Positions 1 through 64,000 of a stretch of 64,000 bases of DNA are shown here, piece after piece. Where the stretch lies: contig CAZQBY010000006.1 in assembly GCA_964592405.1 (NCBI GenBank), positions 13,007-77,006 of the forward strand. The letters run 5' to 3'. The translations under genes were made by a program, and so were the position numbers. The DNA comes from an uncultured archaeon (lineage in GTDB: Archaea; Altiarchaeota; Altiarchaeia; JAFGQM01). Positions within the stretch are counted from its first letter, which is position 1, and each line of letters begins with the position of its first letter. The notes beneath the pieces were generated by a model. The model did no database searches, was not told where the DNA came from, and saw only the letters and a list, made by a program, of their open reading frames with translations.

Positions 1-3000
1 CAAATCTGGGTGAAAATTCGGCTACCTGCCCGGAGGATTGCAAACCGCCTGAGACATTGAAAACTGTCATCATTGAAATAATGGGGGATGTCAGGGCAAG
101 TCTCGAGGTTCGTCTGGAGGATAGTGACGGCTATCTCATACAGTCCGACAGCGGAACAGCCAGTCAGTTCGTGATGAACGGCGTGCGGGAGGATATTGTA
201 AGTGTTTCAGTGAGGAACCCAATAAACAGCAGAGTCGTCTCATCCGGACCAATAGAGCTGAAGGAAAGGGTTACACGGGTACCAATAGGTCTCCCTCCGG
301 ATTTCTTTGATGTGGAGGAAAATGCCCCTTCCAAGGGGACCCTCAGGGTCGCAGTTAGGGACGCTGTCACTAACCACCCCCTATCTGCAACAGTCACTGT
401 TGTCATTCCTACCGGTTCCTCTTATGTACTTGTAAGAAGCAAGCATGTTGATGGTGTTGGTTATTTTACACTAGATACCGGCAACTGGTATGCCCTTCTG
501 GCGGATCTCTCCGGATACCAACAGTTCAACAATCTTGATAACCCAATCATGCTGGAGCCGGGGGAGGAGCGGGAGTATACGATTTCCATGCACCCACTTG
601 GTATCCCCACTACTTGGCCGCAGGATAATACATCCATACCTCCATTCTTTCCAAATAACATTACCCCAAATAACATCACACCGGAACTGGCAACAATCAA
701 TATCTGTGTGGCTGACCAGAATGGATCCCCCTTGACAGGATTTGTTGAGATGTATGGAGCTACAGGCATCAAAGAATCTGCTCAGGAGCTCTTGTCCGGT
801 TGCACAACCTTTGAGCTATCCTCTGGAAACATGGTAACTTTCTCCACAGCCGGTCTACCTCCAGACTGTCTGGATGTAACATCACAGGCCATACAGACGA
901 GCCCCGGAATCACTAACCTCAATCTGATAGCAAATTGCGATGTTGACTCTCAGGGAAGGGCAAGGGTCAGGATAATATGTGGAAATAATGCACCCCTCAC
1001 CGGAAATGCAACAATAAATGCTTTCTATGCAAGCGGCAATCAGATTCGTGGCACAGGGCCGGCGGGTTCACTTGCACTTGGCACAGATGGTTATACAGAA
1101 TATATAGGTGTGACTTTGGGAGATCCGTTCTACTTCATGATAACCAATCTTCCCGGCTATCCACCATACACTTCTGACGAATTTACAGTATCCGGTTCTA
1201 CTGACAGATCCATAGATATATGTATACCATCCTCTTCTCCTCCTGAAAGCAACATCACATTTCAGGACATATCCTATCCAAATCCTGTTATCGGAGGCTC
1301 TATTTTCAATGTGGAGATACCGCTCATCCTGTATGGCAATACTGACATAACGGACTTTGTCAATATATCCGCAGGCTTTGCCGGAATCTCCTGCCAGATC
1401 AGCAAAAACAATGGATGGTCTGCAAGATGCCTGGCACCATCCAGTCCGGGAGAGTATGATCTTTTCGTCTCCGCCACTTATCAGGGAAGGGAGAAGGTAG
1501 TTGTGAGGCAGATAACAGTCCTTGGCAGAGGAAGTCCAATATTCACCCTCACTCCACATGCAATTCTCAACACCCGGCCACCAATAGATCTGGAGATGGA
1601 CATAACCTTCAATACAACTCCACTTGATTCGCTCACCGATAGCCGTGTTACTGTCATTTATGAGGAGGGCGGCATCATAATCACAGATCAGCTGAGCCTC
1701 TCCGGTGGCAGCGGTCTTTACTACGTCACTATCGACAGTCCGTTTCCGGGGCAGCACCGCGCCGAGATATATCTGAAAAAGATAACTGGTGGCAGAATCT
1801 ATGAACAGAACTTCACAGTCCATTTCACCCTGACGCAAACAGGTACCCGGGTAACATCCGAGGCGTCTATAGATCCTGTGATACTCGCGCCCGCGGATCA
1901 GTTTACGACTGATGTTAGACTATGGTCAAACAGTATTGAAATTCCGGATCTGAACAATCTCTTCCTTATTCTTCAGGAGCAGAGGAGCAGACTGCCCTGG
2001 AACCCAAACACACATACCTACCATGGAATCTTCACGGCTCCGGATTATGAAGGCATCTTTTCTGTGGTCATAGAACTTGGAACCCAGGCCCTCTCCACCA
2101 AAAAAATATATGTTGTTGACACGACAAAAAACAAGGCTACCAGTTGTGATATAGCAAACTGTCAGACTATACCAGAGGTAAGAAAATGCGTCCAAGAATA
2201 CCATCTTGATGGACGATATTCCGAACAGGAAACCATAAGATGTATAGAATCCGGCTTCTTCTCCGACATAGGAACCGAACCAATACATTGCAAATCCCCA
2301 TCTGCCAATCGCGGCGACTGGGATAACAACTGCATGATTAACGCAGAGGGAGGTATTGATGACCTCTTCATAATGAGTGAGCTCCTTCGTAGAATCCCCG
2401 ACCAGGATGAGAGAAATACATACAGGGGCTGTGGCGACATGGACAATGACGGCGATGTGGATGAAGATGACCTGAAGTGCCTCAGGAATGTTGCGGCCCT
2501 TAAGTGGTTTGGTGATGTGGGTGACGGCACCTGCTCTACACCAATGCGCGGGGGCTTCTGCTTTGACATAGAGTCAGGTGTGCCCGGAGACTTTGACAAT
2601 AACAAAAACATAGATTCAGATGATGTGGTCATAATGACAAAGATATTGGATGTAATTTCATCCGGGATAACACCACCTCCTGAACTCCTGGACATAGCTG
2701 ATTTTGACAAAAACGGCCAGATAGACAGAACCGACAGTCAATGCCTTGAAAACATAGCTGGGGCCGGACCGATACCACTTTACTGCTTGGGAGTGTATGA
2801 CTTTGGATGTACGGGCACCAAGGGGGATATCACAAGAAATGGGGAATTGGACAGCATAGACATGATCCTTATGGCTTGGATGGTTGACGGACGGGTTGAT
2901 CCAGCTTCAGTATTTGACTGTGCTGATATAACTGATGATGGGGCTGTTGACGAAAAAGATCTCATGTGCTTATCCGGAATCGTAAATGAAAACACAAATG

Positions 3001-5057
3001 ATGTTGAGGATTACTGCACTCCATGCCAGATACGTATGAATGAATTAGGCAGATACGGCGATGAGATATGCCACGACGGTCTGGACAACGACTGCGACGG
3101 GTATATCGATGAGGCATGCCAGTGTGATGTAAACCAAAAATGCAATCGGAAGTATGACAATGACGGACTGTACAATACAGACGATTTCAAATATTGCCGT
3201 TCCCTGAGCTGGATGCTGGAAGGCGCATGGGAATGGTATTTCCCACAGGTCTACTCAAGATGCACTAGTGATATACAGTGTGAGACAAGAGCCTGCGAGG
3301 GATATGAGCGTATATGCAGCTCGCCTGATGGAACCAAAGGAAAGTGGTATAAGAGGGATGAGCTTCCGAAGGAGAGATGCGGCGACGGCTGGGACAATGA
3401 CTGCGTGGGTGGGGATGCAAGATGTCCGAGCAGCTGCTTCCCGGCTGGAACGCCAGTCACCATGGCTGATGGCTCATCCAAACCAATAGAAGAGGTCAGG
3501 GTTGGTGATATGGTCCTCAGCTATGACCCCACAGCGAAGACCTTTGCAGCAGGCAGGATCCTGGAGGTGGAGTCGCCCATAAGATATCACCTATACACAC
3601 TTATCTTTGAGGATGGAACCCAGCTTCGCCTCACTGGCGAGCATCCACTCTATGTCAAAGGCAAGGGCTGGGCTTCAATAGATCCCGGAGCCACCCATTA
3701 TGAAACCGGTCTGGTCGTACAGAAGCTGAAAGAGGGCGACAGCATATTTAGTAAAGAAAACAGCTGGCTGAAGATAACAAACATAACCTACGAGGAGATT
3801 CCGGAAGGTATTAGGACGTATAACCTCAAGAGGATAAGCGAATACAACAATTTCTTTGCCGGTGGGCTATTGGCTCATAACAAGGGCGGCGGTTGCCTCT
3901 ACACATATTCCATATCCGATGAGGGGCTGATTCTGGACCACCTCGCATATCCATTTTCAATAGTGCCTGCTTGGGAAACATATTCCTATGGAACAATGAC
4001 CCATCTGAAACCAAAGAACGGTCTTCTGAAAATCAGACTTTCCGAGGAGCTTCCCGAAATAACCAACATTAACCATGTAAGGCTCTTTGCAGTTGACCAT
4101 CCACCTGACACAGTTGTAATGCCCGACATAGGGGGCAAGATACACACCCTGTCAGAGCTGCAACCCCCATCATCCTGCATCTGCAGGGATGGAAGCGACT
4201 GTAGGGAGGATCTATTAAAAGAGGATGAAAAGAGCTATATATTCGATCTGGAATCTGCAAAGAGAGAGGACATCCATGATGCCCAAGATGCCATAGTCCT
4301 TGAGTTCCCAAAGCCGGCCTCTGCCGAGATGGCCAAAGTGGTAGTCAAGGGTGAGGAGTCCGGCCTGATAACATTCGTCTGGTGGCAGATACTGGACAGG
4401 GTTGGTGCAAACAACATGCAGGATTTCCTTGCCAGTCTTGGTTCGGGCTCTTTTGAATCCATCCTCTTTGACCAGTTTGCAAACAGGAAGGGCAAGGTCA
4501 ATATTCAGGTCTGGGATGGTCATAATTGGTTGGATGTAGCCTCCGAATATCTGGGCTTCTCCAAATATGGCAAGGGTGGTGAGGTTCTTGTCCCCATATA
4601 CCTGCCACAGCTTGGGGATGTTAAGGACAAGGACAGTCTGAAAATAAGACTGCTGTTCTCAAAAGGAGCATTTGAAATAGATTATGTCGGGATTGACTAC
4701 TCAACTGACGCCCCGGTCATCCTATATGAGCTGCCCATGGTCAGTGCAGAGACCTACGATTTGAGAGATGTCATCAGCTTGTTGCAAAATGATGATAATC
4801 TCTACCTGACTCTCAACAAGGGCGGCTGGGTTGACGTCACATTCTCAAAACCGGTTCCTGAGAACGACCTGCAGAGGTCGTATGTCGTTGCTGTGAAGGG
4901 TTACTACACATATGATATCAAAAGTCAGAGAAATCTTACACCTGAGACGCAGGGCTGGATTATCAGGATGATGCTAGATGAACCCTACCTTATTGACTAT
5001 GTTATGGAGAACTATCCGCAGAAGAAGGAGGCCTTCTTCCGCATTTACAATGGGTAA
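1..5057 (+). CDS. Giant surface protein P1 (5'-truncated by the window): Ig/carboxypeptidase-regulatory-like repeats, three dockerin-like domains, MopE-like Cys/Asp motifs, Hint domain, C-terminal domain of unknown function
   Basis: The frame is open from base 3 (NLGENSATCPEDCKPPETL, same as P2), so the start lies upstream. Six DxDxxGxxDxxD-type loops at about 2308-2980; EICHDGLDNDCDG motif; Hint domain at 3435-3881. Confidence 0.9.
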   Translation, partial: NLGENSATCPEDCKPPETLKTVIIEIMGDVRASLEVRLEDSDGYLIQSDSGTASQFVMNGVREDIVSVSVRNPINSRVVSSGPIELKERVTRVPIGLPPDFFDVEENAPSKGTLRVAVRDAVTNHPLSATVTVVIPTGSSYVLVRSKHVDGVGYFTLDTGNWYALLADLSGYQQFNNLDNPIMLEPGEEREYTISMHPLGIPTTWPQDNTSIPPFFPNNITPNNITPELATINICVADQNGSPLTGFVEMYGATGIKESAQELLSGCTTFELSSGNMVTFSTAGLPPDCLDVTSQAIQTSPGITNLNLIANCDVDSQGRARVRIICGNNAPLTGNATINAFYASGNQIRGTGPAGSLALGTDGYTEYIGVTLGDPFYFMITNLPGYPPYTSDEFTVSGSTDRSIDICIPSSSPPESNITFQDISYPNPVIGGSIFNVEIPLILYGNTDITDFVNISAGFAGISCQISKNNGWSARCLAPSSPGEYDLFVSATYQGREKVVVRQITVLGRGSPIFTLTPHAILNTRPPIDLEMDITFNTTPLDSLTDSRVTVIYEEGGIIITDQLSLSGGSGLYYVTIDSPFPGQHRAEIYLKKITGGRIYEQNFTVHFTLTQTGTRVTSEASIDPVILAPADQFTTDVRLWSNSIEIPDLNNLFLILQEQRSRLPWNPNTHTYHGIFTAPDYEGIFSVVIELGTQALSTKKIYVVDTTKNKATSCDIANCQTIPEVRKCVQEYHLDGRYSEQETIRCIESGFFSDIGTEPIHCKSPSANRGDWDNNCMINAEGGIDDLFIMSELLRRIPDQDERNTYRGCGDMDNDGDVDEDDLKCLRNVAALKWFGDVGDGTCSTPMRGGFCFDIESGVPGDFDNNKNIDSDDVVIMTKILDVISSGITPPPELLDIADFDKNGQIDRTDSQCLENIAGAGPIPLYCLGVYDFGCTGTKGDITRNGELDSIDMILMAWMVDGRVDPASVFDCADITDDGAVDEKDLMCLSGIVNENTNDVEDYCTPCQIRMNELGRYGDEICHDGLDNDCDGYIDEACQCDVNQKCNRKYDNDGLYNTDDFKYCRSLSWMLEGAWEWYFPQVYSRCTSDIQCETRACEGYERICSSPDGTKGKWYKRDELPKERCGDGWDNDCVGGDARCPSSCFPAGTPVTMADGSSKPIEEVRVGDMVLSYDPTAKTFAAGRILEVESPIRYHLYTLIFEDGTQLRLTGEHPLYVKGKGWASIDPGATHYETGLVVQKLKEGDSIFSKENSWLKITNITYEEIPEGIRTYNLKRISEYNNFFAGGLLAHNKGGGCLYTYSISDEGLILDHLAYPFSIVPAWETYSYGTMTHLKPKNGLLKIRLSEELPEITNINHVRLFAVDHPPDTVVMPDIGGKIHTLSELQPPSSCICRDGSDCREDLLKEDEKSYIFDLESAKREDIHDAQDAIVLEFPKPASAEMAKVVVKGEESGLITFVWWQILDRVGANNMQDFLASLGSGSFESILFDQFANRKGKVNIQVWDGHNWLDVASEYLGFSKYGKGGEVLVPIYLPQLGDVKDKDSLKIRLLFSKGAFEIDYVGIDYSTDAPVILYELPMVSAETYDLRDVISLLQNDDNLYLTLNKGGWVDVTFSKPVPENDLQRSYVVAVKGYYTYDIKSQRNLTPETQGWIIRMMLDEPYLIDYVMENYPQKKEAFFRIYNG
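2409..2571 (+). repeat. Near-identical 163-bp patch shared with 7641-7803
   Basis: Six mismatches by manual alignment; flanks are much more diverged. Confidence 0.9.
3435..3881 (+). other. Hint (intein-like, BIL/PT-HINT type) auto-processing domain, 149 aa, no homing endonuclease
   Basis: Block A CFPAGTPV..ADG, block B LTGEHP, block F TYNL..NFFA, block G LAHN followed by Lys rather than C/S/T. Confidence 0.9.
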
Positions 5058-5072
5058 TTAACAATCTATAAT

Positions 5073-7898
5073 ATGTCCTATGACGATTTTTTATGGGATA
5101 TTCTGGAAAGACTGCACCTAGCCGATTTCTTTGATGAGCACAACATCCCACCCATTCTCTTTTTGGTTGTGCTGGTGCTACTTGCCATCCTGATAATATG
5201 GCTCGCCTATGGTTTTGGCGGGGGTGTTGAAGAACCAGAGACCGGGGTCTGTGGCGATGGAATCTGCCAGACAAATCTGGGTGAAAATTCGGCTACCTGC
5301 CCGGAGGATTGCAAACCGCCTGAGACGTTAAAAACTGTTTTGGTTGATATCCTAGATGCAGTTAGGAGTAATATTGACATTATCGCGGAAGATAGCGAGG
5401 GCAACATACTATACTCCAGCAGCGGGACGGGGAACAAGTTCAAGATAACGGATATAACTGCTGACTCAGTCAAGGTAACTGTCAGAAATCCCCTTAACGG
5501 AATGACAGTATCATCTGACTATGTGAAATTGGAGGAAGAGACTACCAATATACCTATAGGGCTCCCACCGCAATTCTTCGATGTTGAATCAGTGGTCCCG
5601 CCGGAGAAGGCCACCCTGCGGATAGTGCTTAAAAACAAGGAAACTGGGGATCCGATCAGCGGGAAGGTCAGCGCAGTTATACCAAATGGCATTTCCTATG
5701 TTCTTGCAGAAGCGAAGAACATCGACGGAACCGGCTACTTTACACTAAACGCAGATCAGGATTATGCCCTCATAGTGGACTCACAGGGTTATAGACAATA
5801 CAATACACTGTCCAGCCCCATACGTCTGAGCGCAAGGATGGAGGAAGAGATCATAATAGAGCTGGAGCCTTTATCGTCCGACATACCATCTGACACAAGT
5901 GCAACAGTCAGTGAAGAAGCTACACTGAGGGTATGTATTCACAACCAGACCGGCGGCCCGGTGCCGGGCTCTGTGGAAGTGTATACGGCTACAAATGTCC
6001 GGCTGGTGACCAGAGAAGTTTCATCAGACGGATGTGCAACTTTTGAACTGACTCCGGGGGATCTGGTTTTCCTCTCCACAACAAATCTTCCGGAAGAGTG
6101 CCTTGATGCACTCTCTGCTCCTGTGCAGATACTACCGGAGGGAAATGAGTTTACACTAAACGTGCAATGCGGAGGTGCATACGGCAGGGTGCGCATGAAG
6201 ATATTGGGGGAGAACGACGAGATTCTTACCAGTGAAGCAACCATAACCGCCTGGTATGCAAGTGGTCAGCAGATAAGCGGCTCCGGTTATGGACACTCTC
6301 TATTGACTCCGCCGGGTTCTGAGTACACTGAGTATGTAGAGGTGGCTGCATCAACACCCTTTAACTTTATGGTAACCGGGCTGGAGGGTTATGCAACCTA
6401 CAGATCACAGAATTATATGGCTGAGCCATTTGAGGACAGGTCCATAGAGCTTCAGCTAACCCGCGAATCACTATCAGAGGATACCATCAGATTTTTAGGG
6501 GTAGTTTATCCAAATCCGACCTTTCCGAACCAGATATTTACTGTCACAATCCCAACAGTCATGTCGGGCAATTCCGACATCACTAATCTTGCAGATGTTG
6601 GGGTCAGTCTGGCTGGAACTGATTGCCATGTAACCAAGAGCCAGTTCTGGATAGCCAGATGCACAGCACCATCACAACCAGGTAGCTATGACCTGATAAT
6701 ATCTGCGAGTTATGGAGGTAAGTATAATACTGATATACGGGAGCTGACTGTTTTGGGCAGAGGCACAGGCCTTTTCACACTAGAACTCATAGGATTGCCG
6801 GATACAACTCCACCGACAACCTTGGAGTTCAATATAACCCTCAACGGCACGCCCCTAGATTCCCTAACTGACAGCAACGTTACGATATTCTATGTTCCGG
6901 GGGATATCATGGTAGCGGACCAGCTGAGCCTTTCTGGAGACAACGGTTTTTACACCCTCACAGCGGATAGTCAGTTCTCTGGCGAGCACCGCGCCGAGAT
7001 ACACCTCATGAAGATAAAACACGGGAAGGTCTATGAGCAGAATTTCACAATCACCTTTATGTTATCCGCTGCTCCTTCGGCGATGGCTGTCCAGGAGCTT
7101 ATTGAGCCACGCATACTGGAGCCCAGGGAGGCGTTCACAGTGGACGTCCGAATACAGGGCGTGGAGGCAGACGTGCCAAATCTGGATAATGTTTACTTTG
7201 TAGTCAAGAACCAGAGAACCAACCTTCCATGGAATCAAAGGCTGCACACCTACCACAGGGATCTTAATGCTCCCGGAGACGAGGGCATCTATCCGGTTGT
7301 CACAGAGCTTGGGGATGTTCCGTTAACTGGAGATAAGAAGATATATGTGGTAGACACAACAAAGCCCAAGTTCCCAACATGTGAGATAACCGGATGTGAG
7401 ACTATCCCGGATGTCAGAAGTTGTGTCTATGAATACAGATATGGGGGGCAGCACAACGAGGAAGAGGTCATAGTGTGCATAGAATCAGGCTGGACTAGTG
7501 AGGGCCTGTATCTCCCGCATTGTATCCTTCCATCTGCCAATCGCGGCGACTGGAATGAGAACTGCAGACTTGATGCAGAGGGACCTGACAGTGATGTTAC
7601 CCTGATGGAGGAATTTCTGAGAAAGATTCCCCATCAGGCTGAGAGAAATACATACAGGGGCTGCGGCGACATGGACAATGACGGTGATGTGGATGAAGAT
7701 GACCTGAAGTGCCTCAGGAATGTTGCATCCCTTAAGTGGTTTGGTGATGTGGGCGACGGCACCTGCTCTAAACCAATGCGCGGGGGCTTCTGCTTTGACA
7801 TAGGTGCAGAGATACCCGGAGACTACAACAGCAACATCAATTTCGATGAGGGCGATCTTGAGATCATGTCGCGCATAATTCATACAATAGAATCATGA
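5073..7898 (+). CDS. Surface protein P2, paralog of P1, N-terminal part of a split gene
   Basis: Acidic leader, TM helix and CGDGIC..CPEDC motif. Colinear with P1 until it stops in the middle of a dockerin (IES*). Confidence 0.85.
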   Translation: MSYDDFLWDILERLHLADFFDEHNIPPILFLVVLVLLAILIIWLAYGFGGGVEEPETGVCGDGICQTNLGENSATCPEDCKPPETLKTVLVDILDAVRSNIDIIAEDSEGNILYSSSGTGNKFKITDITADSVKVTVRNPLNGMTVSSDYVKLEEETTNIPIGLPPQFFDVESVVPPEKATLRIVLKNKETGDPISGKVSAVIPNGISYVLAEAKNIDGTGYFTLNADQDYALIVDSQGYRQYNTLSSPIRLSARMEEEIIIELEPLSSDIPSDTSATVSEEATLRVCIHNQTGGPVPGSVEVYTATNVRLVTREVSSDGCATFELTPGDLVFLSTTNLPEECLDALSAPVQILPEGNEFTLNVQCGGAYGRVRMKILGENDEILTSEATITAWYASGQQISGSGYGHSLLTPPGSEYTEYVEVAASTPFNFMVTGLEGYATYRSQNYMAEPFEDRSIELQLTRESLSEDTIRFLGVVYPNPTFPNQIFTVTIPTVMSGNSDITNLADVGVSLAGTDCHVTKSQFWIARCTAPSQPGSYDLIISASYGGKYNTDIRELTVLGRGTGLFTLELIGLPDTTPPTTLEFNITLNGTPLDSLTDSNVTIFYVPGDIMVADQLSLSGDNGFYTLTADSQFSGEHRAEIHLMKIKHGKVYEQNFTITFMLSAAPSAMAVQELIEPRILEPREAFTVDVRIQGVEADVPNLDNVYFVVKNQRTNLPWNQRLHTYHRDLNAPGDEGIYPVVTELGDVPLTGDKKIYVVDTTKPKFPTCEITGCETIPDVRSCVYEYRYGGQHNEEEVIVCIESGWTSEGLYLPHCILPSANRGDWNENCRLDAEGPDSDVTLMEEFLRKIPHQAERNTYRGCGDMDNDGDVDEDDLKCLRNVASLKWFGDVGDGTCSKPMRGGFCFDIGAEIPGDYNSNINFDEGDLEIMSRIIHTIES

Positions 7899-7955
7899 TT
7901 TTATGTGGATTTTTATGTCAATAGTATAATTTATCTTGAAATAATTTATCCTGAA

Positions 7956-9101
7956 ATGGATACGCCGAAAGCAGTTGAAACAAAAACATGTATTATTGCA
8001 GACACTAAAGACACATGTAAAGGCGATTACAAATTCCTTGCCATGGCCTCTATACTGGTCCTTTTGCTCTATCCATTCAGGGTCCCGGCTGTAAGTGTTT
8101 CAACACCGCCAGAACTCCTGGAGATAGCCGATTTCGATCAGGACGGGAAGATAAACAATGTTGACCATGAATGTCTGGACTACATAGTCGGCACCAGCCG
8201 GATACCCCTGCACTGCCTCAGGATATACAACTTTGGTTGCAGCGGCCTTAGGGGGGATCTGAATCAAAACGGCGAGCTGGATACCATAGATCTCATACTT
8301 GAAAAATGGATAATTGACAACAGGGTTGACTATCATGATGTCTTTGATTGTGCCGACATGACTGCTGACGATACTGTGGACAGCGATGATCTTGCCTGCA
8401 TGGTTGGTATGGTAGAGGGCAACAATGAGGCTATAAAGGCTTATTGCACCCCCTGCCAGCAAAAAGCCGGACAGGCGGGTAGATACGGCGATGAGATATG
8501 CCACGACGGGCTGGACAACGACTGCAACGGACAGATTGACGACAACTGTGTCTGCAATGAGCTTCAGCCATGTGGCAAGCGACTCGACTATGACGGTCTG
8601 CAGAATACGGATGACTTTAAGTACTGCTGGTCCCTGAGCTGGAAGAACAGCGGGGCATGGGGCTGGTACTGGCCTGAGGAGGTTGAAGAGTGCACAATGC
8701 AGATACAGTGTGAGACCAAGGAGTGCGATGGCAGGAGCTGGCGTTGCAGTTCACCCGGCAATGGGCGTGGTATCTGGTACAAAGGGGCGTTGCCCGCTGA
8801 GTCGGACGACCCGGAAGCCAGCCCCCGGACCTGCGAGGACGGCTGGGACAATGATTGTATTGGGGGGGACGAGAGATGCAAGCCGCCAGAGGAGGGAGGT
8901 ATGATGGGCCTCATTATAGTAATCCTAATCATAGCCATAATATTGATATGCGTAGCCACTGCCTGCTTTGGCCTCTTCGGAGGTGGTGCTGCTGCCGGAG
9001 CAGGAGCAGGAGCCAGTGGGGCCGCAATGGATACTGCAACTCTGATGAACAGTGTAATGAGCGTCCCCGGGGAGATGGTGCCTTTCGGTCCAATAGTCTA
9101 A
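7956..9101 (+). CDS. Surface protein P3, C-terminal part of the split paralog: new signal-like N-terminus, dockerin loops, MopE-like motifs, C-terminal TM and Gly/Ala tail
   Basis: Same frame as P2; homology to P1 resumes at about 8094 (STPPELLEIADFDQDG). Start uncertain (GTG 7905, ATG 7956 or ATG 8043). Confidence 0.75.
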   Translation: MDTPKAVETKTCIIADTKDTCKGDYKFLAMASILVLLLYPFRVPAVSVSTPPELLEIADFDQDGKINNVDHECLDYIVGTSRIPLHCLRIYNFGCSGLRGDLNQNGELDTIDLILEKWIIDNRVDYHDVFDCADMTADDTVDSDDLACMVGMVEGNNEAIKAYCTPCQQKAGQAGRYGDEICHDGLDNDCNGQIDDNCVCNELQPCGKRLDYDGLQNTDDFKYCWSLSWKNSGAWGWYWPEEVEECTMQIQCETKECDGRSWRCSSPGNGRGIWYKGALPAESDDPEASPRTCEDGWDNDCIGGDERCKPPEEGGMMGLIIVILIIAIILICVATACFGLFGGGAAAGAGAGASGAAMDTATLMNSVMSVPGEMVPFGPIV

Positions 9102-9146
9102 CATCAAAACAGCGCTTTCCTTAGCAGAGTCAATGAATCCACCACA

Positions 9147-9156
9147 TTTTTAATAA
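9147..9156 (+). promoter_or_regulatory. Putative TATA box of P4 (probably leaderless mRNA)
   Basis: TTTTTAATAA about 25 nt upstream of ATG 9175. Confidence 0.45.
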
Positions 9157-9174
9157 TCCTGTCATAATCTTAAC

Positions 9175-12100
9175 ATGTCCCTAATCAACACCCTGAATGA
9201 CCTCTCATGGGACTTGCTTGATGTCCTCCATCTGGGGGAGTTCTTCGACAGTCATGGCATACCTCCCATCCTGTTCCCGATAATGCTCATAGGCATAGTC
9301 CTGTTGGTGCTCTTCCTCCTGCTGGTGCCTCTTGGGGGGGAGTCTGCCGCTGAATGTGGTGATGGTCTGTGTTCTCCAGGCGAAACCGAGGAGAGTTGTC
9401 CGGATGATTGCGCAGTCTATATACCTCCTCCAGCAGATGAGGAGCAGGAAGAAAAGACAATAAGGGTCTATCTGAGCGGAGCACTGACCTGCAGAACCCT
9501 GAATGTCGTTTTGAAGGATGGGGAGGGTAATGTCATAGACTCCCGGATGGATACAGGCAACCGTGCCGTCACCTTCCAGAACGTAGTAGCAGAGAGGGTC
9601 TCGGTCGAGGCCTCCTCCGATTACAGCACGCAGCCTGCCGTCAGTGCAGGGCCGATAAACACAAAGAATGAGGATGTGTTAAGAGTAAACCTGCCGGATG
9701 ACTACTGCAGTGAAACCACAGATTATGGCAGTATAAGAGTCATAGTGAGGGATTCCCAGACATCACAGCCAATGGGTGCCAACGTTGCCCTGTTTGATTC
9801 CGGCGACACCCTCAGGGGCACAAAATTCATTGATGGGGAGGGCACATTCACTAACCTAGTGGCCAATAATTGGTATTATTTAACTGCAACATATCCCGGT
9901 TATCAGGACTACAATGGAGTATCAAACTCCATATTTGTAGAGAAAAATCAGGAGAAAATCGCTACCATAAACATGGTTCCTGCCGTCTCTCCACCGGATG
10001 CCACAGGAAAACTGGAGGTGTGTGTAACCGGAGATGGCGAGCCCATCGAGCACAGCGGCGAGATAGGCATTTATTCCGTTGACGACAGCCTCATAGCGGT
10101 AGGCAGGTTGTCTGACTGCTCCCTTTTCAGGGGTGAGGCAACCGGTGAGGGATGTTACATATTCACTCTTCCTGCCGGAAGTCAGGTCTATGCCGGGATT
10201 AACAGAGCACCATCCAGCTGTTCGGCAGGGGGGAGAGCGGGCCCAATAATCATTCCCGAGAACGATAAGGTATTTACAACAATTGAGCTCAATTGCTCTC
10301 TTGTGGGTAGCATCAGGGCCGTTGTATACGGTAACAACAGTCAGGTCCTGACGGATCAGTGTACTGTGGAACTCTACCATGAGAATGGGACAAAGATAAC
10401 AACCATGACAATGTCAGATGATGGCGAACACACGGAATATGTTACACTTGGCGCCGGTCTTGAGGTCTATGTATATGCCAAGAATGCCCCCCCAGGTTAT
10501 CTTGAAACACGGTCCGGAGATGTGGATATAGATGAAGACGAAAACAAGACAGTGAGTATCACACTTGACACTCCACCACCCCCGCTTCCAAACCTGACAA
10601 TCATAAATCCACAGGTCTCACCACAGGTATTGCATTCAAATGAAACCTTCATGGTTACTGCAAGTGCTGTCAGGATTTCCGGAACAATGACAACACTTAC
10701 ACCGGATGATGGAGTGGTGGTTTCCTGCGAGAGTAGCTGGGGGGAGACAGTCACAGCCAACTACAGTGGTTTATGGGAGTGTAACCTCACGGCACCCAAT
10801 TCAGTTGGGGAGAAAACCATTGTGCTCAGGGCAACCAAGGCGGATGCCAATGAGGATGTCAGGTCAGTGACAGTGCGTGTCATTAACGACAGCATAGGTG
10901 CCCTTTATATAACCGAGAAATCGCGTAGCCCACTAGCCCCCGTCGTGCTGAGTTTTAATATAACATATCTGCACAACAACACTGAAATAAGGCCTGTGCA
11001 GTCTATATACGAGAGCAATCTTCTTGTCTACTTCAGAAAAGACACTTTCAGGGGGCTGGTAGCTAATCTCACAAATCTCAATGGGGCAAACGGGCTTTTC
11101 ACAACCAGCTTCTTCGTACCGTTTAAGGGAATCTATGATTATGAACTCAGTGTCAAGGCGCTCACAGAAGACAAACTAAGTGTGGGATATCTAAGCGGCA
11201 GGCTCACAATCACGCAGGGGGTTACCAATTCCCTCTCCTGCTCAGTAAGCGAAAATCTGCTCAATCCGGGCGATGCCCTGAATGTTACAGCATCTTTTGC
11301 TCCCCTTAATGGTGTTCCATTGCCGGAGCAGAGGGTTATGGTATCCGTAACCGGAAGGTTTGACAGTTCGACAACTCCCCTTGTGTGGAACTCCTCAGGG
11401 AATGTCTATAAGCAGGAGGTTCTGGCCATGCCTTCTGAGTGCAAGCAGATAGTCAACTGCTCATCGATGGATGATCCAAGCATCTGGAGTAGTACGGAGA
11501 TATATGTGGCTGACAGTAATGCGGCAAATGCAAATCCGGTCGACTGCCATATTACAGATCCCTATTCATGCATGTCCCTCAATGATGTGAGGGATTGTTA
11601 TAAATTTCTCAAGGAGAACCCAAACCTTGTTGACCCGCTTGTTCAGAACATACGGCAATGTGCACGGAACGGTCTGCCATTCTGCAATCAACCAAATTTC
11701 ATTACCTGTGAGGTTGAACCCCCAATCATTGGTCCGGGACAAGTATTCAGGGTCTCTGCCCTGTCCTCCCCCGGCCAGAGCATACAGGCCGATATATCTG
11801 CCGGCCAGGATTCCCTTTCAGGCCCCCTTGTGTGGAACTCATCCGGAGAGGTTTATGAGCAGCAGTTCTTATCCATGCCGTATGAGTGCAAGCAGATAGT
11901 CAACTGTTCCTCTCTTACCGACCCCGGAACATGGGCCACTACCGAGCTTTATGTAGTGGACGCTACAACAGGAAACAAGAATAACTGCCCTGTCTCAAAT
12001 CCAACTCTTTGCAATTCCCTGAGTGCAGTTAGAGACTGCTATAAATATCTTCTGGAAGCTCCCGGGGCTTCTATTGGAGACCTCCAGACCGCACTGGTAT

Positions 12101-13632
12101 GTGCATTCAATGGCCTTCCGTCCTGCAATCAGCCAAATGCCATCACCTGTGAGGTCCAACCCAAAATTGTCCGCCCGGGCGGCAACTTTAATGTTTCTGC
12201 GACCTTTGGTCCGGTGGGCGGCGCCACAATTCCCAACCAGCACCTTCAGGCTACAATAATGGCCGGCCCGGATTCCTCATCCAGCGCTCTAGCTTGGGAT
12301 GCATCAGAGGGCATATACAAGCAACAACTGGTGGCCCTCTCTCCAGAATGCAGGCAGATAGTCAACTGCTCATCTGTGGATGACCCAAGCATCTGGACTA
12401 CTACTGAGCTCTATGTAGTCAATCCGGATACAATAGATGTGAGCGCAGAGTGTCCATCATCGTCATGCAGTTCCCTCACGGAGGTAAGAAACTGCTACAA
12501 GTATCTTATAGACAATAATCTTATGAACAGTCCATCAGACCTATCGACTGCATTGGCCTGCGCACAGGGTGGCTTACAATCCTGTTCCGCCTCCCCACCG
12601 GAGATTTCCCAATGCTATCAGGGACTGAGCCTGAAAGTGCAGACATATCGCAAGGACAGAAGAAAGAACCGAAATGACTGCGGCCGCACAGGACAACTCT
12701 GTGAGGAACATACCAACACTACTGACACCCTTTACTTCAGGGTCATGGGCACCCCGAGCGGCAATACGGTAACACTCAATTATCAGAAGAGAAATGTTAC
12801 CACAGCAGTCCGCAATAATTGGGAGACAATAGAAAGTGGATACCGTATGCTGGATATCCATCTTCCCGGTGGTCGAAACGAACCGATTGCAGACGCCTTG
12901 GGTCCAAGAACAACGCCCATTACCACGCGTGGACTGGAGTTATGGATAGATAGTGCAACAGGGGTTTTGACGGCAAGAGCCTACTGCCCGCTTTCCCAGT
13001 GCGGTGCTCCTGGCAATCTCAATGCAAATGAAGACGATGTGGTCGATATTCAGGACGTAGAAATCATGGCTACAATAATAGATACCCTAGAGATTCTCGG
13101 AGCTCCGCCATATTCTCCGTGGCCCATGTCATGTGTTGATGTAAATGGTGACGGGGTAGTTACAAGACAAGATCTTGACTGCATTAGCGGCTTGGCAAAC
13201 CATTATTATTCCAGCCCAGATGACTGTCCACGTTGCCAGAGAACATCAACTCTGGAGATATGCCACGATGGGGTGGACAACGACTGTGATGGACAGGTTG
13301 ACAGAGACACCTATTCTAGAGGGCATTTCTACAGCTTTACGGGCACTACACTGGCTGACCTCTGTGTTTGCAGCAGCTTGACTCCATGCAGCATGCTTTA
13401 TGATGCAGACGGAATCGAGGGAATATCATCTGAGGAAGATGTCATTCGCTGCTCCTCCATAGATGGGGGCCCCTATACTTGGAAGAGTCCCAATGAATGG
13501 CAGTGCAATTCATCAAACAACGGGGCGAGCCTTCATTGTGGAGGGAACAGCTACTCCTGCTCCGGAGGTACAGGGGTTTGGTTAAAACTGGGCCAGCCAT
13601 CGGGCACATACCCCCCAAATCCCCAAGGCTGA
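9175..13632 (+). CDS. Surface protein P4 (1485 aa): shared leader and TM, Ig-like domains, three internal ~150-aa repeats, dockerin, MopE-like motif
   Basis: Leader NDLSWDLLDVL..HGIPPILF; repeats start at about 11239, 11707 and 12148 (..ECKQIVNCSS..DP..W); DVNGDGVVTRQD; EICHDGVDNDCDG. Confidence 0.88.
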   Translation: MSLINTLNDLSWDLLDVLHLGEFFDSHGIPPILFPIMLIGIVLLVLFLLLVPLGGESAAECGDGLCSPGETEESCPDDCAVYIPPPADEEQEEKTIRVYLSGALTCRTLNVVLKDGEGNVIDSRMDTGNRAVTFQNVVAERVSVEASSDYSTQPAVSAGPINTKNEDVLRVNLPDDYCSETTDYGSIRVIVRDSQTSQPMGANVALFDSGDTLRGTKFIDGEGTFTNLVANNWYYLTATYPGYQDYNGVSNSIFVEKNQEKIATINMVPAVSPPDATGKLEVCVTGDGEPIEHSGEIGIYSVDDSLIAVGRLSDCSLFRGEATGEGCYIFTLPAGSQVYAGINRAPSSCSAGGRAGPIIIPENDKVFTTIELNCSLVGSIRAVVYGNNSQVLTDQCTVELYHENGTKITTMTMSDDGEHTEYVTLGAGLEVYVYAKNAPPGYLETRSGDVDIDEDENKTVSITLDTPPPPLPNLTIINPQVSPQVLHSNETFMVTASAVRISGTMTTLTPDDGVVVSCESSWGETVTANYSGLWECNLTAPNSVGEKTIVLRATKADANEDVRSVTVRVINDSIGALYITEKSRSPLAPVVLSFNITYLHNNTEIRPVQSIYESNLLVYFRKDTFRGLVANLTNLNGANGLFTTSFFVPFKGIYDYELSVKALTEDKLSVGYLSGRLTITQGVTNSLSCSVSENLLNPGDALNVTASFAPLNGVPLPEQRVMVSVTGRFDSSTTPLVWNSSGNVYKQEVLAMPSECKQIVNCSSMDDPSIWSSTEIYVADSNAANANPVDCHITDPYSCMSLNDVRDCYKFLKENPNLVDPLVQNIRQCARNGLPFCNQPNFITCEVEPPIIGPGQVFRVSALSSPGQSIQADISAGQDSLSGPLVWNSSGEVYEQQFLSMPYECKQIVNCSSLTDPGTWATTELYVVDATTGNKNNCPVSNPTLCNSLSAVRDCYKYLLEAPGASIGDLQTALVCAFNGLPSCNQPNAITCEVQPKIVRPGGNFNVSATFGPVGGATIPNQHLQATIMAGPDSSSSALAWDASEGIYKQQLVALSPECRQIVNCSSVDDPSIWTTTELYVVNPDTIDVSAECPSSSCSSLTEVRNCYKYLIDNNLMNSPSDLSTALACAQGGLQSCSASPPEISQCYQGLSLKVQTYRKDRRKNRNDCGRTGQLCEEHTNTTDTLYFRVMGTPSGNTVTLNYQKRNVTTAVRNNWETIESGYRMLDIHLPGGRNEPIADALGPRTTPITTRGLELWIDSATGVLTARAYCPLSQCGAPGNLNANEDDVVDIQDVEIMATIIDTLEILGAPPYSPWPMSCVDVNGDGVVTRQDLDCISGLANHYYSSPDDCPRCQRTSTLEICHDGVDNDCDGQVDRDTYSRGHFYSFTGTTLADLCVCSSLTPCSMLYDADGIEGISSEEDVIRCSSIDGGPYTWKSPNEWQCNSSNNGASLHCGGNSYSCSGGTGVWLKLGQPSGTYPPNPQG

Positions 13633-13686
13633 GCATTACAGGAGCAATGAAAACGAGTTTTTTAAGCCCCATATATAATTTTAAAC

Positions 13687-15276
13687 ATGGCCCTGTGGGA
13701 CTCGATAAACGACAAGTCCTGGATCCTTTTGGACTGGCTGTGGGATCATGGCATACCTATAGGCAGAGTATTCGAGAAATATAATCTGCCTGCCGTATTG
13801 TTTCCCTTAGGCATAATACTGGTAATTCTGATAACCATCTGGCTGTTTCTACCCTCTGCAGCACCTGCCGGAGCATGTGGCGATGGCATCTGTGCATCTG
13901 GGGAGACCTGCTCCGACTGCCCCCTGGACTGTGGAGAGTGCCCTCCCCCAGCCTCCGAGAGCTTTATACTTACAGTCGAACTCACAGGAGCAGTGAGCGA
14001 GCCCATCACAGTAAAAATATTTGATAAGAACGACATAATACTCGATTCTGAGACCGACAGGCAGGGACTCTTTGAGTTTGCCAATATCCAACCACAGGTG
14101 GTCAGGGCAGTCGTATCATGCCCAAATGGCAAGGAACAGAGTTCGAGACCCAGAAAAGTAACAAAAGAGGATAATCTGATAACTCTTCCGGTTCCACGGG
14201 GCTGCTTTGACTATATCATGAATGATGAGGAGGTTCCAATAGAGACACACGGCAACATAGAAGTGAGCATAATTGATGATGAAACCGGCGATTACATCGA
14301 CGCACGAGTTGCCGCCATCCGGTTGAGCGATAACCTGCCGGAAGCAGATAGACTCACGTCCGGAGGTGTCGTAACACTTAACGTCAGGGCCGATAATTTT
14401 TATTATCTTACAGCATCGAGGACAGGATATGAAAGCTATGACGGAACCGGCGACAGATTCTATGTTATCGGGGGAGACACCATATACAGAGCCATACGGC
14501 TTAAGCCAATAATTCCGGACACCGGAAGACTTACTGTCTGTGCATTCTCCAATTCGGAGCCGCTACAGAGCGGGAGGATATCTGTGGTCGAGGTGGGCGG
14601 ACTGGAAATTGCTTCAGCATCACTAACCCCTGCTGATAATGGTTGTATAACATTTGACATACCTGCAGGCAAACTGGTCAAGGCTGCTCTTGCCTCACCA
14701 CCACAGGGCTGCACTCCCTCGGCATTCTCCGACCCGGTTACCATAACCGGGGGAGCCGATAGGATAAACCTGGACATATCCTGTGATCCTGAACAGGCTT
14801 TTGTCAGGGTCATAGTCTATGACAAAGAGGGCAACATCAAGACAGATCAGGTCAAGATTACACTATGGGATGTAATAAACGGAGGGCAGATACCCGGAAC
14901 CGCCCCAGATCTGTCACTCAGCTTAGGCTCCGGAGGATATACTGAGGAAATAGCCGTTTCGGCGGGCGCCATGATACAGGCAAAGGCAACCGGCACACCG
15001 CTGGGATATGTGGATACTGTTTCCGGACCAGCTGTCTTCTCCCCCGGTGAGCATGGCTCAATAACAATAGTTTTGGGTGAGGTTGCAAGGGGCGGATTTG
15101 AGTTCCTTGGCGCATCCATAGTTTATACGCCGGCCACCCCTGGATCTCCCATAAGGGTATTTGTTCAGCAGATACTGTACAACGGAACAGCCCTGACCGA
15201 GGAGAACAGTGAAGTATCAGTCCTGATAGAAGGGAAGGAATATGAGGCTCTTTATAATGAGAGCGCAGCCATCTGA
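13687..15276 (+). CDS. Surface protein P5 (529 aa), short paralog with shared leader, TM and Ig-like repeats
   Basis: NDKSWILLDWLWDHGIP leader; CGDGICASGETCSDCPLDC; colinear with the first ~520 aa of P2. Confidence 0.88.
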   Translation: MALWDSINDKSWILLDWLWDHGIPIGRVFEKYNLPAVLFPLGIILVILITIWLFLPSAAPAGACGDGICASGETCSDCPLDCGECPPPASESFILTVELTGAVSEPITVKIFDKNDIILDSETDRQGLFEFANIQPQVVRAVVSCPNGKEQSSRPRKVTKEDNLITLPVPRGCFDYIMNDEEVPIETHGNIEVSIIDDETGDYIDARVAAIRLSDNLPEADRLTSGGVVTLNVRADNFYYLTASRTGYESYDGTGDRFYVIGGDTIYRAIRLKPIIPDTGRLTVCAFSNSEPLQSGRISVVEVGGLEIASASLTPADNGCITFDIPAGKLVKAALASPPQGCTPSAFSDPVTITGGADRINLDISCDPEQAFVRVIVYDKEGNIKTDQVKITLWDVINGGQIPGTAPDLSLSLGSGGYTEEIAVSAGAMIQAKATGTPLGYVDTVSGPAVFSPGEHGSITIVLGEVARGGFEFLGASIVYTPATPGSPIRVFVQQILYNGTALTEENSEVSVLIEGKEYEALYNESAAI

Positions 15277-15282
15277 CCGAAA

Positions 15283-15948
15283 ATGCTATTCAGGAAAGCC
15301 ATCCGGTCGAGAGCAGGGTTCTATCTGGTATCCCCACTTCTGGGCTTCTTTTTCTTCATAATAAGCGTAGCTTTGGTATCCTTCTATGTCAGCGAAAATA
15401 ACCAGTGGATAGAGACTGCTCGGGCAGGAAGCGAGCATGAACTAGCATTTATATCCGCAGCCATATCTGCCGATGCCTTTGACGTCTTTTTCCAAAACTA
15501 TCTGCAGGAAGTCCTAGACAATCACAAAGTCGGGGAGCGTATCCCGATAAGGACGCAGCTTCGCAACGAGATAAGAACGGCCATCTCCCGGGAGCTTGAG
15601 GGAACCTACAAGGGCATCTATGAACAAGTATTCAATGTGGACTGTGAAACCACTGAGGCTGCCTATTCTGCGATCTATATCCGATTCAATGGAGAAGGGG
15701 GTGTGGATGTCCTTGGCTCCGGGATGATGCAGCCCTTCACCCCAAGAATGGAAACTGCAATCTGGCCTTATATCTCACACTATGGACTGAAATGCAAGAC
15801 GAAGGATCCACCTATTGAGTCCGGCACGCAGTTCTCCAGCAGGTGGTATTATCTGGAGGCAGACTGCATCTGCTGTCAAGCTCCAAATGCATGTAGTTTA
15901 AATCCGGCGGACCCGCCTCCGCCAACCCGCCCATGTCCCCACTGCTGA
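15283..15948 (+). CDS. Pilin-like protein with a putative class III signal peptide and Cys/Pro-rich C-terminus
   Basis: Basic MLFRKAIRSRAG followed by hydrophobic FYLVSPLLGFFFFIISVALVSFY; lies 6 nt after P5. Confidence 0.65.
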   Translation: MLFRKAIRSRAGFYLVSPLLGFFFFIISVALVSFYVSENNQWIETARAGSEHELAFISAAISADAFDVFFQNYLQEVLDNHKVGERIPIRTQLRNEIRTAISRELEGTYKGIYEQVFNVDCETTEAAYSAIYIRFNGEGGVDVLGSGMMQPFTPRMETAIWPYISHYGLKCKTKDPPIESGTQFSSRWYYLEADCICCQAPNACSLNPADPPPPTRPCPHC

Positions 15949-16076
15949 TAAATGTCTCTCGGCTTTACACCCTTACATACATCATAATAATTTATATAAC
16001 ATCATTATCAAAACTAGAGGTCTTTTCTTGAAGACTTTCTTGTAAACTTGTAAACCCTCATCTGCAGAGGTGTTCC

Positions 16077-16973
16077 ATGGGCTACTACGAAAGGGTGTTT
16101 TCGCGGGTGGATTACAGAATACTGATAGCCCTACCGCCAGTGATAGCCCTGCTCCTGCTACCGGCTGCAATCCATATCCCTTTGGGCATTGACTTCACCG
16201 GCGGCACGGAACTCCAGATACTGACCAACAGGGACCTCACAGAATCCCAGCTGAGGTCTGCTCTCAGTACATGTGCATCTGATATGTCCATACATCTTCA
16301 GGAGCTGGGGGGCAAAAGCAGTGCCATAATCCGGACGAAGGACGAGATGACCAAAGAGTGTGTTGATTCAGCACTTGGAGAAGCGGGATTCACTGATGAA
16401 GAGCTTAGTTCCATATTCCCCTCTGTGTTTAAACCAGAACTGGGACGGATACTCATAGAGAGGGGCACAAATGTAATTATAATCGCCGGGATATTAATGT
16501 CCATAATAGTATTTCTGGCTTTCCGCTCACCAGTTCCTTCAATTGCAGTCATACAGGCAGCCATCTTTGACATACTGATTGCACTGGGATTACTTTCACT
16601 CATAGGTTTTGAGCTTAACCTAGCAGGAGTTGCAGCCCTGCTGATGCTGGTCGGCTACTCCATTGACACGGATATAATGCTGACATCAAAGATACTCGGA
16701 CAGAGCAATAAGCCATTTGGTGAACGGGCAAACCAGGCATTTGTAACAGGCATCACAATGACCGGAACAACTCTGGCTGCCATGAGCGCCATAGTCATCG
16801 TTACAGGCTTTATACACATGGATACCATAGTGCAGATAGCTACAGTCCTTCTGACTGGACTCCTGGCAGATCTCGCCACTACGTGGTTCACCAACCTTGG
16901 CATACTGAAGTGGTATGCCAGCAGGTCCAAATCCGGTTACCATCGATTCAGATTCAGCATATTCAGGTCATGA
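16077..16973 (+). CDS. secF: Protein translocase subunit SecF
   Basis: LGIDFTGGT motif, six TM helices, GYSIDTDIML motif. Confidence 0.93.
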   Translation: MGYYERVFSRVDYRILIALPPVIALLLLPAAIHIPLGIDFTGGTELQILTNRDLTESQLRSALSTCASDMSIHLQELGGKSSAIIRTKDEMTKECVDSALGEAGFTDEELSSIFPSVFKPELGRILIERGTNVIIIAGILMSIIVFLAFRSPVPSIAVIQAAIFDILIALGLLSLIGFELNLAGVAALLMLVGYSIDTDIMLTSKILGQSNKPFGERANQAFVTGITMTGTTLAAMSAIVIVTGFIHMDTIVQIATVLLTGLLADLATTWFTNLGILKWYASRSKSGYHRFRFSIFRS

Positions 16974-18631
16974 AACTAAAGCAGAACTGGAGAATTTTGG
17001 TCCTCGTAGTGATTGTGCTTCTGTCGATAAGTCTAGTTGCGACAAAAGGGCTCAGATACGGCATTGACTTCACCGGCGGCACGGAACTTAAGCTGGAGCT
17101 TGCGGAGGGTGGTGAAGAGGTCATAGACTCAGTGGTTGAGATACTCAAGAATCGGCTCAACAAGATGGGGCTGAAATCCACACAGGTGCTGAAGGAGGCC
17201 GATAACAGACATATTACAATAAAAGTCTCTACAACAAACACAGGCGAGCTGGCTGATGTCAAGAATATTATCAATAAACAGGCTGTCTTTGAGCAGAGAG
17301 TAGAGGGAGAGCTGTGTGCCAAGGGCGATGAGATACAGCTCGACATCTCACAGAGCGGCGGCGCCGACATCTATGGCAACAACTGGCGCGTTTATGTGAA
17401 AAACACAGGCGATTCGCCAGAGCGCTGTGGACAGGTTATGGAGGGGAAAGACGGCCACATGACAGACATCTTTTTGGACCGTCCTGACAAAGCATTCATA
17501 CTCATGGATAGCGACACCTGCACTCAGTTATCCAATACCCCATTCTCCAACCATCCCGATGACACCGGCTATACTATGCTCAGTTTTATTGAGGAAAGAG
17601 CCCTGATTCCGGTAGTCTGCTATACAACGGCTGTAAAACCGGAAGAGCCCGAGATAAATGAAACGCTCCTGGAGGAACTGGGAGTGAGAATCAGGGAGAA
17701 TGAAACCGAGTTGAAGACACTTGACATCAACCAGACCGTAGAAGAGGTGTCAAAACTACTTTCTGAGGGGATAACAACAGTCATCCTTCCAATCAGACTG
17801 GAGGAGCTTCCACAGGAGCTGCAGGATACTATAACAGACCTCAACCTCACTGTGGCCGAATATGTCAAATCCCCACAACAGGAATTCCATATAAACTATG
17901 GTGCAAACTCACCAAGACCGGATAACAGCGAGTCCTGGATAGATGTAGTGACCGGACTGAAGAGCACCCTTAGGATAGGTGCCGGCCTGACATATGGCAA
18001 TCCTGTATACAGCTCGGTCTTTGAGGGTGGAGCTCCGAATAGCGAACAGGCAAGGGAAATCGCTGAACGCTTCAAGATATGGCTGACGTCAGGCAATCTG
18101 CCAATCAAGATAAGCATAATACTTGAGCGTCCAAACCTACCGGAACTAGGCCAGCAGTTCCTGAACTATGTGGGCATAATAGCGGTTATAGCAATAATTC
18201 TTGTTGCTTCAGTAGTGTCAATCAGGTACAGAAAGCCTAAGATATCCCTTGCAATAATACTCACGAGCTTCAGTGAAATAATACTCATCTTGGGATTCGC
18301 ATCCATCTCCTCATGGGAGCTGGATCTGGCAGCCATAGCCGGAATAATAGCCGCCATAGGAACTGGTGTGGACCATCAGATAATAATAACAGATGAGACC
18401 CTGAGAGGGGAGAGAAGAAGGTCTGATGACAAGCTCTGGGACATCAAAAAGGCCATAAACAGGGCGTTTTTCATAATATTTACCTCCGCAGCCACCACAA
18501 TAAGTGCCATGCTTCCGCTTATGAGCATCGTCGATCTCAGAGGCTTTGCATTCACTTCCATAGTAGGCGTCTTAATAGGCATATCTATAACCCGGCCGGC
18601 TTATGCACGAATAGTCGAGTTCATAACCTGA
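16970..18631 (+). CDS. secD: Protein translocase subunit SecD
   Basis: YGIDFTGGT, ILKNRLNKMG, LTSGNLPI and IGTGVDHQIII motifs; ATGA overlap with the secF stop. Confidence 0.93.
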   Translation: MKLKQNWRILVLVVIVLLSISLVATKGLRYGIDFTGGTELKLELAEGGEEVIDSVVEILKNRLNKMGLKSTQVLKEADNRHITIKVSTTNTGELADVKNIINKQAVFEQRVEGELCAKGDEIQLDISQSGGADIYGNNWRVYVKNTGDSPERCGQVMEGKDGHMTDIFLDRPDKAFILMDSDTCTQLSNTPFSNHPDDTGYTMLSFIEERALIPVVCYTTAVKPEEPEINETLLEELGVRIRENETELKTLDINQTVEEVSKLLSEGITTVILPIRLEELPQELQDTITDLNLTVAEYVKSPQQEFHINYGANSPRPDNSESWIDVVTGLKSTLRIGAGLTYGNPVYSSVFEGGAPNSEQAREIAERFKIWLTSGNLPIKISIILERPNLPELGQQFLNYVGIIAVIAIILVASVVSIRYRKPKISLAIILTSFSEIILILGFASISSWELDLAAIAGIIAAIGTGVDHQIIITDETLRGERRRSDDKLWDIKKAINRAFFIIFTSAATTISAMLPLMSIVDLRGFAFTSIVGVLIGISITRPAYARIVEFIT

Positions 18632-18843
18632 TTGCATCCACCTCTATTTTTAGCTTTTTATTGTCTATAACTAGTGGTATATAACTGTGCGTATTTACGG
18701 TATTGGTAATAGTCTGCAACTTATAGCCTGCAACTAGTTTACCTATACTAGTTTACCTGTAAGTGCGTGGGCTTGGATTTTACCGCTATTTGGGGGTGTT
18801 TTTATACACAACCCCCTTAAATAATCCGCCGCAAGAAAACAAG

Positions 18844-21800
18844 ATGCCTGATGAAAATCCACTCCAGAGGTTCTACTACAGCATCTCTGACAAAAGCTGG
18901 GCATTTGCCGAATGGCTTGAAGAAAAGGGCCTCCCGCTAGCGTCTTTCTGTGATAAATACCACATGCACCCACTCCTGCTGCTCGCTGTAATAGCAGTGG
19001 TTGTCATGGTCCTTATACTGTTGGCAGCCGGGGCTTTGGGTGGTGTTTCCTACGGCACCCTGACAGTCATCGTTACATCACAGGGGCCCTTGGAAGGAGC
19101 CACAGTTTATTACGAGTTCAATGGTCAGGTTGTAGAAAACACCACAGATGCTCTGGGCAGGACAGAAATACGGTTCCCCCGAGGCCCGGAGCTGACAGTC
19201 TATGTCCGGAAGGAGGGTTATAAACAGAACTCACAGACATTCATACTGGAGGAGGAAACCGGTGAGATTTCCATCTCCTTGGAGCGAAAGGTTGGAGATT
19301 TGGTTGTCAATGTTGATGTTGCCGGCGGCCGGAACCTGCCGAGCAATGCCTACATTCTGGTGGAGAGTCCGGGGGAGGTGGCACAGACGAAGGCCATTAG
19401 CAACAACATGGCCGAGTTTGAGGATCTGCCGGCCGGCCTGACTGTTACTGCATATGTGGTCATAGGCAACCAGAGGATACCGCCGGGTGGTGAAAATGTC
19501 GAGATACTGGAGGATACAGCAAAGGAAATAACAATAAGCATTCCTGAAAGTGCCCTAACAGTCAGTCTGGAGGTCAGGGTCAGGGACAGTATGTACCAGA
19601 ATCTAGACAATGTGGATGTTACCCTGTATGACTGGAATACCGGGAGGCCGTTAACTACTATGCAGACCACATACGGAGGCTCTGTTACATTCAATGATAT
19701 AGTTCTGGGAACGAGTGTATATGCTACAGTAAATCCATCAAGTTCACAGTACGGGTCATACAACGGCAAGCTGGAGGGCAACCGTCTGGATGTAACAAGA
19801 GACGGTCTGGTATATGAGGTAGTTCTGCCAATAATCGGACAGGTGCGCGTGTGTGTTTATGACCAGACCGGCACTCCTCTGGGAACAGGTACAATAGTTC
19901 TGAGAAGGGTTGACGGTTCCTCGGAGGCCAGCAGATCTATAAGCGGCGAATGTGAGGAGTTCTCCGGCCTGCCGGAGGGCATAGCAATATATCCAGAAGT
20001 CAACTCACCCGGCTACCTCACGCATGCCGATCCTTCAACTGCCAAGACAATAGACTATTCTACCATAACAGGCTTTGATGTCTTTATGCAGCCCATTAGC
20101 CCAGACCAGCAGGCTACGGTGGTGGTCCACGTGGAGGACTGTGAGGGCAATCCTGTGGACGGGATCAAGGTCAAGATAATAGATGCCTCCACACTCACGG
20201 TCCTGGATGAGGACCGGACGTCCTGCACGGGATCTACCAGTTTTGTTCCCTCCTGTGGAAATGCTGAGACAACAATCGAGATCGGCAGGGACATATATGC
20301 TGTTGCCTTTGATGATAACTATCAACTGGAAAAGTCCGGTGTTGAGACAGTTGGTCAGAATACCGTTCTGGACATAATAACCTGTGAGGTCAGCGGGGAA
20401 AATGTGGGGGCAGTCAAGGTTTGTGCATACAAAGACGGTGATCCGTTCGATGGGGCCGATCTAGAGTTGTATGACACCGGAGGGTTCCTCAGATGGACTG
20501 CAACAACTGACGAGGATGAGGAGGATCCGGACCACTGCTACACCTTCATCAACATACCTGATGGAACGGTAGTCTATGCCCGGGCCATCAATCTGGGCAC
20601 ATCTCCGGAGGTCAGTGGAACCTTGGAGATTGTAGGAGGCCAGACAGGCGAACTGTCCGTTTATGCAGGTTCACCGCCCGTAATCCTTGACGAGGGCGAT
20701 GTCGAAGTCTGTGTCACGGATGCCGAGACAGGGTTTCCCATGACCGCAAACATCACCCTCTATGACCTAATAACACAGCAGCCCATTATAGCTGGTGAAA
20801 CTGCAGGGGGCGGCTGCAGGCTTTTCGAGGGGCTGACTGCCGAGACCAACTCCGGCGGCAGGATCATACCAAGGGAGATATACATAGAGGTCTCAAAGGA
20901 CGGCTATGGAACCTATAACAGTATGGACAGCGGCGTTGTTCTTGAGATGGTCCCGAACGGCCTGCTTACTGTGAATGTCAACCTCTCTGAAGCCTTTGAG
21001 ATATGCGTTCAGGTAAGGGCCAGTGACGACAACCGTGCCATGAGGGCCGACGTAGTCCTCTACTACAACGAGACTGCTGATTATCCGATAGAACGGGTCA
21101 GGACCGATGCAAACGGCGTCGCCAAGTTCTACCAGGCGCAGAAGGATATCTATTACTTCAAGCTGCTGGAGAAGTACACGCTCTACGACCCGAAGGGGGT
21201 CTATGAGCTGGAGAAGGAAGAGGTCAGCGGAGGCAACTGTGGCGTCCTGATGCTTTACGATCTTGGAACCCTCTGCAACCTGGGTCTGGAAATTCTCACA
21301 GGCGGCGACAATCTGAGTGTCATCGCCGGACAGAAGCTGGAGCTGCCTATACGCGTGCTGGAGGATGGCAGGCGCGCTGACACATCCATAACCGACGAGG
21401 GCAAGACTGCGAACAAGTTCCATATACAGCTCATGAGTGGTGATGAGGCCAATCTGACGCTCAAGCTCAACAACAAGTTCCATCCCATGTCAATAGTTTA
21501 TGGCTCGACAAAATACAGTTCGGACCAGGAGATAATCGCCCAGATGATTATAGATGAGGTTGGCAGGTACAGCGGAATTTTCCAGATATCCAAAAATCCC
21601 TACTGTTCAAGACAGGCCCCCTTCAGGCTGAAAGTCTACAAGGAGCAGCTTTTTGTGAGCACGGACAGCATACAATTCAGGCCTCTGGAGGAGAAGAGCA
21701 AGAGCTTCTGCATCTATGTTGTGGATCAAGATGACCAACCTGTTACCGATGCAGGCGTAACCATACAGGTAGATGAGATGGATGGCTGGGGAGCTACTGC

Positions 21801-24800
21801 CACGAGGACTGCTGCATATGATGAGATAAGGCAATGTTACAGAGGCGTGGTGGTGTCAAGTATGGCACCGGATGAGGGAGGCATATATCCGCTTAACATC
21901 CTAGTCAGAAGGGGTAATATAAAGAAGATACATCAGGCTGAGGTTGAGGTAAGCATGGTCAGCCCGTGTGGCAACGGCAAGGTTGACAGCGGCGAAGCCT
22001 GTGACCCGGCTGCCGAGCCGACCGGCTGTAACGAGGGTCTGATTTGTACAGCCGAGTGCAGGTGCGAGGAGCCGCCCCGTGGTCTCCTGAGTGTCTCAGC
22101 CGATCCGGTCAGGATAAGCATAGGCTCCGGCAGGAGCTCGGGCTTCTGTGTAAGGGTTACAGATGATCTTGGCGAGGTCAGGGATGCACGGGTGACCGCC
22201 AATCTGTATGGCAGTGCCGGCTGGCCGCGAGATACGTCAATAACCGCGTCATATGATGTTGCCAAGAACTGCTATTATGTCCCAATATCAGAGTCAGTCG
22301 CCTGGCCGAGAGGGGTCAGATGGACCGGCAGTATCGGTGATTTGATGGAGTCAAAGACAATCTCCATAGCAGCGGTTCAGGGAGACCGCTCGGCTGCAAC
22401 CACAACCACCGCAAGCTTTGAGTGCGGCTGCGACGAGGAGCGCTGGTGTGAGTGGACCTGCCCGTGCGACGAGGACTGCGAGGAGGGCGGGGCAGGCAAC
22501 TTCAATCTGTTCAACTGTCTGGTTCTCCTGAACCAGCATGGCTACTATCCACAGGGCATCCCATACCCGATGTCATATCCCTATCCCACAAGCTACACCA
22601 GAAGAGGTTATCCGACTGCCGCATATCCCTCCCCCAACTACAGGCCGGGTGGTTATACGGGCTATCCGGCTCCAGCCCCAGGAGGTATGGGAATAACTCC
22701 GGGAGGTATGACGATGGGTGGGACGTCCATAACCAGCGGGGGAATCACATTTGGTGGAATAGGCAGCGGCCTGATTCTCAATCTGGAGGAGTGCAAAAAA
22801 CTCTTTGGCATAACTGATGACAACCGTCCGGGGACAAGAGGCTATGTCCTGGTGGTTGATGAACTCGGCGTTATATCTGGCAACAGGAATCAGGGGACCT
22901 GCAAGAAATTGCTGGATTATCTTGAGGGCAGGCAAACGGGCACTGGTATCACCACAGGCAGTGGCGCCAAGTTTGTCTATGTCCAGACTGGAGGAGGATC
23001 CAGCACCTGCTGTACATCACCATCGAGCGGAGGAAAATGCGACCGCGAAAATTTCAACAGGCTGGTGAATTCAGCTCTCAAAAAGGGCGAACCGTTCACC
23101 CAGATAGACATAACCCAGGTGAGTAGTCAGAATAACCTTGCCAGCAAATATGGTCTTAACTACAAGATTATAGGGAGCGGCGATAATGTGGTACTGTATG
23201 ATGGCAGCAAATTGTTTGCAAAGGGTGCGCTTTTCGGCGCCAGATCCAGAAAAACAGACGGACGGGCAACTGAGCACTATGTGTGGGGTGCCCTCAGGAA
23301 GGGCTACGGCCCTGCCGCCAGTGCTCTTGATGTATGGTTTAAAACATATCGCTCAAGCTCATTTGTCGGCTATCCAGAAGGCATAGAAGATGATGCAAAG
23401 ACCATAATCCTCACAGAATATGATGGCAACGAGCTTAAATCCAAAGGCTCTTTACTGACGGGAGATGAGGACGGCCTCCGGAGCAGCATGTTCTCAAGTC
23501 TGGGTGAAGGGACAAAGCTTATGGTGATAACTGACTACACCACCCTCCAGAACACCGAAAACGAGGTACTGAAGGAGGTCGCCAACCAGCTCAATGGCAA
23601 CACACCTCCGAAGTTCGAGACCCTCAAAGCCGACGAGCTTAGCTACTGCCACAATGGCGTCCCCAGGAAAAGTCAGAACCCATCCGGGTCTTCTCCGGGT
23701 GATGACCTCACCCTGCTCAGGGTCAAAAGCAAGCTTTACATGATGGGTCTGTCCGAGCTTGATGATATAAAAGACCTATGTGACTATCCTAGTGAGACGG
23801 ATGATAGTGAGAGGTACGTGATAAGCCTCAATCCCGGTAAGCTGAATCCGGACGCCTACAAGGACATTGCATACGTCAAGAAGAGGAGGGAGAAGACCCT
23901 CTTAATGGCCGGCAGAAGTGATAAGCTGGACAAGTTCATAGAAAAGTTCGAGCAGTCTCCCCCAACATCTAGTGGCTCCAAGATATACACCCTTACGGAC
24001 GGCAGCAATAAGCTTTACGGCATGATACGCGCGGCCTGTCACAGGGAGCAGAAGTGCATCACCAAGCTCAAAGAGAGGGAGATGAGGAAAAAGCTGACGG
24101 AGGGCATCACGTTCCCAAAAGACTACCAGAATGATGAGGCAAAGAGCAGGATAGCCACCTGCATATGCGGCGGCGAAGTTGGCAAGGATCCGGGCATGAT
24201 AAGGGTATCGTTGGATCTTGGACCAAATGCAGATATCAATCCTGAAGACTTTACCCTGTATATGACTGTCGGTAGGGGAGGATGGGAGAGATATTCCCTG
24301 AGCGATGATAGTAAGATAAAAATAGACAATTCACAACAGAATAATCTCTTAGTGTTTGACATAATTGATGTCCCGACTGACAAGGGAGATGTGCGTCTGG
24401 CAGTCAGTATGCTGAGTAGAAAAGAAGGGGTTACTAAGTGCATTTCGACTCTTACCTCTGAAGGAGAGCCAGCTACTGTGGAGCAGTCCAAGCTCAGGCC
24501 AAACGGGGTTCAAACCAATGCCCCACTTAAACTTATCCTCAATGGTCCCTGTATGGAGTCCGGGGGTAAATTCAGTGTAAGCGGGAACGTCGTGGATGCT
24601 TTTGGCCTCCCTGTAGCCAACGCTGTTGTGAATATATACCCCTCTGACATAGGTGGTGCATCTCCGCTGCCTGTAGTCGCGGGTTCCAACAGCAGGACCG
24701 ATAATAATGGCAAATTCACTATCGAGGTCGCCGGTGTGAATCCTGGGGCGCAACTATACGCAAGCGCGGAAATCTATGGCGAAACGACAGACAGGGTACC

Positions 24801-26037
24801 CATAGAAGGGCGGGCGGCTAGGCCGCGGTCTGCTGCCACAACAGGCTCGAGTAGTAGCCCATGGGCCCAGTGGTCTACTTCGCCAGCAGATGCGTCTTCT
24901 GACTGGGAATTAAAATTACGTGAGAACCTCAAGTTCAAACACCTCTACCAAGTCGGCTTCACGGGGACTCTCAAGAACAAGCAAGGAAAGCCGATATCGG
25001 GAGCAATTGTTACTCTGGTGCCCGAAGATGGTGGCAAGATTGTGGGTGGCCCGATGGAATCACCTAATACGAAATCATCAGGAAAATACACAACGATAGG
25101 CAAGGTCAGGGAAGGCACCTATAGGTTTGAAATAAAAATCGGATCCAATGTCAATAAGGCATATCTTGATAAGGAGCTTACAACTGAACTGAAGCTGAGA
25201 GTTGCAGGCGGCAAACTTTATAAGGTAGTTGGGGATGATACGGAACAATTGTCAGGGAAGCGAAGCAGTACGGGCAATTACATGCTGTACGACCTGGACT
25301 TGTTTGCTGATTCAAGCGACGGCGCTGCGGGAACGGCACCATCCGGAGCTGCGATTATCTGCGATCTTAAATATCTCCTAGCAGAAAAACCCGCAAATGC
25401 GGCAAAGTTTACAGTGAAGGCCAGAGTTTTTTGCTCTAAGGGGGCTACTGCGTATGCTACGAAAGATGATATCTCTGAATTTAAGTTCTCTATTGGGGAC
25501 ATTGTCAAGTCATCTAAGAACCCTGGAGACGGAGTTAAGGTAGAAGATAGGGGAGTTGGCAATTTTCTGATTTCATTAGATACGCCCATAGTAAGAACTA
25601 CTAAAGTCACCTTAATGATTGATGTTGATGGCGACGGGAAGAATGAAGTAATAAGGACAGGGAGATTAAAAAATCCAATCACGGTTAATCCTGAGAAGAA
25701 GATAACTTTGGAAAGACGCAGTTATAACGACAAAAAGTACGTAGTTATACTGGTGAATGGGATTATGTTAAAAGAGGAGGATAAGCCTATATATATAAAG
25801 CCAGACAAAGACTACCCCGATAAGTACTTCACACTATGGCAGGTACAGTTTGACCCCCAAGTCCCTGATGTACAGACAACCAAACCAGCTGATTGGGATA
25901 CACCACTTATATGGCAGGCTGATTCAGGTTGGACTTACACTGAACACCTTAACGGGGCCAGAATTATGAAGGCAGCGTATAATCGCGTCTTAAGTAAGGG
26001 TACCCCCGAATCCTATAATTTCTATAGCGGTTCTTAA
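18844..26037 (+). CDS. Giant surface protein P7 (~2397 aa): shared leader and TM, many carboxypeptidase-regulatory-like repeats, Cys-rich motifs, Pro/Tyr/Gly-rich segment, Lys-rich distal half
   Basis: FYYSISDKSWAFAEWLEEKGLP leader; repeated V(x)VxDxxGxPxxGAxV motifs; CGNGKVDSGEACD. ATG 18844 preferred over GTG 18763. Confidence 0.88.
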   Translation: MPDENPLQRFYYSISDKSWAFAEWLEEKGLPLASFCDKYHMHPLLLLAVIAVVVMVLILLAAGALGGVSYGTLTVIVTSQGPLEGATVYYEFNGQVVENTTDALGRTEIRFPRGPELTVYVRKEGYKQNSQTFILEEETGEISISLERKVGDLVVNVDVAGGRNLPSNAYILVESPGEVAQTKAISNNMAEFEDLPAGLTVTAYVVIGNQRIPPGGENVEILEDTAKEITISIPESALTVSLEVRVRDSMYQNLDNVDVTLYDWNTGRPLTTMQTTYGGSVTFNDIVLGTSVYATVNPSSSQYGSYNGKLEGNRLDVTRDGLVYEVVLPIIGQVRVCVYDQTGTPLGTGTIVLRRVDGSSEASRSISGECEEFSGLPEGIAIYPEVNSPGYLTHADPSTAKTIDYSTITGFDVFMQPISPDQQATVVVHVEDCEGNPVDGIKVKIIDASTLTVLDEDRTSCTGSTSFVPSCGNAETTIEIGRDIYAVAFDDNYQLEKSGVETVGQNTVLDIITCEVSGENVGAVKVCAYKDGDPFDGADLELYDTGGFLRWTATTDEDEEDPDHCYTFINIPDGTVVYARAINLGTSPEVSGTLEIVGGQTGELSVYAGSPPVILDEGDVEVCVTDAETGFPMTANITLYDLITQQPIIAGETAGGGCRLFEGLTAETNSGGRIIPREIYIEVSKDGYGTYNSMDSGVVLEMVPNGLLTVNVNLSEAFEICVQVRASDDNRAMRADVVLYYNETADYPIERVRTDANGVAKFYQAQKDIYYFKLLEKYTLYDPKGVYELEKEEVSGGNCGVLMLYDLGTLCNLGLEILTGGDNLSVIAGQKLELPIRVLEDGRRADTSITDEGKTANKFHIQLMSGDEANLTLKLNNKFHPMSIVYGSTKYSSDQEIIAQMIIDEVGRYSGIFQISKNPYCSRQAPFRLKVYKEQLFVSTDSIQFRPLEEKSKSFCIYVVDQDDQPVTDAGVTIQVDEMDGWGATATRTAAYDEIRQCYRGVVVSSMAPDEGGIYPLNILVRRGNIKKIHQAEVEVSMVSPCGNGKVDSGEACDPAAEPTGCNEGLICTAECRCEEPPRGLLSVSADPVRISIGSGRSSGFCVRVTDDLGEVRDARVTANLYGSAGWPRDTSITASYDVAKNCYYVPISESVAWPRGVRWTGSIGDLMESKTISIAAVQGDRSAATTTTASFECGCDEERWCEWTCPCDEDCEEGGAGNFNLFNCLVLLNQHGYYPQGIPYPMSYPYPTSYTRRGYPTAAYPSPNYRPGGYTGYPAPAPGGMGITPGGMTMGGTSITSGGITFGGIGSGLILNLEECKKLFGITDDNRPGTRGYVLVVDELGVISGNRNQGTCKKLLDYLEGRQTGTGITTGSGAKFVYVQTGGGSSTCCTSPSSGGKCDRENFNRLVNSALKKGEPFTQIDITQVSSQNNLASKYGLNYKIIGSGDNVVLYDGSKLFAKGALFGARSRKTDGRATEHYVWGALRKGYGPAASALDVWFKTYRSSSFVGYPEGIEDDAKTIILTEYDGNELKSKGSLLTGDEDGLRSSMFSSLGEGTKLMVITDYTTLQNTENEVLKEVANQLNGNTPPKFETLKADELSYCHNGVPRKSQNPSGSSPGDDLTLLRVKSKLYMMGLSELDDIKDLCDYPSETDDSERYVISLNPGKLNPDAYKDIAYVKKRREKTLLMAGRSDKLDKFIEKFEQSPPTSSGSKIYTLTDGSNKLYGMIRAACHREQKCITKLKEREMRKKLTEGITFPKDYQNDEAKSRIATCICGGEVGKDPGMIRVSLDLGPNADINPEDFTLYMTVGRGGWERYSLSDDSKIKIDNSQQNNLLVFDIIDVPTDKGDVRLAVSMLSRKEGVTKCISTLTSEGEPATVEQSKLRPNGVQTNAPLKLILNGPCMESGGKFSVSGNVVDAFGLPVANAVVNIYPSDIGGASPLPVVAGSNSRTDNNGKFTIEVAGVNPGAQLYASAEIYGETTDRVPIEGRAARPRSAATTGSSSSPWAQWSTSPADASSDWELKLRENLKFKHLYQVGFTGTLKNKQGKPISGAIVTLVPEDGGKIVGGPMESPNTKSSGKYTTIGKVREGTYRFEIKIGSNVNKAYLDKELTTELKLRVAGGKLYKVVGDDTEQLSGKRSSTGNYMLYDLDLFADSSDGAAGTAPSGAAIICDLKYLLAEKPANAAKFTVKARVFCSKGATAYATKDDISEFKFSIGDIVKSSKNPGDGVKVEDRGVGNFLISLDTPIVRTTKVTLMIDVDGDGKNEVIRTGRLKNPITVNPEKKITLERRSYNDKKYVVILVNGIMLKEEDKPIYIKPDKDYPDKYFTLWQVQFDPQVPDVQTTKPADWDTPLIWQADSGWTYTEHLNGARIMKAAYNRVLSKGTPESYNFYSGS

Positions 26038-26038
26038 A

Positions 26039-27316
26039 TCAGACCCCGACTCCAAATCCCTCTTCCGTCCTATCTGAAATTTCGCCCACATAGTCCTTGG
26101 CCATCTCCTCAGCCGGATTGAGGCCGTGCCCAAGCACCCACCCCAGCTTGACATAGGCGACCTCCGGCAGCATGTCCTCGGCGTATATCACACCAAGGGC
26201 CTTCATCCTGCGCGCGGGCTCATAGACGTAGGGATTGAGCCTCCCGTAAATGGTCTGCGGGGCGAAGACTACGGCGATGCCGCTCTCAATGGCGCGTTGG
26301 ATGGAATTAGCCCATGCCATCGGAACATGGCCAAGGCCTGTTGCCTCGATGACAATTCCCCTGAACTTTTTGTCCACGTAGTAGTCGATTACCCCCGGAT
26401 CTCCACCCGGATAGGCCTTGACCAGCGCTACCCTGTCCTCGAACTTGGTGTCTGCCACGGTCTTGCCCTCATTGGTCTTGCGATAATCGCTGAGCTTCTC
26501 GATTTTCCCATCGGGCGTGACCCTCATCAGCGGCTTGGCGTTTATCGACTGGAAGGCGTCCCTCCTTGATGTGTGCATCTTCCTGACTTTGACGCCCCTG
26601 TGAGCAACACAGGCCACATCGCTGAGATTTTCATGCATGCAGACGGCCACCTCTCCAAGATCAGATTTTGCCGCTAGATGTGCTGCACAGATTAGATTCA
26701 TGTTTGAGTCGCTGGAACCGCGGTCTGAACTCCTCTGCGCACCGGTGAGGATCACTGGTCCGGACAGGTCTTTCAGCATGAATGATAATGCAGCTGAGGA
26801 GTAGTGCATAGTGTCGGTCCCGTGCATCAGTACGACCCCGCGTGTGCCGGAGTTCAGTGACTTCGCCACCTCTTTGGCCATCTTCGCCCAGTGCGATGAG
26901 TCCATGTTCTCGGAGGCAATGTTGAACAACAGCCGTGCGCTGTTTATGTTGGCTATGTCCTTCAGCTCGGGCACAGTGAAGAATATCTCCTCCGGTGTCA
27001 TGGCCCATTTGACGCCCCCGGTTTTGTAATCCACACGGGATGCAATCGTCCCGCCACACCCAAGAAAATCTATGCTGGGCAACTTGGGATTATTTTTCAC
27101 TTTCCGAACCGGAATTCTATCAAGTTTGGCACTTCTTCTGAGATTTTTGACAGACCGGATTTTGTCCAGCCTGATGCCAATATTGTATCCACTGTCCAGC
27201 TTGAGGACAATATGATCCTCCTCTGCCAGCTCAGGCCGTGGCATGAGGACGCCGGAGTAGACCCTGTCCGCGGTCCTGACCTCCACATAGTCGCCGGGCT
27301 TTGCCCTTATCTCCAT
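26039..27316 (-). CDS. gatD: Glutamyl-tRNA(Gln) amidotransferase subunit D
   Basis: N-terminal KLDSGYNIG domain; GGTIASRVDY, HGTDTMHY, GAQRSSDRGSSD, KMHTSRRDAF. Confidence 0.96.
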   Translation of the reverse strand: MEIRAKPGDYVEVRTADRVYSGVLMPRPELAEEDHIVLKLDSGYNIGIRLDKIRSVKNLRRSAKLDRIPVRKVKNNPKLPSIDFLGCGGTIASRVDYKTGGVKWAMTPEEIFFTVPELKDIANINSARLLFNIASENMDSSHWAKMAKEVAKSLNSGTRGVVLMHGTDTMHYSSAALSFMLKDLSGPVILTGAQRSSDRGSSDSNMNLICAAHLAAKSDLGEVAVCMHENLSDVACVAHRGVKVRKMHTSRRDAFQSINAKPLMRVTPDGKIEKLSDYRKTNEGKTVADTKFEDRVALVKAYPGGDPGVIDYYVDKKFRGIVIEATGLGHVPMAWANSIQRAIESGIAVVFAPQTIYGRLNPYVYEPARRMKALGVIYAEDMLPEVAYVKLGWVLGHGLNPAEEMAKDYVGEISDRTEEGFGVGV

Positions 27317-27353
27317 ACAGGGTTTTTAACATCTGAGAACATAAAAAAACCCG

Positions 27354-27839
27354 ATGAGACAATACTGTGAACTATGCGGCAGTCCAAATGCGCGCTTTAG
27401 GGCCATGGTTGCAGGTAGCAAGGCCGTGGTCTGCGAGCGTTGTGCTGCAATGGGCGAGATCCTGGAGGAGCTACACGAACCACCAAAGCACTCTGAAATA
27501 AAGAGGATTGAGCAACAGAAAAGTGCCACAATAGAGAAAGCCAACAAGGCCGAAGAAGTGGTTGGGGATATAGGCGTGCTCGTCCGGCGCAAGAGGGAGG
27601 AGTTTGGCTGGAAGCAGGAGGAACTGGCCAAAAAAATCAGCGAACATGAGTCAATGATAAAGCGCATAGAACACGGTTATATCCCAAGCCTGAACATAGC
27701 CCACAAGCTGGAGAAGGTTTTGCACATAAGGCTGACGGAATATGTCACTCCGGGTAATCAGGAGTATGTTCCAAGCAGCAGGGGAGTAGCACCGACTCTG
27801 GGGGATGTTATAATCATAAAGAGAGAGAAGAAGCACTAG
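27354..27839 (+). CDS. mbf1: Archaeal multiprotein bridging factor (Zn ribbon plus HTH)
   Basis: CELCG..VCERC, HTH, C-terminal TLGDV. Confidence 0.9.
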   Translation: MRQYCELCGSPNARFRAMVAGSKAVVCERCAAMGEILEELHEPPKHSEIKRIEQQKSATIEKANKAEEVVGDIGVLVRRKREEFGWKQEELAKKISEHESMIKRIEHGYIPSLNIAHKLEKVLHIRLTEYVTPGNQEYVPSSRGVAPTLGDVIIIKREKKH

Positions 27840-28954
27840 AGCAGGCTGAGCAGATAGGGCAGTGCAACAAAAGTTCCTATTATGCTTCCAATATTTATAA
27901 GTGCTACAACCAGAAGTATCCTTGTGAACTTGTTCCTCCAGAAATCGCGCAGCCCCTGCAAATCACGAAGCTGGTTAAAATCCCGCACGGTAGGCTTCCT
28001 TATCTTGGCCTCTACCATTCCCCCAACCCATCCTGCCCCTATTGTCGGTATGAGGGAAGTTATGGGCGAGGATATTGCACCTGCGGCTATTGAGAGCGGA
28101 TGAGCCAGCGCGATGATGCCTCCAGCTGCTGTAAAGATAATATTTATGATGCTCCATAAAATCCAGTATTCAGGCAGTTTCTGGGGATTGCTCAGGCCAA
28201 TCCATATGAACATAGCTATTATAAGTCCGGTTATGCCGTAGAAGAGCCACCGCCACCTGAGGCGCGATTTTGGTATCTCCTCCAATCTGGAAAAGTCCGT
28301 TTTCCGGCTGGCCTTGAGATGTCTCTCTATCCCCTTCTTATGCCCCTTGCCAACAACTGCTACCGCCGGCCCATCCAGTTCCTTCAGTCTGCCGGCTATA
28401 TATTCGTCTCGTTCGTCTATCAGAACCTTTTTTGCAGATGGGGCTATCCTGGCAAGCTCCTTCATCATCTCGGAGAGAACATCCTCCCTTTTCAGCTCCT
28501 CAATGGCCGCTTCAGTTATCTCATCCATGCCAAAGACCGAGAAAAGAAATTCCTTGGCAATCCTGAGCTTCTCTCTGAATCCTGCCTTCCTCCACGCCCT
28601 CTTCAGGGTTATTGTTATTGGGCGGTCCACCAGGACCACCTTTGCTCCCACTTTTTTGGCTGCCCTGATTCCTGCCAGCATCTCATCCCCCGGCCTGATG
28701 CCCGTTTTCCTGCCTAACCTCCTCTCAAAGGCAGACAGGAGCGAATACCCCAGCAGAAAATATGCTTTGTTACCCCTTATCAGTTCAGTTATGGGGGTAT
28801 CCTCCCACCGCTTCTTCTTGGTGAGGGCTTCAAGACGGGGTTCACAGAGCTCAAGGGCAACATATTTGGGTTTTTCCCTGAGTATGGTCTCCCTTACCTC
28901 CCTGACGCTCTCCCCGGATACATGGGCGGTTCCCACGAGCGTGATTTTTGGCAT
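27836..28954 (-). CDS. traB: TraB/GumN family (pheromone-shutdown-like) protein
   Basis: LVGTAHVS, VALELC, LIDERD, VVGKGH and C-terminal TM helices. Confidence 0.9.
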   Translation of the reverse strand: MPKITLVGTAHVSGESVREVRETILREKPKYVALELCEPRLEALTKKKRWEDTPITELIRGNKAYFLLGYSLLSAFERRLGRKTGIRPGDEMLAGIRAAKKVGAKVVLVDRPITITLKRAWRKAGFREKLRIAKEFLFSVFGMDEITEAAIEELKREDVLSEMMKELARIAPSAKKVLIDERDEYIAGRLKELDGPAVAVVGKGHKKGIERHLKASRKTDFSRLEEIPKSRLRWRWLFYGITGLIIAMFIWIGLSNPQKLPEYWILWSIINIIFTAAGGIIALAHPLSIAAGAISSPITSLIPTIGAGWVGGMVEAKIRKPTVRDFNQLRDLQGLRDFWRNKFTRILLVVALINIGSIIGTFVALPYLLSLL

Positions 28955-28989
28955 TGCGTTATTTTAGGATGACTGCATAAAATACCATC

Positions 28990-30543
28990 ATGGTTTTTGA
29001 CTGGCTGTTCCAGAACTGGCCATGGGCACTGTTCTTCATAATTTTCGGTGCCGGCCTGGTTCTCATGCGCAGACTGCCCAATACGCAGATAATTGGCAAT
29101 ATCTTGTTCAAAATAAACTCCACAAGGGGCATCAGCTTCATGGACCGTGCAGGCAGGAGATATTCACGGTTCTGGATATTCGTGGGCAACATGGCGCTGG
29201 TGCTCCTGTTCGGCGGTTTGGGGACGGCTTATATCACCAGCAACCATGACAGAAAAGGCCGTGCCATCATTCTGGCCCTGCTTGTCTTTTTTACACTGTT
29301 TGTTTATCTTGGGCCAAATATAATCACCCTCTTTCCATTTGCAGCATTTCTCTCACCAAATCTGCTAGCACTATTGGTTGCTGTTGTATTTTCTGTAGCC
29401 GCCTATGGGCTTTCCATCCATACTAGCAGGAAGGCTGCAACTGTCGGCGCATTCATAGTTGCAATTTTGTTCTTTGGTGCGCCATATTTCCTCACCTATG
29501 CCCAGTTCGGTGGTCCCTATTGGCTGCTGATAGGCACAGCAGTCGGCATATTGGGTCTCCCTGCAATCCTCATAGTAAACCTCCTGGTACAGGCCGGCAG
29601 CATTGCCGCCGGAGAGTCAACAACCCCCGGCATCAATATCGGATATCCTGACATAGAGAAGGGCCTGCCGGTTCTGAAATATGCTGGCACTAATATCTCC
29701 ATACCAATATTTCCGGATATACTCCTAAGCATAGTACTCCTCCTTATCTTCCACGAAGGCTTCCATGGTCTGCTGTCTCGTGCACAGGGCATCAGACTGA
29801 AGAATACCGGTCTTCTCTTCGCCAGCATAGTCCCGCTGGGCGCGTTTGTTGAGCCGGATGAGAAGCAGTTCAGGAAAGAGGAATTGTCCAAGCGCCTCAG
29901 GGTTTATGCGGCAGGCTCATTTGCAAATATTTTTGTTGTAGCCTTCATTACGTTCCTGATAGCTGGAGCCATGGTGGAGTCCGGAACTGTTAGAGCGGAC
30001 GGTTTTCTAATAGATTATGTGGTTGTCAACTCTTCTGCAGATGGTCTGCTGGAGCCCGGCGAAACAGTTTACAGCGTTGGCGGAGTTCCAACCCCAACAT
30101 TCTATGACTTCTCACAGCTTATGCAGAACAAAACGCCGGGTGAGGAACTGCAGATAGTTACACAAAACCGCACGGTAACTGTCACACTTGGTCCGGCGCC
30201 TGATGATGAAAGCAGGGGATTTGTCGGTTTGGGGCGCAAGTTTGATCCAATAATCGGCATATTTGCCCCACGGCTTGCCACCTCCCATATAGAGCCGTCT
30301 TTGGGCGCCTCAATATTCGGCCTGCTGAAGTGGATATTTCTTCTGAATCTGATGATAGGCCTGATAAATCTGCTTCCGGTGAGGCCTCTGGATGGTGGTT
30401 ACGTTTATGAGGGCCTTTTTGAGTGGGTTGAGAAGGGCTTGCCATTCGGCAGGAGGATTCATCTTGCAAGGATATTTTCCAGAGCCTTTATGCTGTTGAT
30501 TCTGGGGATATTTCTAATAAACTTCTACCCATATCTGCTTTGA
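28990..30543 (+). CDS. Site-2 protease (M50) with PDZ domain
   Basis: HEGFH, GAFVEPDE, AGSFAN, NLLP..PLDGG. Confidence 0.92.
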   Translation: MVFDWLFQNWPWALFFIIFGAGLVLMRRLPNTQIIGNILFKINSTRGISFMDRAGRRYSRFWIFVGNMALVLLFGGLGTAYITSNHDRKGRAIILALLVFFTLFVYLGPNIITLFPFAAFLSPNLLALLVAVVFSVAAYGLSIHTSRKAATVGAFIVAILFFGAPYFLTYAQFGGPYWLLIGTAVGILGLPAILIVNLLVQAGSIAAGESTTPGINIGYPDIEKGLPVLKYAGTNISIPIFPDILLSIVLLLIFHEGFHGLLSRAQGIRLKNTGLLFASIVPLGAFVEPDEKQFRKEELSKRLRVYAAGSFANIFVVAFITFLIAGAMVESGTVRADGFLIDYVVVNSSADGLLEPGETVYSVGGVPTPTFYDFSQLMQNKTPGEELQIVTQNRTVTVTLGPAPDDESRGFVGLGRKFDPIIGIFAPRLATSHIEPSLGASIFGLLKWIFLLNLMIGLINLLPVRPLDGGYVYEGLFEWVEKGLPFGRRIHLARIFSRAFMLLILGIFLINFYPYLL

Positions 30544-30623
30544 ACATCCCTGCCATGAGTAACTTCCGACTGCTTTTATTTTTTTACTTTTAATTCTGTT
30601 TTTTCTAAATATCCGCTCTTTTA

Positions 30624-30696
30624 AGCCCCGTAGTGTAGTGGTCAATCATCTACGGCTTTGGACCGTAGGACCCAGGTTCGAATCCTGGCGGGGCTA
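30624..30696 (+). tRNA. tRNA-Gln(UUG), no intron, CCA not encoded
   Basis: Acceptor stem AGCCCCG/CGGGGCT with archaeal A1-U72; anticodon arm TACGG-CTTTGGA-CCGTA; T arm CCAGG-TTCGAAT-CCTGG. Confidence 0.96.
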
Positions 30697-30763
30697 TCGC
30701 CCCTTCGCGGCTGCTCCGCAGCCACGTAGTCGAAAGTGCTTCGCACTTTCTCCTGGCGGGGCT
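30697..30763 (+). repeat. Two hairpins followed by a 13-bp duplicate of the tRNA 3' end
   Basis: GGCTGC-TCC-GCAGCC; GAAAGTGC-TTC-GCACTTTC; TCCTGGCGGGGCT at both 30683 and 30751. Confidence 0.8.
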
Positions 30764-30769
30764 TCCCTA

Positions 30770-30865
30770 ATGGACTTCATAGCTTCCAAATTCCTGATGC
30801 AGACGCTAGTCTACATAGCCATCTTGGCCATACTCTTGGCTATCCTGTCTCAGATAGCCTTTTAG
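30770..30865 (+). CDS. Possible 31-aa single-TM peptide
   Basis: MDFIASKFLMQTLVYIAILAILLAILSQIAF. Confidence 0.4.
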   Translation: MDFIASKFLMQTLVYIAILAILLAILSQIAF

Positions 30866-30897
30866 CCTTTTATTATCACACATTCTAATTTGCATCT

Positions 30898-31833
30898 ATG
30901 GTCCTGAGCGCGTCTTTTGGCAGCTATCCGCGGCCGGAAGCCCTGCGGGAATATCAGGTAAAGACCTACGGCAAGCAGAAGAAGACAGACCATAAGCCCA
31001 CGGATAAGGATGTCCAAATGCTGATAAGGGCGATGCGACAGGTGGTTGAGGACCAGACAGGGCTTGATATAATAACTGACGGACAGCTGACTTGGGATGA
31101 CTTCCTCGCTTCTGTCGCGGCCGGCTTCGGCGGGGTAGAGATGGGCGGCCTGATACGTTTCTATGACAACAACACATACTACCGCAGACCAATTATCGTG
31201 GGCGAGATAACGAATGACCGGCCAACACTCACTAACACCCTTGCACTACTCAAGGATCTGAATCCGGGTGCGAAAATAAAGGCCGTTGTGCCCGGACCGT
31301 ACAGCCTGTATGACCTATCGGAAGACAGATACTACCACGACAAAGCCAAGGCCATAGAGGCTTTTGCCACAGCCCTGCTGACTGAAGTCAGAGCCTTGGA
31401 TGCCGATTATATCCAGATAGATGAACCATCCCTCTCTTATAGTCCAGACAGGGAACTGTTTCCGGTTATCAAGGCCCAGCTGGAGAGGCTAGTCAGAGCA
31501 GCCAAGGGCAAGACAATAATTGCCACCTATTTCGGTAACCTGCGAACATGCATAAAAGAGATTACGGAGCTCAAAGCAGATTACATAGGAGTAGATTGTA
31601 TCTCATTCCAAGACAACTATGAAATTCTGGCAGAGAGCGGAATAAAGAATGTCCAGCTTGGCATTTTGGATGCGCGCAACACAAAGCTGGAGGACCGGAC
31701 TGAGGTCAGGAACAGGATAGACATGCTTGGCTCGGACAACATCATAATATCCACCAACTGCGGTTTGGAATTTCTGCCGCGGGAGTATGCCCTAAGAAAG
31801 GTGGATCTGCTTTCAAGGCTTGCCAATGAATGA
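30898..31833 (+). CDS. metE: Split cobalamin-independent methionine synthase, non-catalytic half
   Basis: GSYPRP, ITDGQLTWDD, RFYDNNTYYRRP, IQIDEPSL; lacks the HxC Zn ligands. Confidence 0.8.
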   Translation: MVLSASFGSYPRPEALREYQVKTYGKQKKTDHKPTDKDVQMLIRAMRQVVEDQTGLDIITDGQLTWDDFLASVAAGFGGVEMGGLIRFYDNNTYYRRPIIVGEITNDRPTLTNTLALLKDLNPGAKIKAVVPGPYSLYDLSEDRYYHDKAKAIEAFATALLTEVRALDADYIQIDEPSLSYSPDRELFPVIKAQLERLVRAAKGKTIIATYFGNLRTCIKEITELKADYIGVDCISFQDNYEILAESGIKNVQLGILDARNTKLEDRTEVRNRIDMLGSDNIIISTNCGLEFLPREYALRKVDLLSRLANE

Positions 31834-32831
31834 GCTATGAAATCACAATGAAAAAAATCCTAAAGACTACAGTGGTGGGGAGCCATCCCCGTAATCCAAG
31901 GGTTGTGGAGATTGCAGAGAAGCTCAGAGATGGCAGGGCAACGCAGGAGGAGTATGACCGGGCTGTCAGAGAGGCTACCAAGATTTGTATTGATGACCAG
32001 ATAAAAGCCGGCATAGACATCATAGCAGACGGCGAGCAGGGCAGAGAGGACATGTCCGTCTTCTTTGCGGAGCGTCTTGGCGGATTTACCGAGGGGGATT
32101 GGGTCAGGGTGTGGGGTAATAACTACTTCCGCAAACCTATTGTAACCGGTCGGATAGAATTCCGGGCGCCCATGACTCTGGATGACTGGAAATTTGCAAA
32201 TGAATACGCCAATGGCCGCGCGCAGGTCAAACAGATGTTTACAGGTCCGTATACCATGGCAGACTGGGCATTTTATGAATTTCACGCCAGCAGATGGGAT
32301 TTGACGCTGGATCTTGCAGAAGCCCTCGCAAAAGAGGCAAAGGCACTTGACAGGGCGGGCTGCCCTTACATCCAGATAGATGAACCGGCCTTGTGTACGC
32401 ATCCATCAAAGGAGGAGATGGAACTTCAGGCCCAAGCGCTGGAGATAATAACCAAGGGACTGAAGGCCTATACCGCCATGCATGTCTGTTATGGTGATTT
32501 CAGCCTCCTCTTTCCGGAGGCCCTGGACTTCAAGGTCGATCTGATAGATCTGGAATTTGCCAACAACAATTTCAGGACCCTGGACATCCTCCGCCAGTAT
32601 GATTTCACTAAGGATCTGGGCTTTGGAGTTGTTGATGTCCACAAAAGGGAGGTAGAGTCCGTTGAGGAGATCAAGGCCAACATACGGAAGGCTCTGGAAT
32701 TTCTTAGACCAGAGCAGGTTTATCCGGACCCAGACTGTGGTCTCAAACTCCTACCGGACGAGAGAACTGCATATCTGAAGCTAAAGGCAATTGGAGATGC
32801 TGTAAAGGAGCTGAGAGAGGAACTGACCTAA
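31830..32831 (+). CDS. metE: Split cobalamin-independent methionine synthase, catalytic (Zn) half
   Basis: TTVVGSHP, DGEQGR, TGPYT, IQIDEPAL, HVCYG, DLEFA, PDCGLK. Start may be 31848. Confidence 0.9.
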   Translation: MSYEITMKKILKTTVVGSHPRNPRVVEIAEKLRDGRATQEEYDRAVREATKICIDDQIKAGIDIIADGEQGREDMSVFFAERLGGFTEGDWVRVWGNNYFRKPIVTGRIEFRAPMTLDDWKFANEYANGRAQVKQMFTGPYTMADWAFYEFHASRWDLTLDLAEALAKEAKALDRAGCPYIQIDEPALCTHPSKEEMELQAQALEIITKGLKAYTAMHVCYGDFSLLFPEALDFKVDLIDLEFANNNFRTLDILRQYDFTKDLGFGVVDVHKREVESVEEIKANIRKALEFLRPEQVYPDPDCGLKLLPDERTAYLKLKAIGDAVKELREELT

Positions 32832-32846
32832 GGATCTTGGCGACTC

Positions 32847-33911
32847 CTAGTCTCTTTTTCTGTGGAAATGAGGCATCATGCCATATTTCTTCATTAATTC
32901 CCCCGGTGTAACACCCATCTTCCTGCACCATTTCATCATCCCGTTATATGTATCAAGCTCCTCTTGGGCCGCCCAGACCTTGTTCTCCAGTTCTTCCCTT
33001 CTGGCATTCAGTATTTTCAGTCTTGGTTGCTGTTGTTCAAATGGAAGCCTCCGCATGCCCTCTGCTTCCCTGTCATAATCTCTCTTGAATTTCTCAAGTT
33101 CTTCCCTTGCGGCCCTTACCCTCGCTTCTATTTCCTCTCTGGCCCCTTCTCTGACGAAATGCGGTCGTGTTCTTATCAGCCCAGCAATCTCAACCTCTTT
33201 CTCCAGATTTTTTGGCACCATTCTTATGGCAGTCGGATTACTGGCAGCCGCCTCCAATTCATCTGCTATTCTCTTCATGAACCTGTTGGACATAAAACCG
33301 GCCTTCCTGCTTTCTTCAATCGGATAAGCAGATCCAATCTTCAGTGCACAATCCAGAGCGAGGTCGAAGAGCTCGGGATTCTCTCCATGTTCCCTCAACT
33401 CCTCCAGCAGGTCCATAATTCTCCCCTCGTCTCTGTTTAGTCGGCGCTTCTTTCTGATCCCCGGTAGCTCAAGGGTGGCTACAATCCTCTCTCTCCCGGA
33501 GCTCTTATGTGGGACCAGGGAGATTGGAGTGATGGCGCACGTATGAGATTCTGAGTGGGCAGTCATTGGATACTCATGAAGCTGTCTTTTTTCCGCAGGA
33601 AAGAACACCTCAGGATGACTGTTATGCCAGTCTATTACATGCTCATCTGCCCTTCCCAGTCTGTGCAGTTCCTCCAGCCTTTTTCTTCTGCCATTGAGGA
33701 CTCTTTCAAGGGCATCCCTTGTCAGCCTTCTCTTTTTTATCAAATGCTGGTAATGGAGGTCTTCAGGCATCTGCACAATCCTTACCTGATGCCCCCTCCT
33801 TCTGAGTATTTCTGCTACCCGTTCGGCGGCCGCTTTGGCGGGTTCCTCCTCACGGTCAAAACCCGTATGGAAGACAAATTTTAGCGGTTTTTTTCTTGAA
33901 CCTCTTGGCAT
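32847..33911 (-). CDS. Hypothetical basic protein with C-terminal coiled coil
   Basis: 354-aa ORF filling the gap between metE and thyX; no confident family. Confidence 0.65.
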   Translation of the reverse strand: MPRGSRKKPLKFVFHTGFDREEEPAKAAAERVAEILRRRGHQVRIVQMPEDLHYQHLIKKRRLTRDALERVLNGRRKRLEELHRLGRADEHVIDWHNSHPEVFFPAEKRQLHEYPMTAHSESHTCAITPISLVPHKSSGRERIVATLELPGIRKKRRLNRDEGRIMDLLEELREHGENPELFDLALDCALKIGSAYPIEESRKAGFMSNRFMKRIADELEAAASNPTAIRMVPKNLEKEVEIAGLIRTRPHFVREGAREEIEARVRAAREELEKFKRDYDREAEGMRRLPFEQQQPRLKILNARREELENKVWAAQEELDTYNGMMKWCRKMGVTPGELMKKYGMMPHFHRKRD

Positions 33912-33937
33912 CTTTTCTTATTGGCGGGCAGCATCAG

Positions 33938-34630
33938 TCAGAGCTCCCTGAATTTCTTTCGCACCTCCTTGATTTTGCCGCAGGTCAGCTTTCCCTCGGG
34001 GCAGGGACCTGTCACGCAGCCCGGGCCGCCGTCGCTGAAGAGAACCGGCGCCACCTTCTTGAGCTGCCTGAGCATCTCGGTGGCCACCTCCCTCAGCTCC
34101 CACTGGGTTCTCTCACAGGTGCGCAGACGGATAAAGTGCATCAGCTCACGCGCATTCATGGTAACGACAATATTGGTAGTCGCGGCATTCGGCAGGACAA
34201 AGCGCGCATCCTCGGGAGGAATGCCCTTCTTGAGAAGGCGCTGATAGGCATTTGCTGACGATGCCATGGCCTCAGTAAATATCTCCTTTGCTTCCCTGTC
34301 ACTCTCTATTGTTGGGGGTGTAACATATCTTATCTCATTTTCATTGAATCTGACATACCTTTGGCTCTGCTGGGTATAGGATGCCAACCGGTGCCTCACC
34401 AGCTGGTGGGTGAGCGCGCGCGAGACTCCGGAGATGCTGAAAGTGAAGCTTGCATGTTCAGTAACGGACATGTGGCCGAAGCCCATTACCATCTTCAGAA
34501 AATCCAAGGCCTCCTGCCTGCTGAGCTCCTCGAAAAGCTCCCTAGTAGTTTTCTTCTTCCAGCTTGTGAATGCGGCCGCGGCGCAGACCATATCCGGGTC
34601 CGGCGTGTGAGCCAGGAGTTTGACTTCCAT
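33938..34630 (-). CDS. thyX: FAD-dependent thymidylate synthase
   Basis: GHMSVTEH, RHRLASYTQQSQRY, EDARFVLP, MNARELMH. Confidence 0.96.
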   Translation of the reverse strand: MEVKLLAHTPDPDMVCAAAAFTSWKKKTTRELFEELSRQEALDFLKMVMGFGHMSVTEHASFTFSISGVSRALTHQLVRHRLASYTQQSQRYVRFNENEIRYVTPPTIESDREAKEIFTEAMASSANAYQRLLKKGIPPEDARFVLPNAATTNIVVTMNARELMHFIRLRTCERTQWELREVATEMLRQLKKVAPVLFSDGGPGCVTGPCPEGKLTCGKIKEVRKKFREL

Positions 34631-34744
34631 CTTTCCCACCGGGTTATTTTACCCCAGAACAGATAAAAGCCGTTTTTGTTTTCCTAAGGGAAAATTATTT
34701 GATAGTATAATTATTTGATAGTATTGTTATATTATAATGATGCA

Positions 34745-35623
34745 ATGACTTCTGTTGCAATTATCGGTGGATATGGTGGGATGGGCCAGATGTTTGCCCG
34801 CATTTTCAGGAGGAACGGCTTTGATGTAGTGATAACCGGGCCAAGATCGGAAAAGGGGCACCGGGTCGCCAGAAAATTGGGCGTGGCATTTGAGAGTGAC
34901 AACAGGAATGCCGCCAGAAGGGCAGACATCGTTATAATAACGGTTCCCATAGGGAAGACCCTTGAAGTGATAAAGGAGGTGGCACCGGTGATGAGGAAGG
35001 GGCAACTCATCACAGATCTGACTTCTGTTAAAAAAGAGCCATGCCGGGCCATGGATGAATATGCGCCAGATGGGGTGGAGGTTCTTGGCTGCCATCCCGT
35101 TTTTGGTCCCATGGCACGGGATTTCAGGGGCCAGAACTTTGTGTTGTGTCCTGTAAGAACAGGTGAGCTGACTTCGCTGCTGAAGGATCTGCTCAAAAAA
35201 GAGGGTGCGAAGACCATTGAGTGCTCGCCGGAGGAACACGACAGGGCTATGGGGCTAGTACAGGGCATGACTCACTTCATGCTGATATCAGCAGGTATGG
35301 CTATACGTGATCTGCACTTCAGACTGGACGACACCAGGGGATTCGCATCTCCTGTATACCAACTCGTTCTTGACCTCATAGGCCGGATACTGGGGCAGGA
35401 CCCAAGGCTGTATGCGGAGATACAGATGAACAACCCAGAAACAAAGAGGATAAGGGGAGCATACCTGCGCGCAGCAGAGAGGCTGGATGAAATTATCAGC
35501 AGGAGGGATGAGAATGCCTTCATCAAAGAGATGACAAAAGCAGCCGAGAACTTTGGCGATACGGGGCTTGCTCTGGAGAGGACACAAAGGATTCTGGAAG
35601 GTGGGAACAGAAATGAGGATTAA
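34745..35623 (+). CDS. tyrA: Prephenate dehydrogenase
   Basis: IIGGYGGMG, DLTSVK, HPVFGP, EEHDRAMGLVQGMTH. Confidence 0.93.
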   Translation: MTSVAIIGGYGGMGQMFARIFRRNGFDVVITGPRSEKGHRVARKLGVAFESDNRNAARRADIVIITVPIGKTLEVIKEVAPVMRKGQLITDLTSVKKEPCRAMDEYAPDGVEVLGCHPVFGPMARDFRGQNFVLCPVRTGELTSLLKDLLKKEGAKTIECSPEEHDRAMGLVQGMTHFMLISAGMAIRDLHFRLDDTRGFASPVYQLVLDLIGRILGQDPRLYAEIQMNNPETKRIRGAYLRAAERLDEIISRRDENAFIKEMTKAAENFGDTGLALERTQRILEGGNRNED

Positions 35624-36089
35624 CATAGGTGTCCTTGGAAGCCAGCAGACTTCCGAAGAGAATCTCGCGGTGGCGGAAGAGGTGGGCCGCGAGATTGCTA
35701 TGGCTGGAGCCGTGCTCATCTGTGGAGGCCGCGATGGTGTGATGCGCGCAGCTGCAAAAGGCGCCAGAGAGGCAGGTGGGCTGACTATCGGAATCCTTAC
35801 AGATCTGGACAAGAACCAGTGCAACGAGTACATAGAGATAGCACTTCCAACAAGCCTGGGTTTCGGGAGAAACATATTTATTGCATCGGCCAGCGATGCT
35901 GTTATCGCAATAGACGGAAACTATGGCACCATGTCGGAAGTGGCTTTTGCCCTAAATTATGGCCGGCCGGTGGTTGTAATCCGGGGAACCGGCGGCACGG
36001 CCGACTATCTGGTTGATGGTCCGTTTGATGTCAGTGTTGCGGAGAATGCGAAAGAAGCTGTCAGACTTGCATTAAAACTCGCAAGATGA
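35613..36089 (+). CDS. TIGR00725/LOG-like Rossmann-fold protein
   Basis: CGGRDGVMRAAAKGA, GRN, GNYGTMSEVAFAL. Confidence 0.88.
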   Translation: MRINIGVLGSQQTSEENLAVAEEVGREIAMAGAVLICGGRDGVMRAAAKGAREAGGLTIGILTDLDKNQCNEYIEIALPTSLGFGRNIFIASASDAVIAIDGNYGTMSEVAFALNYGRPVVVIRGTGGTADYLVDGPFDVSVAENAKEAVRLALKLAR

Positions 36090-36571
36090 AAGTCCTTGAT
36101 GCCTCAGGGATAATCAACCTGCGGGACCGGGAGCTTGAGGGGGAATTTATAACCGTGCCGGAGGTAAAGGGTGAGTTACGAGATGTCCAAGCCAGGCTGA
36201 AGTTCGAAGCAGCCGTTGTTCAGGGAAAGATACATCTTGAGGAGCCTTCTTTGGAGGCTTTTGACAGGGTGGAGGCCAAGGCAGACAAGCACGGAGTCCT
36301 CCCTCTCCTCTCAATAGCGGATATCAAGGTGCTTGCCCTTGCCTATGAGAGGAAACTCCCCATTGTCACAGACGATTATGACATCCAGAACATGTGCTGG
36401 ATAATGGGTTTGGGCTTTGAGACTGTAGCAGTGCCAGGAATAAAGGAAGCATTTGAATGGAGCAAGAAATGCTACGCCTGCGGCAAGGAATACACCACAG
36501 ATATCAGCGAGTGCGAGGCCTGCGGCTCCAAGCGCTTCATTGTTTCAAAAAGATACTCTGGAAAAAGATAG
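36086..36571 (+). CDS. nob1: NOB1 family endonuclease (PIN plus Zn ribbon)
   Basis: VLDASG, LSIADIKVLALA, TDDYDIQN, CxxC..CxxCG. Confidence 0.88.
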   Translation: MKVLDASGIINLRDRELEGEFITVPEVKGELRDVQARLKFEAAVVQGKIHLEEPSLEAFDRVEAKADKHGVLPLLSIADIKVLALAYERKLPIVTDDYDIQNMCWIMGLGFETVAVPGIKEAFEWSKKCYACGKEYTTDISECEACGSKRFIVSKRYSGKR

Positions 36572-36583
36572 TCAAAAAGAAAG

Positions 36584-37057
36584 TCAGAAAAATAACCGGA
36601 CTATTCCTGCACCGACATAGGCTACCAAAATATTTCTTGGTATCTTGCCTATCAAAGTCGCAATGAAGAACTTTTTGATATTGTACCTCAATCCCCCTGC
36701 TATAACACCTATCAAATCCATGGGGAGGGGTGTCAGGGCAAAAACTATGACTGCCAAGAATCCCCATCTCCTGAAAAAAACCACCGCCTCTCTGTATCTT
36801 CGTCCCTCTTTAATCTTTCTGGTGATCAGTCTTTGGCTGCCGAGACCCAACGCATAACTTGTAAGCTCGCCTATTGCGGTGGCAATTCCGGCGACTGTGC
36901 CGACCAAGAGCGGATCGGCCATTGAACCAGCCAAAAGAACCATTACCTCGGCTGAGAATATCGGCAGAGGGGTAGAAGTCATCAGTACCAGAGCTATGAA
37001 GAAATACGCCCACCCTCCAAGACTGGCAAAGTTTGGGATAAAGGATCCGGGGTCCAT
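36584..37057 (-). CDS. DedA/VTT-domain membrane protein
   Basis: GELTSYALG, FALTPLP.DLIG, GKIPR. Confidence 0.85.
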   Translation of the reverse strand: MDPGSFIPNFASLGGWAYFFIALVLMTSTPLPIFSAEVMVLLAGSMADPLLVGTVAGIATAIGELTSYALGLGSQRLITRKIKEGRRYREAVVFFRRWGFLAVIVFALTPLPMDLIGVIAGGLRYNIKKFFIATLIGKIPRNILVAYVGAGIVRLFF

Positions 37058-37058
37058 G

Positions 37059-37877
37059 TCAGCCCCTTGGATAGGATCCCAAGAGTTTGTAATAGGTTGT
37101 GCTGTCTTTGACCTGTTTCAGAATATCCCCGACATCATCCTTATGCCCTTCAAAGTCTATCAGAAACATGTATTCCCATTTGCGGTCCTTGCTTGGCCGT
37201 GACTCTATCTTCGTCAGGTTTATACCAGCCTTTGCAAATATTCCAAGAAGTCTGTAGAGGGCGCCTGCCTCATCCTTGACGGCAACCAGGATGCTGGTTT
37301 TATCTCGACCAGTTCTCTTGGCCTCCTGCCTTGAGATTATAAAGAAGCGTGTTTCATTGTCCTCCATATCAGACAAATCAGGTATGAGTATCTTCAGCCC
37401 GCATCTCTCTGCTGCTGATTTGGATCCAACAGCTGCTACTGACGGGTCCCTTTTTCTTGCCACAACCTCTATGGCTCCTGCAGTGGACAAATCGCTTCCG
37501 CTTGGTGATTTTGTGACAATTTTAGGAGATTTCAGAAGTTTTGATATCTTCTGCCTGCACTGCCCTATTACCTTGTGATGAGTCATCACAGTCCTGATAT
37601 CCTCAATATTCCCAGTGCCTGCCAGAACATGTCTTATCTGATGGTATATCTCTCCCACAATATATAAATCATAGTTTTTCAGGCATTCTATGGTCTCACC
37701 CACACTTCCGTCAATGGAGTTCTCTATGGGGACAACACCCCTCTCACACTCACCGGAATTCACAGCCTCGAAGATAAGTGTAACACTGTCATAATAGTGA
37801 AAATCCCCCTTCAGGTACCGGCGCGCAGCCTCATCCGTGAAGGTCCCTTCAGGCCCAAGAACTGCAATTCTGGCCAT
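37059..37877 (-). CDS. pheA: Prephenate dehydratase
   Basis: LGPEGTF, VPIENSIDGSV, NETRF, ACT domain NLTKIESRP. Confidence 0.95.
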   Translation of the reverse strand: MARIAVLGPEGTFTDEAARRYLKGDFHYYDSVTLIFEAVNSGECERGVVPIENSIDGSVGETIECLKNYDLYIVGEIYHQIRHVLAGTGNIEDIRTVMTHHKVIGQCRQKISKLLKSPKIVTKSPSGSDLSTAGAIEVVARKRDPSVAAVGSKSAAERCGLKILIPDLSDMEDNETRFFIISRQEAKRTGRDKTSILVAVKDEAGALYRLLGIFAKAGINLTKIESRPSKDRKWEYMFLIDFEGHKDDVGDILKQVKDSTTYYKLLGSYPRG

Positions 37878-37928
37878 ACTCCTAATTTATTAGCAGAGTG
37901 CTTAAAATTACCCCGTTCCTTTACCAAA

Positions 37929-39260
37929 ATGAACGAAAGAATCTTCCGGGCCTATGACATCAGGGGAATCTATGGGACGGAGCTCACACCACAGTTCGCA
38001 GAGGAGATAGGTCTTTCGTTTGGCACATTCCTTGGTAACAGCGGCACAGTTATCCTTGGTCGTGATGCACGCCATGGCGGGTCTGAACTGCTCCAAGCAT
38101 GCGCTGATGGGCTGAACCGGGCCGGTCTCGACACGACTGATGTTGGTCTGGCACCGACTCCTGCAGTCAACTACTACTGTGCGCGTATTGGGGCCACTGC
38201 AGCGGTGGTCATATCAGCTTCCCACAACCCGCCAGAATACAACGGCATACGCTTCCGCAAGGGCGACGGGGCCGGCTACCCGGAATGCATACCCCGGGTT
38301 CAGGACATATACTCCAAGAGGGCCTGGAAGGAAAACGGCGGTGGCAGGCACAGGAAGGAGGATAATGCAAAGGTCTTAGGCAACTACATGGATTATATCG
38401 CGCGCAACACAAGGCTGTTGAGGCGGCTTAGGGTGGTCGTTGACCCGGGCAATGGTGCGGCATCCGGCATTGGGACACGGCTCTTTGAAATGCTGGGATG
38501 TAGTGTGAGCGCCATAAATGACTACCCGGATGGCGACTTTCCCGGGAGGAGTGCCTACCCAAACGAGAAGACTTTGGGAGGGCTGCAAGAGGCAGTCAGG
38601 GCAGCAGATGCTGACTTCGGAGTGGCCTATGACGGCGATGCCGACAGGGCAGTGTTTGTTGATGACTGCGGAAAAGTCAGGTCGGCCGAGGAAATAGGAG
38701 CCATAATTGCGCGCGAGATACTAAAAGAGAAAAAGGGCGAGGTTGCGCTCAATGTCGATTGCTCAATGTCAATTGAGGATGTGGTAAAGGAGGCAGGCGG
38801 GACAATCAGGCGCATACGGGTAGGGGATGTGTTTCTTGCCAACGCCGTCAAGGAAGGAGCCGTATTTGCTATGGAGAGCTCCAGCCACTTTGTCATACCA
38901 AAATATTTCATCTTCGATGATGGCATAGCGGCCTCGGCCTATGTCGCACAGACGCTCTCTGAACAGGATGAAAAGCTCTCTGATATATGTGCGCGCATAC
39001 CAAAGTATCCGGTAATAAGGAAGACTATAGATGTCCCGGACGAGAAGAAGTTCAAGGTCATTGATAAACTGGCAGAGCGCTTCAGAGATAAGAAACCGCT
39101 GACCATAGATGGAGTTAAAATCAATTATCCGGAGGGATGGATTTTGGTACGCGCGTCCAACACCCAGCCGATGCTCCGGCTGACTGCCGAGGGGAGGACG
39201 CAGGAGGATGCGGAGAAACTGATGAATGAACTTGAAACTTCAGTCAGAAGCAGTCTTTAA
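37929..39260 (+). CDS. Phosphomannomutase/phosphoglucomutase
   Basis: FRAYDIRG, SASHNP, DGDADR, RASNTQP. Confidence 0.93.
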   Translation: MNERIFRAYDIRGIYGTELTPQFAEEIGLSFGTFLGNSGTVILGRDARHGGSELLQACADGLNRAGLDTTDVGLAPTPAVNYYCARIGATAAVVISASHNPPEYNGIRFRKGDGAGYPECIPRVQDIYSKRAWKENGGGRHRKEDNAKVLGNYMDYIARNTRLLRRLRVVVDPGNGAASGIGTRLFEMLGCSVSAINDYPDGDFPGRSAYPNEKTLGGLQEAVRAADADFGVAYDGDADRAVFVDDCGKVRSAEEIGAIIAREILKEKKGEVALNVDCSMSIEDVVKEAGGTIRRIRVGDVFLANAVKEGAVFAMESSSHFVIPKYFIFDDGIAASAYVAQTLSEQDEKLSDICARIPKYPVIRKTIDVPDEKKFKVIDKLAERFRDKKPLTIDGVKINYPEGWILVRASNTQPMLRLTAEGRTQEDAEKLMNELETSVRSSL

Positions 39261-39287
39261 CCATTAGGAACCCCCAGAAACCAATCC

Positions 39288-39680
39288 TCAGGAATCCAGC
39301 GCCTCGTTCACCAGCCGGTCAGCCAGCTTCTGCATCCTGCTGGTTCTGGGTTTGTGTGAATATGACACTGCCTTGAATTCGGCCTCCAGCCTCTTGATTT
39401 TTGTATAGAGTTTCCTCAGATGCCGTTTCTTGACCTTGTATTCACCACTCAGCTGTCTGACCACCAGCTGGCTGTCGGAGAAGACCTCAACCTCATCATC
39501 GAACTCCCGGGCCTTCTTTAGTCCCTCTAAAACAGCAGTGTACTCAGCTACGTTGTTCGTTGTCACACCCAGCCTCTCTTTGCGCGCCCAGAGCTTCTTT
39601 TCACCATCATAAATCAGAAAGGCATAGGCTGCTTTTCCCGGATTCCCCCTCGAGCCACCATCTGTGTAAAGCTGAATCAT
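39288..39680 (-). CDS. rnhA: Ribonuclease HI
   Basis: YTDGGSRGNPG, TNNVAEY, SDSQLV. Confidence 0.92.
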   Translation of the reverse strand: MIQLYTDGGSRGNPGKAAYAFLIYDGEKKLWARKERLGVTTNNVAEYTAVLEGLKKAREFDDEVEVFSDSQLVVRQLSGEYKVKKRHLRKLYTKIKRLEAEFKAVSYSHKPRTSRMQKLADRLVNEALDS

Positions 39681-39706
39681 CTTTTCCAGACTGTTAGCCG
39701 GACATA

Positions 39707-39910
39707 TCAGGGTTTCTTCGCTGCCAGCCGGATGTCATCTGCTGTAACAGTCTTCCTGCCGGCATGTTTGGCCAGAGCTATTGCATCCTCACTTATCTCC
39801 TCTGCACGCTCCTTGAGAACTCCTGCAAGTGCTATCACGGCATCCTCACTTACCCTTTCTGCCCCAGCGTTGCGTATTATCCTTTCAATAGGAGACAGTG
39901 GTAGTTCCAT
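39707..39910 (-). CDS. Archaeal histone (HMf type)
   Basis: ELP..PIERII..AGAERVS..HAGRKTV..DD. Confidence 0.95.
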   Translation of the reverse strand: MELPLSPIERIIRNAGAERVSEDAVIALAGVLKERAEEISEDAIALAKHAGRKTVTADDIRLAAKKP

Positions 39911-39956
39911 GGGCTATTTTTGAGTTTTTACAAGAAAAAGCGCAAAATAAGGGAGC

Positions 39957-42638
39957 ATGCTAACAAAGGATTGGCTGAGGAAGGAATTCAGAAAGAACTG
40001 GCAGAAATATTATCAGGTTGAGATGTTCAGAAGCAGGGGTTATGAGCGCCGGATATGCAGATCCTGCGGCAGGCCCTTCTGGACATGCGATCCGGAGAGA
40101 GAAATCTGCGCGGACTCACCATGTGTGGAATATGGATTTATAAACCAGCCGATAACCAAAGGGCGGTGGGATTATATAAAAACATGGAAGCTGTTTGAGC
40201 GTTTTTTTGAGCGCAGGGGGCACGCTTCAATCCAGCGTTATCCGGTAGTCGATCGCTGGCGTCCGGATTTGTATTTCACAATTGCATCCATCCAGGATTT
40301 CCAGAGAATCGATAATGGTGTTATGAGCTTTGTCTATCCTGCCAATCCATTAATTGTTCCGCAGGTATGTCTCAGGTTTCCGGACATACAAAATGTAGGC
40401 ATAACCGGAAAACATCTCACCTCCTTTGTCATGAGCGGGCAGCATGCCTTTGGCTATCCCAAGGAGAAGGGCTCCTACTTCAAAGACCGCTGCCTGGAGC
40501 TCAATTTTGACTTTTTGCACGGCAAGATGGGCATACCTGCTGAGGAACTGGTTTATCAGGAAGATATCTGGGCGATGCCTGACTTCTCCGCATTTGGACC
40601 GTGCATGGAAACATTCTCAAAGGGGCTGGAGCTGGTCAACTCAGTCTTCATGCAGTTTCAGAAGAGCGATGGCAACTTCCGTGATTTGGATATGAAGGTC
40701 ATAGATGTTGGATGGGGCCACGAGCGCCTAGTCTGGTTCTCCAACGGGACGCCGGCCAGCTATGACTCACTGTTTGGGCCGGTTACGGACAGGCTAAAGA
40801 AAAAAGCAGGAATAGCTGTTGACCAGGAGGTCTTTGACAGGTATTCAAGGGTTGCAGGTTCTCTTGATCTGGGGGAGGTCAGGGATATCACAAAGGCAAA
40901 GAAGAAGGTAGCTGACTATGTGGGCATTCCGGAGGATGAACTCAGGGAAACCATAGAACCCCTCCAAGCCGTTTATGCCATAGCCGACCACTCACGCACC
41001 CTTTTATTCGCGATAACAGATGGGGGAATTCCATCCAACGTCGGCGGTGGATATAATCTGCGCGTAGTTCTGAGGCGCGCACTCAGTTTCATAGATGAAT
41101 ATGATCTGGACTTTGACCTGGTGGAGATAGCCAAGTGGCACGCAGACTACTTAAAGCCAATGTTCCCGGAGCTCCAGACCGAGCTGGAGAACATGGAGAA
41201 GATAATCAATGCTGAGAGAAATAAGTTCAGGGAAACAAGAAAAAAGATAGGTGCGACCATAACAGCGCTGATCAGAAAGAGGGTGGAATTTGATGACAGA
41301 CTCCTGACCCGGCTCTATGAATCACAGGGCATAACCCCGGAGGATATAAAAAAATTCAAGCCTGATATTGAGGTTCCGCCGGATTTCTATGAGAAGCTGA
41401 CTGAGAGCCACTCCAGTCTTTCGGAGGAGGGTGAGGGGGGCAAAGCAATCGCTGATGTGTCTGCCACCGAGAAGCTCTGCTACTTGGATGAATTTGAATT
41501 TGATGCCACAGTGCTGAAGATTCTCGACAACAATATCATACTTGACAGAACAGCCTTCTATCCCACATCCGGGGGCCAGGAGCATGACACAGGCACACTG
41601 GATGGAATCAAAGTCCTTGATGTTTTCAAACAGGGGGAGGTCATACTCCACAAGGTTGCAGACATCTCCAAGTTCAAAGTTGGACAAAATGTCCATGGAA
41701 TAGTTGACAAAAAAAGGCGCAGGCAGCTGGCACAGAACCACTCTGCTGTTCATCTGGTCAATGGTGCAGCGCGCGCAGTATTGGGTAATCATGTCTGGCA
41801 GGCAGGCTCCGAAGTGCGCGAGGACAAGGCCCGCCTTGATATAACCCACTATTCAAGCATCACCAAGGAACAGCTTAAGATGATTGAGGACTTGGTAAAC
41901 AAGAAGATAAAAGAGGGCCTACCAATTGAAAAGCAGGTCGTAGAGCGGGGCAGGGCAGAGCAGGAGTATGGCTTCAGGGTCTATCAGGGTGGTGCCATCC
42001 CACAGAAGAAGCTCAGGATAATCAGGATGGGCGACTTCGATATTGAGGCCTGTGGTGGAACACACTGCAACAACACAAGGGAAATCGGCCGGGTTAAGAT
42101 ACTCCGCACAACCAAGATACAGGACGGCGTGGTAAGACTGGAGTTTGTTGCCGGGGATAGGGCAAGGGGAGTAGAAGAAGAAGCCAGAAAACTTCATGAG
42201 AAGGCACTGAAACCGCTCAGCGGACTGGTTAGGGATTCCGTCCTGACAGGATATTCAGAGGATGACCTGAATAGGGCAGCTGAAGTATTTTCCGTTCCAC
42301 TGCACCGACTGCCCGACACCATAGAGCGGTTTGTAAGGGAGTGGGGGGACTACGGAGAGAGGATAAAAGCATTTGGTGGCAAAGCTCCGGAGAGCAAAAT
42401 ATCTGGCGCTGACGGGCTGTCCTCGGCTGCACAGATATTGTTTTCGGAGTGGAAGAAACGGCAGAAGCTCCTCAGGAATCTGATCAGCAGGAGGATACAG
42501 GAGGAAATCCGGCAGTTGCCGGCTGATAATCCCAAGATGCGTGGAATATTCTTTGGAATGAGGATGAAGGATCTTGAGTCGGATCCAGAAATGCCTCTTA
42601 AGAAAACTCTTGAGAAGGTAAAAAAGATTGTTGGGTAA
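39957..42638 (+). CDS. alaS: Alanine-tRNA ligase (archaeal type)
   Basis: FTIASIQDFQ, DVGWGHER, IADHSR, editing domain HSAVH and ACGGTH. Confidence 0.96.
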   Translation: MLTKDWLRKEFRKNWQKYYQVEMFRSRGYERRICRSCGRPFWTCDPEREICADSPCVEYGFINQPITKGRWDYIKTWKLFERFFERRGHASIQRYPVVDRWRPDLYFTIASIQDFQRIDNGVMSFVYPANPLIVPQVCLRFPDIQNVGITGKHLTSFVMSGQHAFGYPKEKGSYFKDRCLELNFDFLHGKMGIPAEELVYQEDIWAMPDFSAFGPCMETFSKGLELVNSVFMQFQKSDGNFRDLDMKVIDVGWGHERLVWFSNGTPASYDSLFGPVTDRLKKKAGIAVDQEVFDRYSRVAGSLDLGEVRDITKAKKKVADYVGIPEDELRETIEPLQAVYAIADHSRTLLFAITDGGIPSNVGGGYNLRVVLRRALSFIDEYDLDFDLVEIAKWHADYLKPMFPELQTELENMEKIINAERNKFRETRKKIGATITALIRKRVEFDDRLLTRLYESQGITPEDIKKFKPDIEVPPDFYEKLTESHSSLSEEGEGGKAIADVSATEKLCYLDEFEFDATVLKILDNNIILDRTAFYPTSGGQEHDTGTLDGIKVLDVFKQGEVILHKVADISKFKVGQNVHGIVDKKRRRQLAQNHSAVHLVNGAARAVLGNHVWQAGSEVREDKARLDITHYSSITKEQLKMIEDLVNKKIKEGLPIEKQVVERGRAEQEYGFRVYQGGAIPQKKLRIIRMGDFDIEACGGTHCNNTREIGRVKILRTTKIQDGVVRLEFVAGDRARGVEEEARKLHEKALKPLSGLVRDSVLTGYSEDDLNRAAEVFSVPLHRLPDTIERFVREWGDYGERIKAFGGKAPESKISGADGLSSAAQILFSEWKKRQKLLRNLISRRIQEEIRQLPADNPKMRGIFFGMRMKDLESDPEMPLKKTLEKVKKIVG

Positions 42639-42671
42639 GAGGACACCAGCCCCATCAACCAACTCCGCAGG

Positions 42672-45600
42672 TCAAGGTCCCTTGTCGTATTCTACCACTT
42701 CCCCACACTTCGGGCAGAATCTGCTTCCCGGGTCTATACGTGCCCCACATTTCCTACAGATACCAGCCTCTTCTGCCGGCTTTTTCCCGAGCTTCTCTGT
42801 TCCCCTCCTGAGCTTTCTCATCAGGAAGAGGCCTAGAACCAGTAATATTACCACCGTCAGCACAAGTATTATCGGACTCAGATTCACTCCGCCGACCGGA
42901 ATTACGGGCTTTTCAAGCTTCTCTACCCATTCCGGCTTTGGTATGGGTTTCTCCACTGACTCTTCCACTTCCGGCTCAATGTTCAGATCAGGGGCTTCTG
43001 CTTCAGGCGGATTCTCTTTCATAACCTCTATTGCTTCCTCAAGGCTCCAGCCCTCCCGATAGTCAGGAATGCCGTTGTTGTTGAGGTCCACAGTCCGGCA
43101 GTATTCATCTTTCCATTCAGACTCATTACAGTAGTTCCATATGGCCGGCCCAAGGTCTATTGTGACCATCTCCTCTCCTGAGGTCCCATTGAAGATGTGC
43201 AGCCACCTCACGTTCTCATGCATCGGGACTATCAGCGGGAAAGCCGTCTCACTCATGAACGGCTCGCCCTCCAGTGCTGGCCCATCGCCGATGTTGATCC
43301 TTCTCGGGTCGCCGAAGCTGAAGGCGTCTATCTCCTTGCCACCTGCTGATTGTGTGATGGCTGAGAAATCTCTGGCCCACATGCCTAGGTCGGGGTGATT
43401 TGGAACCACTCTTGAGAGAAGGTGCTTCATTGTGCTGTTCCTGAAGTCCACATAACTTATTATGCCCTTTGAGCCCCCGGATGGCCAGTGTTCGAAAACA
43501 TAGTTTATGCGGCGCACGTCGGCCTCCTTGAACTTTGCGTTGCTCAAGCTTCCGCAGCCTCCTGACATGATATCCTGCTCCGGAGAGTCGCTGTCATAAC
43601 GATATTTGTCTTTGGAGCAGTCGCCTTCCCTTATCTGCCTGCAGCTGCCGTCTGTCCAGCCCTCCGAAGCGGCTGCTGACTGGCAGTCGCTCATGGAATT
43701 CCAGACATTGGGCTTGTGGGAGGCCCTGCTGTAAGCAGCATCACCACAGTACTCGTCAGTGAGTGCAAACAGGGAGTGTCCGGCCTCATGTATTATCATG
43801 ATTCCCCTATTGCCGCAGTATGAGCCGCTGTAGTGGGACGTCGGCCCGAACAGCGAGCAGCCCCTGATATCTCTCTCGGTCAGTATGCCTGCCGAATCCA
43901 CAAATGATGCGTGCTCCCAGAAGTGGTCCGGCTCGTAGGCAAAGCATGCACAGCCAAGCCCAAGGGTGAGGGCACAGGCGAAAGAGCAGCTATATACCCA
44001 ATCAAAGTATTCCTTCTCTCCGGGCAGCCAGCCTGCACAACCTATGCAGATATTGCCCTCCGGGCCTTCCGGGTTGTAGCAGTAATATGCATCAGATCCT
44101 GTAGTCTTACCATACCCGCCTGTGTAGACGTAAAAGTTGAACATGTCCTCATAGCCTTCATAGATGGGTCTTGTGGAAGTCTTGTTCAGGCCAAGAAACC
44201 TCATCCTTATGGTATCCTTCACCTCATTCAGGAAACCGGAGAAGTTGCCCTCGAAGTCTTCCTCAGGGACGAACATGATGTCTATATAGCCATCGTTTGG
44301 ATGCCCTCTTATCCTCAGCGGCTCCACCTTTGAGTCGCACCATGTGCATTCGACGCAGTCTGGGCATCTGCCGCCGCAGTCCGTTCCAAACTCATTGTGG
44401 CCCTGTAGCAAATCGTTGCAGTCATAGGCATCATCTATACCATCCTCGTCTATGTCGCTGCGTATGTTGGGGCAGCAGTAGGCGCATCCCCTTCCCACAC
44501 CGGCATCTTTCCAGAGGCTGTTGATTGTGCACTTGTTTGTGTGGCCTGTATTGTTGTTGCCGTAGTTGCTCACGTCCAAGATATTGTCACAGAATATATT
44601 CTCCCTCATAAAATTCCCATCGCTGGTATCATCGATGTGAACCCCGGTCCCAGCATTTCTGATATCTGCCATGTAAATCTGGTTGTCATCTGAGTCCTCT
44701 ATCAAATAAATGCCCTTTACCTCAGCATTCTCGTCACCATCCATCTCTACACGGGTTATCCTGTTTCTGTCGGAGTCGTAGAGTGATATGCCGGCTATAC
44801 GCGCACCGCTTATGTCCAAGTTCTCTATGGTGCAGTCATGCGAGAACGCCAGCGAGAAGCCAGTGTCACATTCCGAGGTGTCCATGTCGTCTATCTCTAT
44901 CCCGCTAGACTGGGATATCTTCACGCAGTCCTGCTCCATGCCGCTGACGCTCCCAGTCTGGAAGCTGATACCGTTGGAGTTTGTGATTGTAACTCCCTGA
45001 TAACCGGAGTCCACAGTGAGTGTCGTGAATTCCACATCCTTTGAGTTGATTATCAGCACACCATCCGAGCCGGTGGCGCCGTTGTTCACACTCACACCAC
45101 GAAATTGCGAATCACTGACGTTGCACAGTATAAGCTCTGAGAAGTCTCTGTAACCCCATGTAGAGTCGATTGTCAGCCCGGATACATCATGGAAGTAGCC
45201 TATCTTTTTGATTAGCCCTCCGATATTGGTAGTATCGATGTTGTTATTACAGTTCCCGCTGGTGTAGAGAGAGTAATGTTGCCCCAGAAGCGTGTTATCC
45301 GTGAAGGTGTTGTCAAATGCATCACCGTAAAGATAGACGCCATAAATGCTGTTTGGTTTTATTGTATTCTTGTCTATGATGTTGCTCCTCGACGGTAGCG
45401 CATCGTCTCGTATTATCAGCCCATAGTCGTTGTGGGCCACCTCGTTGGATACAATACGGCTGTGGGAAGTCCCTCTCAGCTCAACTCCGGTGTCAAAATG
45501 CTCAATGATGCAGTTCCGCAACTCGTTGTTGACCCGGTTAACCATAAGCACGCCGGTTCCAGAACCGCTCCCTATTATCTTATGGCCATTGCAGTCTATG

Positions 45601-46700
45601 GTAACATGGCTTGTGTCAACACTCAGCCCGTTGCCTGCAACAATGTCATGAATAAGCTCCACAGTCCCGTATTCGCCGTCCAGCGCATCCTGCAGGCTGC
45701 TTGCAGTCCCGACAATGGTTGCAGTCCCTGCATTGCAGACCTCATCGCACCATGTTACATCGCCATCGTTGTTCCAGTTATATATCACATCGCAGATATT
45801 GTCGTTTCTTGTGCTCCCGGTTGCCGGGCTCCATGGGCTACTGAAAATATCACCCTTCGCGCTGCCGCAGATACGGTTGCCTTGCAGGACAGCATCCTTT
45901 GTATTACCGAGGAAGATGCCCTGCCCACTGTCCTCAATGGTGTTGTCTTCAATCCTGACATCCTCGGAATCGGCTATAAACATCCCGGAACCGTAGTTTT
46001 CCAACAGCGTGTTGTTTGTTATCAGCCCGCCGTCCACACCGTGGAGATCTATGCCCACCTCAAATTTACTTATCTCACAGTTCCTGATAGTAATGTCCCT
46101 GCCCCCAGCAAAGATGCCGTAATAGAACTCCTGCCCTGTGGCTCCCCCGGTTATCCCATGGCCTTCGCAGTCAAATGTCTTTCCGTCCGAATCAAAGACT
46201 ACACACTGCCTCCCAGAGGAAGAACTTATGTCCCTGCCCAGATAGACAGTCTCGCAGGAGCCTTCAAGCATCTGGGAGCAGGAGATACAGGAGTCGCATT
46301 CACACGGCCTCTTTGGAGGAGTCCATTTGACCTCAAACCCAACAGTGTCTGTGGCCAGTGGCGTGATGGCGTTGCAGTCGTTCCACACCTCTACCTTTAT
46401 AACTGCATCTCCTGTTGGGTCTTCCGGAACAACCCAGTCATGGCGGCCGGCGTTTTTGTTGCAGGCATAGAGTGTTTCCCAGCTCTTGCCGCCATCGGCA
46501 GAATAGTAGACCGCAGCAAAGCTTATGCCGTCCGTGTTGTCCCACTTAATGCGGTAGGTCCTCCCACCGCTTACATCTTCATCTTCAACCGGGGCTGTGA
46601 TGATTACATAGTAAACCGGCGGCAGGTATGTCAGCGGAATTGCACTCACAAGAGTGGCAAATATAGCAGAAGCCAGGAGAAAGACAAGAATTCTGCCCAT
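42672..46700 (-). CDS. Membrane-anchored protein: right-handed beta-helix (NosD-like) repeats, Zn-metallopeptidase domain, TM, cytoplasmic zinc ribbon
   Basis: Signal peptide MGRILVFLLASAIF; repeated G(I/V)xLxxSxxNxIxxN; HEAGHSLFALTDEY; C-terminal CRKCG..FCPKCG. Confidence 0.85.
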   Translation of the reverse strand: MGRILVFLLASAIFATLVSAIPLTYLPPVYYVIITAPVEDEDVSGGRTYRIKWDNTDGISFAAVYYSADGGKSWETLYACNKNAGRHDWVVPEDPTGDAVIKVEVWNDCNAITPLATDTVGFEVKWTPPKRPCECDSCISCSQMLEGSCETVYLGRDISSSSGRQCVVFDSDGKTFDCEGHGITGGATGQEFYYGIFAGGRDITIRNCEISKFEVGIDLHGVDGGLITNNTLLENYGSGMFIADSEDVRIEDNTIEDSGQGIFLGNTKDAVLQGNRICGSAKGDIFSSPWSPATGSTRNDNICDVIYNWNNDGDVTWCDEVCNAGTATIVGTASSLQDALDGEYGTVELIHDIVAGNGLSVDTSHVTIDCNGHKIIGSGSGTGVLMVNRVNNELRNCIIEHFDTGVELRGTSHSRIVSNEVAHNDYGLIIRDDALPSRSNIIDKNTIKPNSIYGVYLYGDAFDNTFTDNTLLGQHYSLYTSGNCNNNIDTTNIGGLIKKIGYFHDVSGLTIDSTWGYRDFSELILCNVSDSQFRGVSVNNGATGSDGVLIINSKDVEFTTLTVDSGYQGVTITNSNGISFQTGSVSGMEQDCVKISQSSGIEIDDMDTSECDTGFSLAFSHDCTIENLDISGARIAGISLYDSDRNRITRVEMDGDENAEVKGIYLIEDSDDNQIYMADIRNAGTGVHIDDTSDGNFMRENIFCDNILDVSNYGNNNTGHTNKCTINSLWKDAGVGRGCAYCCPNIRSDIDEDGIDDAYDCNDLLQGHNEFGTDCGGRCPDCVECTWCDSKVEPLRIRGHPNDGYIDIMFVPEEDFEGNFSGFLNEVKDTIRMRFLGLNKTSTRPIYEGYEDMFNFYVYTGGYGKTTGSDAYYCYNPEGPEGNICIGCAGWLPGEKEYFDWVYSCSFACALTLGLGCACFAYEPDHFWEHASFVDSAGILTERDIRGCSLFGPTSHYSGSYCGNRGIMIIHEAGHSLFALTDEYCGDAAYSRASHKPNVWNSMSDCQSAAASEGWTDGSCRQIREGDCSKDKYRYDSDSPEQDIMSGGCGSLSNAKFKEADVRRINYVFEHWPSGGSKGIISYVDFRNSTMKHLLSRVVPNHPDLGMWARDFSAITQSAGGKEIDAFSFGDPRRINIGDGPALEGEPFMSETAFPLIVPMHENVRWLHIFNGTSGEEMVTIDLGPAIWNYCNESEWKDEYCRTVDLNNNGIPDYREGWSLEEAIEVMKENPPEAEAPDLNIEPEVEESVEKPIPKPEWVEKLEKPVIPVGGVNLSPIILVLTVVILLVLGLFLMRKLRRGTEKLGKKPAEEAGICRKCGARIDPGSRFCPKCGEVVEYDKGP

Positions 46701-46803
46701 TTTTATCTCCTTTACTTTATGACCAGTCCATAAAAAGCCGGCCACAAAAACAACAAAGGTAAGAGATGTTTTTTTCCCTTGGGATGATAATTATCCAATT
46801 CTT

Positions 46804-49752
46804 ATGGTCTGTGACTACCGGCGTATAGAGGAGAAATGGAGGAGGAAATGGGCTGATGCAGGAGTATTTGAGCCGGAGCCATCGGAAAAGCCGAAATTCT
46901 ACATAACTGTAGCCTATCCCTACCCTTCTGGAGGCATGCACGTTGGCCATGCGCGCACATATACGGTACCGGATATCTTCGCCAGATACAAGCGCATGAA
47001 GGGCTATAATGTCCTTTTCCCAATGGCATGGCATGTGACCGGAACCCCCATAGTCGGCGCGGTCAAGCGCATGAAGGAGGGTGAAGAAAAACAGCTCCGT
47101 GTTCTCAGGGATATTTATGGCGTTACTGGAGAGGAGATGAAGAAGATGCAAACCCCCATGGACTACGCGCGCTACTTCATCGAGAACCATTACATTCCCG
47201 GAATGAAGGGCATGGGCTATTCCATAGACTGGCGCCGACAGTTCACGACAAATGACCCTCACTACAGCAGGTTTATAACATGGCAGTACAATACACTCTA
47301 CAGATATGGTCTTGTCCGTGAGGGCAAGCACCCTGTAAGATACTGTACGGGTTGCAGAAATCCGGTTACCGCGCATGACATTCTTGAAGGGGAGGAGGCC
47401 GAGATGCAGGAATGGACCCTGTTGAAATTCAGATTTGAAGACCCGACTGGAGACCCGAAACTGAAAACTGAAAACTGTTTCATCATTGCGGCCACCCTTC
47501 GTCCGGAGACCATGTATGGCCAGACAAACATGTGGGTAAATCCTGATGTGGAATACGTCAGGGCCAGGGTGGGCAGTGAGTGCTGGATAATCAGCAGGGA
47601 ATGTGCCGAGAAGCTGCCGTATCAGGACAAGAAGGTGCAGATACTTGGCACAATAAGGGGGAGCGAGATGGTTGGTAGGTATTGCCATGCGCCTGCGATA
47701 GACAGGAATATCATAATACTGCCGTCCAGCTTCCCAGATCCGGCGATCGGAACCGGACTTGTCACCTCCGTCCCGTCGGATGCCCCATATGACTGGGTTG
47801 CGCTCAGACAACTGCAGGAGAGCAGGGAGGAATGCGAGAGGTATGGTCTGGACTGGGAGGAAATAAAGAAGATTGAGGTCATACCAATCATCCGGACAAA
47901 GAAATTTGGCGAAAATGCAGCCCTTAAGATAGTTGGGGACATGGGGATCAGGAGCCAGAATGAGACAGAAAAGCTGGAGGCTGCGACGAAGGAGGTCTAC
48001 AAGGAGGGATTCCACACAGGTGTCATGCTGGATACGTGTGGTCCATACTCCGGCATGCCGGTGGAGCGCGCAAAAGAAGCTATGCGTGAGGCCTTTCTGG
48101 AACAGGGTCTGGCTGATGTGATGTATGACTTCTCCGAGCCCGTTATCTGCAGATGTGGAAAAAAGGTAGTGGTGGCTAATGCGGACTCATGGTTTCTGAG
48201 ATACTCCGACAGCGAATGGAAGGCCAAGACTAGGGGCTGTGTCCAGAACCTGAAATGCATACCGGAGAATACCCGCAGTGAATATAACCACACCATCGAC
48301 TGGCTGAAGGACTGGCCCTGTATACGCAATTTTGGGCTTGGAACCAAGCTGCCGTTTGATGAGCGCTTTATAATCGAGCCGCTTTCTGACTCCACGATAT
48401 ATATGGCCTTTTACACGATATCCCACCTAATCAGGGACATTGAGCCAGAGAAGCTGACGGAGGACTTCTTCAACTTCGTTTTCAGGGGGGAGGGGACTCT
48501 GGACGATGTGGCGAGGAAGACCGGTATAGAGAAGGGCAGGTTGGACAGAATTAAGGCTTCGTTTGACTACTGGTATCCACTGGACTGGAGGTGCTCAGCC
48601 TCAGAGCTCATAGGCAATCATCTGACCTTCATGATATTTCACCACACAGCGCTGTTTCCATTTAACAAATGGCCAAAGGGGATTGTGGCATTCGGCGTGG
48701 GCCTGTTGGAAGGGCAGAAAATGTCTTCCTCTAGGGGCAATGTTGTCCTGCTGAAAGAAGCACTTGAACGCCATGGTGCCGATGTTGTCCGGCTGTTTCT
48801 GATGAGCAATGCTGAGCCCTGGCAGGACTTCGACTGGCGCGAGAACGAGGTTATGGGTGCGAAGAAGGCACTTGCAAGGTTTTGGGCATTTGCGCAATCG
48901 GTGAGGAAACTTGGTAATTTAGGTGAATCATCTCCGGACCAACAATCTCCGGACCAACAATCTCCGGACCAACAATCTCCGGACACACAATCTCCGGACC
49001 AACAATCTCCGGGCGCACAATCCCCGGACAGAGAATATGCGCGCACATCCATAGATAAATGGCTCATCTCAAAGCTACAGGCAATCAAGAGGGAGGTTGG
49101 CGAGGCTCTTGAGGGCTTTCAGACAAGAAAGGCTCTCCAGTCCGGGTTTTTTGAGGTTTTCCCTGTTCTGAGGTGGTATGAGCGGAGGGGGGGAAATAAC
49201 GCCGCAGTCCTCAGGGAGTTCCTCTCCGAATGGGTCAGACTGATGGCACCTTTCACACCCTACATCTGTGAGGAGATATGGTCTTGGATTGGAGACGGTT
49301 TTGTAATTGATGCCCCATATCCAGAGGCAGATGAGTCAAGGAGGTTTACAAAGGCCGAAGCAGCCGAGGCCCTGATTGAGAGACTACTGGCAGATATTGA
49401 AAAGATTGTGGAGATGACCGGCAAAAAGCCGAAGCGAATTCTTGTTTACACAGCAGATGACTGGAAATACCGGCTTTTCGAAGAGGTGAAAAAGGGCGTG
49501 CAGACAGCTGATATAATGAGGAACAAGGAATTTGAAGATTACAGAAAAGAAGCGGCCCGGCTGGTCCAGAAGGCAAACGCGGCAGAGTTCGTTCCGGGAT
49601 GGACAAGAGAGGATGATAATTCCACACTCCTTGATGCACTGGAGTTCTTGAAAAGGGAGCTGGCCTGTAGTGTGGCCATAAATCCAAAAGAGGATCCGCA
49701 GGACAGGGCGCGCTTTGCACTGCCTATGAGACCTGCCATTTATTTGGAATAA
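46804..49752 (+). CDS. leuS: Leucine-tRNA ligase (archaeal type)
   Basis: YPYPSGGMHVGH, ATLRPET, GTGLVTSVPSDAP, KMSSS. Confidence 0.97.
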   Translation: MVCDYRRIEEKWRRKWADAGVFEPEPSEKPKFYITVAYPYPSGGMHVGHARTYTVPDIFARYKRMKGYNVLFPMAWHVTGTPIVGAVKRMKEGEEKQLRVLRDIYGVTGEEMKKMQTPMDYARYFIENHYIPGMKGMGYSIDWRRQFTTNDPHYSRFITWQYNTLYRYGLVREGKHPVRYCTGCRNPVTAHDILEGEEAEMQEWTLLKFRFEDPTGDPKLKTENCFIIAATLRPETMYGQTNMWVNPDVEYVRARVGSECWIISRECAEKLPYQDKKVQILGTIRGSEMVGRYCHAPAIDRNIIILPSSFPDPAIGTGLVTSVPSDAPYDWVALRQLQESREECERYGLDWEEIKKIEVIPIIRTKKFGENAALKIVGDMGIRSQNETEKLEAATKEVYKEGFHTGVMLDTCGPYSGMPVERAKEAMREAFLEQGLADVMYDFSEPVICRCGKKVVVANADSWFLRYSDSEWKAKTRGCVQNLKCIPENTRSEYNHTIDWLKDWPCIRNFGLGTKLPFDERFIIEPLSDSTIYMAFYTISHLIRDIEPEKLTEDFFNFVFRGEGTLDDVARKTGIEKGRLDRIKASFDYWYPLDWRCSASELIGNHLTFMIFHHTALFPFNKWPKGIVAFGVGLLEGQKMSSSRGNVVLLKEALERHGADVVRLFLMSNAEPWQDFDWRENEVMGAKKALARFWAFAQSVRKLGNLGESSPDQQSPDQQSPDQQSPDTQSPDQQSPGAQSPDREYARTSIDKWLISKLQAIKREVGEALEGFQTRKALQSGFFEVFPVLRWYERRGGNNAAVLREFLSEWVRLMAPFTPYICEEIWSWIGDGFVIDAPYPEADESRRFTKAEAAEALIERLLADIEKIVEMTGKKPKRILVYTADDWKYRLFEEVKKGVQTADIMRNKEFEDYRKEAARLVQKANAAEFVPGWTREDDNSTLLDALEFLKRELACSVAINPKEDPQDRARFALPMRPAIYLE
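48931..49029 (+). repeat. In-frame 15-bp tandem repeat (TCTCCGGACCAACAA, ~6.6 units) encoding SPDQQ inside leuS
   Basis: Read directly from the sequence. Confidence 0.95.
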
Positions 49753-49860
49753 CAGAAGTCAAATTCAATGTGCTGTTTGATTGTGCCAAACATATACAGC
49801 AGAAATATACGCAGGAATGCACACCAAAATACACACCAAAATACACACCAAAAATAAAAA

Positions 49861-50754
49861 ATGAAAATAGTTTCCATAGGTGCGGTTCTCATGGATCAGG
49901 TAGCCTTAGTTTCGCGCTTTCCGGGCGAGGATGATGAGGTTTTCGTCCCCTGCTTGGAGCTGAGGCCGGGTGGCTCTGCAGCAAATTTTGCAGTATTCTG
50001 TTCGCGACTTGGTGGGAAAGCGGGCTTTGTTGGGAAGGTGGGCAGGGACAATTTTGGCGACGTGCTCATATCAGACCTGGTGAGTGAGGGGGTTGACACA
50101 AACGGTGTTGTGCGTTCTGATTTACCAACCGGAACAGTGTTCATTGCGGTCCGCTCAGATGGCCAGCGCATGATGTTTGCCTGTTCCGGGGCAGCAAATG
50201 ACCTGCATGAATCGGATATCAGCCCACATTACCTGAACAGGTTTGACCATCTGCACTTGGCAGACCTGAATAATATCGCCGTATTGAAACATGCCGCTTC
50301 TCTCTTTGAGGGCAGTGTCAGCCTTAATCCGGGTGCCCTGATAGCAGACAAAGGAAAGGAGGCACTTGACCTGATAAAGGAGGTGGATATCCTCATATGC
50401 TCAAAGAACGAGGCCAGAAAGCTTACTGGTGAGAAATCCATTGAAAACTGCCTTCAGACACTCACCGACATGGGTCCTGAGACTGCCGTTGTGACATGTG
50501 GCCCGGAACCGCCACTGGCTATGAGCAGGGAGGGTGCTACAGTGACGGCCCAGACGCATGACATCAAGATTGTTGACACCACAGGTGCCGGAGATTCATT
50601 TTCAGCAGGGTTTGTGTCCGAGTTTCTGAGAAGCAGGGACATGGGGCAGGCCCTCAGATTTGGGGTTGCAACAGCAGAAATAGTCATACAACACAGGGGA
50701 GCGCGCGCGGGCCTGAAAAATCGCAAGCAGGTTGAGCGAGTCCTTCCTGCCTAA
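49861..50754 (+). CDS. PfkB family carbohydrate/nucleoside kinase
   Basis: PGGSAAN, GKVGRDNFG, VDTTGAGDSF. Confidence 0.92.
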   Translation: MKIVSIGAVLMDQVALVSRFPGEDDEVFVPCLELRPGGSAANFAVFCSRLGGKAGFVGKVGRDNFGDVLISDLVSEGVDTNGVVRSDLPTGTVFIAVRSDGQRMMFACSGAANDLHESDISPHYLNRFDHLHLADLNNIAVLKHAASLFEGSVSLNPGALIADKGKEALDLIKEVDILICSKNEARKLTGEKSIENCLQTLTDMGPETAVVTCGPEPPLAMSREGATVTAQTHDIKIVDTTGAGDSFSAGFVSEFLRSRDMGQALRFGVATAEIVIQHRGARAGLKNRKQVERVLPA

Positions 50755-51404
50755 TATCTCTTTCCTCTCTGCTTGTTTATGTCAAACTCGGCAGTCCTGG
50801 CTATGGCCATAACAGCCATTACACCTGCCTGTACCGGATCAGTGACAATCAGATCAGCCGCTTTTGCGGCGGACCCGGGCATGTTCAGCGATATGACTAT
50901 GACTCCCAGATCCCTTATTTCCTTCACGGCATCCGTTATCCTGCCGCCCATAATTGAACCTGCCAGGACCAGCACCTCTGCCCTGGAAAGCCTTGCAACC
51001 GCCCTGACAGCATTTTCCAGTTTGTCCTCACCCACTAGGGGAATCGTGTCCACGGATATCTTTTCCCCCCTTATATTGTGGCGGTCGGCTTCACTTATGG
51101 CACCTTTGGCAACTTCAGCCACCTGTGCACCGCCCCCGATAATGATAACCCTCTTTCCATAAACCTCACTGAATGTGGGCACTTCCTTCAGGCTTATCAC
51201 CGGCTTCAGCCCGGATATCGCTTTTTTGACTCCCTCCTTATCTTCAACTCCTTCCAGCTCAAGATATATTTTGGCCTTGTTCTTTCTCTTCTCCCCTGTG
51301 GTAATGTGGCTTATGTTTATTCCGCCTGCCGATATTACCCCTGTTATGGAATTCAGAACACCCGGCCTGTCCTCGACAGTCAGATCCAAGGCAATCCTGC
51401 TCAT
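50751..51404 (-). CDS. ACT-domain protein of the DUF5612 (AF1403-like) family
   Basis: EDRPGVL ACT start; GKRVIIIGGGAQV, EADRHNIRGEKISVDT, LAGSIMGG. Confidence 0.85.
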   Translation of the reverse strand: MSRIALDLTVEDRPGVLNSITGVISAGGINISHITTGEKRKNKAKIYLELEGVEDKEGVKKAISGLKPVISLKEVPTFSEVYGKRVIIIGGGAQVAEVAKGAISEADRHNIRGEKISVDTIPLVGEDKLENAVRAVARLSRAEVLVLAGSIMGGRITDAVKEIRDLGVIVISLNMPGSAAKAADLIVTDPVQAGVMAVMAIARTAEFDINKQRGKRY

Positions 51405-52570
51405 CTTATGGCCTCCATTAGATTCTCAGCCGCAAAATTGATTTCCTCTTTTGATAGGATGAGTGGTGGCAACATCCTTATAACAGTCTTATCGGTTACA
51501 TTGACTAAAATACCCCTGCTCCGCATATCCTCCATTACGGTCTTTGCCTTCTCTTTGGATTCCAGCTCTAGGGCGATCATTAGTCCAAGACCCCTTGCAC
51601 CCTCATGGTCTAGACAACTGAGAAAGTATCTGCCAATCTCTGCCGCATGCTTCATCAGGCCATTATCCAGAATTGTCTCCACAGTTGCTATACCTGCTGC
51701 ACAGGCCAGTGGCCCGCCACCAAAAGTCGAGCCGTGATCACCTTTCCCTATGGAAGATGCAATATTCTCAGCCACCAGGGTTACGCCCATGGGAAACCCG
51801 TTGCCTATACCCTTGGCGATTGTTATGATATCCGGCCTGACACCGGTATGCTCAAATGCAAAGAATTTTCCAGTCCGCCCAACCCCGGTCTGGACCTCAT
51901 CTGTGACCATAAGCGCTCCGTTGGCATCGCACAACTCGCGCACCTCCCTGAAATACTCTACGCTGTCCTCCAGACTATCCTTGGGAAACCTAACGCCTCC
52001 CTCTCCCTGAATGAATTCAAGGAAAACCGCTGCTGTATCTGCATCCATTGCAGCTTTCAGGGAATCTATGTTGCCATACTCCACTATCCTAACATTCGGC
52101 ATCAGAGGCCTGAACGGTTCCTGATATTTCTTTTTGTCCGTTATCGCAAGAGCTCCAAAGGTCCTGCCATGAAAACTGTTGCTCATGGCGATTATGCCAT
52201 GCCGCTTTGTATGCTTCCTCGCAAACTTGATGGCTGCTTCGTTTGCTTCTGCTCCGGAATTGCAGAAAAAGGCTTTGGTCTTCATCGGGGCAAGATCGCT
52301 GAGCATCTCTGCCAGCCTCGCCTGGTTTTCTATGTAGTATAGGTTGGAAACATGCATGAGTTTTCCTGCCTGTTCCCTGATGGCCTTTACAACCCTTGGA
52401 TGTGCATGACCAAGAGGCACACAGGCTATACCCCCTATCAGATCCAGATATTCGTTGCCTTCAGAGTCCCAGACCCTGCATCCGCTACCCCTGACCAACT
52501 CCAGTGGATACCGCTCGTAGGTTTGCAGAACAAACCTCTCATCCAGTCTTTTCAATATCTCAAAGTCCAT
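51401..52570 (-). CDS. argD: Acetylornithine aminotransferase
   Basis: NSGAEANE, FHGRT, IQGEGG, DEVQTG.GRTG, AKGIGNG, HGSTFGG. Confidence 0.92.
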   Translation of the reverse strand: MDFEILKRLDERFVLQTYERYPLELVRGSGCRVWDSEGNEYLDLIGGIACVPLGHAHPRVVKAIREQAGKLMHVSNLYYIENQARLAEMLSDLAPMKTKAFFCNSGAEANEAAIKFARKHTKRHGIIAMSNSFHGRTFGALAITDKKKYQEPFRPLMPNVRIVEYGNIDSLKAAMDADTAAVFLEFIQGEGGVRFPKDSLEDSVEYFREVRELCDANGALMVTDEVQTGVGRTGKFFAFEHTGVRPDIITIAKGIGNGFPMGVTLVAENIASSIGKGDHGSTFGGGPLACAAGIATVETILDNGLMKHAAEIGRYFLSCLDHEGARGLGLMIALELESKEKAKTVMEDMRSRGILVNVTDKTVIRMLPPLILSKEEINFAAENLMEAIR

Positions 52571-52684
52571 CCATTCCTGTCCATCCCTATACAGAACCTT
52601 ATATGGGAAGTTACAATGGAAATTTATACAAACTTATACAAAAACTGCCACTAACAAAAACTGCCACTAAAACCCACAAGGACA

Positions 52685-53521
52685 TCACTCGGTTATCATT
52701 GTCCCAATTCCCCTGTCTGTAAAAACCTCTATAAGAAGAGAATGCTCCCTGCATCCATCTATTATGTGAGCACTTTTGACACCAGCCTCAATAGCCTCAA
52801 TTATTGCTTTGGTTTTTGGAACCATGCCTCCGCGCAGCTCTTCCCACTTGAGCTTCTGTTTGAGTTCCTTGGTGCTTATGGATGAAATCAGTGATTTCTT
52901 ATCGTTCTCGTCCTCCAGCAGGCCCGGAACGTTTGTGAGGTAAATAAGTTTCTCTGCACCCATTGCCTTGGCTATCGCTGCGGCCAGATCATCAGCATTG
53001 ATGTTAACCGCCTTCCCCCTTTCATCCAGCCCTATCGGCTGGACCACGGGGGTATAACCCTGCTCGAGTAGCCCTTCCAGGACCGACTTGTCGATAGAGC
53101 TGATTCGGCCAACATTTCCCAGTTTTTCCATCCGCTTTGCACGCACCATCTTCCCGCTCTTGCCTGTTGTTCCGATCGCCTTGCAGTTCAGGTTTTCCAG
53201 CTCTTCAACTATCTCACTGTTTACCCTTCCGAGAACCATGGTTACAACATCAAGTGTCTTATCATCTGTGTGGCGTAGCCCCTCAACAAACCTGACTTTC
53301 AGCCCAAGCTTCTCGCTCAGTCTGCTTATCTCCTTCCCCCCGCCATGCACCAGTATAAGCTTTATACCAACAAACTTGAGCAGTGCGACATCTTCCAGTA
53401 TTGTGAGCCTGGTCTTCTCATCGACCAGCATGCTGCCGCCCAGTTTTATAACAAAAACCTTGCCATTGAATCTTCTGATGTAGGGTATAGCCTCTATTAG
53501 GGTTTTTATCTGGTTCATCAT
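52685..53521 (-). CDS. argB: Acetylglutamate kinase
   Basis: VIKLGG, VHGGG, NINAD, GGMVPK. Confidence 0.95.
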   Translation of the reverse strand: MMNQIKTLIEAIPYIRRFNGKVFVIKLGGSMLVDEKTRLTILEDVALLKFVGIKLILVHGGGKEISRLSEKLGLKVRFVEGLRHTDDKTLDVVTMVLGRVNSEIVEELENLNCKAIGTTGKSGKMVRAKRMEKLGNVGRISSIDKSVLEGLLEQGYTPVVQPIGLDERGKAVNINADDLAAAIAKAMGAEKLIYLTNVPGLLEDENDKKSLISSISTKELKQKLKWEELRGGMVPKTKAIIEAIEAGVKSAHIIDGCREHSLLIEVFTDRGIGTMITE

Positions 53522-54660
53522 GTATATTCTGCATTGATTTTTATATATTCATAGGACATGTCCCCAGACCAGGCTTTTGCAGATCCTCTTCCCAAACCCA
53601 GCTCAACAATTATGCGTATCTTCTCAGCCTTTTTCATCTCTTCGCTGAGTGTCTCCCTGTCGAAGTCCTGTGCAAAACCGTCGAAGAGCAGGTATCTCTG
53701 GCCGCCTACTTCATACCATATCTTCAGTTTGTCCTCCTCCAGCTCAGCTCCCGACCGGCCGGCTGCAGCTGCAACCCTCCCCCAGTTTGGGTTGTTGCCG
53801 AAGACAGATGTCTTGACCAAACAGGAATCAGCTATGGCACGCGCAACCAGCTTGGCATCCTCCTTGTTTTTGGCTCCGGTTACCTCTATCTCTATAAGTG
53901 TTGTCACGCCCTCTCCATCCGCTATGATCATCCCGGCCATCTCCTGACAGAAGATGGTGAGCGCTTCTGCAAAATTTCCAGCAGTCTTCTCACCTGTTGA
54001 CACCAGCAGGACCATATCATTTGTGCTCATGTCGTTGTCCACAGACATCATATTGAAGCTCCCATCTACAGCCTTCTTTAGGTCTCCCTTCTTGAATTTG
54101 GCATCCGTTACAATAAAGCAGAGCATTGTAGCCATATTTGGGTGTATCATCCCGGCACCCTTAGCTATGCCGCCGATCTTAAATTCTCCAAAGTCTATGC
54201 AGAGTTCTTTGGGTCTGGTATCCGTTGTCATGATTGCCTTGGCAGCATCTTCGCTGTTATCGCCCAGAATCCTGACTGCCCGCTCTATCTGGTTCTTAAT
54301 CAGGGTGGTGTCCATATACCTCCCTATAATCCCGGTGGAGGCGACCACAATGTTATTCTCATCTATTCTGAGCTCCTCGGCGACCTTCCACGCAATACCC
54401 TCTGCATCACGCAGACCCTGTTCTCCGGTTGAGCAGTTGGCGTTGCCGGAGTTGATAACTATGGCCTGTACACCATTCTTTATGCGCTTGCGCGTTATCT
54501 TGATTGAGGCAGAGACTATCTTGTTGTTTGTGTAAACCCCATCAGCCTCACAGACCTTGTCGAAGACTATAAGCGCCAGTCCGTTCTTGCCATCCCTAAC
54601 GCCGGCGGTTTTTACACCAAGATTGTTCAGCCCACCTTCAAGATTTTTCAGCTTTTTCAT
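53518..54660 (-). CDS. argJ: Ornithine acetyltransferase / N-acetylglutamate synthase
   Basis: NSGNAN, STGIIG, AKGAGMIHPNMATML, STND, DGEG, NWGR. Confidence 0.95.
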   Translation of the reverse strand: MKKLKNLEGGLNNLGVKTAGVRDGKNGLALIVFDKVCEADGVYTNNKIVSASIKITRKRIKNGVQAIVINSGNANCSTGEQGLRDAEGIAWKVAEELRIDENNIVVASTGIIGRYMDTTLIKNQIERAVRILGDNSEDAAKAIMTTDTRPKELCIDFGEFKIGGIAKGAGMIHPNMATMLCFIVTDAKFKKGDLKKAVDGSFNMMSVDNDMSTNDMVLLVSTGEKTAGNFAEALTIFCQEMAGMIIADGEGVTTLIEIEVTGAKNKEDAKLVARAIADSCLVKTSVFGNNPNWGRVAAAAGRSGAELEEDKLKIWYEVGGQRYLLFDGFAQDFDRETLSEEMKKAEKIRIIVELGLGRGSAKAWSGDMSYEYIKINAEYT

Positions 54661-54729
54661 ACCATTTAGTTTGAGCATTTGGGGAAAAAAACCGCAAAAC
54701 AAAAAACCGTGAAATCAGCGAAAACCGGT

Positions 54730-54738
54730 TTTTATATA
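54730..54738 (+). promoter_or_regulatory. TATA box of the rps15 operon
   Basis: TTTTATATA with an A-rich BRE-like upstream sequence, about 25 nt before the structured leader. Confidence 0.6.
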
Positions 54739-54762
54739 CCTTCCATCAAATTAAGCGCTTAT

Positions 54763-54886
54763 TTCTTAGGGCAGGCCGGTACTGGCATAAGTCAAGCTGT
54801 GTTTGTGTGGGCAAAATCCGCACACAGGTAGGGATGAAGTCCCGTACTAACCTGCGCCACAAATCAGGTCTACAGGCCCCTAAGAA
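54763..54886 (+). ncRNA. Structured 5' leader of rps15, candidate S15 ribosomal leader (16S mimic)
   Basis: 9-bp closing stem TTCTTAGGG/CCCTAAGAA with internal hairpins; GGTAGGGATGAAGTCCCGTA resembles archaeal 16S helix 23. Confidence 0.7.
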
Positions 54887-54898
54887 TCACCGACAAAA

Positions 54899-55354
54899 AT
54901 GGCAAGGATACATGCAAGGAGGAAGGGGAAGAGTGGGAGCACAAAGCCACCGGTATTACAGGCCGACAAGTGGCTTGAATACACCCACAATGAGATATTT
55001 GATCTGATAGCAGAGCTGGCAAAAAAGGGAAAGAGTGCCTCTGAGATAGGCAACATACTCAGGGACCGGTATGGAGTTCCGGATGTCAAGGCCATTACTG
55101 GAAAGAAGATAACTGAGGTCCTCAGGGAAAGGGGACTCAGCCCGAACTTGCCTGAGGATCTGGGCAATCTGCTCAGGCAGGCTCTCAAACTCAGAAAGCA
55201 CTTGGAGAGAAACAAGAACGACAAGAGCAACCGCAGGGGCTTGGAGCTGACCGAATCCAAGATAAAGCGGCTGGTGCGCTATTACAAGGGGAAGGGCATA
55301 CTCCCGGCCAGCTTCTATTACGATGTGAATAAAATCGAACTTCTGTTGCGATGA
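54899..55354 (+). CDS. rps15: 30S ribosomal protein S15 (uS15)
   Basis: MARIHARRKGKSGS, LRDRYG, PEDL, ESKIKRL.RYYK. Confidence 0.97.
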   Translation: MARIHARRKGKSGSTKPPVLQADKWLEYTHNEIFDLIAELAKKGKSASEIGNILRDRYGVPDVKAITGKKITEVLRERGLSPNLPEDLGNLLRQALKLRKHLERNKNDKSNRRGLELTESKIKRLVRYYKGKGILPASFYYDVNKIELLLR

Positions 55355-55467
55355 TACAACGTGTTCAGGTGAGAGTAAGTATAGGCACAGAGATTAAGGA
55401 ATTTGAAAGCAGGGATATGGATACTGTCATTGCAGATGTCGATTCCTATCTGGCCGGCAAAAGATGA
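55351..55467 (+). CDS. 38-aa micro-protein, possibly a minimal KEOPS Pcc1
   Basis: MIQRVQVRVSIGTEIKEFESRDMDTVIADVDSYLAGKR; ATGA overlaps with both rps15 and serS. Confidence 0.6.
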   Translation: MIQRVQVRVSIGTEIKEFESRDMDTVIADVDSYLAGKR

Positions 55468-56741
55468 TTGACATAAAAATCATAAGGGAGTCCCCTGCGA
55501 TTGTGAGGGCAGATCTGGAAAAACGCGGTATGGATACCGCAATAGTTGACAGGGTTGTATCTCTTGATAACAGGTGGAGGGCTGCTCTTCAGGAGGTTGA
55601 AAAACTCAGGCACGAGAGGAACAGGATTACGGCCGAGGTTGCACAGCTGAAGAGGGAGGGAAAGGACACTTCCTCCAAGATAAAGGAGATCTCCGGAATA
55701 CCCCAGCGCATAAAGGAACTGGAGCTGCGTGCCGAGGAGCTGAAAAACCAGCTTGATAAGGAGATGCTTGAGATTCCCAACATCCTCCATGAATCTGTGC
55801 CGAAGGGAGAGACCGATGAGGATAATGTGGTTATCAGGGAAGTAGGCAAAAAGCCGGAGTTTGGCTTCAGTCCACGGGATCACATAGAGCTTGGGGAGAT
55901 ATGTGATCTGATAGACGTGGAGCGTGCATCCAAGGTCAGCGGCGCGCGTTTCTACTATCTGAAGAACGAGGCAGTCCTGCTGGAATTTGCCATAATCCAG
56001 TATGTCCTGAATCTCCTGCGCGAGAAGGGGTTCATCCTTCACATCACCCCTGCCCTCATCAGGGGCGGGGTAATGGAGGGCGCAGGGTTCCTGCCTGCCG
56101 GAAGGGAGGATATCTATAAGATAGAGGGCGAGGATCTCTATCTGGTAGGCACCAGCGAGCAGGCGCTTGCCGGCCTGCACATGGGCGAGATTATAGAGAA
56201 GAGCAGGCTTCCCCTCCACTATGCCGGCTTTTCACCGTGCTTCAGAACCGAAGCCGGCTCTCATGGAAGGGATACAAAGGGAATCTTCCGGGTTCATCAG
56301 TTTGACAAGGTGGAAATGTTCCTGTTTACGAAGCCTGAGGAGTCGTGGAAAGAACATGAATTTCTCCTAGAAACGGCAGAGGAAATATACAAGGGGCTTG
56401 AGATACCCTACCGCGTTGTTAATGTCTGCACGGGTGAGATGGGCTCGGTGGCCGCCAAAAAGTATGACATAGAGGCATGGTTCCCGGGGCAGGACAAGTA
56501 CCGGGAGATTGTTTCCTGTTCCAACTGCACGGATTATCAGGCAAGAAGACTCAAGATACGGTGCAGGGAAAACCCGGGCGATCCAACCGAATATGTCCAC
56601 ACCCTGAATTCAACTGCATCGGCCATCAGCCGGACAATAGTGGCAATCCTTGAAAACTACCAGAATGAAGACGGGTCTGTGGATATCCCCAAGGTGCTTA
56701 AACCCTATGCGGGCATCAAAGGGATAAAACCAAAAAAATAA
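55464..56741 (+). CDS. serS: Serine-tRNA ligase (bacterial type)
   Basis: GTSE, CFRTEAGSHGRDTKGIFRVHQFDKVE, EIVSCSNCTDYQARR, HTLNST. Confidence 0.97.
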   Translation: MIDIKIIRESPAIVRADLEKRGMDTAIVDRVVSLDNRWRAALQEVEKLRHERNRITAEVAQLKREGKDTSSKIKEISGIPQRIKELELRAEELKNQLDKEMLEIPNILHESVPKGETDEDNVVIREVGKKPEFGFSPRDHIELGEICDLIDVERASKVSGARFYYLKNEAVLLEFAIIQYVLNLLREKGFILHITPALIRGGVMEGAGFLPAGREDIYKIEGEDLYLVGTSEQALAGLHMGEIIEKSRLPLHYAGFSPCFRTEAGSHGRDTKGIFRVHQFDKVEMFLFTKPEESWKEHEFLLETAEEIYKGLEIPYRVVNVCTGEMGSVAAKKYDIEAWFPGQDKYREIVSCSNCTDYQARRLKIRCRENPGDPTEYVHTLNSTASAISRTIVAILENYQNEDGSVDIPKVLKPYAGIKGIKPKK

Positions 56742-56867
56742 AACCTAGATGAATCCCATGAACATCCCTATTGCATTGCGGTTAATATCTAAGGAAGTCC
56801 AAAAGAAATTTTTAAAGAAGTTTTTTAACAAGAAAATACAAACATAGGCTCACACACTCTGTAAAAA

Positions 56868-57446
56868 ATGGCGAGACCTACAAAAAGGGGCAAGGCAATA
56901 GACAAATGGAAACTGAAGAAGAGGTTTGAGGTAGTTGCACCAGAGATATTCAATAATGTCCCGGTTGGTCCGATATTTGCGAGGGAGGCTGCAGCTCTGG
57001 AGGGAAGGACCGTATATACAACTCTCAGCAAGCTCGTCAATTCAAACCAGCATCACATCAAGATAAAACTGCGCGTTACCGGAACACAGGGTTTCACGGC
57101 TCTCACCATGGTGAAGGAGGTTGAACTTGCACGCGCTTACATAAACTCCCAAACAAGTGTCGGAAGAGAAACCATAGAGAATGTGGTGGATGTGATAACT
57201 ACTGATGGCAGAAAGGTCCGCATCAAGACCATAATCTTCACAAAGAAGAAATGCCACTCGGACCAGAAGAAGGCTTTACGCAAACTGGCCGAAGAACTCA
57301 TCAGGACTGGTGTCCGGAAGATGGATTATGACAGGCTTGTCCAAGAGGTCGTATTTGGCAAGCTCGGATCCCTGATATTCAACAAGGGGAAGAAGATAGT
57401 TCCCATTAGCCGGGTTGAGATTCGCAAGCTGGAGCTGCTTTCATAA
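56868..57446 (+). CDS. rps3ae: 30S ribosomal protein S3Ae (eS1)
   Basis: DKWK.KK..EVVAP..F, GRTV, C-terminal P..RVEIRKLE. Confidence 0.92.
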   Translation: MARPTKRGKAIDKWKLKKRFEVVAPEIFNNVPVGPIFAREAAALEGRTVYTTLSKLVNSNQHHIKIKLRVTGTQGFTALTMVKEVELARAYINSQTSVGRETIENVVDVITTDGRKVRIKTIIFTKKKCHSDQKKALRKLAEELIRTGVRKMDYDRLVQEVVFGKLGSLIFNKGKKIVPISRVEIRKLELLS

Positions 57447-57496
57447 TCTCCCTGCATCCAAATTCTCTGCAGATTCTCCGGCCGGAATCCAAAAAC

Positions 57497-58363
57497 ATGA
57501 AAAAACTTCAGAACGCCTTGGTGGTCACAGGGATAGTGCTTTTCCTTCTGGTCGGAATAGCCATGTTGCTGTTTTTGTTCACGGATGTCTTTTTTTGGTA
57601 TGGGGATACCATAGCAGTTATAGGCCTTAGTGGCGACATATCCGGTCCACAGGCCATAAGAAACGCATTTGATGAGGCACTGGAGGACCAGAGCGTTGTT
57701 GGAGTCATATTATACATCAATTCCGCCGGAGGAGGCATCATCGAGACAAAAGAGATCGCAAGCTCGCTGGCAAAACTGGCCGAGGTCAAACCCGTAGTTG
57801 CATATATTGCAGATGTTGGCGCTTCCGGAGCTTATTATATTGCAACCTTTGCTGATTATATCATGGCTGATGAGAACTCTCTCATCGGAGGAATAGGGGT
57901 AATTTCTACATGTACCATCTACAAAGACCTGCTTGAGGAGAAGCTTGGCATAAACACTACAGTCATCAAATCCGGAAAGTTCAAGGATATCGGTTCCCCA
58001 TATCGCCCAATGACACAGGAGGAAAAGGAGCGGCTGCAGGAGATTGTGGATACCGTCAACAGGAGGTTTACGAATGCAATAGCCACCCGCAGGGGGCTCT
58101 CCAAATCTGCACTGGAGAGGATAAGCACTGCGGACATCTTTCTTGGTGATGAAGCGATGGAAATGGGGCTTGTGGACTATCTCGGTGGATTTGATGATGC
58201 CGTTGGGCTTGTGCGCCGGCTGTCCCATAATGAATTTGCAGAGGCCCGCTTCATTGAGCTGGATGATTATCAGGAAGCCGGCATGTATTATGAAATAGGT
58301 CGCGGCCTTGGCGATGCGCTTGCAAACAGAATAGACTTCTCAGACATGCCCCTGAGGGTCTGA
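57497..58363 (+). CDS. sppA: Signal peptide peptidase SppA (S49)
   Basis: INSAGG, KPVVA, GASGAYYIA, GGIGV, KSGKFKD. Confidence 0.92.
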   Translation: MKKLQNALVVTGIVLFLLVGIAMLLFLFTDVFFWYGDTIAVIGLSGDISGPQAIRNAFDEALEDQSVVGVILYINSAGGGIIETKEIASSLAKLAEVKPVVAYIADVGASGAYYIATFADYIMADENSLIGGIGVISTCTIYKDLLEEKLGINTTVIKSGKFKDIGSPYRPMTQEEKERLQEIVDTVNRRFTNAIATRRGLSKSALERISTADIFLGDEAMEMGLVDYLGGFDDAVGLVRRLSHNEFAEARFIELDDYQEAGMYYEIGRGLGDALANRIDFSDMPLRV

Positions 58364-58433
58364 GTGGCAATCTCCCTATCTTTTGATTTTTATATGCCCA
58401 TATACAAACATAACCCACGACTATAATGGCAAA

Positions 58434-58625
58434 ATGGGCAGGGTAAAGACCAGGAACGTCAAAAGAATCGCAGAGGAGTTAGTGAAGGAGTATCCGGATG
58501 AATTCAGCGAGGACTTCAACAAGAACAAGCTGAAGGTTGCAGAACTCACAGTGGTCCAGAGCAAGTCCCTCAGGAACAAGATAGCCGGCCACATAGTAGC
58601 GATAAAAAAGAGGGTTGTGGACTAA
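58434..58625 (+). CDS. rps17e: 30S ribosomal protein S17e
   Basis: MGRVKT..VKR, F..DF..NK, SK.LRNKIAG. Confidence 0.95.
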   Translation: MGRVKTRNVKRIAEELVKEYPDEFSEDFNKNKLKVAELTVVQSKSLRNKIAGHIVAIKKRVVD

Positions 58626-58680
58626 GCTTTTTCTACATCATTCCTAAATCCTGAGCATACAATACGGGGAAACGAACAAG

Positions 58681-59223
58681 ATGTGGATACTTGGTGTAAT
58701 ACTGCACGCGCTGTATTATATAAGCCCTGCATATTGTGCAAATGCGTTTGCAGTCTTTGGATTTGGGCCTCCGGTTGATGGGGGCAGGAGCTGGAGAGGG
58801 AAGCGCATTCTGGGCGATGGCAAGACGTGGGGCGGGCTTCTCATAGGCACCACAGCCGGAACCCTTTTTGGTCTGATGTGGTATCTCCTTTCCCAGTCCG
58901 GCCCGCTGGCCCAAGTTTACTATAACGTCTTTGACTTCAGGATCCCCGACCCGCTTTTTGGCATGTATCTGGCTTTGGGCGCCCTTGCCGGCGACATGAC
59001 TGCCAGCTTTGTAAAGCGCAGGCTTGGCATAGAGCGCGGCAGACCGCTGTGGGGGGTTGACCAGCTGGACTTTGTTTTCGGGGCATTGGCTATTGCTTAT
59101 CTCTTCGTGCCGACCTTCATAATACCAGAGGAATTCATTGCCCTGTTAATCATCACGCCACTCATGCACCTTGCAGGCAACCAGATAGCCTATCTATCGA
59201 ACCGAAAGAAGGAGAGGTGGTAA
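58681..59223 (+). CDS. carS: CDP-archaeol synthase
   Basis: PAYCAN, PVDGG..W.GKRILGDGKTW, GDM.ASFVKRR, DQLDF. Confidence 0.94.
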   Translation: MWILGVILHALYYISPAYCANAFAVFGFGPPVDGGRSWRGKRILGDGKTWGGLLIGTTAGTLFGLMWYLLSQSGPLAQVYYNVFDFRIPDPLFGMYLALGALAGDMTASFVKRRLGIERGRPLWGVDQLDFVFGALAIAYLFVPTFIIPEEFIALLIITPLMHLAGNQIAYLSNRKKERW

Positions 59224-59242
59224 CTGGGAGTTAGACCTGAGT

Positions 59243-59644
59243 TTATGTCCAAGGTGGAAACTTGCCGACAAGGGTAGACCAGATTAGGATTATTGCGATA
59301 ATTATTGCTATCAGGGAGAACACACCAAGGTTTAGGATAACGCTTCTTCCACTTTTCACTATAAGCCGTCCACCTCTAACGTAGATTCTCATTCTTTCTT
59401 GTTCTCCCTCTTCTCTTGACTCAACATCAGGACAATTACCAGTATAGTAAGAAAAATCGTGAATATTACCAGTATCTTGAGTGGTTAGACTATTGGCCCC
59501 AAGTCGGGGGAGATTGGCAACCAATTGTAAAGGAATGACAAAGCCTGGATAGCTATGGCAATACTGACTAAAATCGTTATTGCAAAAACAAGACGATTGT
59601 TTTTCAGACTCTCCAAGTCCATGCTTAATATATTGATTAGCCAT
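59243..59644 (-). CDS. Hypothetical protein with C-terminal TM, cargo-like
   Basis: AT-rich ORF preceded by an AGGAGG Shine-Dalgarno sequence. Confidence 0.5.
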   Translation of the reverse strand: MANQYIKHGLGESEKQSSCFCNNDFSQYCHSYPGFVIPLQLVANLPRLGANSLTTQDTGNIHDFSYYTGNCPDVESREEGEQERMRIYVRGGRLIVKSGRSVILNLGVFSLIAIIIAIILIWSTLVGKFPPWT

Positions 59645-59661
59645 TAAAAACCTCCTACCCC

Positions 59662-59717
59662 GACTTTATGAGCAAAATTTAGACTTTATGAGCAGGCGAG
59701 ACTTTTTTAGCAAAGCC
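59662..59717. mobile_element. Isolated right end of a related element: subterminal GACTTTATGAGCA repeats ending in AGCAAAGCC
   Basis: Matches 61297-61313 (ACTTTATTAGCAAAGCC); 9 bp from the next left end. Confidence 0.55.
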
Positions 59718-59878
59718 GTGCCGTTGGGCTTTGCTCCTTTTTAGCTGTCTGCTCCTTTTTGGGTGGTGAGTTTGCTCCTTTTTAGGATAAGTTACTCCCA
59801 AAGCTTCCAAACAATAGTGTCTATCTCGTTTTGAATTTTTACATTGACACAGACTTCCTTACTTTTAAGAAGTTGTAG

Positions 59879-60067
59879 GTGGATAGCCTAACATCCTCCT
59901 CTGTCGAAACAGTCTTCCAGATGATTAAGGCCAACCTCGAGGATAAGCTAAAGTCAAAGAAGAAGGTCGCTCAGAGGAACGAGCTGCTGTGTAAGCTGAT
60001 ATGCCACAACGTTGTGGTCTTGATACATGAAATGCATGAATGGGAGATAAATCCCCAATTTAATTAA
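59879..60067 (+). pseudogene. C-terminal remnant of a DDE (IS5-like) transposase
   Basis: SSVETVFQMIK..LKSK..AQRNELLCKLICHN resembles the catalytic-Glu helix and C-terminus of archaeal IS5-like transposases. Confidence 0.75.
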
Positions 60068-60105
60068 AAGCTCAAGTTTTTTTACTAGTTCCATCATAAT
60101 TAAGT

Positions 60106-60600
60106 ATGATTGAGAGGGAAAAGTACTATAACATTATTCTCTACTTCGCAGACAAGATACAAAATAACACACTGGGAAAAGTAAAATTAATGAAATTGCT
60201 CTATTATTTGGACTTTGATTTCTTTGAGAAATATGGAAAACCCGTCACAAACGATTCTTATGTTAGATTGCCGTTAGGTCCAGTTCCTAGATCCGCTGAT
60301 AAAATCATAGATGAAATGAAGAGTAAGGGGCTAATTAAGGTATGTCGCCAAAAAATCTCAGAAGATATGAACGATAGGCAATTAGTTGTGGGTTTAAAGA
60401 AGCCAGATTTAAAGGTCTTCAGTTCTGAAGAGATGGAAATGTTAAATATTATTGTCTCAAAATGGGAAAAGTTCAGTGGCAAAGAGATGAAGGACGCCAG
60501 CCACGGAGAAGCCCCTTGGATAGCTACAAAACCTAATTGCGTGATTGACTACAACCTAGCCTATTACAGGAACAAATACAACGAGATGGAAGCCATATAA
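60106..60600 (+). CDS. Panacea (DUF4065/SocA) domain antitoxin
   Basis: KLMKLLYYLD, Y.RLPLGPVP, SHGEAPW. Confidence 0.88.
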   Translation: MIEREKYYNIILYFADKIQNNTLGKVKLMKLLYYLDFDFFEKYGKPVTNDSYVRLPLGPVPRSADKIIDEMKSKGLIKVCRQKISEDMNDRQLVVGLKKPDLKVFSSEEMEMLNIIVSKWEKFSGKEMKDASHGEAPWIATKPNCVIDYNLAYYRNKYNEMEAI

Positions 60601-60609
60601 GAGTGGAAA

Positions 60610-60957
60610 GTGATTAGACGGCACAAAGATATAGAAAAGGATTTAAAAATCCTTAGTAAAAAGTCCAAAGCCCCCAGAGAGAGTCTTGAAGCATGGGAGA
60701 GATTATTTGAAACAAAAGGGCTCTCCGAAACTCCTGCCATTGAAAGATACCCTGGATTCGGCAAGCATGAGGTCTATAAGGCAAGGGTAGTGCCGTTAAA
60801 AGAAAATTGTGGCAAATCAAAAGGCTATAGGGTCGTATTTGAAAAACGCGGGGCAGACTACATCATACTCTGTTTCTCAAGACATGGCATATACAAACGC
60901 GAGCAAGACTTGATTAATATGACGAAGTCCAGGATAATGAGCTTTGAGACGACTTAA
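60610..60957 (+). CDS. RelE-superfamily toxin
   Basis: Basic 115-aa protein with VYKARV and GKSKGYRVVF, directly after the antitoxin. Confidence 0.72.
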   Translation: MIRRHKDIEKDLKILSKKSKAPRESLEAWERLFETKGLSETPAIERYPGFGKHEVYKARVVPLKENCGKSKGYRVVFEKRGADYIILCFSRHGIYKREQDLINMTKSRIMSFETT

Positions 60958-60978
60958 ATCTAAAAAGTAAAGACATAG

Positions 60979-61110
60979 TTACCAGCACATAACCCCCTCC
61001 GAACAAGCTCCAGATAAAATAAGATAGAGCAGTATTGCTGACATTATGATTACAAAAAGTATTATCAATATCACATCCTTTGATAGCTTACTCTTCTTCT
61101 TTCTCGGCAT
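60979..61110 (-). CDS. 43-aa single-TM peptide
   Basis: MPRKKKSKLSKDVILIILFVIIMSAILLYLILSGACSEGVMCW, preceded by GGGGGA. Confidence 0.45.
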   Translation of the reverse strand: MPRKKKSKLSKDVILIILFVIIMSAILLYLILSGACSEGVMCW

Positions 61111-61274
61111 TTGAAGTTCCCCCATCTATTCTACCTTTAATGTCAATAATTTCATGGATTGTCCATATAGACAGGCCCACCCATGCTATTAGAAAAACCC
61201 CTAATATTAGGTATACTTGCTCTGCTCCTTGTAACAAGAAAATTACTACAGCTGCAAAAATGCCCCATCCTGCT
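61089..61274 (-). pseudogene. 5'-truncated membrane-protein fragment
   Basis: Reading frame AGWGIFAAVVIFLL..LILGVFLIAWVGLSIW..EKEEE* with no ATG, beginning at the subterminal repeat. Confidence 0.35.
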
Positions 61275-61419
61275 CATATAGTCTACTCATAAGCCTACTT
61301 TATTAGCAAAGCCCACGGCACAATACCTTTTTATAACCCATGCTTCTAATTAACCGCTTTTTTCTATGGGATCTAGTGCAGACCGCGAGGTTTGTCTAGT
61401 CTATTTTTGATACTAAAAA

Positions 61420-61848
61420 ATGGGAAACGGCGAGTTTGCTGCCAAGAAGCTTGAGGACAAGAGAAGAAAATTCCGGTGGTATGATGAGCCCTATATGAGG
61501 CGTGAGCGCAGGCTCAAGGAGAAGCACGATCCTCTGAGGGGCAGGAGTCAGGCCAAGGGCATAGTGCTGGAAAAGGTTGGAATAGAGGCCAAGCAACCAA
61601 ACTCTGCCATCAGAAAATGCGTCAAGATACAGCTTATCGGAACCGGCCGGCAGATAACCGCATTTGCCCCCCGCAATCATGCAATAACGTTTATAGATGA
61701 GCACGATGAGGTTTTGGTTGAGGGAATCGGCGGTAGAAAGGGCCGCTCTTATGGCGACATTCCCGGCGTAAGATACAAGGTCATAAAGGTCAATAACCAA
61801 TCCCTCCTACAGCTTGTCAGAGGGAAGGCCGAGAAGGCGAGGAAATAA
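61420..61848 (+). CDS. rps12: 30S ribosomal protein S12 (uS12)
   Basis: [22 protein letters not shown]. Confidence 0.98.
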
Positions 61849-61850
61849 GA

Positions 61851-62459
61851 ATGGAGGGTATCAAACTATTCGGGCGCTGGGATTTTGATGCCGAGGTAGT
61901 TGACCCGGGTCTGCGGACATACATAAATCTTACACCGGTTCTGGCTCCCCATACCGGTGGAAAGCACTCAAAAAAACGCTTCTGGAAGGCTGAGAAGGTG
62001 TCAATTGTCGAGCGCCTGATAAACAAGGTAATGAGGAGCGGTGCTGGCTCCAAGAAGTTTTCCGGCAAGTATCTGAGGGGCGGTGGCGCCACAGGCAAGA
62101 AGAATCTGGCGACAAGGATTGTGGAGAGGGCCTTTGAGCTGATAGAGAAGCGCACCGGCAGGAACCCCATACAAGTCTTTGTGGATGCCATACAGAATGG
62201 GGCACCAAGAGAGGAGACCACATCCATAATTTACGGCGGCGTCCAGTACCATCAGGCTGTGGACATCTCTCCAATGCGGCGCATCGACATGGCGCTCAAG
62301 AATCTGGTCGTAGCAGCCTATGCCAATTCCTTCAACAACAAGACCAGTATTGAGGAATCTCTGGCCAATGAGATAATCGGGGCGGCCAATAACGATCCAA
62401 AATCGTTTGCAATCAAAAAGAAGGAGGAGATGGAGAGGATAGCAAAGTCCTCAAGATAA
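61851..62459 (+). CDS. rps7: 30S ribosomal protein S7 (uS7)
   Basis: LFGRW, IVERLINK, NPIQV..AI.N..PREE, AVDISP.RR. Confidence 0.97.
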   Translation: MEGIKLFGRWDFDAEVVDPGLRTYINLTPVLAPHTGGKHSKKRFWKAEKVSIVERLINKVMRSGAGSKKFSGKYLRGGGATGKKNLATRIVERAFELIEKRTGRNPIQVFVDAIQNGAPREETTSIIYGGVQYHQAVDISPMRRIDMALKNLVVAAYANSFNNKTSIEESLANEIIGAANNDPKSFAIKKKEEMERIAKSSR

Positions 62460-62510
62460 TCTACAGGATATAAATCAGGATATAAAAACAGATATAAACT
62501 GCGATACAAG

Positions 62511-64000
62511 ATGGGCCGACGGGAACAGATGGTGGAAAAGGTCACAAAACTTATGAAGAAGAAGGACAGGATAAGGAATATGGGAATTGCTGCACACATA
62601 GACCATGGCAAGACTACACTGTCTGACAACCTTCTCTCCGGATGTGGCATAATCTCGGAGGAACTCTCTGGCAAGCAGCTGTATATGGACTACGATGAGC
62701 AGGAACAGGCGAGGGGTATAACAATCAACGCTGCCAATGTATCAATGGTCCATGAATACAAGGATGAGGAATACCTCATCAATCTGATAGATACGCCCGG
62801 CCACGTTGATTTCTCCGGAGATGTAACGCGTGCCATGCGGGCCGTGGACGGAGCCATAATAGTGGTCTGTGCAGTGGAGGGCGTCATGCCCCAGACAAAA
62901 ACAGTAATCGGGCAGGCCCTCAAGGAGAAGGTCAAACCTCTCCTGTTCATCAACAAGGTGGACCGCATGATAAATGAGCTCAAACTTACGCCTGAGGCCA
63001 TGCAGGAGAGGTTCATGAAGATAATAAGGGAGGTCAACCGCCTCATCACCAATATGGCACCCGAGGAGTTCAAGAAGGAATGGCTCGTGGATGTAAAGAC
63101 CGGCAGAGTCGCTTTTGGCTCTGCTTACAACAACTGGGCCACCTCCATACCCTATATGGAGAAGGCCGGGATAAATTTTAAGGACATCATAGATTACTGC
63201 AATCAGGACAGGCAGAAGGAACTGGCCAAGAAGACCCCCCTCCATGAGGTCCTGCTGGATATGGTAGTAAGGCATCTTCCAAGCCCTCTGGAAGCCCAGA
63301 AATACAGGGTGCCCAACATCTGGCATGGCGACATGGAGAGCGAGATAGGTCAGGCCATGCAGAACTGCGATGACAGCAGTAAACTGGCAATGATGGTAAC
63401 AAAGATAATAGTGGACCCTCAGGCAGGCGAGATAACCACCGGCAGGATATTTTCAGGGACACTAAAGCGGGGAATGGAGGTTTACTCCAATGGGTCCAAA
63501 CAGACAATGCGGGTTCAGCAGCTTGGTGTTTACATGGGTGCTGAGAGGATAAACGTCGATGAACTGAGTGCCGGCAACATAGCAGCCATATCCGGCCTGA
63601 AGAGCACCTTTGCAGGTGATACACTCAGCTCAGAGCCCATGGAGCCCTTTGAATCAATCAAGCACTTCTCCGAGCCTGTTGTGACAAAGGCAATAGAGCC
63701 AAAGAACCCTGCTGATCTGCCAAAGCTCATTGAAGTCATGAGATCCATGGCAAAGGCAGACCCAACGCTGCAGGTTACAATTGATGAGGAGACAGGCGAA
63801 TATCTCATTTCCGGCATGGGCGAACTCCATCTGGAGATTGTGGAGTATCGCATAAAGAATGAGAGGGGCGTTGATATAAAGAGCAGTAATCCTATAGTGG
63901 TCTACAGGGAGACAGTTACAAAAAAGAGCAGCGAGATGCACGGAAGAAGCCCAAACAAGCACAACGACTTCTTCCTGGTGGTTGAGCCGCTGGAGGATGC
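62511..64000 (+). CDS. fusA: Elongation factor 2 (runs off the window end)
   Basis: [34 protein letters not shown]; missing from the ORF track because it has no stop in the window. Confidence 0.97.

Follow-up and report, generated by a model that had tools for sequence, protein, structure and literature searches.

Hint domains of the bacterial-intein-like (BIL) type are described as bacterial, and their A-type members are reportedly treated by Amitai 2003 and Dassa 2004. We took our list of A-type features from summaries of two reviews (PMC7765530 and PMC7664689): a Hint fold with sequence similarity to known BILs, an N-terminal Cys or Ser, a TxxH motif, a terminal His-Asn, a non-nucleophilic residue at the +1 position, a location in a variable region of a non-conserved secreted protein and, as their activity, autocatalytic cleavage at the N- and/or C-terminal end. 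According to these summaries, BIL domains have no +1 nucleophile and their products are mostly cleaved. BIL2, from the BUBL1 locus of Tetrahymena thermophila (6TMM/6Y75), is found inside a eukaryotic cell, where it has ubiquitin-like domains on both sides and serves to dispense a ubiquitin-like protein; excerpts of PMC8616854 name a lysine of its C-flank as the nucleophile. In polymorphic toxins (e.g. RHS proteins), large exported proteins carry a PT-HINT domain close to their C-terminus, and Hint domains ahead of toxin domains are described in excerpts of PMC3482391. Canonical class 1 inteins have Cys, Ser or Thr at +1 and occupy conserved sites of housekeeping proteins. The Hog domain of Hedgehog (1AT0) has the Hint fold and performs an N-S acyl shift at a Cys following a small residue. 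Hedgehog is not known to have the terminal His-Asn.

We analysed a window of 64,000 nucleotides (the whole stretch of DNA examined), which comes from an uncultured archaeon and not from a bacterium. The gene of the giant surface protein P1 and its neighbour have the following features:

3..3434, + strand: stalk of P1, 5'-open, ending ...GGDARCPSS; the gene begins upstream of the window, on the far side of 100 masked bases
2583-2753, + strand: dockerin type I in the stalk (aa 861-917), from Pfam
3063-3113, + strand: MopE-like Cys motif in the stalk, from Pfam
3435..3881, + strand: Hint domain, mini, BIL type, 149 aa, from Pfam, phmmer and the AlphaFold model
3882..3893, + strand: Lys(+1)-Gly-Gly-Gly linker after the Hint domain; Lys at +1 is the norm of the Hint clade
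3894..5054, + strand: C-terminal tail of about 387 aa, starting at the near-invariant Cys of its family; beta-sandwiches, no Pfam model; stop codon at 5055-5057
5073..9101, + strand: paralogue P2, made up of ORFs 5073-7898 and 7905-9101, collinear with P1 as far as the residue before the Hint domain

The Hint domain corresponds to residues 1145-1293 of the 5'-open ORF 3..5057 (+). A previous interpretation of this DNA, the sequence-only reading, had described an intact Cys1, TxxH and terminal His-Asn, followed by Lys at +1 and a C-terminal part of 391 aa. All of these were found exactly in the sequence: Cys1 at nt 3435-3437, block B (T67-G-E-H70) at nt 3633-3644, H148-N149 at nt 3876-3881 and Lys at nt 3882-3884, then GGGC, with 391 residues between the end of the Hint domain and the stop codon at 5055-5057. 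There is no Cys, Ser or Thr at +1, and the first Cys after the domain is at +5. In the AlphaFold model (pLDDT 97.0) the 149 residues form a single Hint fold with no endonuclease or other extra domain, in agreement with the earlier statement that an endonuclease is lacking.

Matches to Hint domains were far above chance in Pfam, in phmmer searches against PDB sequences and in structure superposition. Pfam Hint (PF01079) matched with E 4.9e-8 and 33.3 bits (cut-off 29.7), covering only the N-terminal half of the profile (positions 11-117 of 213), and PT-HINT (PF07591) scored 24.7 bits for P1, under the curated gathering cut-off of 27.7, and 33.7 bits for the orthologue P0004. BIL2 was the nearest PDB sequence (phmmer E 1.3e-10 over 147 residues) and also ranked first in Foldseek (TM 0.86-0.89, rmsd 1.9-2.1 A, 30% identity), followed by the BIL structure 2LWY from Clostridium thermocellum (phmmer E 9.1e-5; TM 0.82, 25% identity). 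The mini-inteins gp41-1 and NpuDnaB (TM about 0.73), which share the fold and blocks A, B and G with P1, and Hedgehog 1AT0 (TM 0.73, 13% identity) ranked lower. On sequence comparison and predicted structure, the P1 Hint is grouped with the BIL domains and is A-type-like, and the earlier assignment to the BIL type is thereby upheld (TM 0.88 to BIL2 and 0.82 to 2LWY). P1 has every sequence, structural and positional feature on our A-type list. Its Hint domain also has the usual length of about 140-150 aa with no endonuclease, and in a secreted protein it occupies a non-conserved linker in which some homologues have the domain and others lack it. P1 differs from A-type BIL domains in its archaeal host, in a sub-clade motif of its own (HPxYVKGKGWA), in the typical Lys at +1 and in a PT-HINT score below the cut-off. 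From BIL2 it differs in being flanked, outside an archaeal cell, by a surface stalk and by a beta-sandwich domain. Unlike canonical inteins, it has Lys at +1 and lies in the linker of a non-essential, variable surface protein. A literature search returned no paper placing BIL-type Hint domains in archaeal surface proteins. The P1 Hint adds a new archaeal case to an established module.

The extracellular setting proposed in the sequence-only reading is supported by the dockerin, by the MopE-type Cys motif and by the homologues: a conserved N-terminal leader and TM helix were present in 9/10 sequences listed, the tenth being P0001, the public gene call of P1, which starts at an internal Met. Exactly the 149 Hint residues were missing from 6/7 aligned full-length homologues, in which the stalk joins the tail directly, and they are likewise lacking from the sister species' second giant gene. 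The site is a Gly/Asp linker that connects the Cys-rich end of the stalk to the tail, and we found no meaningful direct or inverted repeats at the Hint borders. Judged by this alignment, the Hint domain is a clean insertion in a flexible linker. All 3/3 genomes of the genus have it, whereas a search of 5 other genomes within the family did not find it.

Identity of the Hint domain between P1 and the orthologue P0164 was 0.57, with 0.51, 0.60 and 0.56 in flanking regions; between P1 and P0004 it was 0.49, with 0.28, 0.40 and 0.41 in flanking regions. Neither pair had an indel in the Hint domain. The domain is as conserved as its flanks or more and, by this measure, is under constraint. These values bear on the idea that the domain is an inactive remnant serving as a spacer or, in a variant, that the whole gene is broken. 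Provided that exactly 100 nt are masked, the leader of P1 is read one frame off the main ORF; the P1 gene may be frameshifted or the assembly may contain an error. However, in three species and P0004, at 49-57% identity and without indels, every catalytic position is retained, and Hint conservation equals or exceeds that of the flanks. We consider a remnant or broken gene highly improbable.

The tail is the usual C-terminal module of the P1 protein family. Its own domain family comprises 1631 representative clusters with a near-invariant Cys-Pro at the start, and in many surface-protein architectures it is found at the N-terminus, internally or at the C-terminus. The tail matched no Pfam family, even at E 10, and no NCBIfam family; Pfam matches of 71 family members included none inside the tail region, and the tail profile gave only chance-level matches against PDB sequences (best E 0.29). 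This agrees with the previous description of an uncharacterised beta-rich domain of secreted proteins that carries no toxin signature. Foldseek with the whole tail model gave TM values of only about 0.2. In an exhaustive VIA-align search, the model range of about 76-276 aligned over 115-140 residues (Z 9-10) with PAPP-A, beta-galactosidases and CBM32 modules, suggesting a core that is like a galactose-binding or carbohydrate-binding-type jelly roll. A word-indexed search with the tail gave 5 matches, and the ESM Atlas gave clusters without names, about 380 aa long and mostly from Bacteroidota, which we treat as leads only. A large surface-protein domain family that has no Pfam model, with the near-invariant N-terminal Cys as its mark, is brought to light.

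Hint and tail rarely occur together: a Hint domain stood in front of the tail in only 2/150 top tail homologues, and the tail was present in only 3/37 Hint-clade proteins. From comparisons of this kind we regard the tail as a standing family module and not variable cargo, and not as a toxin. The sequence-only reading had drawn an analogy to polymorphic toxins. On toxin logic, contact with a target cell would lead the Hint domain to free a C-terminal effector of variable kind. In line with this analogy, bacterial relatives of the domain (32-44% identity) lie at the end of flavobacterial RHS-repeat proteins, PT-HINT (PF07591) gives P1 and P0004 the scores reported above, and Hint domains ahead of toxin domains are described (see above). 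The analogy fails in other respects. What follows the P1 Hint is a conserved, widespread domain of the predicted binding type, kept in the Hint-less homologues and placed variously in other surface proteins, and the family searches matched no toxin. No immunity-like or small gene follows P1; the next ORF belongs to the paralogous surface protein P2 and starts 16 nt downstream of the P1 stop. A toxin-releasing role is extremely improbable and we did not retain the analogy.

Across the Hint clade, Cys was the first residue in 47/49 domains (the other 2 undetermined) and His-Asn the last two in 45/49, and an alignment of 28 domains kept T..HP and HN at ≥90%. The residue after His-Asn varied, as the sequence-only reading had thought worth checking: Lys was found in 28/45 of the HN-ending domains; P1, P0004, P0164 and the orthologue in genome G001 all have Lys; Arg stands there in one database homologue and in two relatives from flavobacteria; and nine others have Gln, Gly, Ala, Asp or Tyr. 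With Lys as the typical +1 residue of the clade, amide-forming splicing and thioester transfer stay among the candidate reactions.

We lean, with moderate confidence, towards a reading in which the Hint domain, after export, cuts its own ends and parts the stalk from the tail, possibly with some re-ligation. Export and folding of the domain would precede the chemistry. Cys1145 would then attack the bond that links it to Ser1144 and, with T67 and H70 assisting, a thioester would arise (N-S acyl shift), and Asn1293 would cyclise with the assistance of H148. The main outcome would be a cut on one side of the Hint domain or on both, and separation of the stalk from the distal tail, and re-ligated stalk-tail would be a minor fraction at most. 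Mainly cutting is expected because there is no Cys, Ser or Thr at +1; we infer the activity and the types of product from published BIL domains. Shedding of a distal domain or use of the thioester, both put forward in the sequence-only reading, are sensible mechanisms.

Some observations weigh against this reading. The Hint-less homologues hold stalk and tail in one chain, so that the link appears to matter, and full cutting would destroy it. Moreover, the G001 orthologue has no tail and ends AHN-KGGW, four residues past the Hint domain, and the three closest database relatives (P0161-P0163) end AHN-KW. With only 2-4 residues after the domain in this species of the genus and in these relatives, shedding of a tail is impossible as its role there. 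Even these terminal forms retain His-Asn and a basic residue at +1, which a ligating chemistry would fit as well as plain cutting.

Splicing would be one such chemistry: the Hint domain would excise itself, and stalk and tail would be rejoined through an amine of Lys+1, either the alpha-amine freed by Asn cyclisation (BIL-type) or the epsilon-amine, giving an isopeptide. The spliced mature protein would resemble the Hint-less homologues, and the joined flanks (...CPSS-KGGGC...) do resemble their linkers. The prevalence of Lys at +1 and the retention of His-Asn ahead of only 2-4 residues also speak for splicing, as does ligation without nucleophilic side chains, the subject that Aranko et al. 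2013 reportedly names in its title. For BIL2, the nearest solved relative, splicing with a Lys epsilon-amine isopeptide is reported (excerpts of PMC8616854), but its nucleophilic C-flank Lys may lie elsewhere than at +1. Splicing is also at odds with the mainly cleaved products in the review summaries (PMC7765530, PMC7664689) and with the other residues at +1 listed above; for such variation, a role in charge or structure is a better fit than that of an obligatory nucleophile. We regard splicing as rather unlikely. We also considered the Cys at +5 as a general splice nucleophile and rejected it, as no Cys follows the Hint domain in the KGGW and KW terminal forms or in several others.

In a Hedgehog-like transfer, the stalk thioester would be resolved by an outside amine or hydroxyl of the envelope or by a lipid, leaving the stalk covalently attached and the Hint domain, with anything after it, discarded. 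A dispensable tail behind a retained Hint domain, as in G001 and P0161-P0163, is consistent with this. The Hint domain lies directly before a C-terminal TM anchor in the clade members P0167, P0169 and P0170, and P2 is collinear with P1 to the residue before the Hint domain and then has a TM helix in place of Hint domain and tail. A UbiA-type prenyltransferase gene adjoins the surface-protein genes in genomes G000 and G001. However, this is adjacency only, and the upstream gene's product has a C-terminus that differs among genomes; as a consistent partner of the ...W ends, the UbiA neighbour was rejected. No sterol- or adduct-recognition region was found in P1, and the tail was discarded as a candidate for it, Hint domain and tail being mostly separate modules (2/150 and 3/37). 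Unlike Hog, to which it has 13% identity and a half-profile PF01079 match, P1 keeps the His-Asn, which is conserved throughout its clade. Transfer of this kind is, in our estimate, very unlikely.

A broader proposal takes the Hint domain as a covalent coupling device, acting by splicing through the epsilon-amine of Lys+1, as reported for BIL2, or by handing the stalk thioester to another nucleophile; by analogy this could hold, and we think it distinctly doubtful. If it were true, the C-terminal modules, which vary among paralogues and species of the protein family, would be interchangeable anchoring solutions around the joint, whether a TM helix, the beta-sandwich tail with its Cys-Pro, or an end in ...GW beside a UbiA-type prenyltransferase gene. 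Within one genus and one protein family, the same stalk occurs with tail only, with Hint domain and tail, with Hint domain only, or with a TM helix. Such variation is an unusually clean natural experiment, in which the role of an extracellular BIL domain (cut, splice or transfer) is directly testable.

A related-locus search with the single P1 protein returned Hint relatives only. For the PT-HINT group, PDB 8W20 was the fifth match, a code that occurs in a paper on Streptomyces umbrella toxins (PMC11062931).

Translation of the P1 frame placed the Hint domain of this giant surface protein between its stalk and its C-terminal tail. The features concerned are:

3..5057, + strand: P1 ORF, open past the window's 5' end
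3435-3881, + strand: Hint domain, residues 1145-1293 of the P1 frame, 149 residues (CFPAGT...LRLTGEHP...GGLLAHN)
5073-7898 plus 7905-9101: P2, paralogue of P1, two ORFs
G000:C6:7481-12793 (= L027 182-5494), upstream of the window: upstream paralogue region

The translated ORF contained Cys1, T67-G-E-H70 and H148-N149, exactly the coordinates and residues of the sequence-only reading; KGGGC follows, with 391 residues in total before the stop. In Pfam, Hint (PF01079) exceeded its cut-off (E 4.9e-8) and PT-HINT scored 24.7 bits, 3 bits short of its curated threshold of 27.7; Intein_splicing and Vint also matched, and NCBIfam returned intein N-terminal pieces only. The closest solved chains by sequence were BIL2 of the Tetrahymena BUBL1 locus (6TMM/6Y75; E 1.3e-10 across 147 residues), then 8W20 and the C. 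thermocellum BIL 2LWY (E 9.1e-5). Foldseek, given an AlphaFold model (pLDDT 97.0; alignment of 9 sequences), also ranked BIL2 first (TM 0.86-0.89, 30% identity), above 2LWY (0.82), mini-inteins (about 0.73) and Hedgehog 1AT0 (0.73; 13% identity). Because of these two rankings, we assign the domain as a BIL-type mini Hint without endonuclease. All its sequence-level features fit an A-type-like BIL domain of predicted activity. Unlike a canonical intein, it lacks a +1 nucleophile, and unlike a Hog domain, it has no conserved recognition region alongside. The top Pfam match of the Hint sub-clade was AXH (PF08517, the ataxin-1/HBP1 module), with 39 bits at window 3435-3750; four flavobacterial relatives (L020, L022, L024, L025) scored 46-67 bits, and ataxin-1 AXH chains matched at E about 1e-3.

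We aligned P1 with seven full-length homologues (31-36% identical overall). In six, which have no Hint, just a short Asp/Gly linker separates ...GGDxxCP(S/T) from GC(L/P)(Y/F)xY, where the tail begins; only the orthologue P0004 holds the 149 residues, at the identical site and followed by K-G-G-C. The alignment shows that the P1 Hint sits in a linker, ahead of the regular end domain of the protein family. A search of 61 genomes (P1's own plus 60 relatives) found the Hint in all 3 genomes that represent the genus (54-57% identity) and not in the five other searched genomes of the family (64-85% complete). The sister species G002 has two giant genes in tandem, one with Hint plus tail and the other with the tail alone, and in the related genome G005 four genes carry the tail and none the Hint. 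Identity to the orthologue P0164 was 0.51 in the stalk, 0.60 in the dockerin/Cys-rich part, 0.57 in the Hint and 0.56 in the tail; the corresponding values for P0004 were 0.28, 0.40, 0.49 and 0.41. No indel was present in the Hint against either protein, and its conservation equals that of its flanks. The BIL-type Hint has intact catalytic positions and is under constraint.

The same-genus genome G001 encodes a P1 orthologue (stalk identity 51% to P1 vs 36% to the upstream paralogue) that ends ...FLAHN-KGGW-stop; 1 nt past this end lies a homologue of the UbiA-domain gene of P1's own genome, G000. Among database sequences, the three nearest relatives of the Hint, which share 64-66% identity and have a dockerin, close with ...AHN-KW. 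The tail is dispensable and the Hint is not. P2, 49-53% identical to P1 and collinear through P1 residue 1141, is closed by a TM helix at the position of Hint plus tail. The locus adds a natural series, in which members of one protein family carry the Hint together with the tail, either of the two alone, or a TM helix. The upstream paralogue, of 1250 aa, stops at ...SGCPLGW, its tail lost right behind the tail family's invariant Cys, and is abutted by a 519-aa gene with a polytopic N-terminal extension of ~260 aa and a UbiA prenyltransferase domain (E 5.6e-22). Large Cys-rich surface-protein genes stand ahead of the UbiA-like gene in G000, G001, G003 and G007; G024 has a UbiA-like gene without one, and G002 falls outside both counts.

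The Hint clade (E 1e-5 or better) comprised 37 proteins with 49 complete domains. As these proteins are related, the following counts are non-independent: Cys was first in 47/49 domains (undetermined in the other two) and His-Asn last in 45, followed by Lys in 28, Thr/Ser/Cys in seven, Gln in four, Ala in two and a single case each of Arg, Gly, Asp and Tyr. The locus also adds a clade-wide Lys at +1. The few source names given were Thermoplasmatales, Thermoplasmata, Woesearchaeota and "archaeon". One protein with a Thermoplasmatales name, P0151 (1598 aa), is a tandem array of seven matched Hint stretches, most junctions having Thr or Ser at +1 like true inteins, and P0152-P0155, P0159 and P0160 have two Hint domains joined by HN-KC-CF; the tandem arrays (P0151, P0152-P0160) hold two to seven matches with 1-5 residues between. 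Elsewhere the Hint precedes Cys-rich modules or a C-terminal TM anchor (P0167, P0169, P0170).

After export, Cys1 would form a thioester and Asn149 would cyclise. PMC7664689 and PMC7765530 describe cleaved products as predominating for BILs without a +1 nucleophile, and for this reason separation of stalk and tail would be the likeliest outcome, at slightly better than even chance. Against simple shedding, stalk and tail stay joined in Hint-less homologues, and the Hint is kept with just 2-4 residues behind it, in terminal forms that still conserve His-Asn and the basic +1 residue. These observations keep two other outcomes alive. The Hint might instead splice by an amine-mediated route, for which the Lys isopeptide chemistry reported for BIL2 (PMC8616854, section 2.4) offers a precedent; we consider this unlikely, at about one chance in five. 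Transfer of the thioester to another nucleophile would be more doubtful still.

The sequence-only reading had invoked polymorphic toxins. The Hint relatives in named genomes were flavobacterial (32-44% identity; L020-L025: Aquimarina, Tenacibaculum, Polaribacter, Cytophagales), and 4/6 of these proteins have RHS repeats and/or DUF6443 within them or in a neighbouring gene. Five of the six terminate in Hint-HN, K or R, and just 3-12 further residues; therefore, no toxin domain stands behind the pretoxin-type Hint of these proteins. In P1 itself, family-library searches matched no toxin family to the tail, and no immunity-like gene lies downstream. The toxin analogy is poorly supported and very improbable, and we rejected this class for P1. 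Small unannotated ORFs lie downstream in two of the flavobacterial loci.

The tail belongs to a large family without a Pfam model, which the locus also adds: in an exhaustive HMMER search, 1631 representative clusters reached E 1e-3 or better, and 772 of these 1e-10 or better. The family, which includes the P1 tail (window 3894-5054) and homologues P0002-P0150, has no NCBIfam model either. In nearly all of the best 150 of the 1631 matches the alignment begins at query residue 2-5, and only 2 of these 150 have a preceding Hint. The start motif is (G/S)-C-P-(F/Y)-(V/I)-Y, and Cys5, Pro6 (Leu in P1), E59, D115, W216, D305 and Y342 are at least 90% conserved. The domain occurs C-terminally, mid-protein or directly behind a TM helix, with beta-helix/NosD, Ig-like, PKD, Flg_new, class III signal peptide and N-methyl pilin-like leader partners. 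Its near-invariant Cys-Pro usually follows a Gly/Ser linker or, immediately, a TM helix; possible roles of the lone conserved Cys are a free thiol, lipid site, cross-link or processing site. Foldseek found no convincing match for the tail model (pLDDT 92.7, pTM 0.91; alignment of 96 sequences). In an exhaustive VIA search, residues about 76-276 aligned with jelly rolls of the galactose-binding-like and CBM32 types (Z 9-10), a fold-level lead toward a putative binding function.

The host genome (1.13 Mb, 22 contigs, 87% complete) is archaeal by markers in the window (ribosomal S3Ae, GatD, CDP-archaeol synthase, S13/S15), and P1 belongs to a row of giant surface-protein genes. An N-terminal amphipathic leader and TM helix are conserved in 9/10 sequences compared, the tenth being P0001, the public gene call of P1, which begins at an internal Met. 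At the P1 5' end (G000:C6:12907-13006 and window 1-90), a masked 100-nt run directly abuts the window start; the P1 leader is readable just upstream of this run and, provided that the run is exactly 100 nt, its frame is offset by one base from that of the main ORF. P2 is interrupted by a TGA stop and a ~200-nt stretch (window 7880-8080; 33% GC vs the window average of 49%) that is unique within the genome, and its second part opens with its own signal-like hydrophobic segment; the split looks like a fission of the gene that gave rise to a new intergenic region. SecF- and SecD-like genes lie at window 16077-18631, mid-row among the giant surface-protein genes (P1-P6).

Follow-up and report, generated by a model that had tools for sequence, protein, structure and literature searches.

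A giant surface-protein gene of an uncultured hydrothermal-vent archaeon is cut inside a dockerin-like module

Gene fission is known in prokaryotes, archaeal families of fusions and fissions included, and in Geobacter the pilin has reportedly been divided in this way into PilA-N and PilA-C. In dockerins, the calcium ligands are Asp or Asn residues at loop positions 1, 3, 5 and 12. According to PMC12270676, single-repeat dockerins of group 2 from Ruminococcus flavefaciens can be stable and functional, and stability is also possible for N- or C-terminal halves engineered from classical dockerins; PMC7674454 reports that two-EF-hand domains such as calbindin D9k, when supplied as separate EF-hand fragments, re-form in Ca2+ with very high affinity. 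Here we describe a giant surface-protein gene, from an uncultured archaeon of a hydrothermal vent, which is cut in the middle of a dockerin.

Anatomy of the split gene

In the stretch of 64,000 nucleotides that was analysed (the window), the two pieces of the split gene, P2 and P3, lie between the unsplit paralog P1 and a further paralog, P4 (table 1). They are adjacent, on the same strand and homologous to consecutive parts of single paralogs. P1 has three tandem dockerin-like modules followed by a Cys-rich MopE-like region, a Hint domain (Hint/AXH/PT-HINT in Pfam, residues ~1143-1295) and a C-terminal domain. The protein alignment of P1 with P2+P3 gives matches at 606 of 1197 aligned positions and a single extra block in the pair, of 66 codons, between ...HTIES and STPPELL: This is the in-frame insertion that a first-pass annotation of the window had reported. 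Pfam searching of P2 alone returned 0 families. Its N-terminal hydrophobic segment is read, from hydrophobicity alone, as a putative membrane anchor, and so is the C-terminal hydrophobic segment of P3, which occupies the place of the Hint domain in P1. The record of P3 in the protein collection has the same length and start codon as in table 1. In the conversion tract, P2 and P1 share 93-97% nucleotide identity, against a median of 57%.

Table 1. Coordinates of the features of the locus, in positions of the window
Feature	Position	Strand	Basis and details
P1, unsplit paralog	3..5057	+	5' end beyond window; translation, Pfam, alignment to P2+P3
Intact middle dockerin module of P1	2583..2753	+	Pfam, AlphaFold2, structure matches; break equivalent between nt 2660/2661
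P2, N-terminal piece of split gene, 941 aa	5073..7898	+	ORF list, translation; stop TGA 7896-7898
P2 N-terminal hydrophobic segment, residues 25-48	5145..5216	+	Sequence
Gene-conversion tract common to P2 and P1 (2394-2573)	7626..7805	+	Sliding-window codon alignment
First half of split dockerin, P2 C-terminus	7815..7895	+	Ca loop (DYNSNINFDEGD) and helix; alignments, invariant D101, D112
198-nt insert relative to unsplit paralogs	7896..8093	+	DNA alignment; holds stop codon, AT-rich promoter-like stretch, new start, leader
Three TATA-like boxes	7897..7937	+	Weight matrix; 7897-7906 (7.3), 7908-7917 (10.5), 7928-7937 (7.1)
Tandem duplication, 15-nt unit ATAATTTATCYTGAA x2	7926..7955	+	Repeat search
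P3, C-terminal piece of split gene, 381 aa	7956..9101	+	ORF list, translation (ATG 7956); orthologs in G002, G001
P3 leader, 45 residues	7956..8090	+	Variable N-terminal part, hydrophobic core 8034-8072, then V-P-A
Second half of split dockerin, mature P3 N-terminus	8091..8192	+	Helix, Ca loop (DFDQDGKINNVD), helix; alignments, invariant D14, D25
Third, intact dockerin-like module, in P3	8253..8402	+	Pfam Dockerin_1, P3 residues 100-149, 24.2 bits
P3 C-terminal hydrophobic segment, residues 316-341	8901..8978	+	Sequence; similar segments in G002/G001 orthologs
P4, next paralog downstream	9175..13632	+	Synteny marker; orthologs come after P3 in G002 and G001

The break had been placed between the two Ca loops of one dockerin, and Pfam, AlphaFold2 and structure matches all bear this out. 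Dockerin_1 (PF00404) matches P1 at residues 861-917, over profile positions 1-54 of 57 and with 32.8 bits (cut-off 22.9), and the insertion point lies inside this match, after residue 886. The P1 middle module, modelled alone as 75 residues with AlphaFold2, reached a pLDDT of 89.7, and the model matches 2vn6_B (Z 8.4, rmsd 2.6, 64/64 residues) and 2vn5_D (Z 8.2, rmsd 1.5, 55/55 residues); all 24 of the 24 entries listed are dockerins, with Z values near 8 that are middling. Model and structure matches agree on the three-helix dockerin fold, and the break sits in the loop that joins its first (19-33) and second (40-46) helices. Both loop-helix repeats have their Ca ligands, loop 2 in P2 and loop 3 in P3, with loop positions 1 and 12 invariant in 28 of the 28 rows of each half's alignment and the Cys columns retained as well. 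Taken as one unit, the split dockerin has no Pfam match, that of P3 falling on the next module, and the region of the P1 model equivalent to this third module also matches dockerins (2ccl_B, Z 10.3). No cohesin (PF00963) was matched at E <= 0.01 in the window's genome, which is 87.5% complete; divergent cohesins, or partners from other organisms, may still serve the module.

The stop codon of P2 lies within a perfect palindrome, AATCATGATT (7891-7900), and P2 and P3 are in one frame in the window, as the first-pass annotation had noted; the AT-rich tandem duplications, the start codon and the hydrophobic stretch that it had listed are likewise all in place. GC makes up 35.9% of the insert and 24.3% of its first 70 nt, compared with 49.5% of the whole window. 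Its junctions, for which read support had been called for, are bridged by a 2674-nt contig of run X1, possibly the source sample, that spans 7774-8600, while run X2, which belongs to a separate study, has a 151-nt contig that spans 7928-8078; both have 0 differences. None of the RNA runs contained this stretch. There is no second copy in the 1.13-Mb genome, where the sole full-length match is the insert itself and the other five matches are of 14-27 nt with E >= 0.79, and no inverted or direct repeats were found at its ends. The hallmarks of miniature transposable elements are multiple copies per genome, inverted repeats at both ends and a duplicated target site, and the insert, single-copy and without terminal repeats, was rejected as an element of this kind.

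Conservation of the cut, the leader and the promoter-like boxes

Eight genomes of the family were compared, of which three form the genus: That of the window (G000), G001 and G002. Both of the other genus genomes (2/2) have the gene cut at the same residue, carry a homologous hydrophobic leader and preserve the gene order. In G002 (locus L008) the P2 ortholog ends in ...EIMRRIIENAK followed by TGA (1090-1092), in the alignment column where P2 of the window also ends, and the P3 ortholog (ORF 1082-2200, 372 aa), in a frame different from that of P2, follows an insert of 145 nt and has a leader that reads ...RIRRRHIFLALLSALALLLSPTSVPA, then VPLDPAPELLEISDFNQDG. In G001 the contig of P3 begins inside the insert (...SSRFWLIVPLVALALLLAPVPTRG, then VTPSPELLSIADFNQDG), and the P2 ortholog, an open frame of 922 aa, reaches the end of a separate contig at residue 423 of the 432-residue query, nine residues short of the expected stop, which lies beyond the contig. 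P3 is adjoined downstream by a P4 ortholog in both genomes. Altogether, 29 matches in the eight genomes cover the junction, three of them split and 26 uninterrupted (P1 plus 25 fetched loci).

Sec signal peptides combine a positive N-terminal part with a hydrophobic core of 10-15 residues and small residues at -3 and -1. For the hydrophobic stretch of the P3 leader, FLAMASILVLLLY, the Kyte-Doolittle mean over 13 residues is 2.61, and we read this leader as a putative Sec signal peptide, which would be cleaved, although it could also be an uncleaved signal anchor. A core of this sort is found in 3/3 species (means of 2.6-3.0), and the three align along the pattern FLA..S.L.LLL.P..VPA. The leader ends in V-P-A in G000 and G002, and in P-T-R-G in G001; its N-terminal part is net positive only in G002, that of G000 having five K+R versus five D+E and that of G001 being likewise without net positive charge. 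When the eight genomes were searched, only the matches in G002 and G001 extended into the leader (to query residues 25 and 22, respectively), the remaining ones all beginning at residues 42-49.

A weight matrix for TATA-like boxes, derived from the host genome's own upstream regions, has six matches above 7 between 5073 and 9101, and three of these are the boxes in the first part of the insert. Genome-wide, TTTWW peaks at 31 to 26 nt upstream of start codons, and the last of the three boxes, with a score of 7.06, lies 28 nt upstream of the P3 start; scores of at least 7.06 occur in 33% of 495 real upstream regions versus 2.4% of 6250 internal in-frame ATGs. The stop codon of P2 in G002 coincides with a box scoring 11.1, one of only three matches above 6 in 2300 nt, so that a TATA-like box overlaps this stop in both G000 and G002. 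With promoter-like boxes spaced as is usual in this genome, P3 may be transcribed separately.

Between G000 and G002, pN of P3 (0.287) is well below pS (0.733), at an amino-acid identity of 57%, which answers the proposal to look for selection on P3; the C-terminal part of P2 gives corresponding values of 0.311, 0.755 and 54%. Since dS of G000 versus the others is saturated, the resulting omega of ~0.13 is rough. For G002 versus G001, the omega based on pN/pS is 0.67, with GC3 values of 0.80 and 0.86 that probably depress pS. The chance of frames of 372-405 codons remaining open is <= 3e-6. In the tree of the region after the junction, the three split copies are not grouped, P3 of G001 falling outside the clade of P1 and P3 of G000 and G002; forcing them together costs 19.25 log-likelihood units (p-AU 0.066), a borderline value by which a single origin is not rejected and which applies to a group chosen after the tree had been viewed.

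Proposed re-association of the halves and alternative explanations

How could a gene cut in the middle of a domain remain in use? The explanation that we regard as probable is an old, maintained and functional gene fission, in which an export signal was gained and the halves re-associate via the split dockerin. Because the sister species retain the same cut, this looks like a protein that functions as two pieces, not like a gene that has been broken. The functional fission proposed in the first-pass annotation, with its new start and signal-like peptide, gains support from genus conservation, from the 26 uninterrupted paralogs, from selection and from the promoter-like boxes, the comparison between genomes being decisive. 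The fission would have fallen inside a dockerin-like module of ~60 residues, itself a pair of loop-helix repeats that bind Ca. P2 would retain the N-terminal membrane anchor and ectodomain, stopping directly after the first loop-helix, while the insert would provide a stop codon, the TATA-like boxes, a new ATG and a hydrophobic leader with V-P-A at its end, so that P3 could be made and exported independently. After removal of the leader, mature P3 would begin a few residues upstream of the second loop-helix, and its C-terminal hydrophobic segment would anchor it in the membrane. The half-dockerins would complement each other outside the cell, probably in a Ca-dependent manner, and the ancestral module would be rebuilt without a peptide bond.

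The co-modelling that had been suggested for the two half-dockerins was carried out with the last 125 residues of P2 and residues 1-123 of mature P3. The complex obtained an ipSAE of 0.73, against 0.00 for the best of three controls, with a partner pLDDT of 87 or more and with 98% or more of the contacts common to the runs; by an approximate calibration, for which own alignments were used, this mark is attained by 116 of 157 solved complexes and by 2 of 215 mismatched pairs. The modelled interface is formed by residues 98-125 of chain 1 and 1-34 of chain 2, loop-helix 2 of P2 packing on loop-helix 3 of P3 in the arrangement of the unsplit module. Since this fold has many solved structures, the passing of the model may mirror likeness to them instead of binding. 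The earlier suggestion that P2 and P3 re-associate through the split dockerin is supported by a model that passes its controls, and mutual binding of the halves is supported, not proven.

An alternative that we hold to be unlikely accepts the fission as real and maintained, yet with halves that do not rebuild one dockerin: each single-repeat half would act by itself, form pairs of its own kind or have a different binding partner, like the group-2 dockerins of R. flavefaciens, and P2 and P3 would be functionally independent surface proteins. Natural single-repeat dockerins are functional with two units per cohesin, as stated in PMC12270676, but no Pfam cohesin was found in the genome; isolated EF-hand fragments are able to homodimerise, but the heterodimers of calbindin EF-hands are strongly favoured over homodimers (both in PMC7674454). 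Binding between P2 and P3 is known from the model alone, but there the pairing of loop-helices 2 and 3 is that of the intact module, and the two genes are still adjacent in three species.

The other explanations, which the first-pass annotation had already named as alternatives, are all disfavoured. Very improbable is readthrough of the TGA, or frameshifting, into a single polypeptide with the hydrophobic insert as an internal segment. The frame shared by P2 and P3 across one TGA, emphasised at first, is incidental in the window, because the G002 ORFs are in different frames, with an insert of 145 nt, and readthrough is thus not a conserved mechanism. Although all 65 codons after the stop are open in only 182 of 20000 shuffles, the 19 codons from TGA to ATG are AT-rich, promoter-like and unconserved, and their openness is unremarkable (3174 of 20000); moreover, three neighbouring genes in the window end with TGA, and the search for an RNA structure that could direct recoding was negative (z -0.96; no Rfam match).

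Excision of the insert from the RNA, restoring an intact dockerin, is scarcely credible; an example would be an archaeal intron of the bulge-helix-bulge type, whose exon-intron junctions fold into this motif. In its overall folding the region 7866-8123 is no better than its shuffles (z -0.96; 33 of 200 as good), with no Rfam match at E <= 1. Exact removal of the insert would restore the frame in both G000 and G002, which says little because the way in which the alignment was built guarantees it. In three species the leader core has been conserved at the peptide level, in frame with P3, for which a spliced-out intron has no need; the insert has no flanking terminal repeats, and none of the contigs of the public runs, which are DNA contigs, joins 7895 to 8094. 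Equally hard to credit is a decaying pseudogene, with P3 out of use since the insertion: The insert is AT-rich and of obscure origin, P2 alone lacks a Pfam match and omega is 0.67 in G002 versus G001, but the cut is older than the divergence of three species with saturated synonymous sites, P3 is open in all of them and as conserved as P2, Ca ligands and Cys columns have been preserved, and gene conversion with intact P1 has come within ~90 nt of the insert without removing it.

Comparison with known split domains and fissions

As in known prokaryotic fissions, adjacent genes of the same strand correspond here to the two parts of a gene that is single in relatives, with the split conserved; unlike them, the cut lies within a small domain, not between domains. 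In an extracellular protein, the downstream piece needed an export signal of its own, which the insert provides.

The group-2 dockerins of R. flavefaciens work, according to PMC12270676, as two units side by side and in mutual contact, which are two copies of the same half on a cohesin of a bacterial cellulosome. In contrast, the archaeal halves complement each other as the N- and C-terminal repeats of a single ancestral module; the genes for them are neighbours that arose by fission, and each half is part of its own, putatively membrane-anchored protein, in an organism without a Pfam cohesin match. Calbindin D9k is also a two-loop Ca domain cut in the linker between its loop-helix units, with a heterodimer favoured by Ca2+ (PMC7674454), and fragment complementation of the calbindin type could be the physical basis of the pairing proposed for P2 and P3. 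The calbindin pieces are laboratory fragments of a cytosolic protein, whereas the archaeal case would present a natural, conserved cut in an extracellular module of dockerin type, its binding so far modelled only.

The split gene and its relatives

The proteins of P2 and P3, the N-terminal and C-terminal pieces of the split gene, match the unsplit paralog P1 at 606 of 1197 aligned positions when they are read in succession, and the sole large difference before the C-terminal region consists of 66 extra codons, as expected from the in-frame insertion proposed in the first-pass annotation. At the DNA level this extra block has precisely the 198 nt originally claimed, and the other features ascribed to it are found as well: It opens with the TGA stop codon of P2, which lies within a perfect 10-nt palindrome, and it contains a doubled 15-nt unit, the new ATG and a hydrophobic stretch (Kyte-Doolittle 13-residue mean 2.61), while its GC content is 35.9% vs 49.5% for the window, falling to 24.3% in its first 70 nt. 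The coordinates are collected in the table below, together with other genes of the window, among them that of GatD, which marks the organism as an archaeon.

Features of the split-gene locus and of other genes in the window
Feature	Position	Strand	Remarks
P1	3-5057	+	5' end outside window
Hint region of P1	3435-5057		P1 residues ~1145-1684; Hint domain beginning at Cys, then ~390 more residues (Pfam Hint, AXH, PT-HINT)
P2	5073-7898	+	head to tail with P1 and P3
Palindrome	7891-7900		10 nt, perfect
Insert	7896-8093		extra DNA of P2/P3
TGA stop codon of P2	7896-7898
Doubled 15-nt unit	7926-7955
P3	7956-9101	+	head to tail after P2; starts at the new ATG
P4, next paralog	9175-13632
Very large ORF	18763-26037		2424 aa; downstream of SecF-like and other genes
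GatD gene	26042-27316
Half-size MetE-like gene	30898-31833		Meth_synt_1 and Meth_synt_2 (cobalamin-independent methionine synthase domains); pair with next
Half-size MetE-like gene	31830-32831		same two domains; adjacent to and overlapping the preceding gene

Where P3 has a putative membrane anchor, P1 carries a Hint domain. Hint domains are autoprocessing domains of the intein/hedgehog type, and their occurrence here suggests, from the protein sequence, that this archaeon has self-cleaving surface proteins. Another observation concerns 13 nt just before the cut (7855-7867, coding for D-L-E-I-M), which show 85% identity with 7933-7945 in the repeated 15-mer preceding the new ATG. This likeness might point to local duplication as the source of some of the new 5' region, although a two-copy match so short may be due to chance.

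An assembly artefact is ruled out. The annotation had called for verification of the junction, and four public sequencing runs (X1-X4) were examined as contigs: A contig of 2674 nt from X1, which may be the source sample, spans 7774-8600 with no differences, and a 151-nt contig from X2, a run of another study, lies inside the insert, again with no differences. The insert junctions are bridged in X1 only, the uncovered stretches of X2, X3, and X4 being uninformative, and none of the contigs of these runs shows an insert-less joint. The split-gene stretch is contained in hydrothermal-vent metagenome runs, all of them of DNA, and a look-up of RNA runs covering 7400-8600 yielded none.

What decides the case for the cut, at the level of sequence, is the comparison across the family. 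Searching the eight family genomes of the collection with P3 as query returned 29 matches covering the junction, 26 of which are uninterrupted, namely P1 and 25 fetched loci. In each of the latter the longest open frame occupies at least 95% of the fetched stretch, and the alignment of the uninterrupted loci runs continuously through loop-helix, G-[IV]-T-P linker and helix-loop in every case. The three split matches are the P3 of the window and a single locus apiece from G001 and G002, the only other genomes of the genus. In G002 the P2 ortholog stops at a TGA (1090-1092 of locus L008) in the identical alignment column; the insert of this locus measures 145 nt, and its leader combines a basic stretch with a hydrophobic core and V-P-A, after which the second repeat begins directly. 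In G001 one contig begins within the insert and carries a similar leader together with the whole of P3; the P2 ortholog of this genome is open over 922 aa and reaches the end of a different contig at residue 423 of the 432-residue query, so that its stop codon would lie past the contig end. Contigs of G002 and G001 break at the paralog boundaries, probably because of the gene-conversion tracts that are described below, and in both genomes the P4 ortholog comes after P3. The three leaders can be aligned in their hydrophobic cores, unlike in the parts that precede these, and only the G001 and G002 matches of the family-wide search reach into the leader. A wider protein search among 5.8 billion clusters retrieved only four proteins at E <= 1e-10 (length range 209-667), two of P3 type, the window's own protein and that of G002; a search for related loci gave two, both unsplit paralogs.

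A dockerin divided between its two repeats

The region surrounding the cut contains three tandem dockerin-like modules, with Ca loops numbered 0+1, 2+3, and 4+5, and the insertion point, after residue 886 of P1, lies within a Pfam Dockerin_1 match at residues 861-917 (32.8 bits, cut-off 22.9). When the intact 247-residue region of P1 was modelled with an alignment of 25 paralogs (pLDDT 94.7, pTM 0.87), the break point fell directly after helix 110-124 and before helix 131-137. Every structure match of this model lay on residues 175-246, the third module, leaving the split module untouched, and the middle module was therefore folded alone (75 residues, pLDDT 89.7). It then aligned end to end with whole dockerins, such as 2vn6_B (Z 8.4, rmsd 2.6, 64/64 residues) and 2vn5_D (Z 8.2, rmsd 1.5, 55/55 residues), and all 24 entries listed for it are dockerins. 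Given the Pfam span, the models and these matches, the cut corresponds to the short loop that links both loop-helix repeats within a single dockerin fold, which bears out the original placement of the break between two Ca loops. The genome (1.13 Mb in 22 contigs, 87.5% complete) has nine Dockerin_1 matches, and no Pfam cohesin was found in it.

Do the two halves meet? The joint modelling that had been recommended was carried out with the last 125 residues of P2 and residues 1-123 of mature P3, using a 28-row alignment for each. It returned an ipSAE of 0.73, compared with 0.00 for the best of three controls, with partner pLDDT of at least 87 and no less than 98% of the contacts common to the runs. 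The interface brings P2 98-125 against P3 1-34, so that loop-helices 2 and 3 face each other as they do in the intact module. This evidence needs to be qualified, for in the tool's calibration 116 of 157 solved complexes attained its mark, as did 2 of 215 mismatched pairs, counts that apply only roughly here since we supplied our own alignments, and the result may reflect likeness of fold, since the halves belong to a fold with many solved structures. The model thus supports, and does not show, binding between P2 and P3.

Separate EF-hand fragments of calbindin D9k, and of other EF-hand pairs, reassemble into the pair, for which an affinity in the picomolar range is reported in Ca2+ (PMC7674454), and PMC12270676 describes single-repeat dockerins as stable and functional; on these analogies the complementation of half-dockerins is credible. 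Our reading is that complementary halves, kept on two membrane proteins after the cut between the Ca-binding repeats, would rejoin outside the cell in a Ca-dependent manner; the proteins themselves would be exported separately and anchored oppositely. With the modelled complex as its basis, we advance this two-chain dockerin tentatively, as a possibility that comes close to an even chance. The serious rival is that the halves are independent and rebuild no module, each functioning alone or with other partners, as in group-2 dockerins; we consider it improbable, though well worth keeping in sight.

Proposed production of P3 and maintenance of the cut

How could P3 be made from its own start? 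In 499 upstream regions of this genome, the TATA-like words TTTWW show a sharp maximum at 31 to 26 nt ahead of the start codon, giving the consensus TCTTTTTATA and suggesting that transcripts are mostly leaderless or have short leaders. With a weight matrix built from the genome's own upstream regions, only six matches above 7 are found across the 4 kb that P2 and P3 occupy, and three of these, beginning at 7897, 7908 (score 10.5), and 7928, lie inside the insert. The box at 7928 has a score of 7.06 and is situated 28 nt upstream of ATG 7956; this score is equalled or exceeded by 33% of 495 real upstream regions vs only 2.4% of 6250 internal in-frame ATGs. Two other candidate starts of P3, GTG 7905 and ATG 8043, were rejected, as their box scores (-1.30 and -2.87) are no better than those of internal controls. 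The GC-richer G002 locus has three matches above 6 in 2300 nt, one (score 11.1) sitting directly on the P2 stop codon and another preceding the next gene. Since promoter-like boxes occur at the spacing usual for this genome, separate transcription of P3 is plausible. As for P2, it starts only 15 nt past the stop codon of P1 (5040-5073 for the region concerned), and its best TATA-like box (score 5.87) lies 31 nt upstream, inside the 3' end of P1.

Readthrough of the TGA into a single polypeptide was suggested by the frame that P2 and P3 share, but this sharing, emphasised in the first-pass annotation, proves to be specific to the window's genome, for the P3 ortholog of G002 (ORF 1082-2200) is in a different frame. 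Moreover, the stretch of 19 codons that leads up to the ATG is promoter-like and lacks conservation, and 16% of shuffles leave it open by chance, while TGA, which ends three neighbouring genes, is an ordinary stop codon here; readthrough is consequently disfavoured. Excision of the insert at the RNA level, which would also restore continuity, is disfavoured too, because the fold of the insert is not significant (z -0.96), no Rfam family matched in its region, and it encodes a conserved peptide.

That peptide looks like a Sec signal peptide, with a hydrophobic core in all three species and V-P-A in two of them; a clearly basic N-terminal part is seen in G002 alone, and the peptide could instead be an uncleaved anchor. 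Whether cleaved or anchoring, the leader would carry the P3 domain that follows across the membrane. Class III (pilin-type) signal peptides require a K/R-G motif before the hydrophobic core, and this type was discarded, as the motif is present in the window's genome only. A different conserved element of ~28 residues precedes the N-terminal hydrophobic segment of P2, P4 and their orthologs (5073-5150 and 9175-9260; L008 2238-2330; L019 1288-1380); its sequence, W-D-L-L-D-x-L-H-L-x-E/D-F-F-D-x-H-x-I-P-P, may act as a signal for sorting or docking in this family of surface proteins.

Decay of the split gene is contradicted by the conservation of both halves, the cut and the leader. Between the window's genome and G002, the halves are about equally conserved, with 57% amino acid identity for P3 (pS 0.733, pN 0.287) and 54% for the C-terminal part of P2 (pS 0.755, pN 0.311). 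The dN/dS estimate recommended for P3 thus has pN below pS and a nominal omega of 0.13, which is only rough because synonymous sites are saturated, as Nei-Gojobori dS is in three of the four ortholog comparisons (pS >= 0.73). Counted against a maintained gene is the omega of 0.67 between G002 and G001, where high GC3 (0.80-0.86 in both) has probably lowered pS. The P3 frames of the three species would each have a chance of at most 3e-6 of being open without selection, and the Ca-loop positions and Cys columns invariant over 28 rows are retained in both halves.

In evolutionary terms, the locus is subject to ongoing gene conversion between P1 and P2. Segment 7626-7805 of P2 has 93-97% nucleotide identity with 2394-2573 of P1, vs a median of 57%, and a second tract joins 5274-5348 with 3-78, the two together showing 88-97% identity; the former ends ~90 nt before the insert and has left the cut unrepaired. 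In the tree of the part following the junction, the P3 of the window's genome and that of G002 are paired (SH-aLRT 93) beside the P1 group, with the P3 of G001 outside the clade that they form with P1. Forcing the three split copies together, a group named after the tree had been seen, costs 19.25 log-likelihood units with a borderline p-AU of 0.066, so a single origin is not rejected. We favour such an origin on account of the identical position of the cut, the homologous leaders, the conserved gene order and the demonstrated conversion with P1. No donor or second copy of the insert was found in the genome by blastn and tblastn (best foreign E 0.79 and 0.27), the two best weak matches being noise on inspection. 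A mobile element was discarded, as the insert has a single genomic copy and terminal repeats are absent.

Relation to known systems

Gene fissions usually fall between domains, and for secreted proteins they are hard to achieve, as the downstream piece is left with no signal for export. In the present case the cut is internal to a Ca-binding module of ~60 residues, the halves of which are predicted to complement each other, and one short insert would provide stop codon, promoter-like sequence, start codon and leader. More broadly, the locus illustrates how the large, paralog-rich families of surface proteins in a small archaeal genome may diversify by duplication, gene conversion, fission and the swap of a Hint domain for an anchor.

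Taken singly, gene fission, dockerins with one repeat and the complementation of EF-hand fragments are already known. What seems to be new is that they occur together, in a dockerin that carries a natural and conserved cut, with its complementary halves borne by adjacent proteins that would be separately exported and oppositely anchored, and with an insert supplying stop codon, promoter-like boxes, start codon and leader. The full-text literature searched, to which subscription journals mostly do not belong, describes no dockerin whose complementary halves reside on two different proteins. If the two-chain dockerin is real, nature would have evolved a split-protein tag for heterodimerisation, by which a giant surface structure could possibly be assembled or regulated once its parts have been exported. 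Should the halves bind, they could form a small, Ca-switchable heterodimerisation pair, which would represent a second kind of natural half-dockerin beside those of group 2, and the natural counterpart of the EF-hand fragment complementation achieved in the laboratory.
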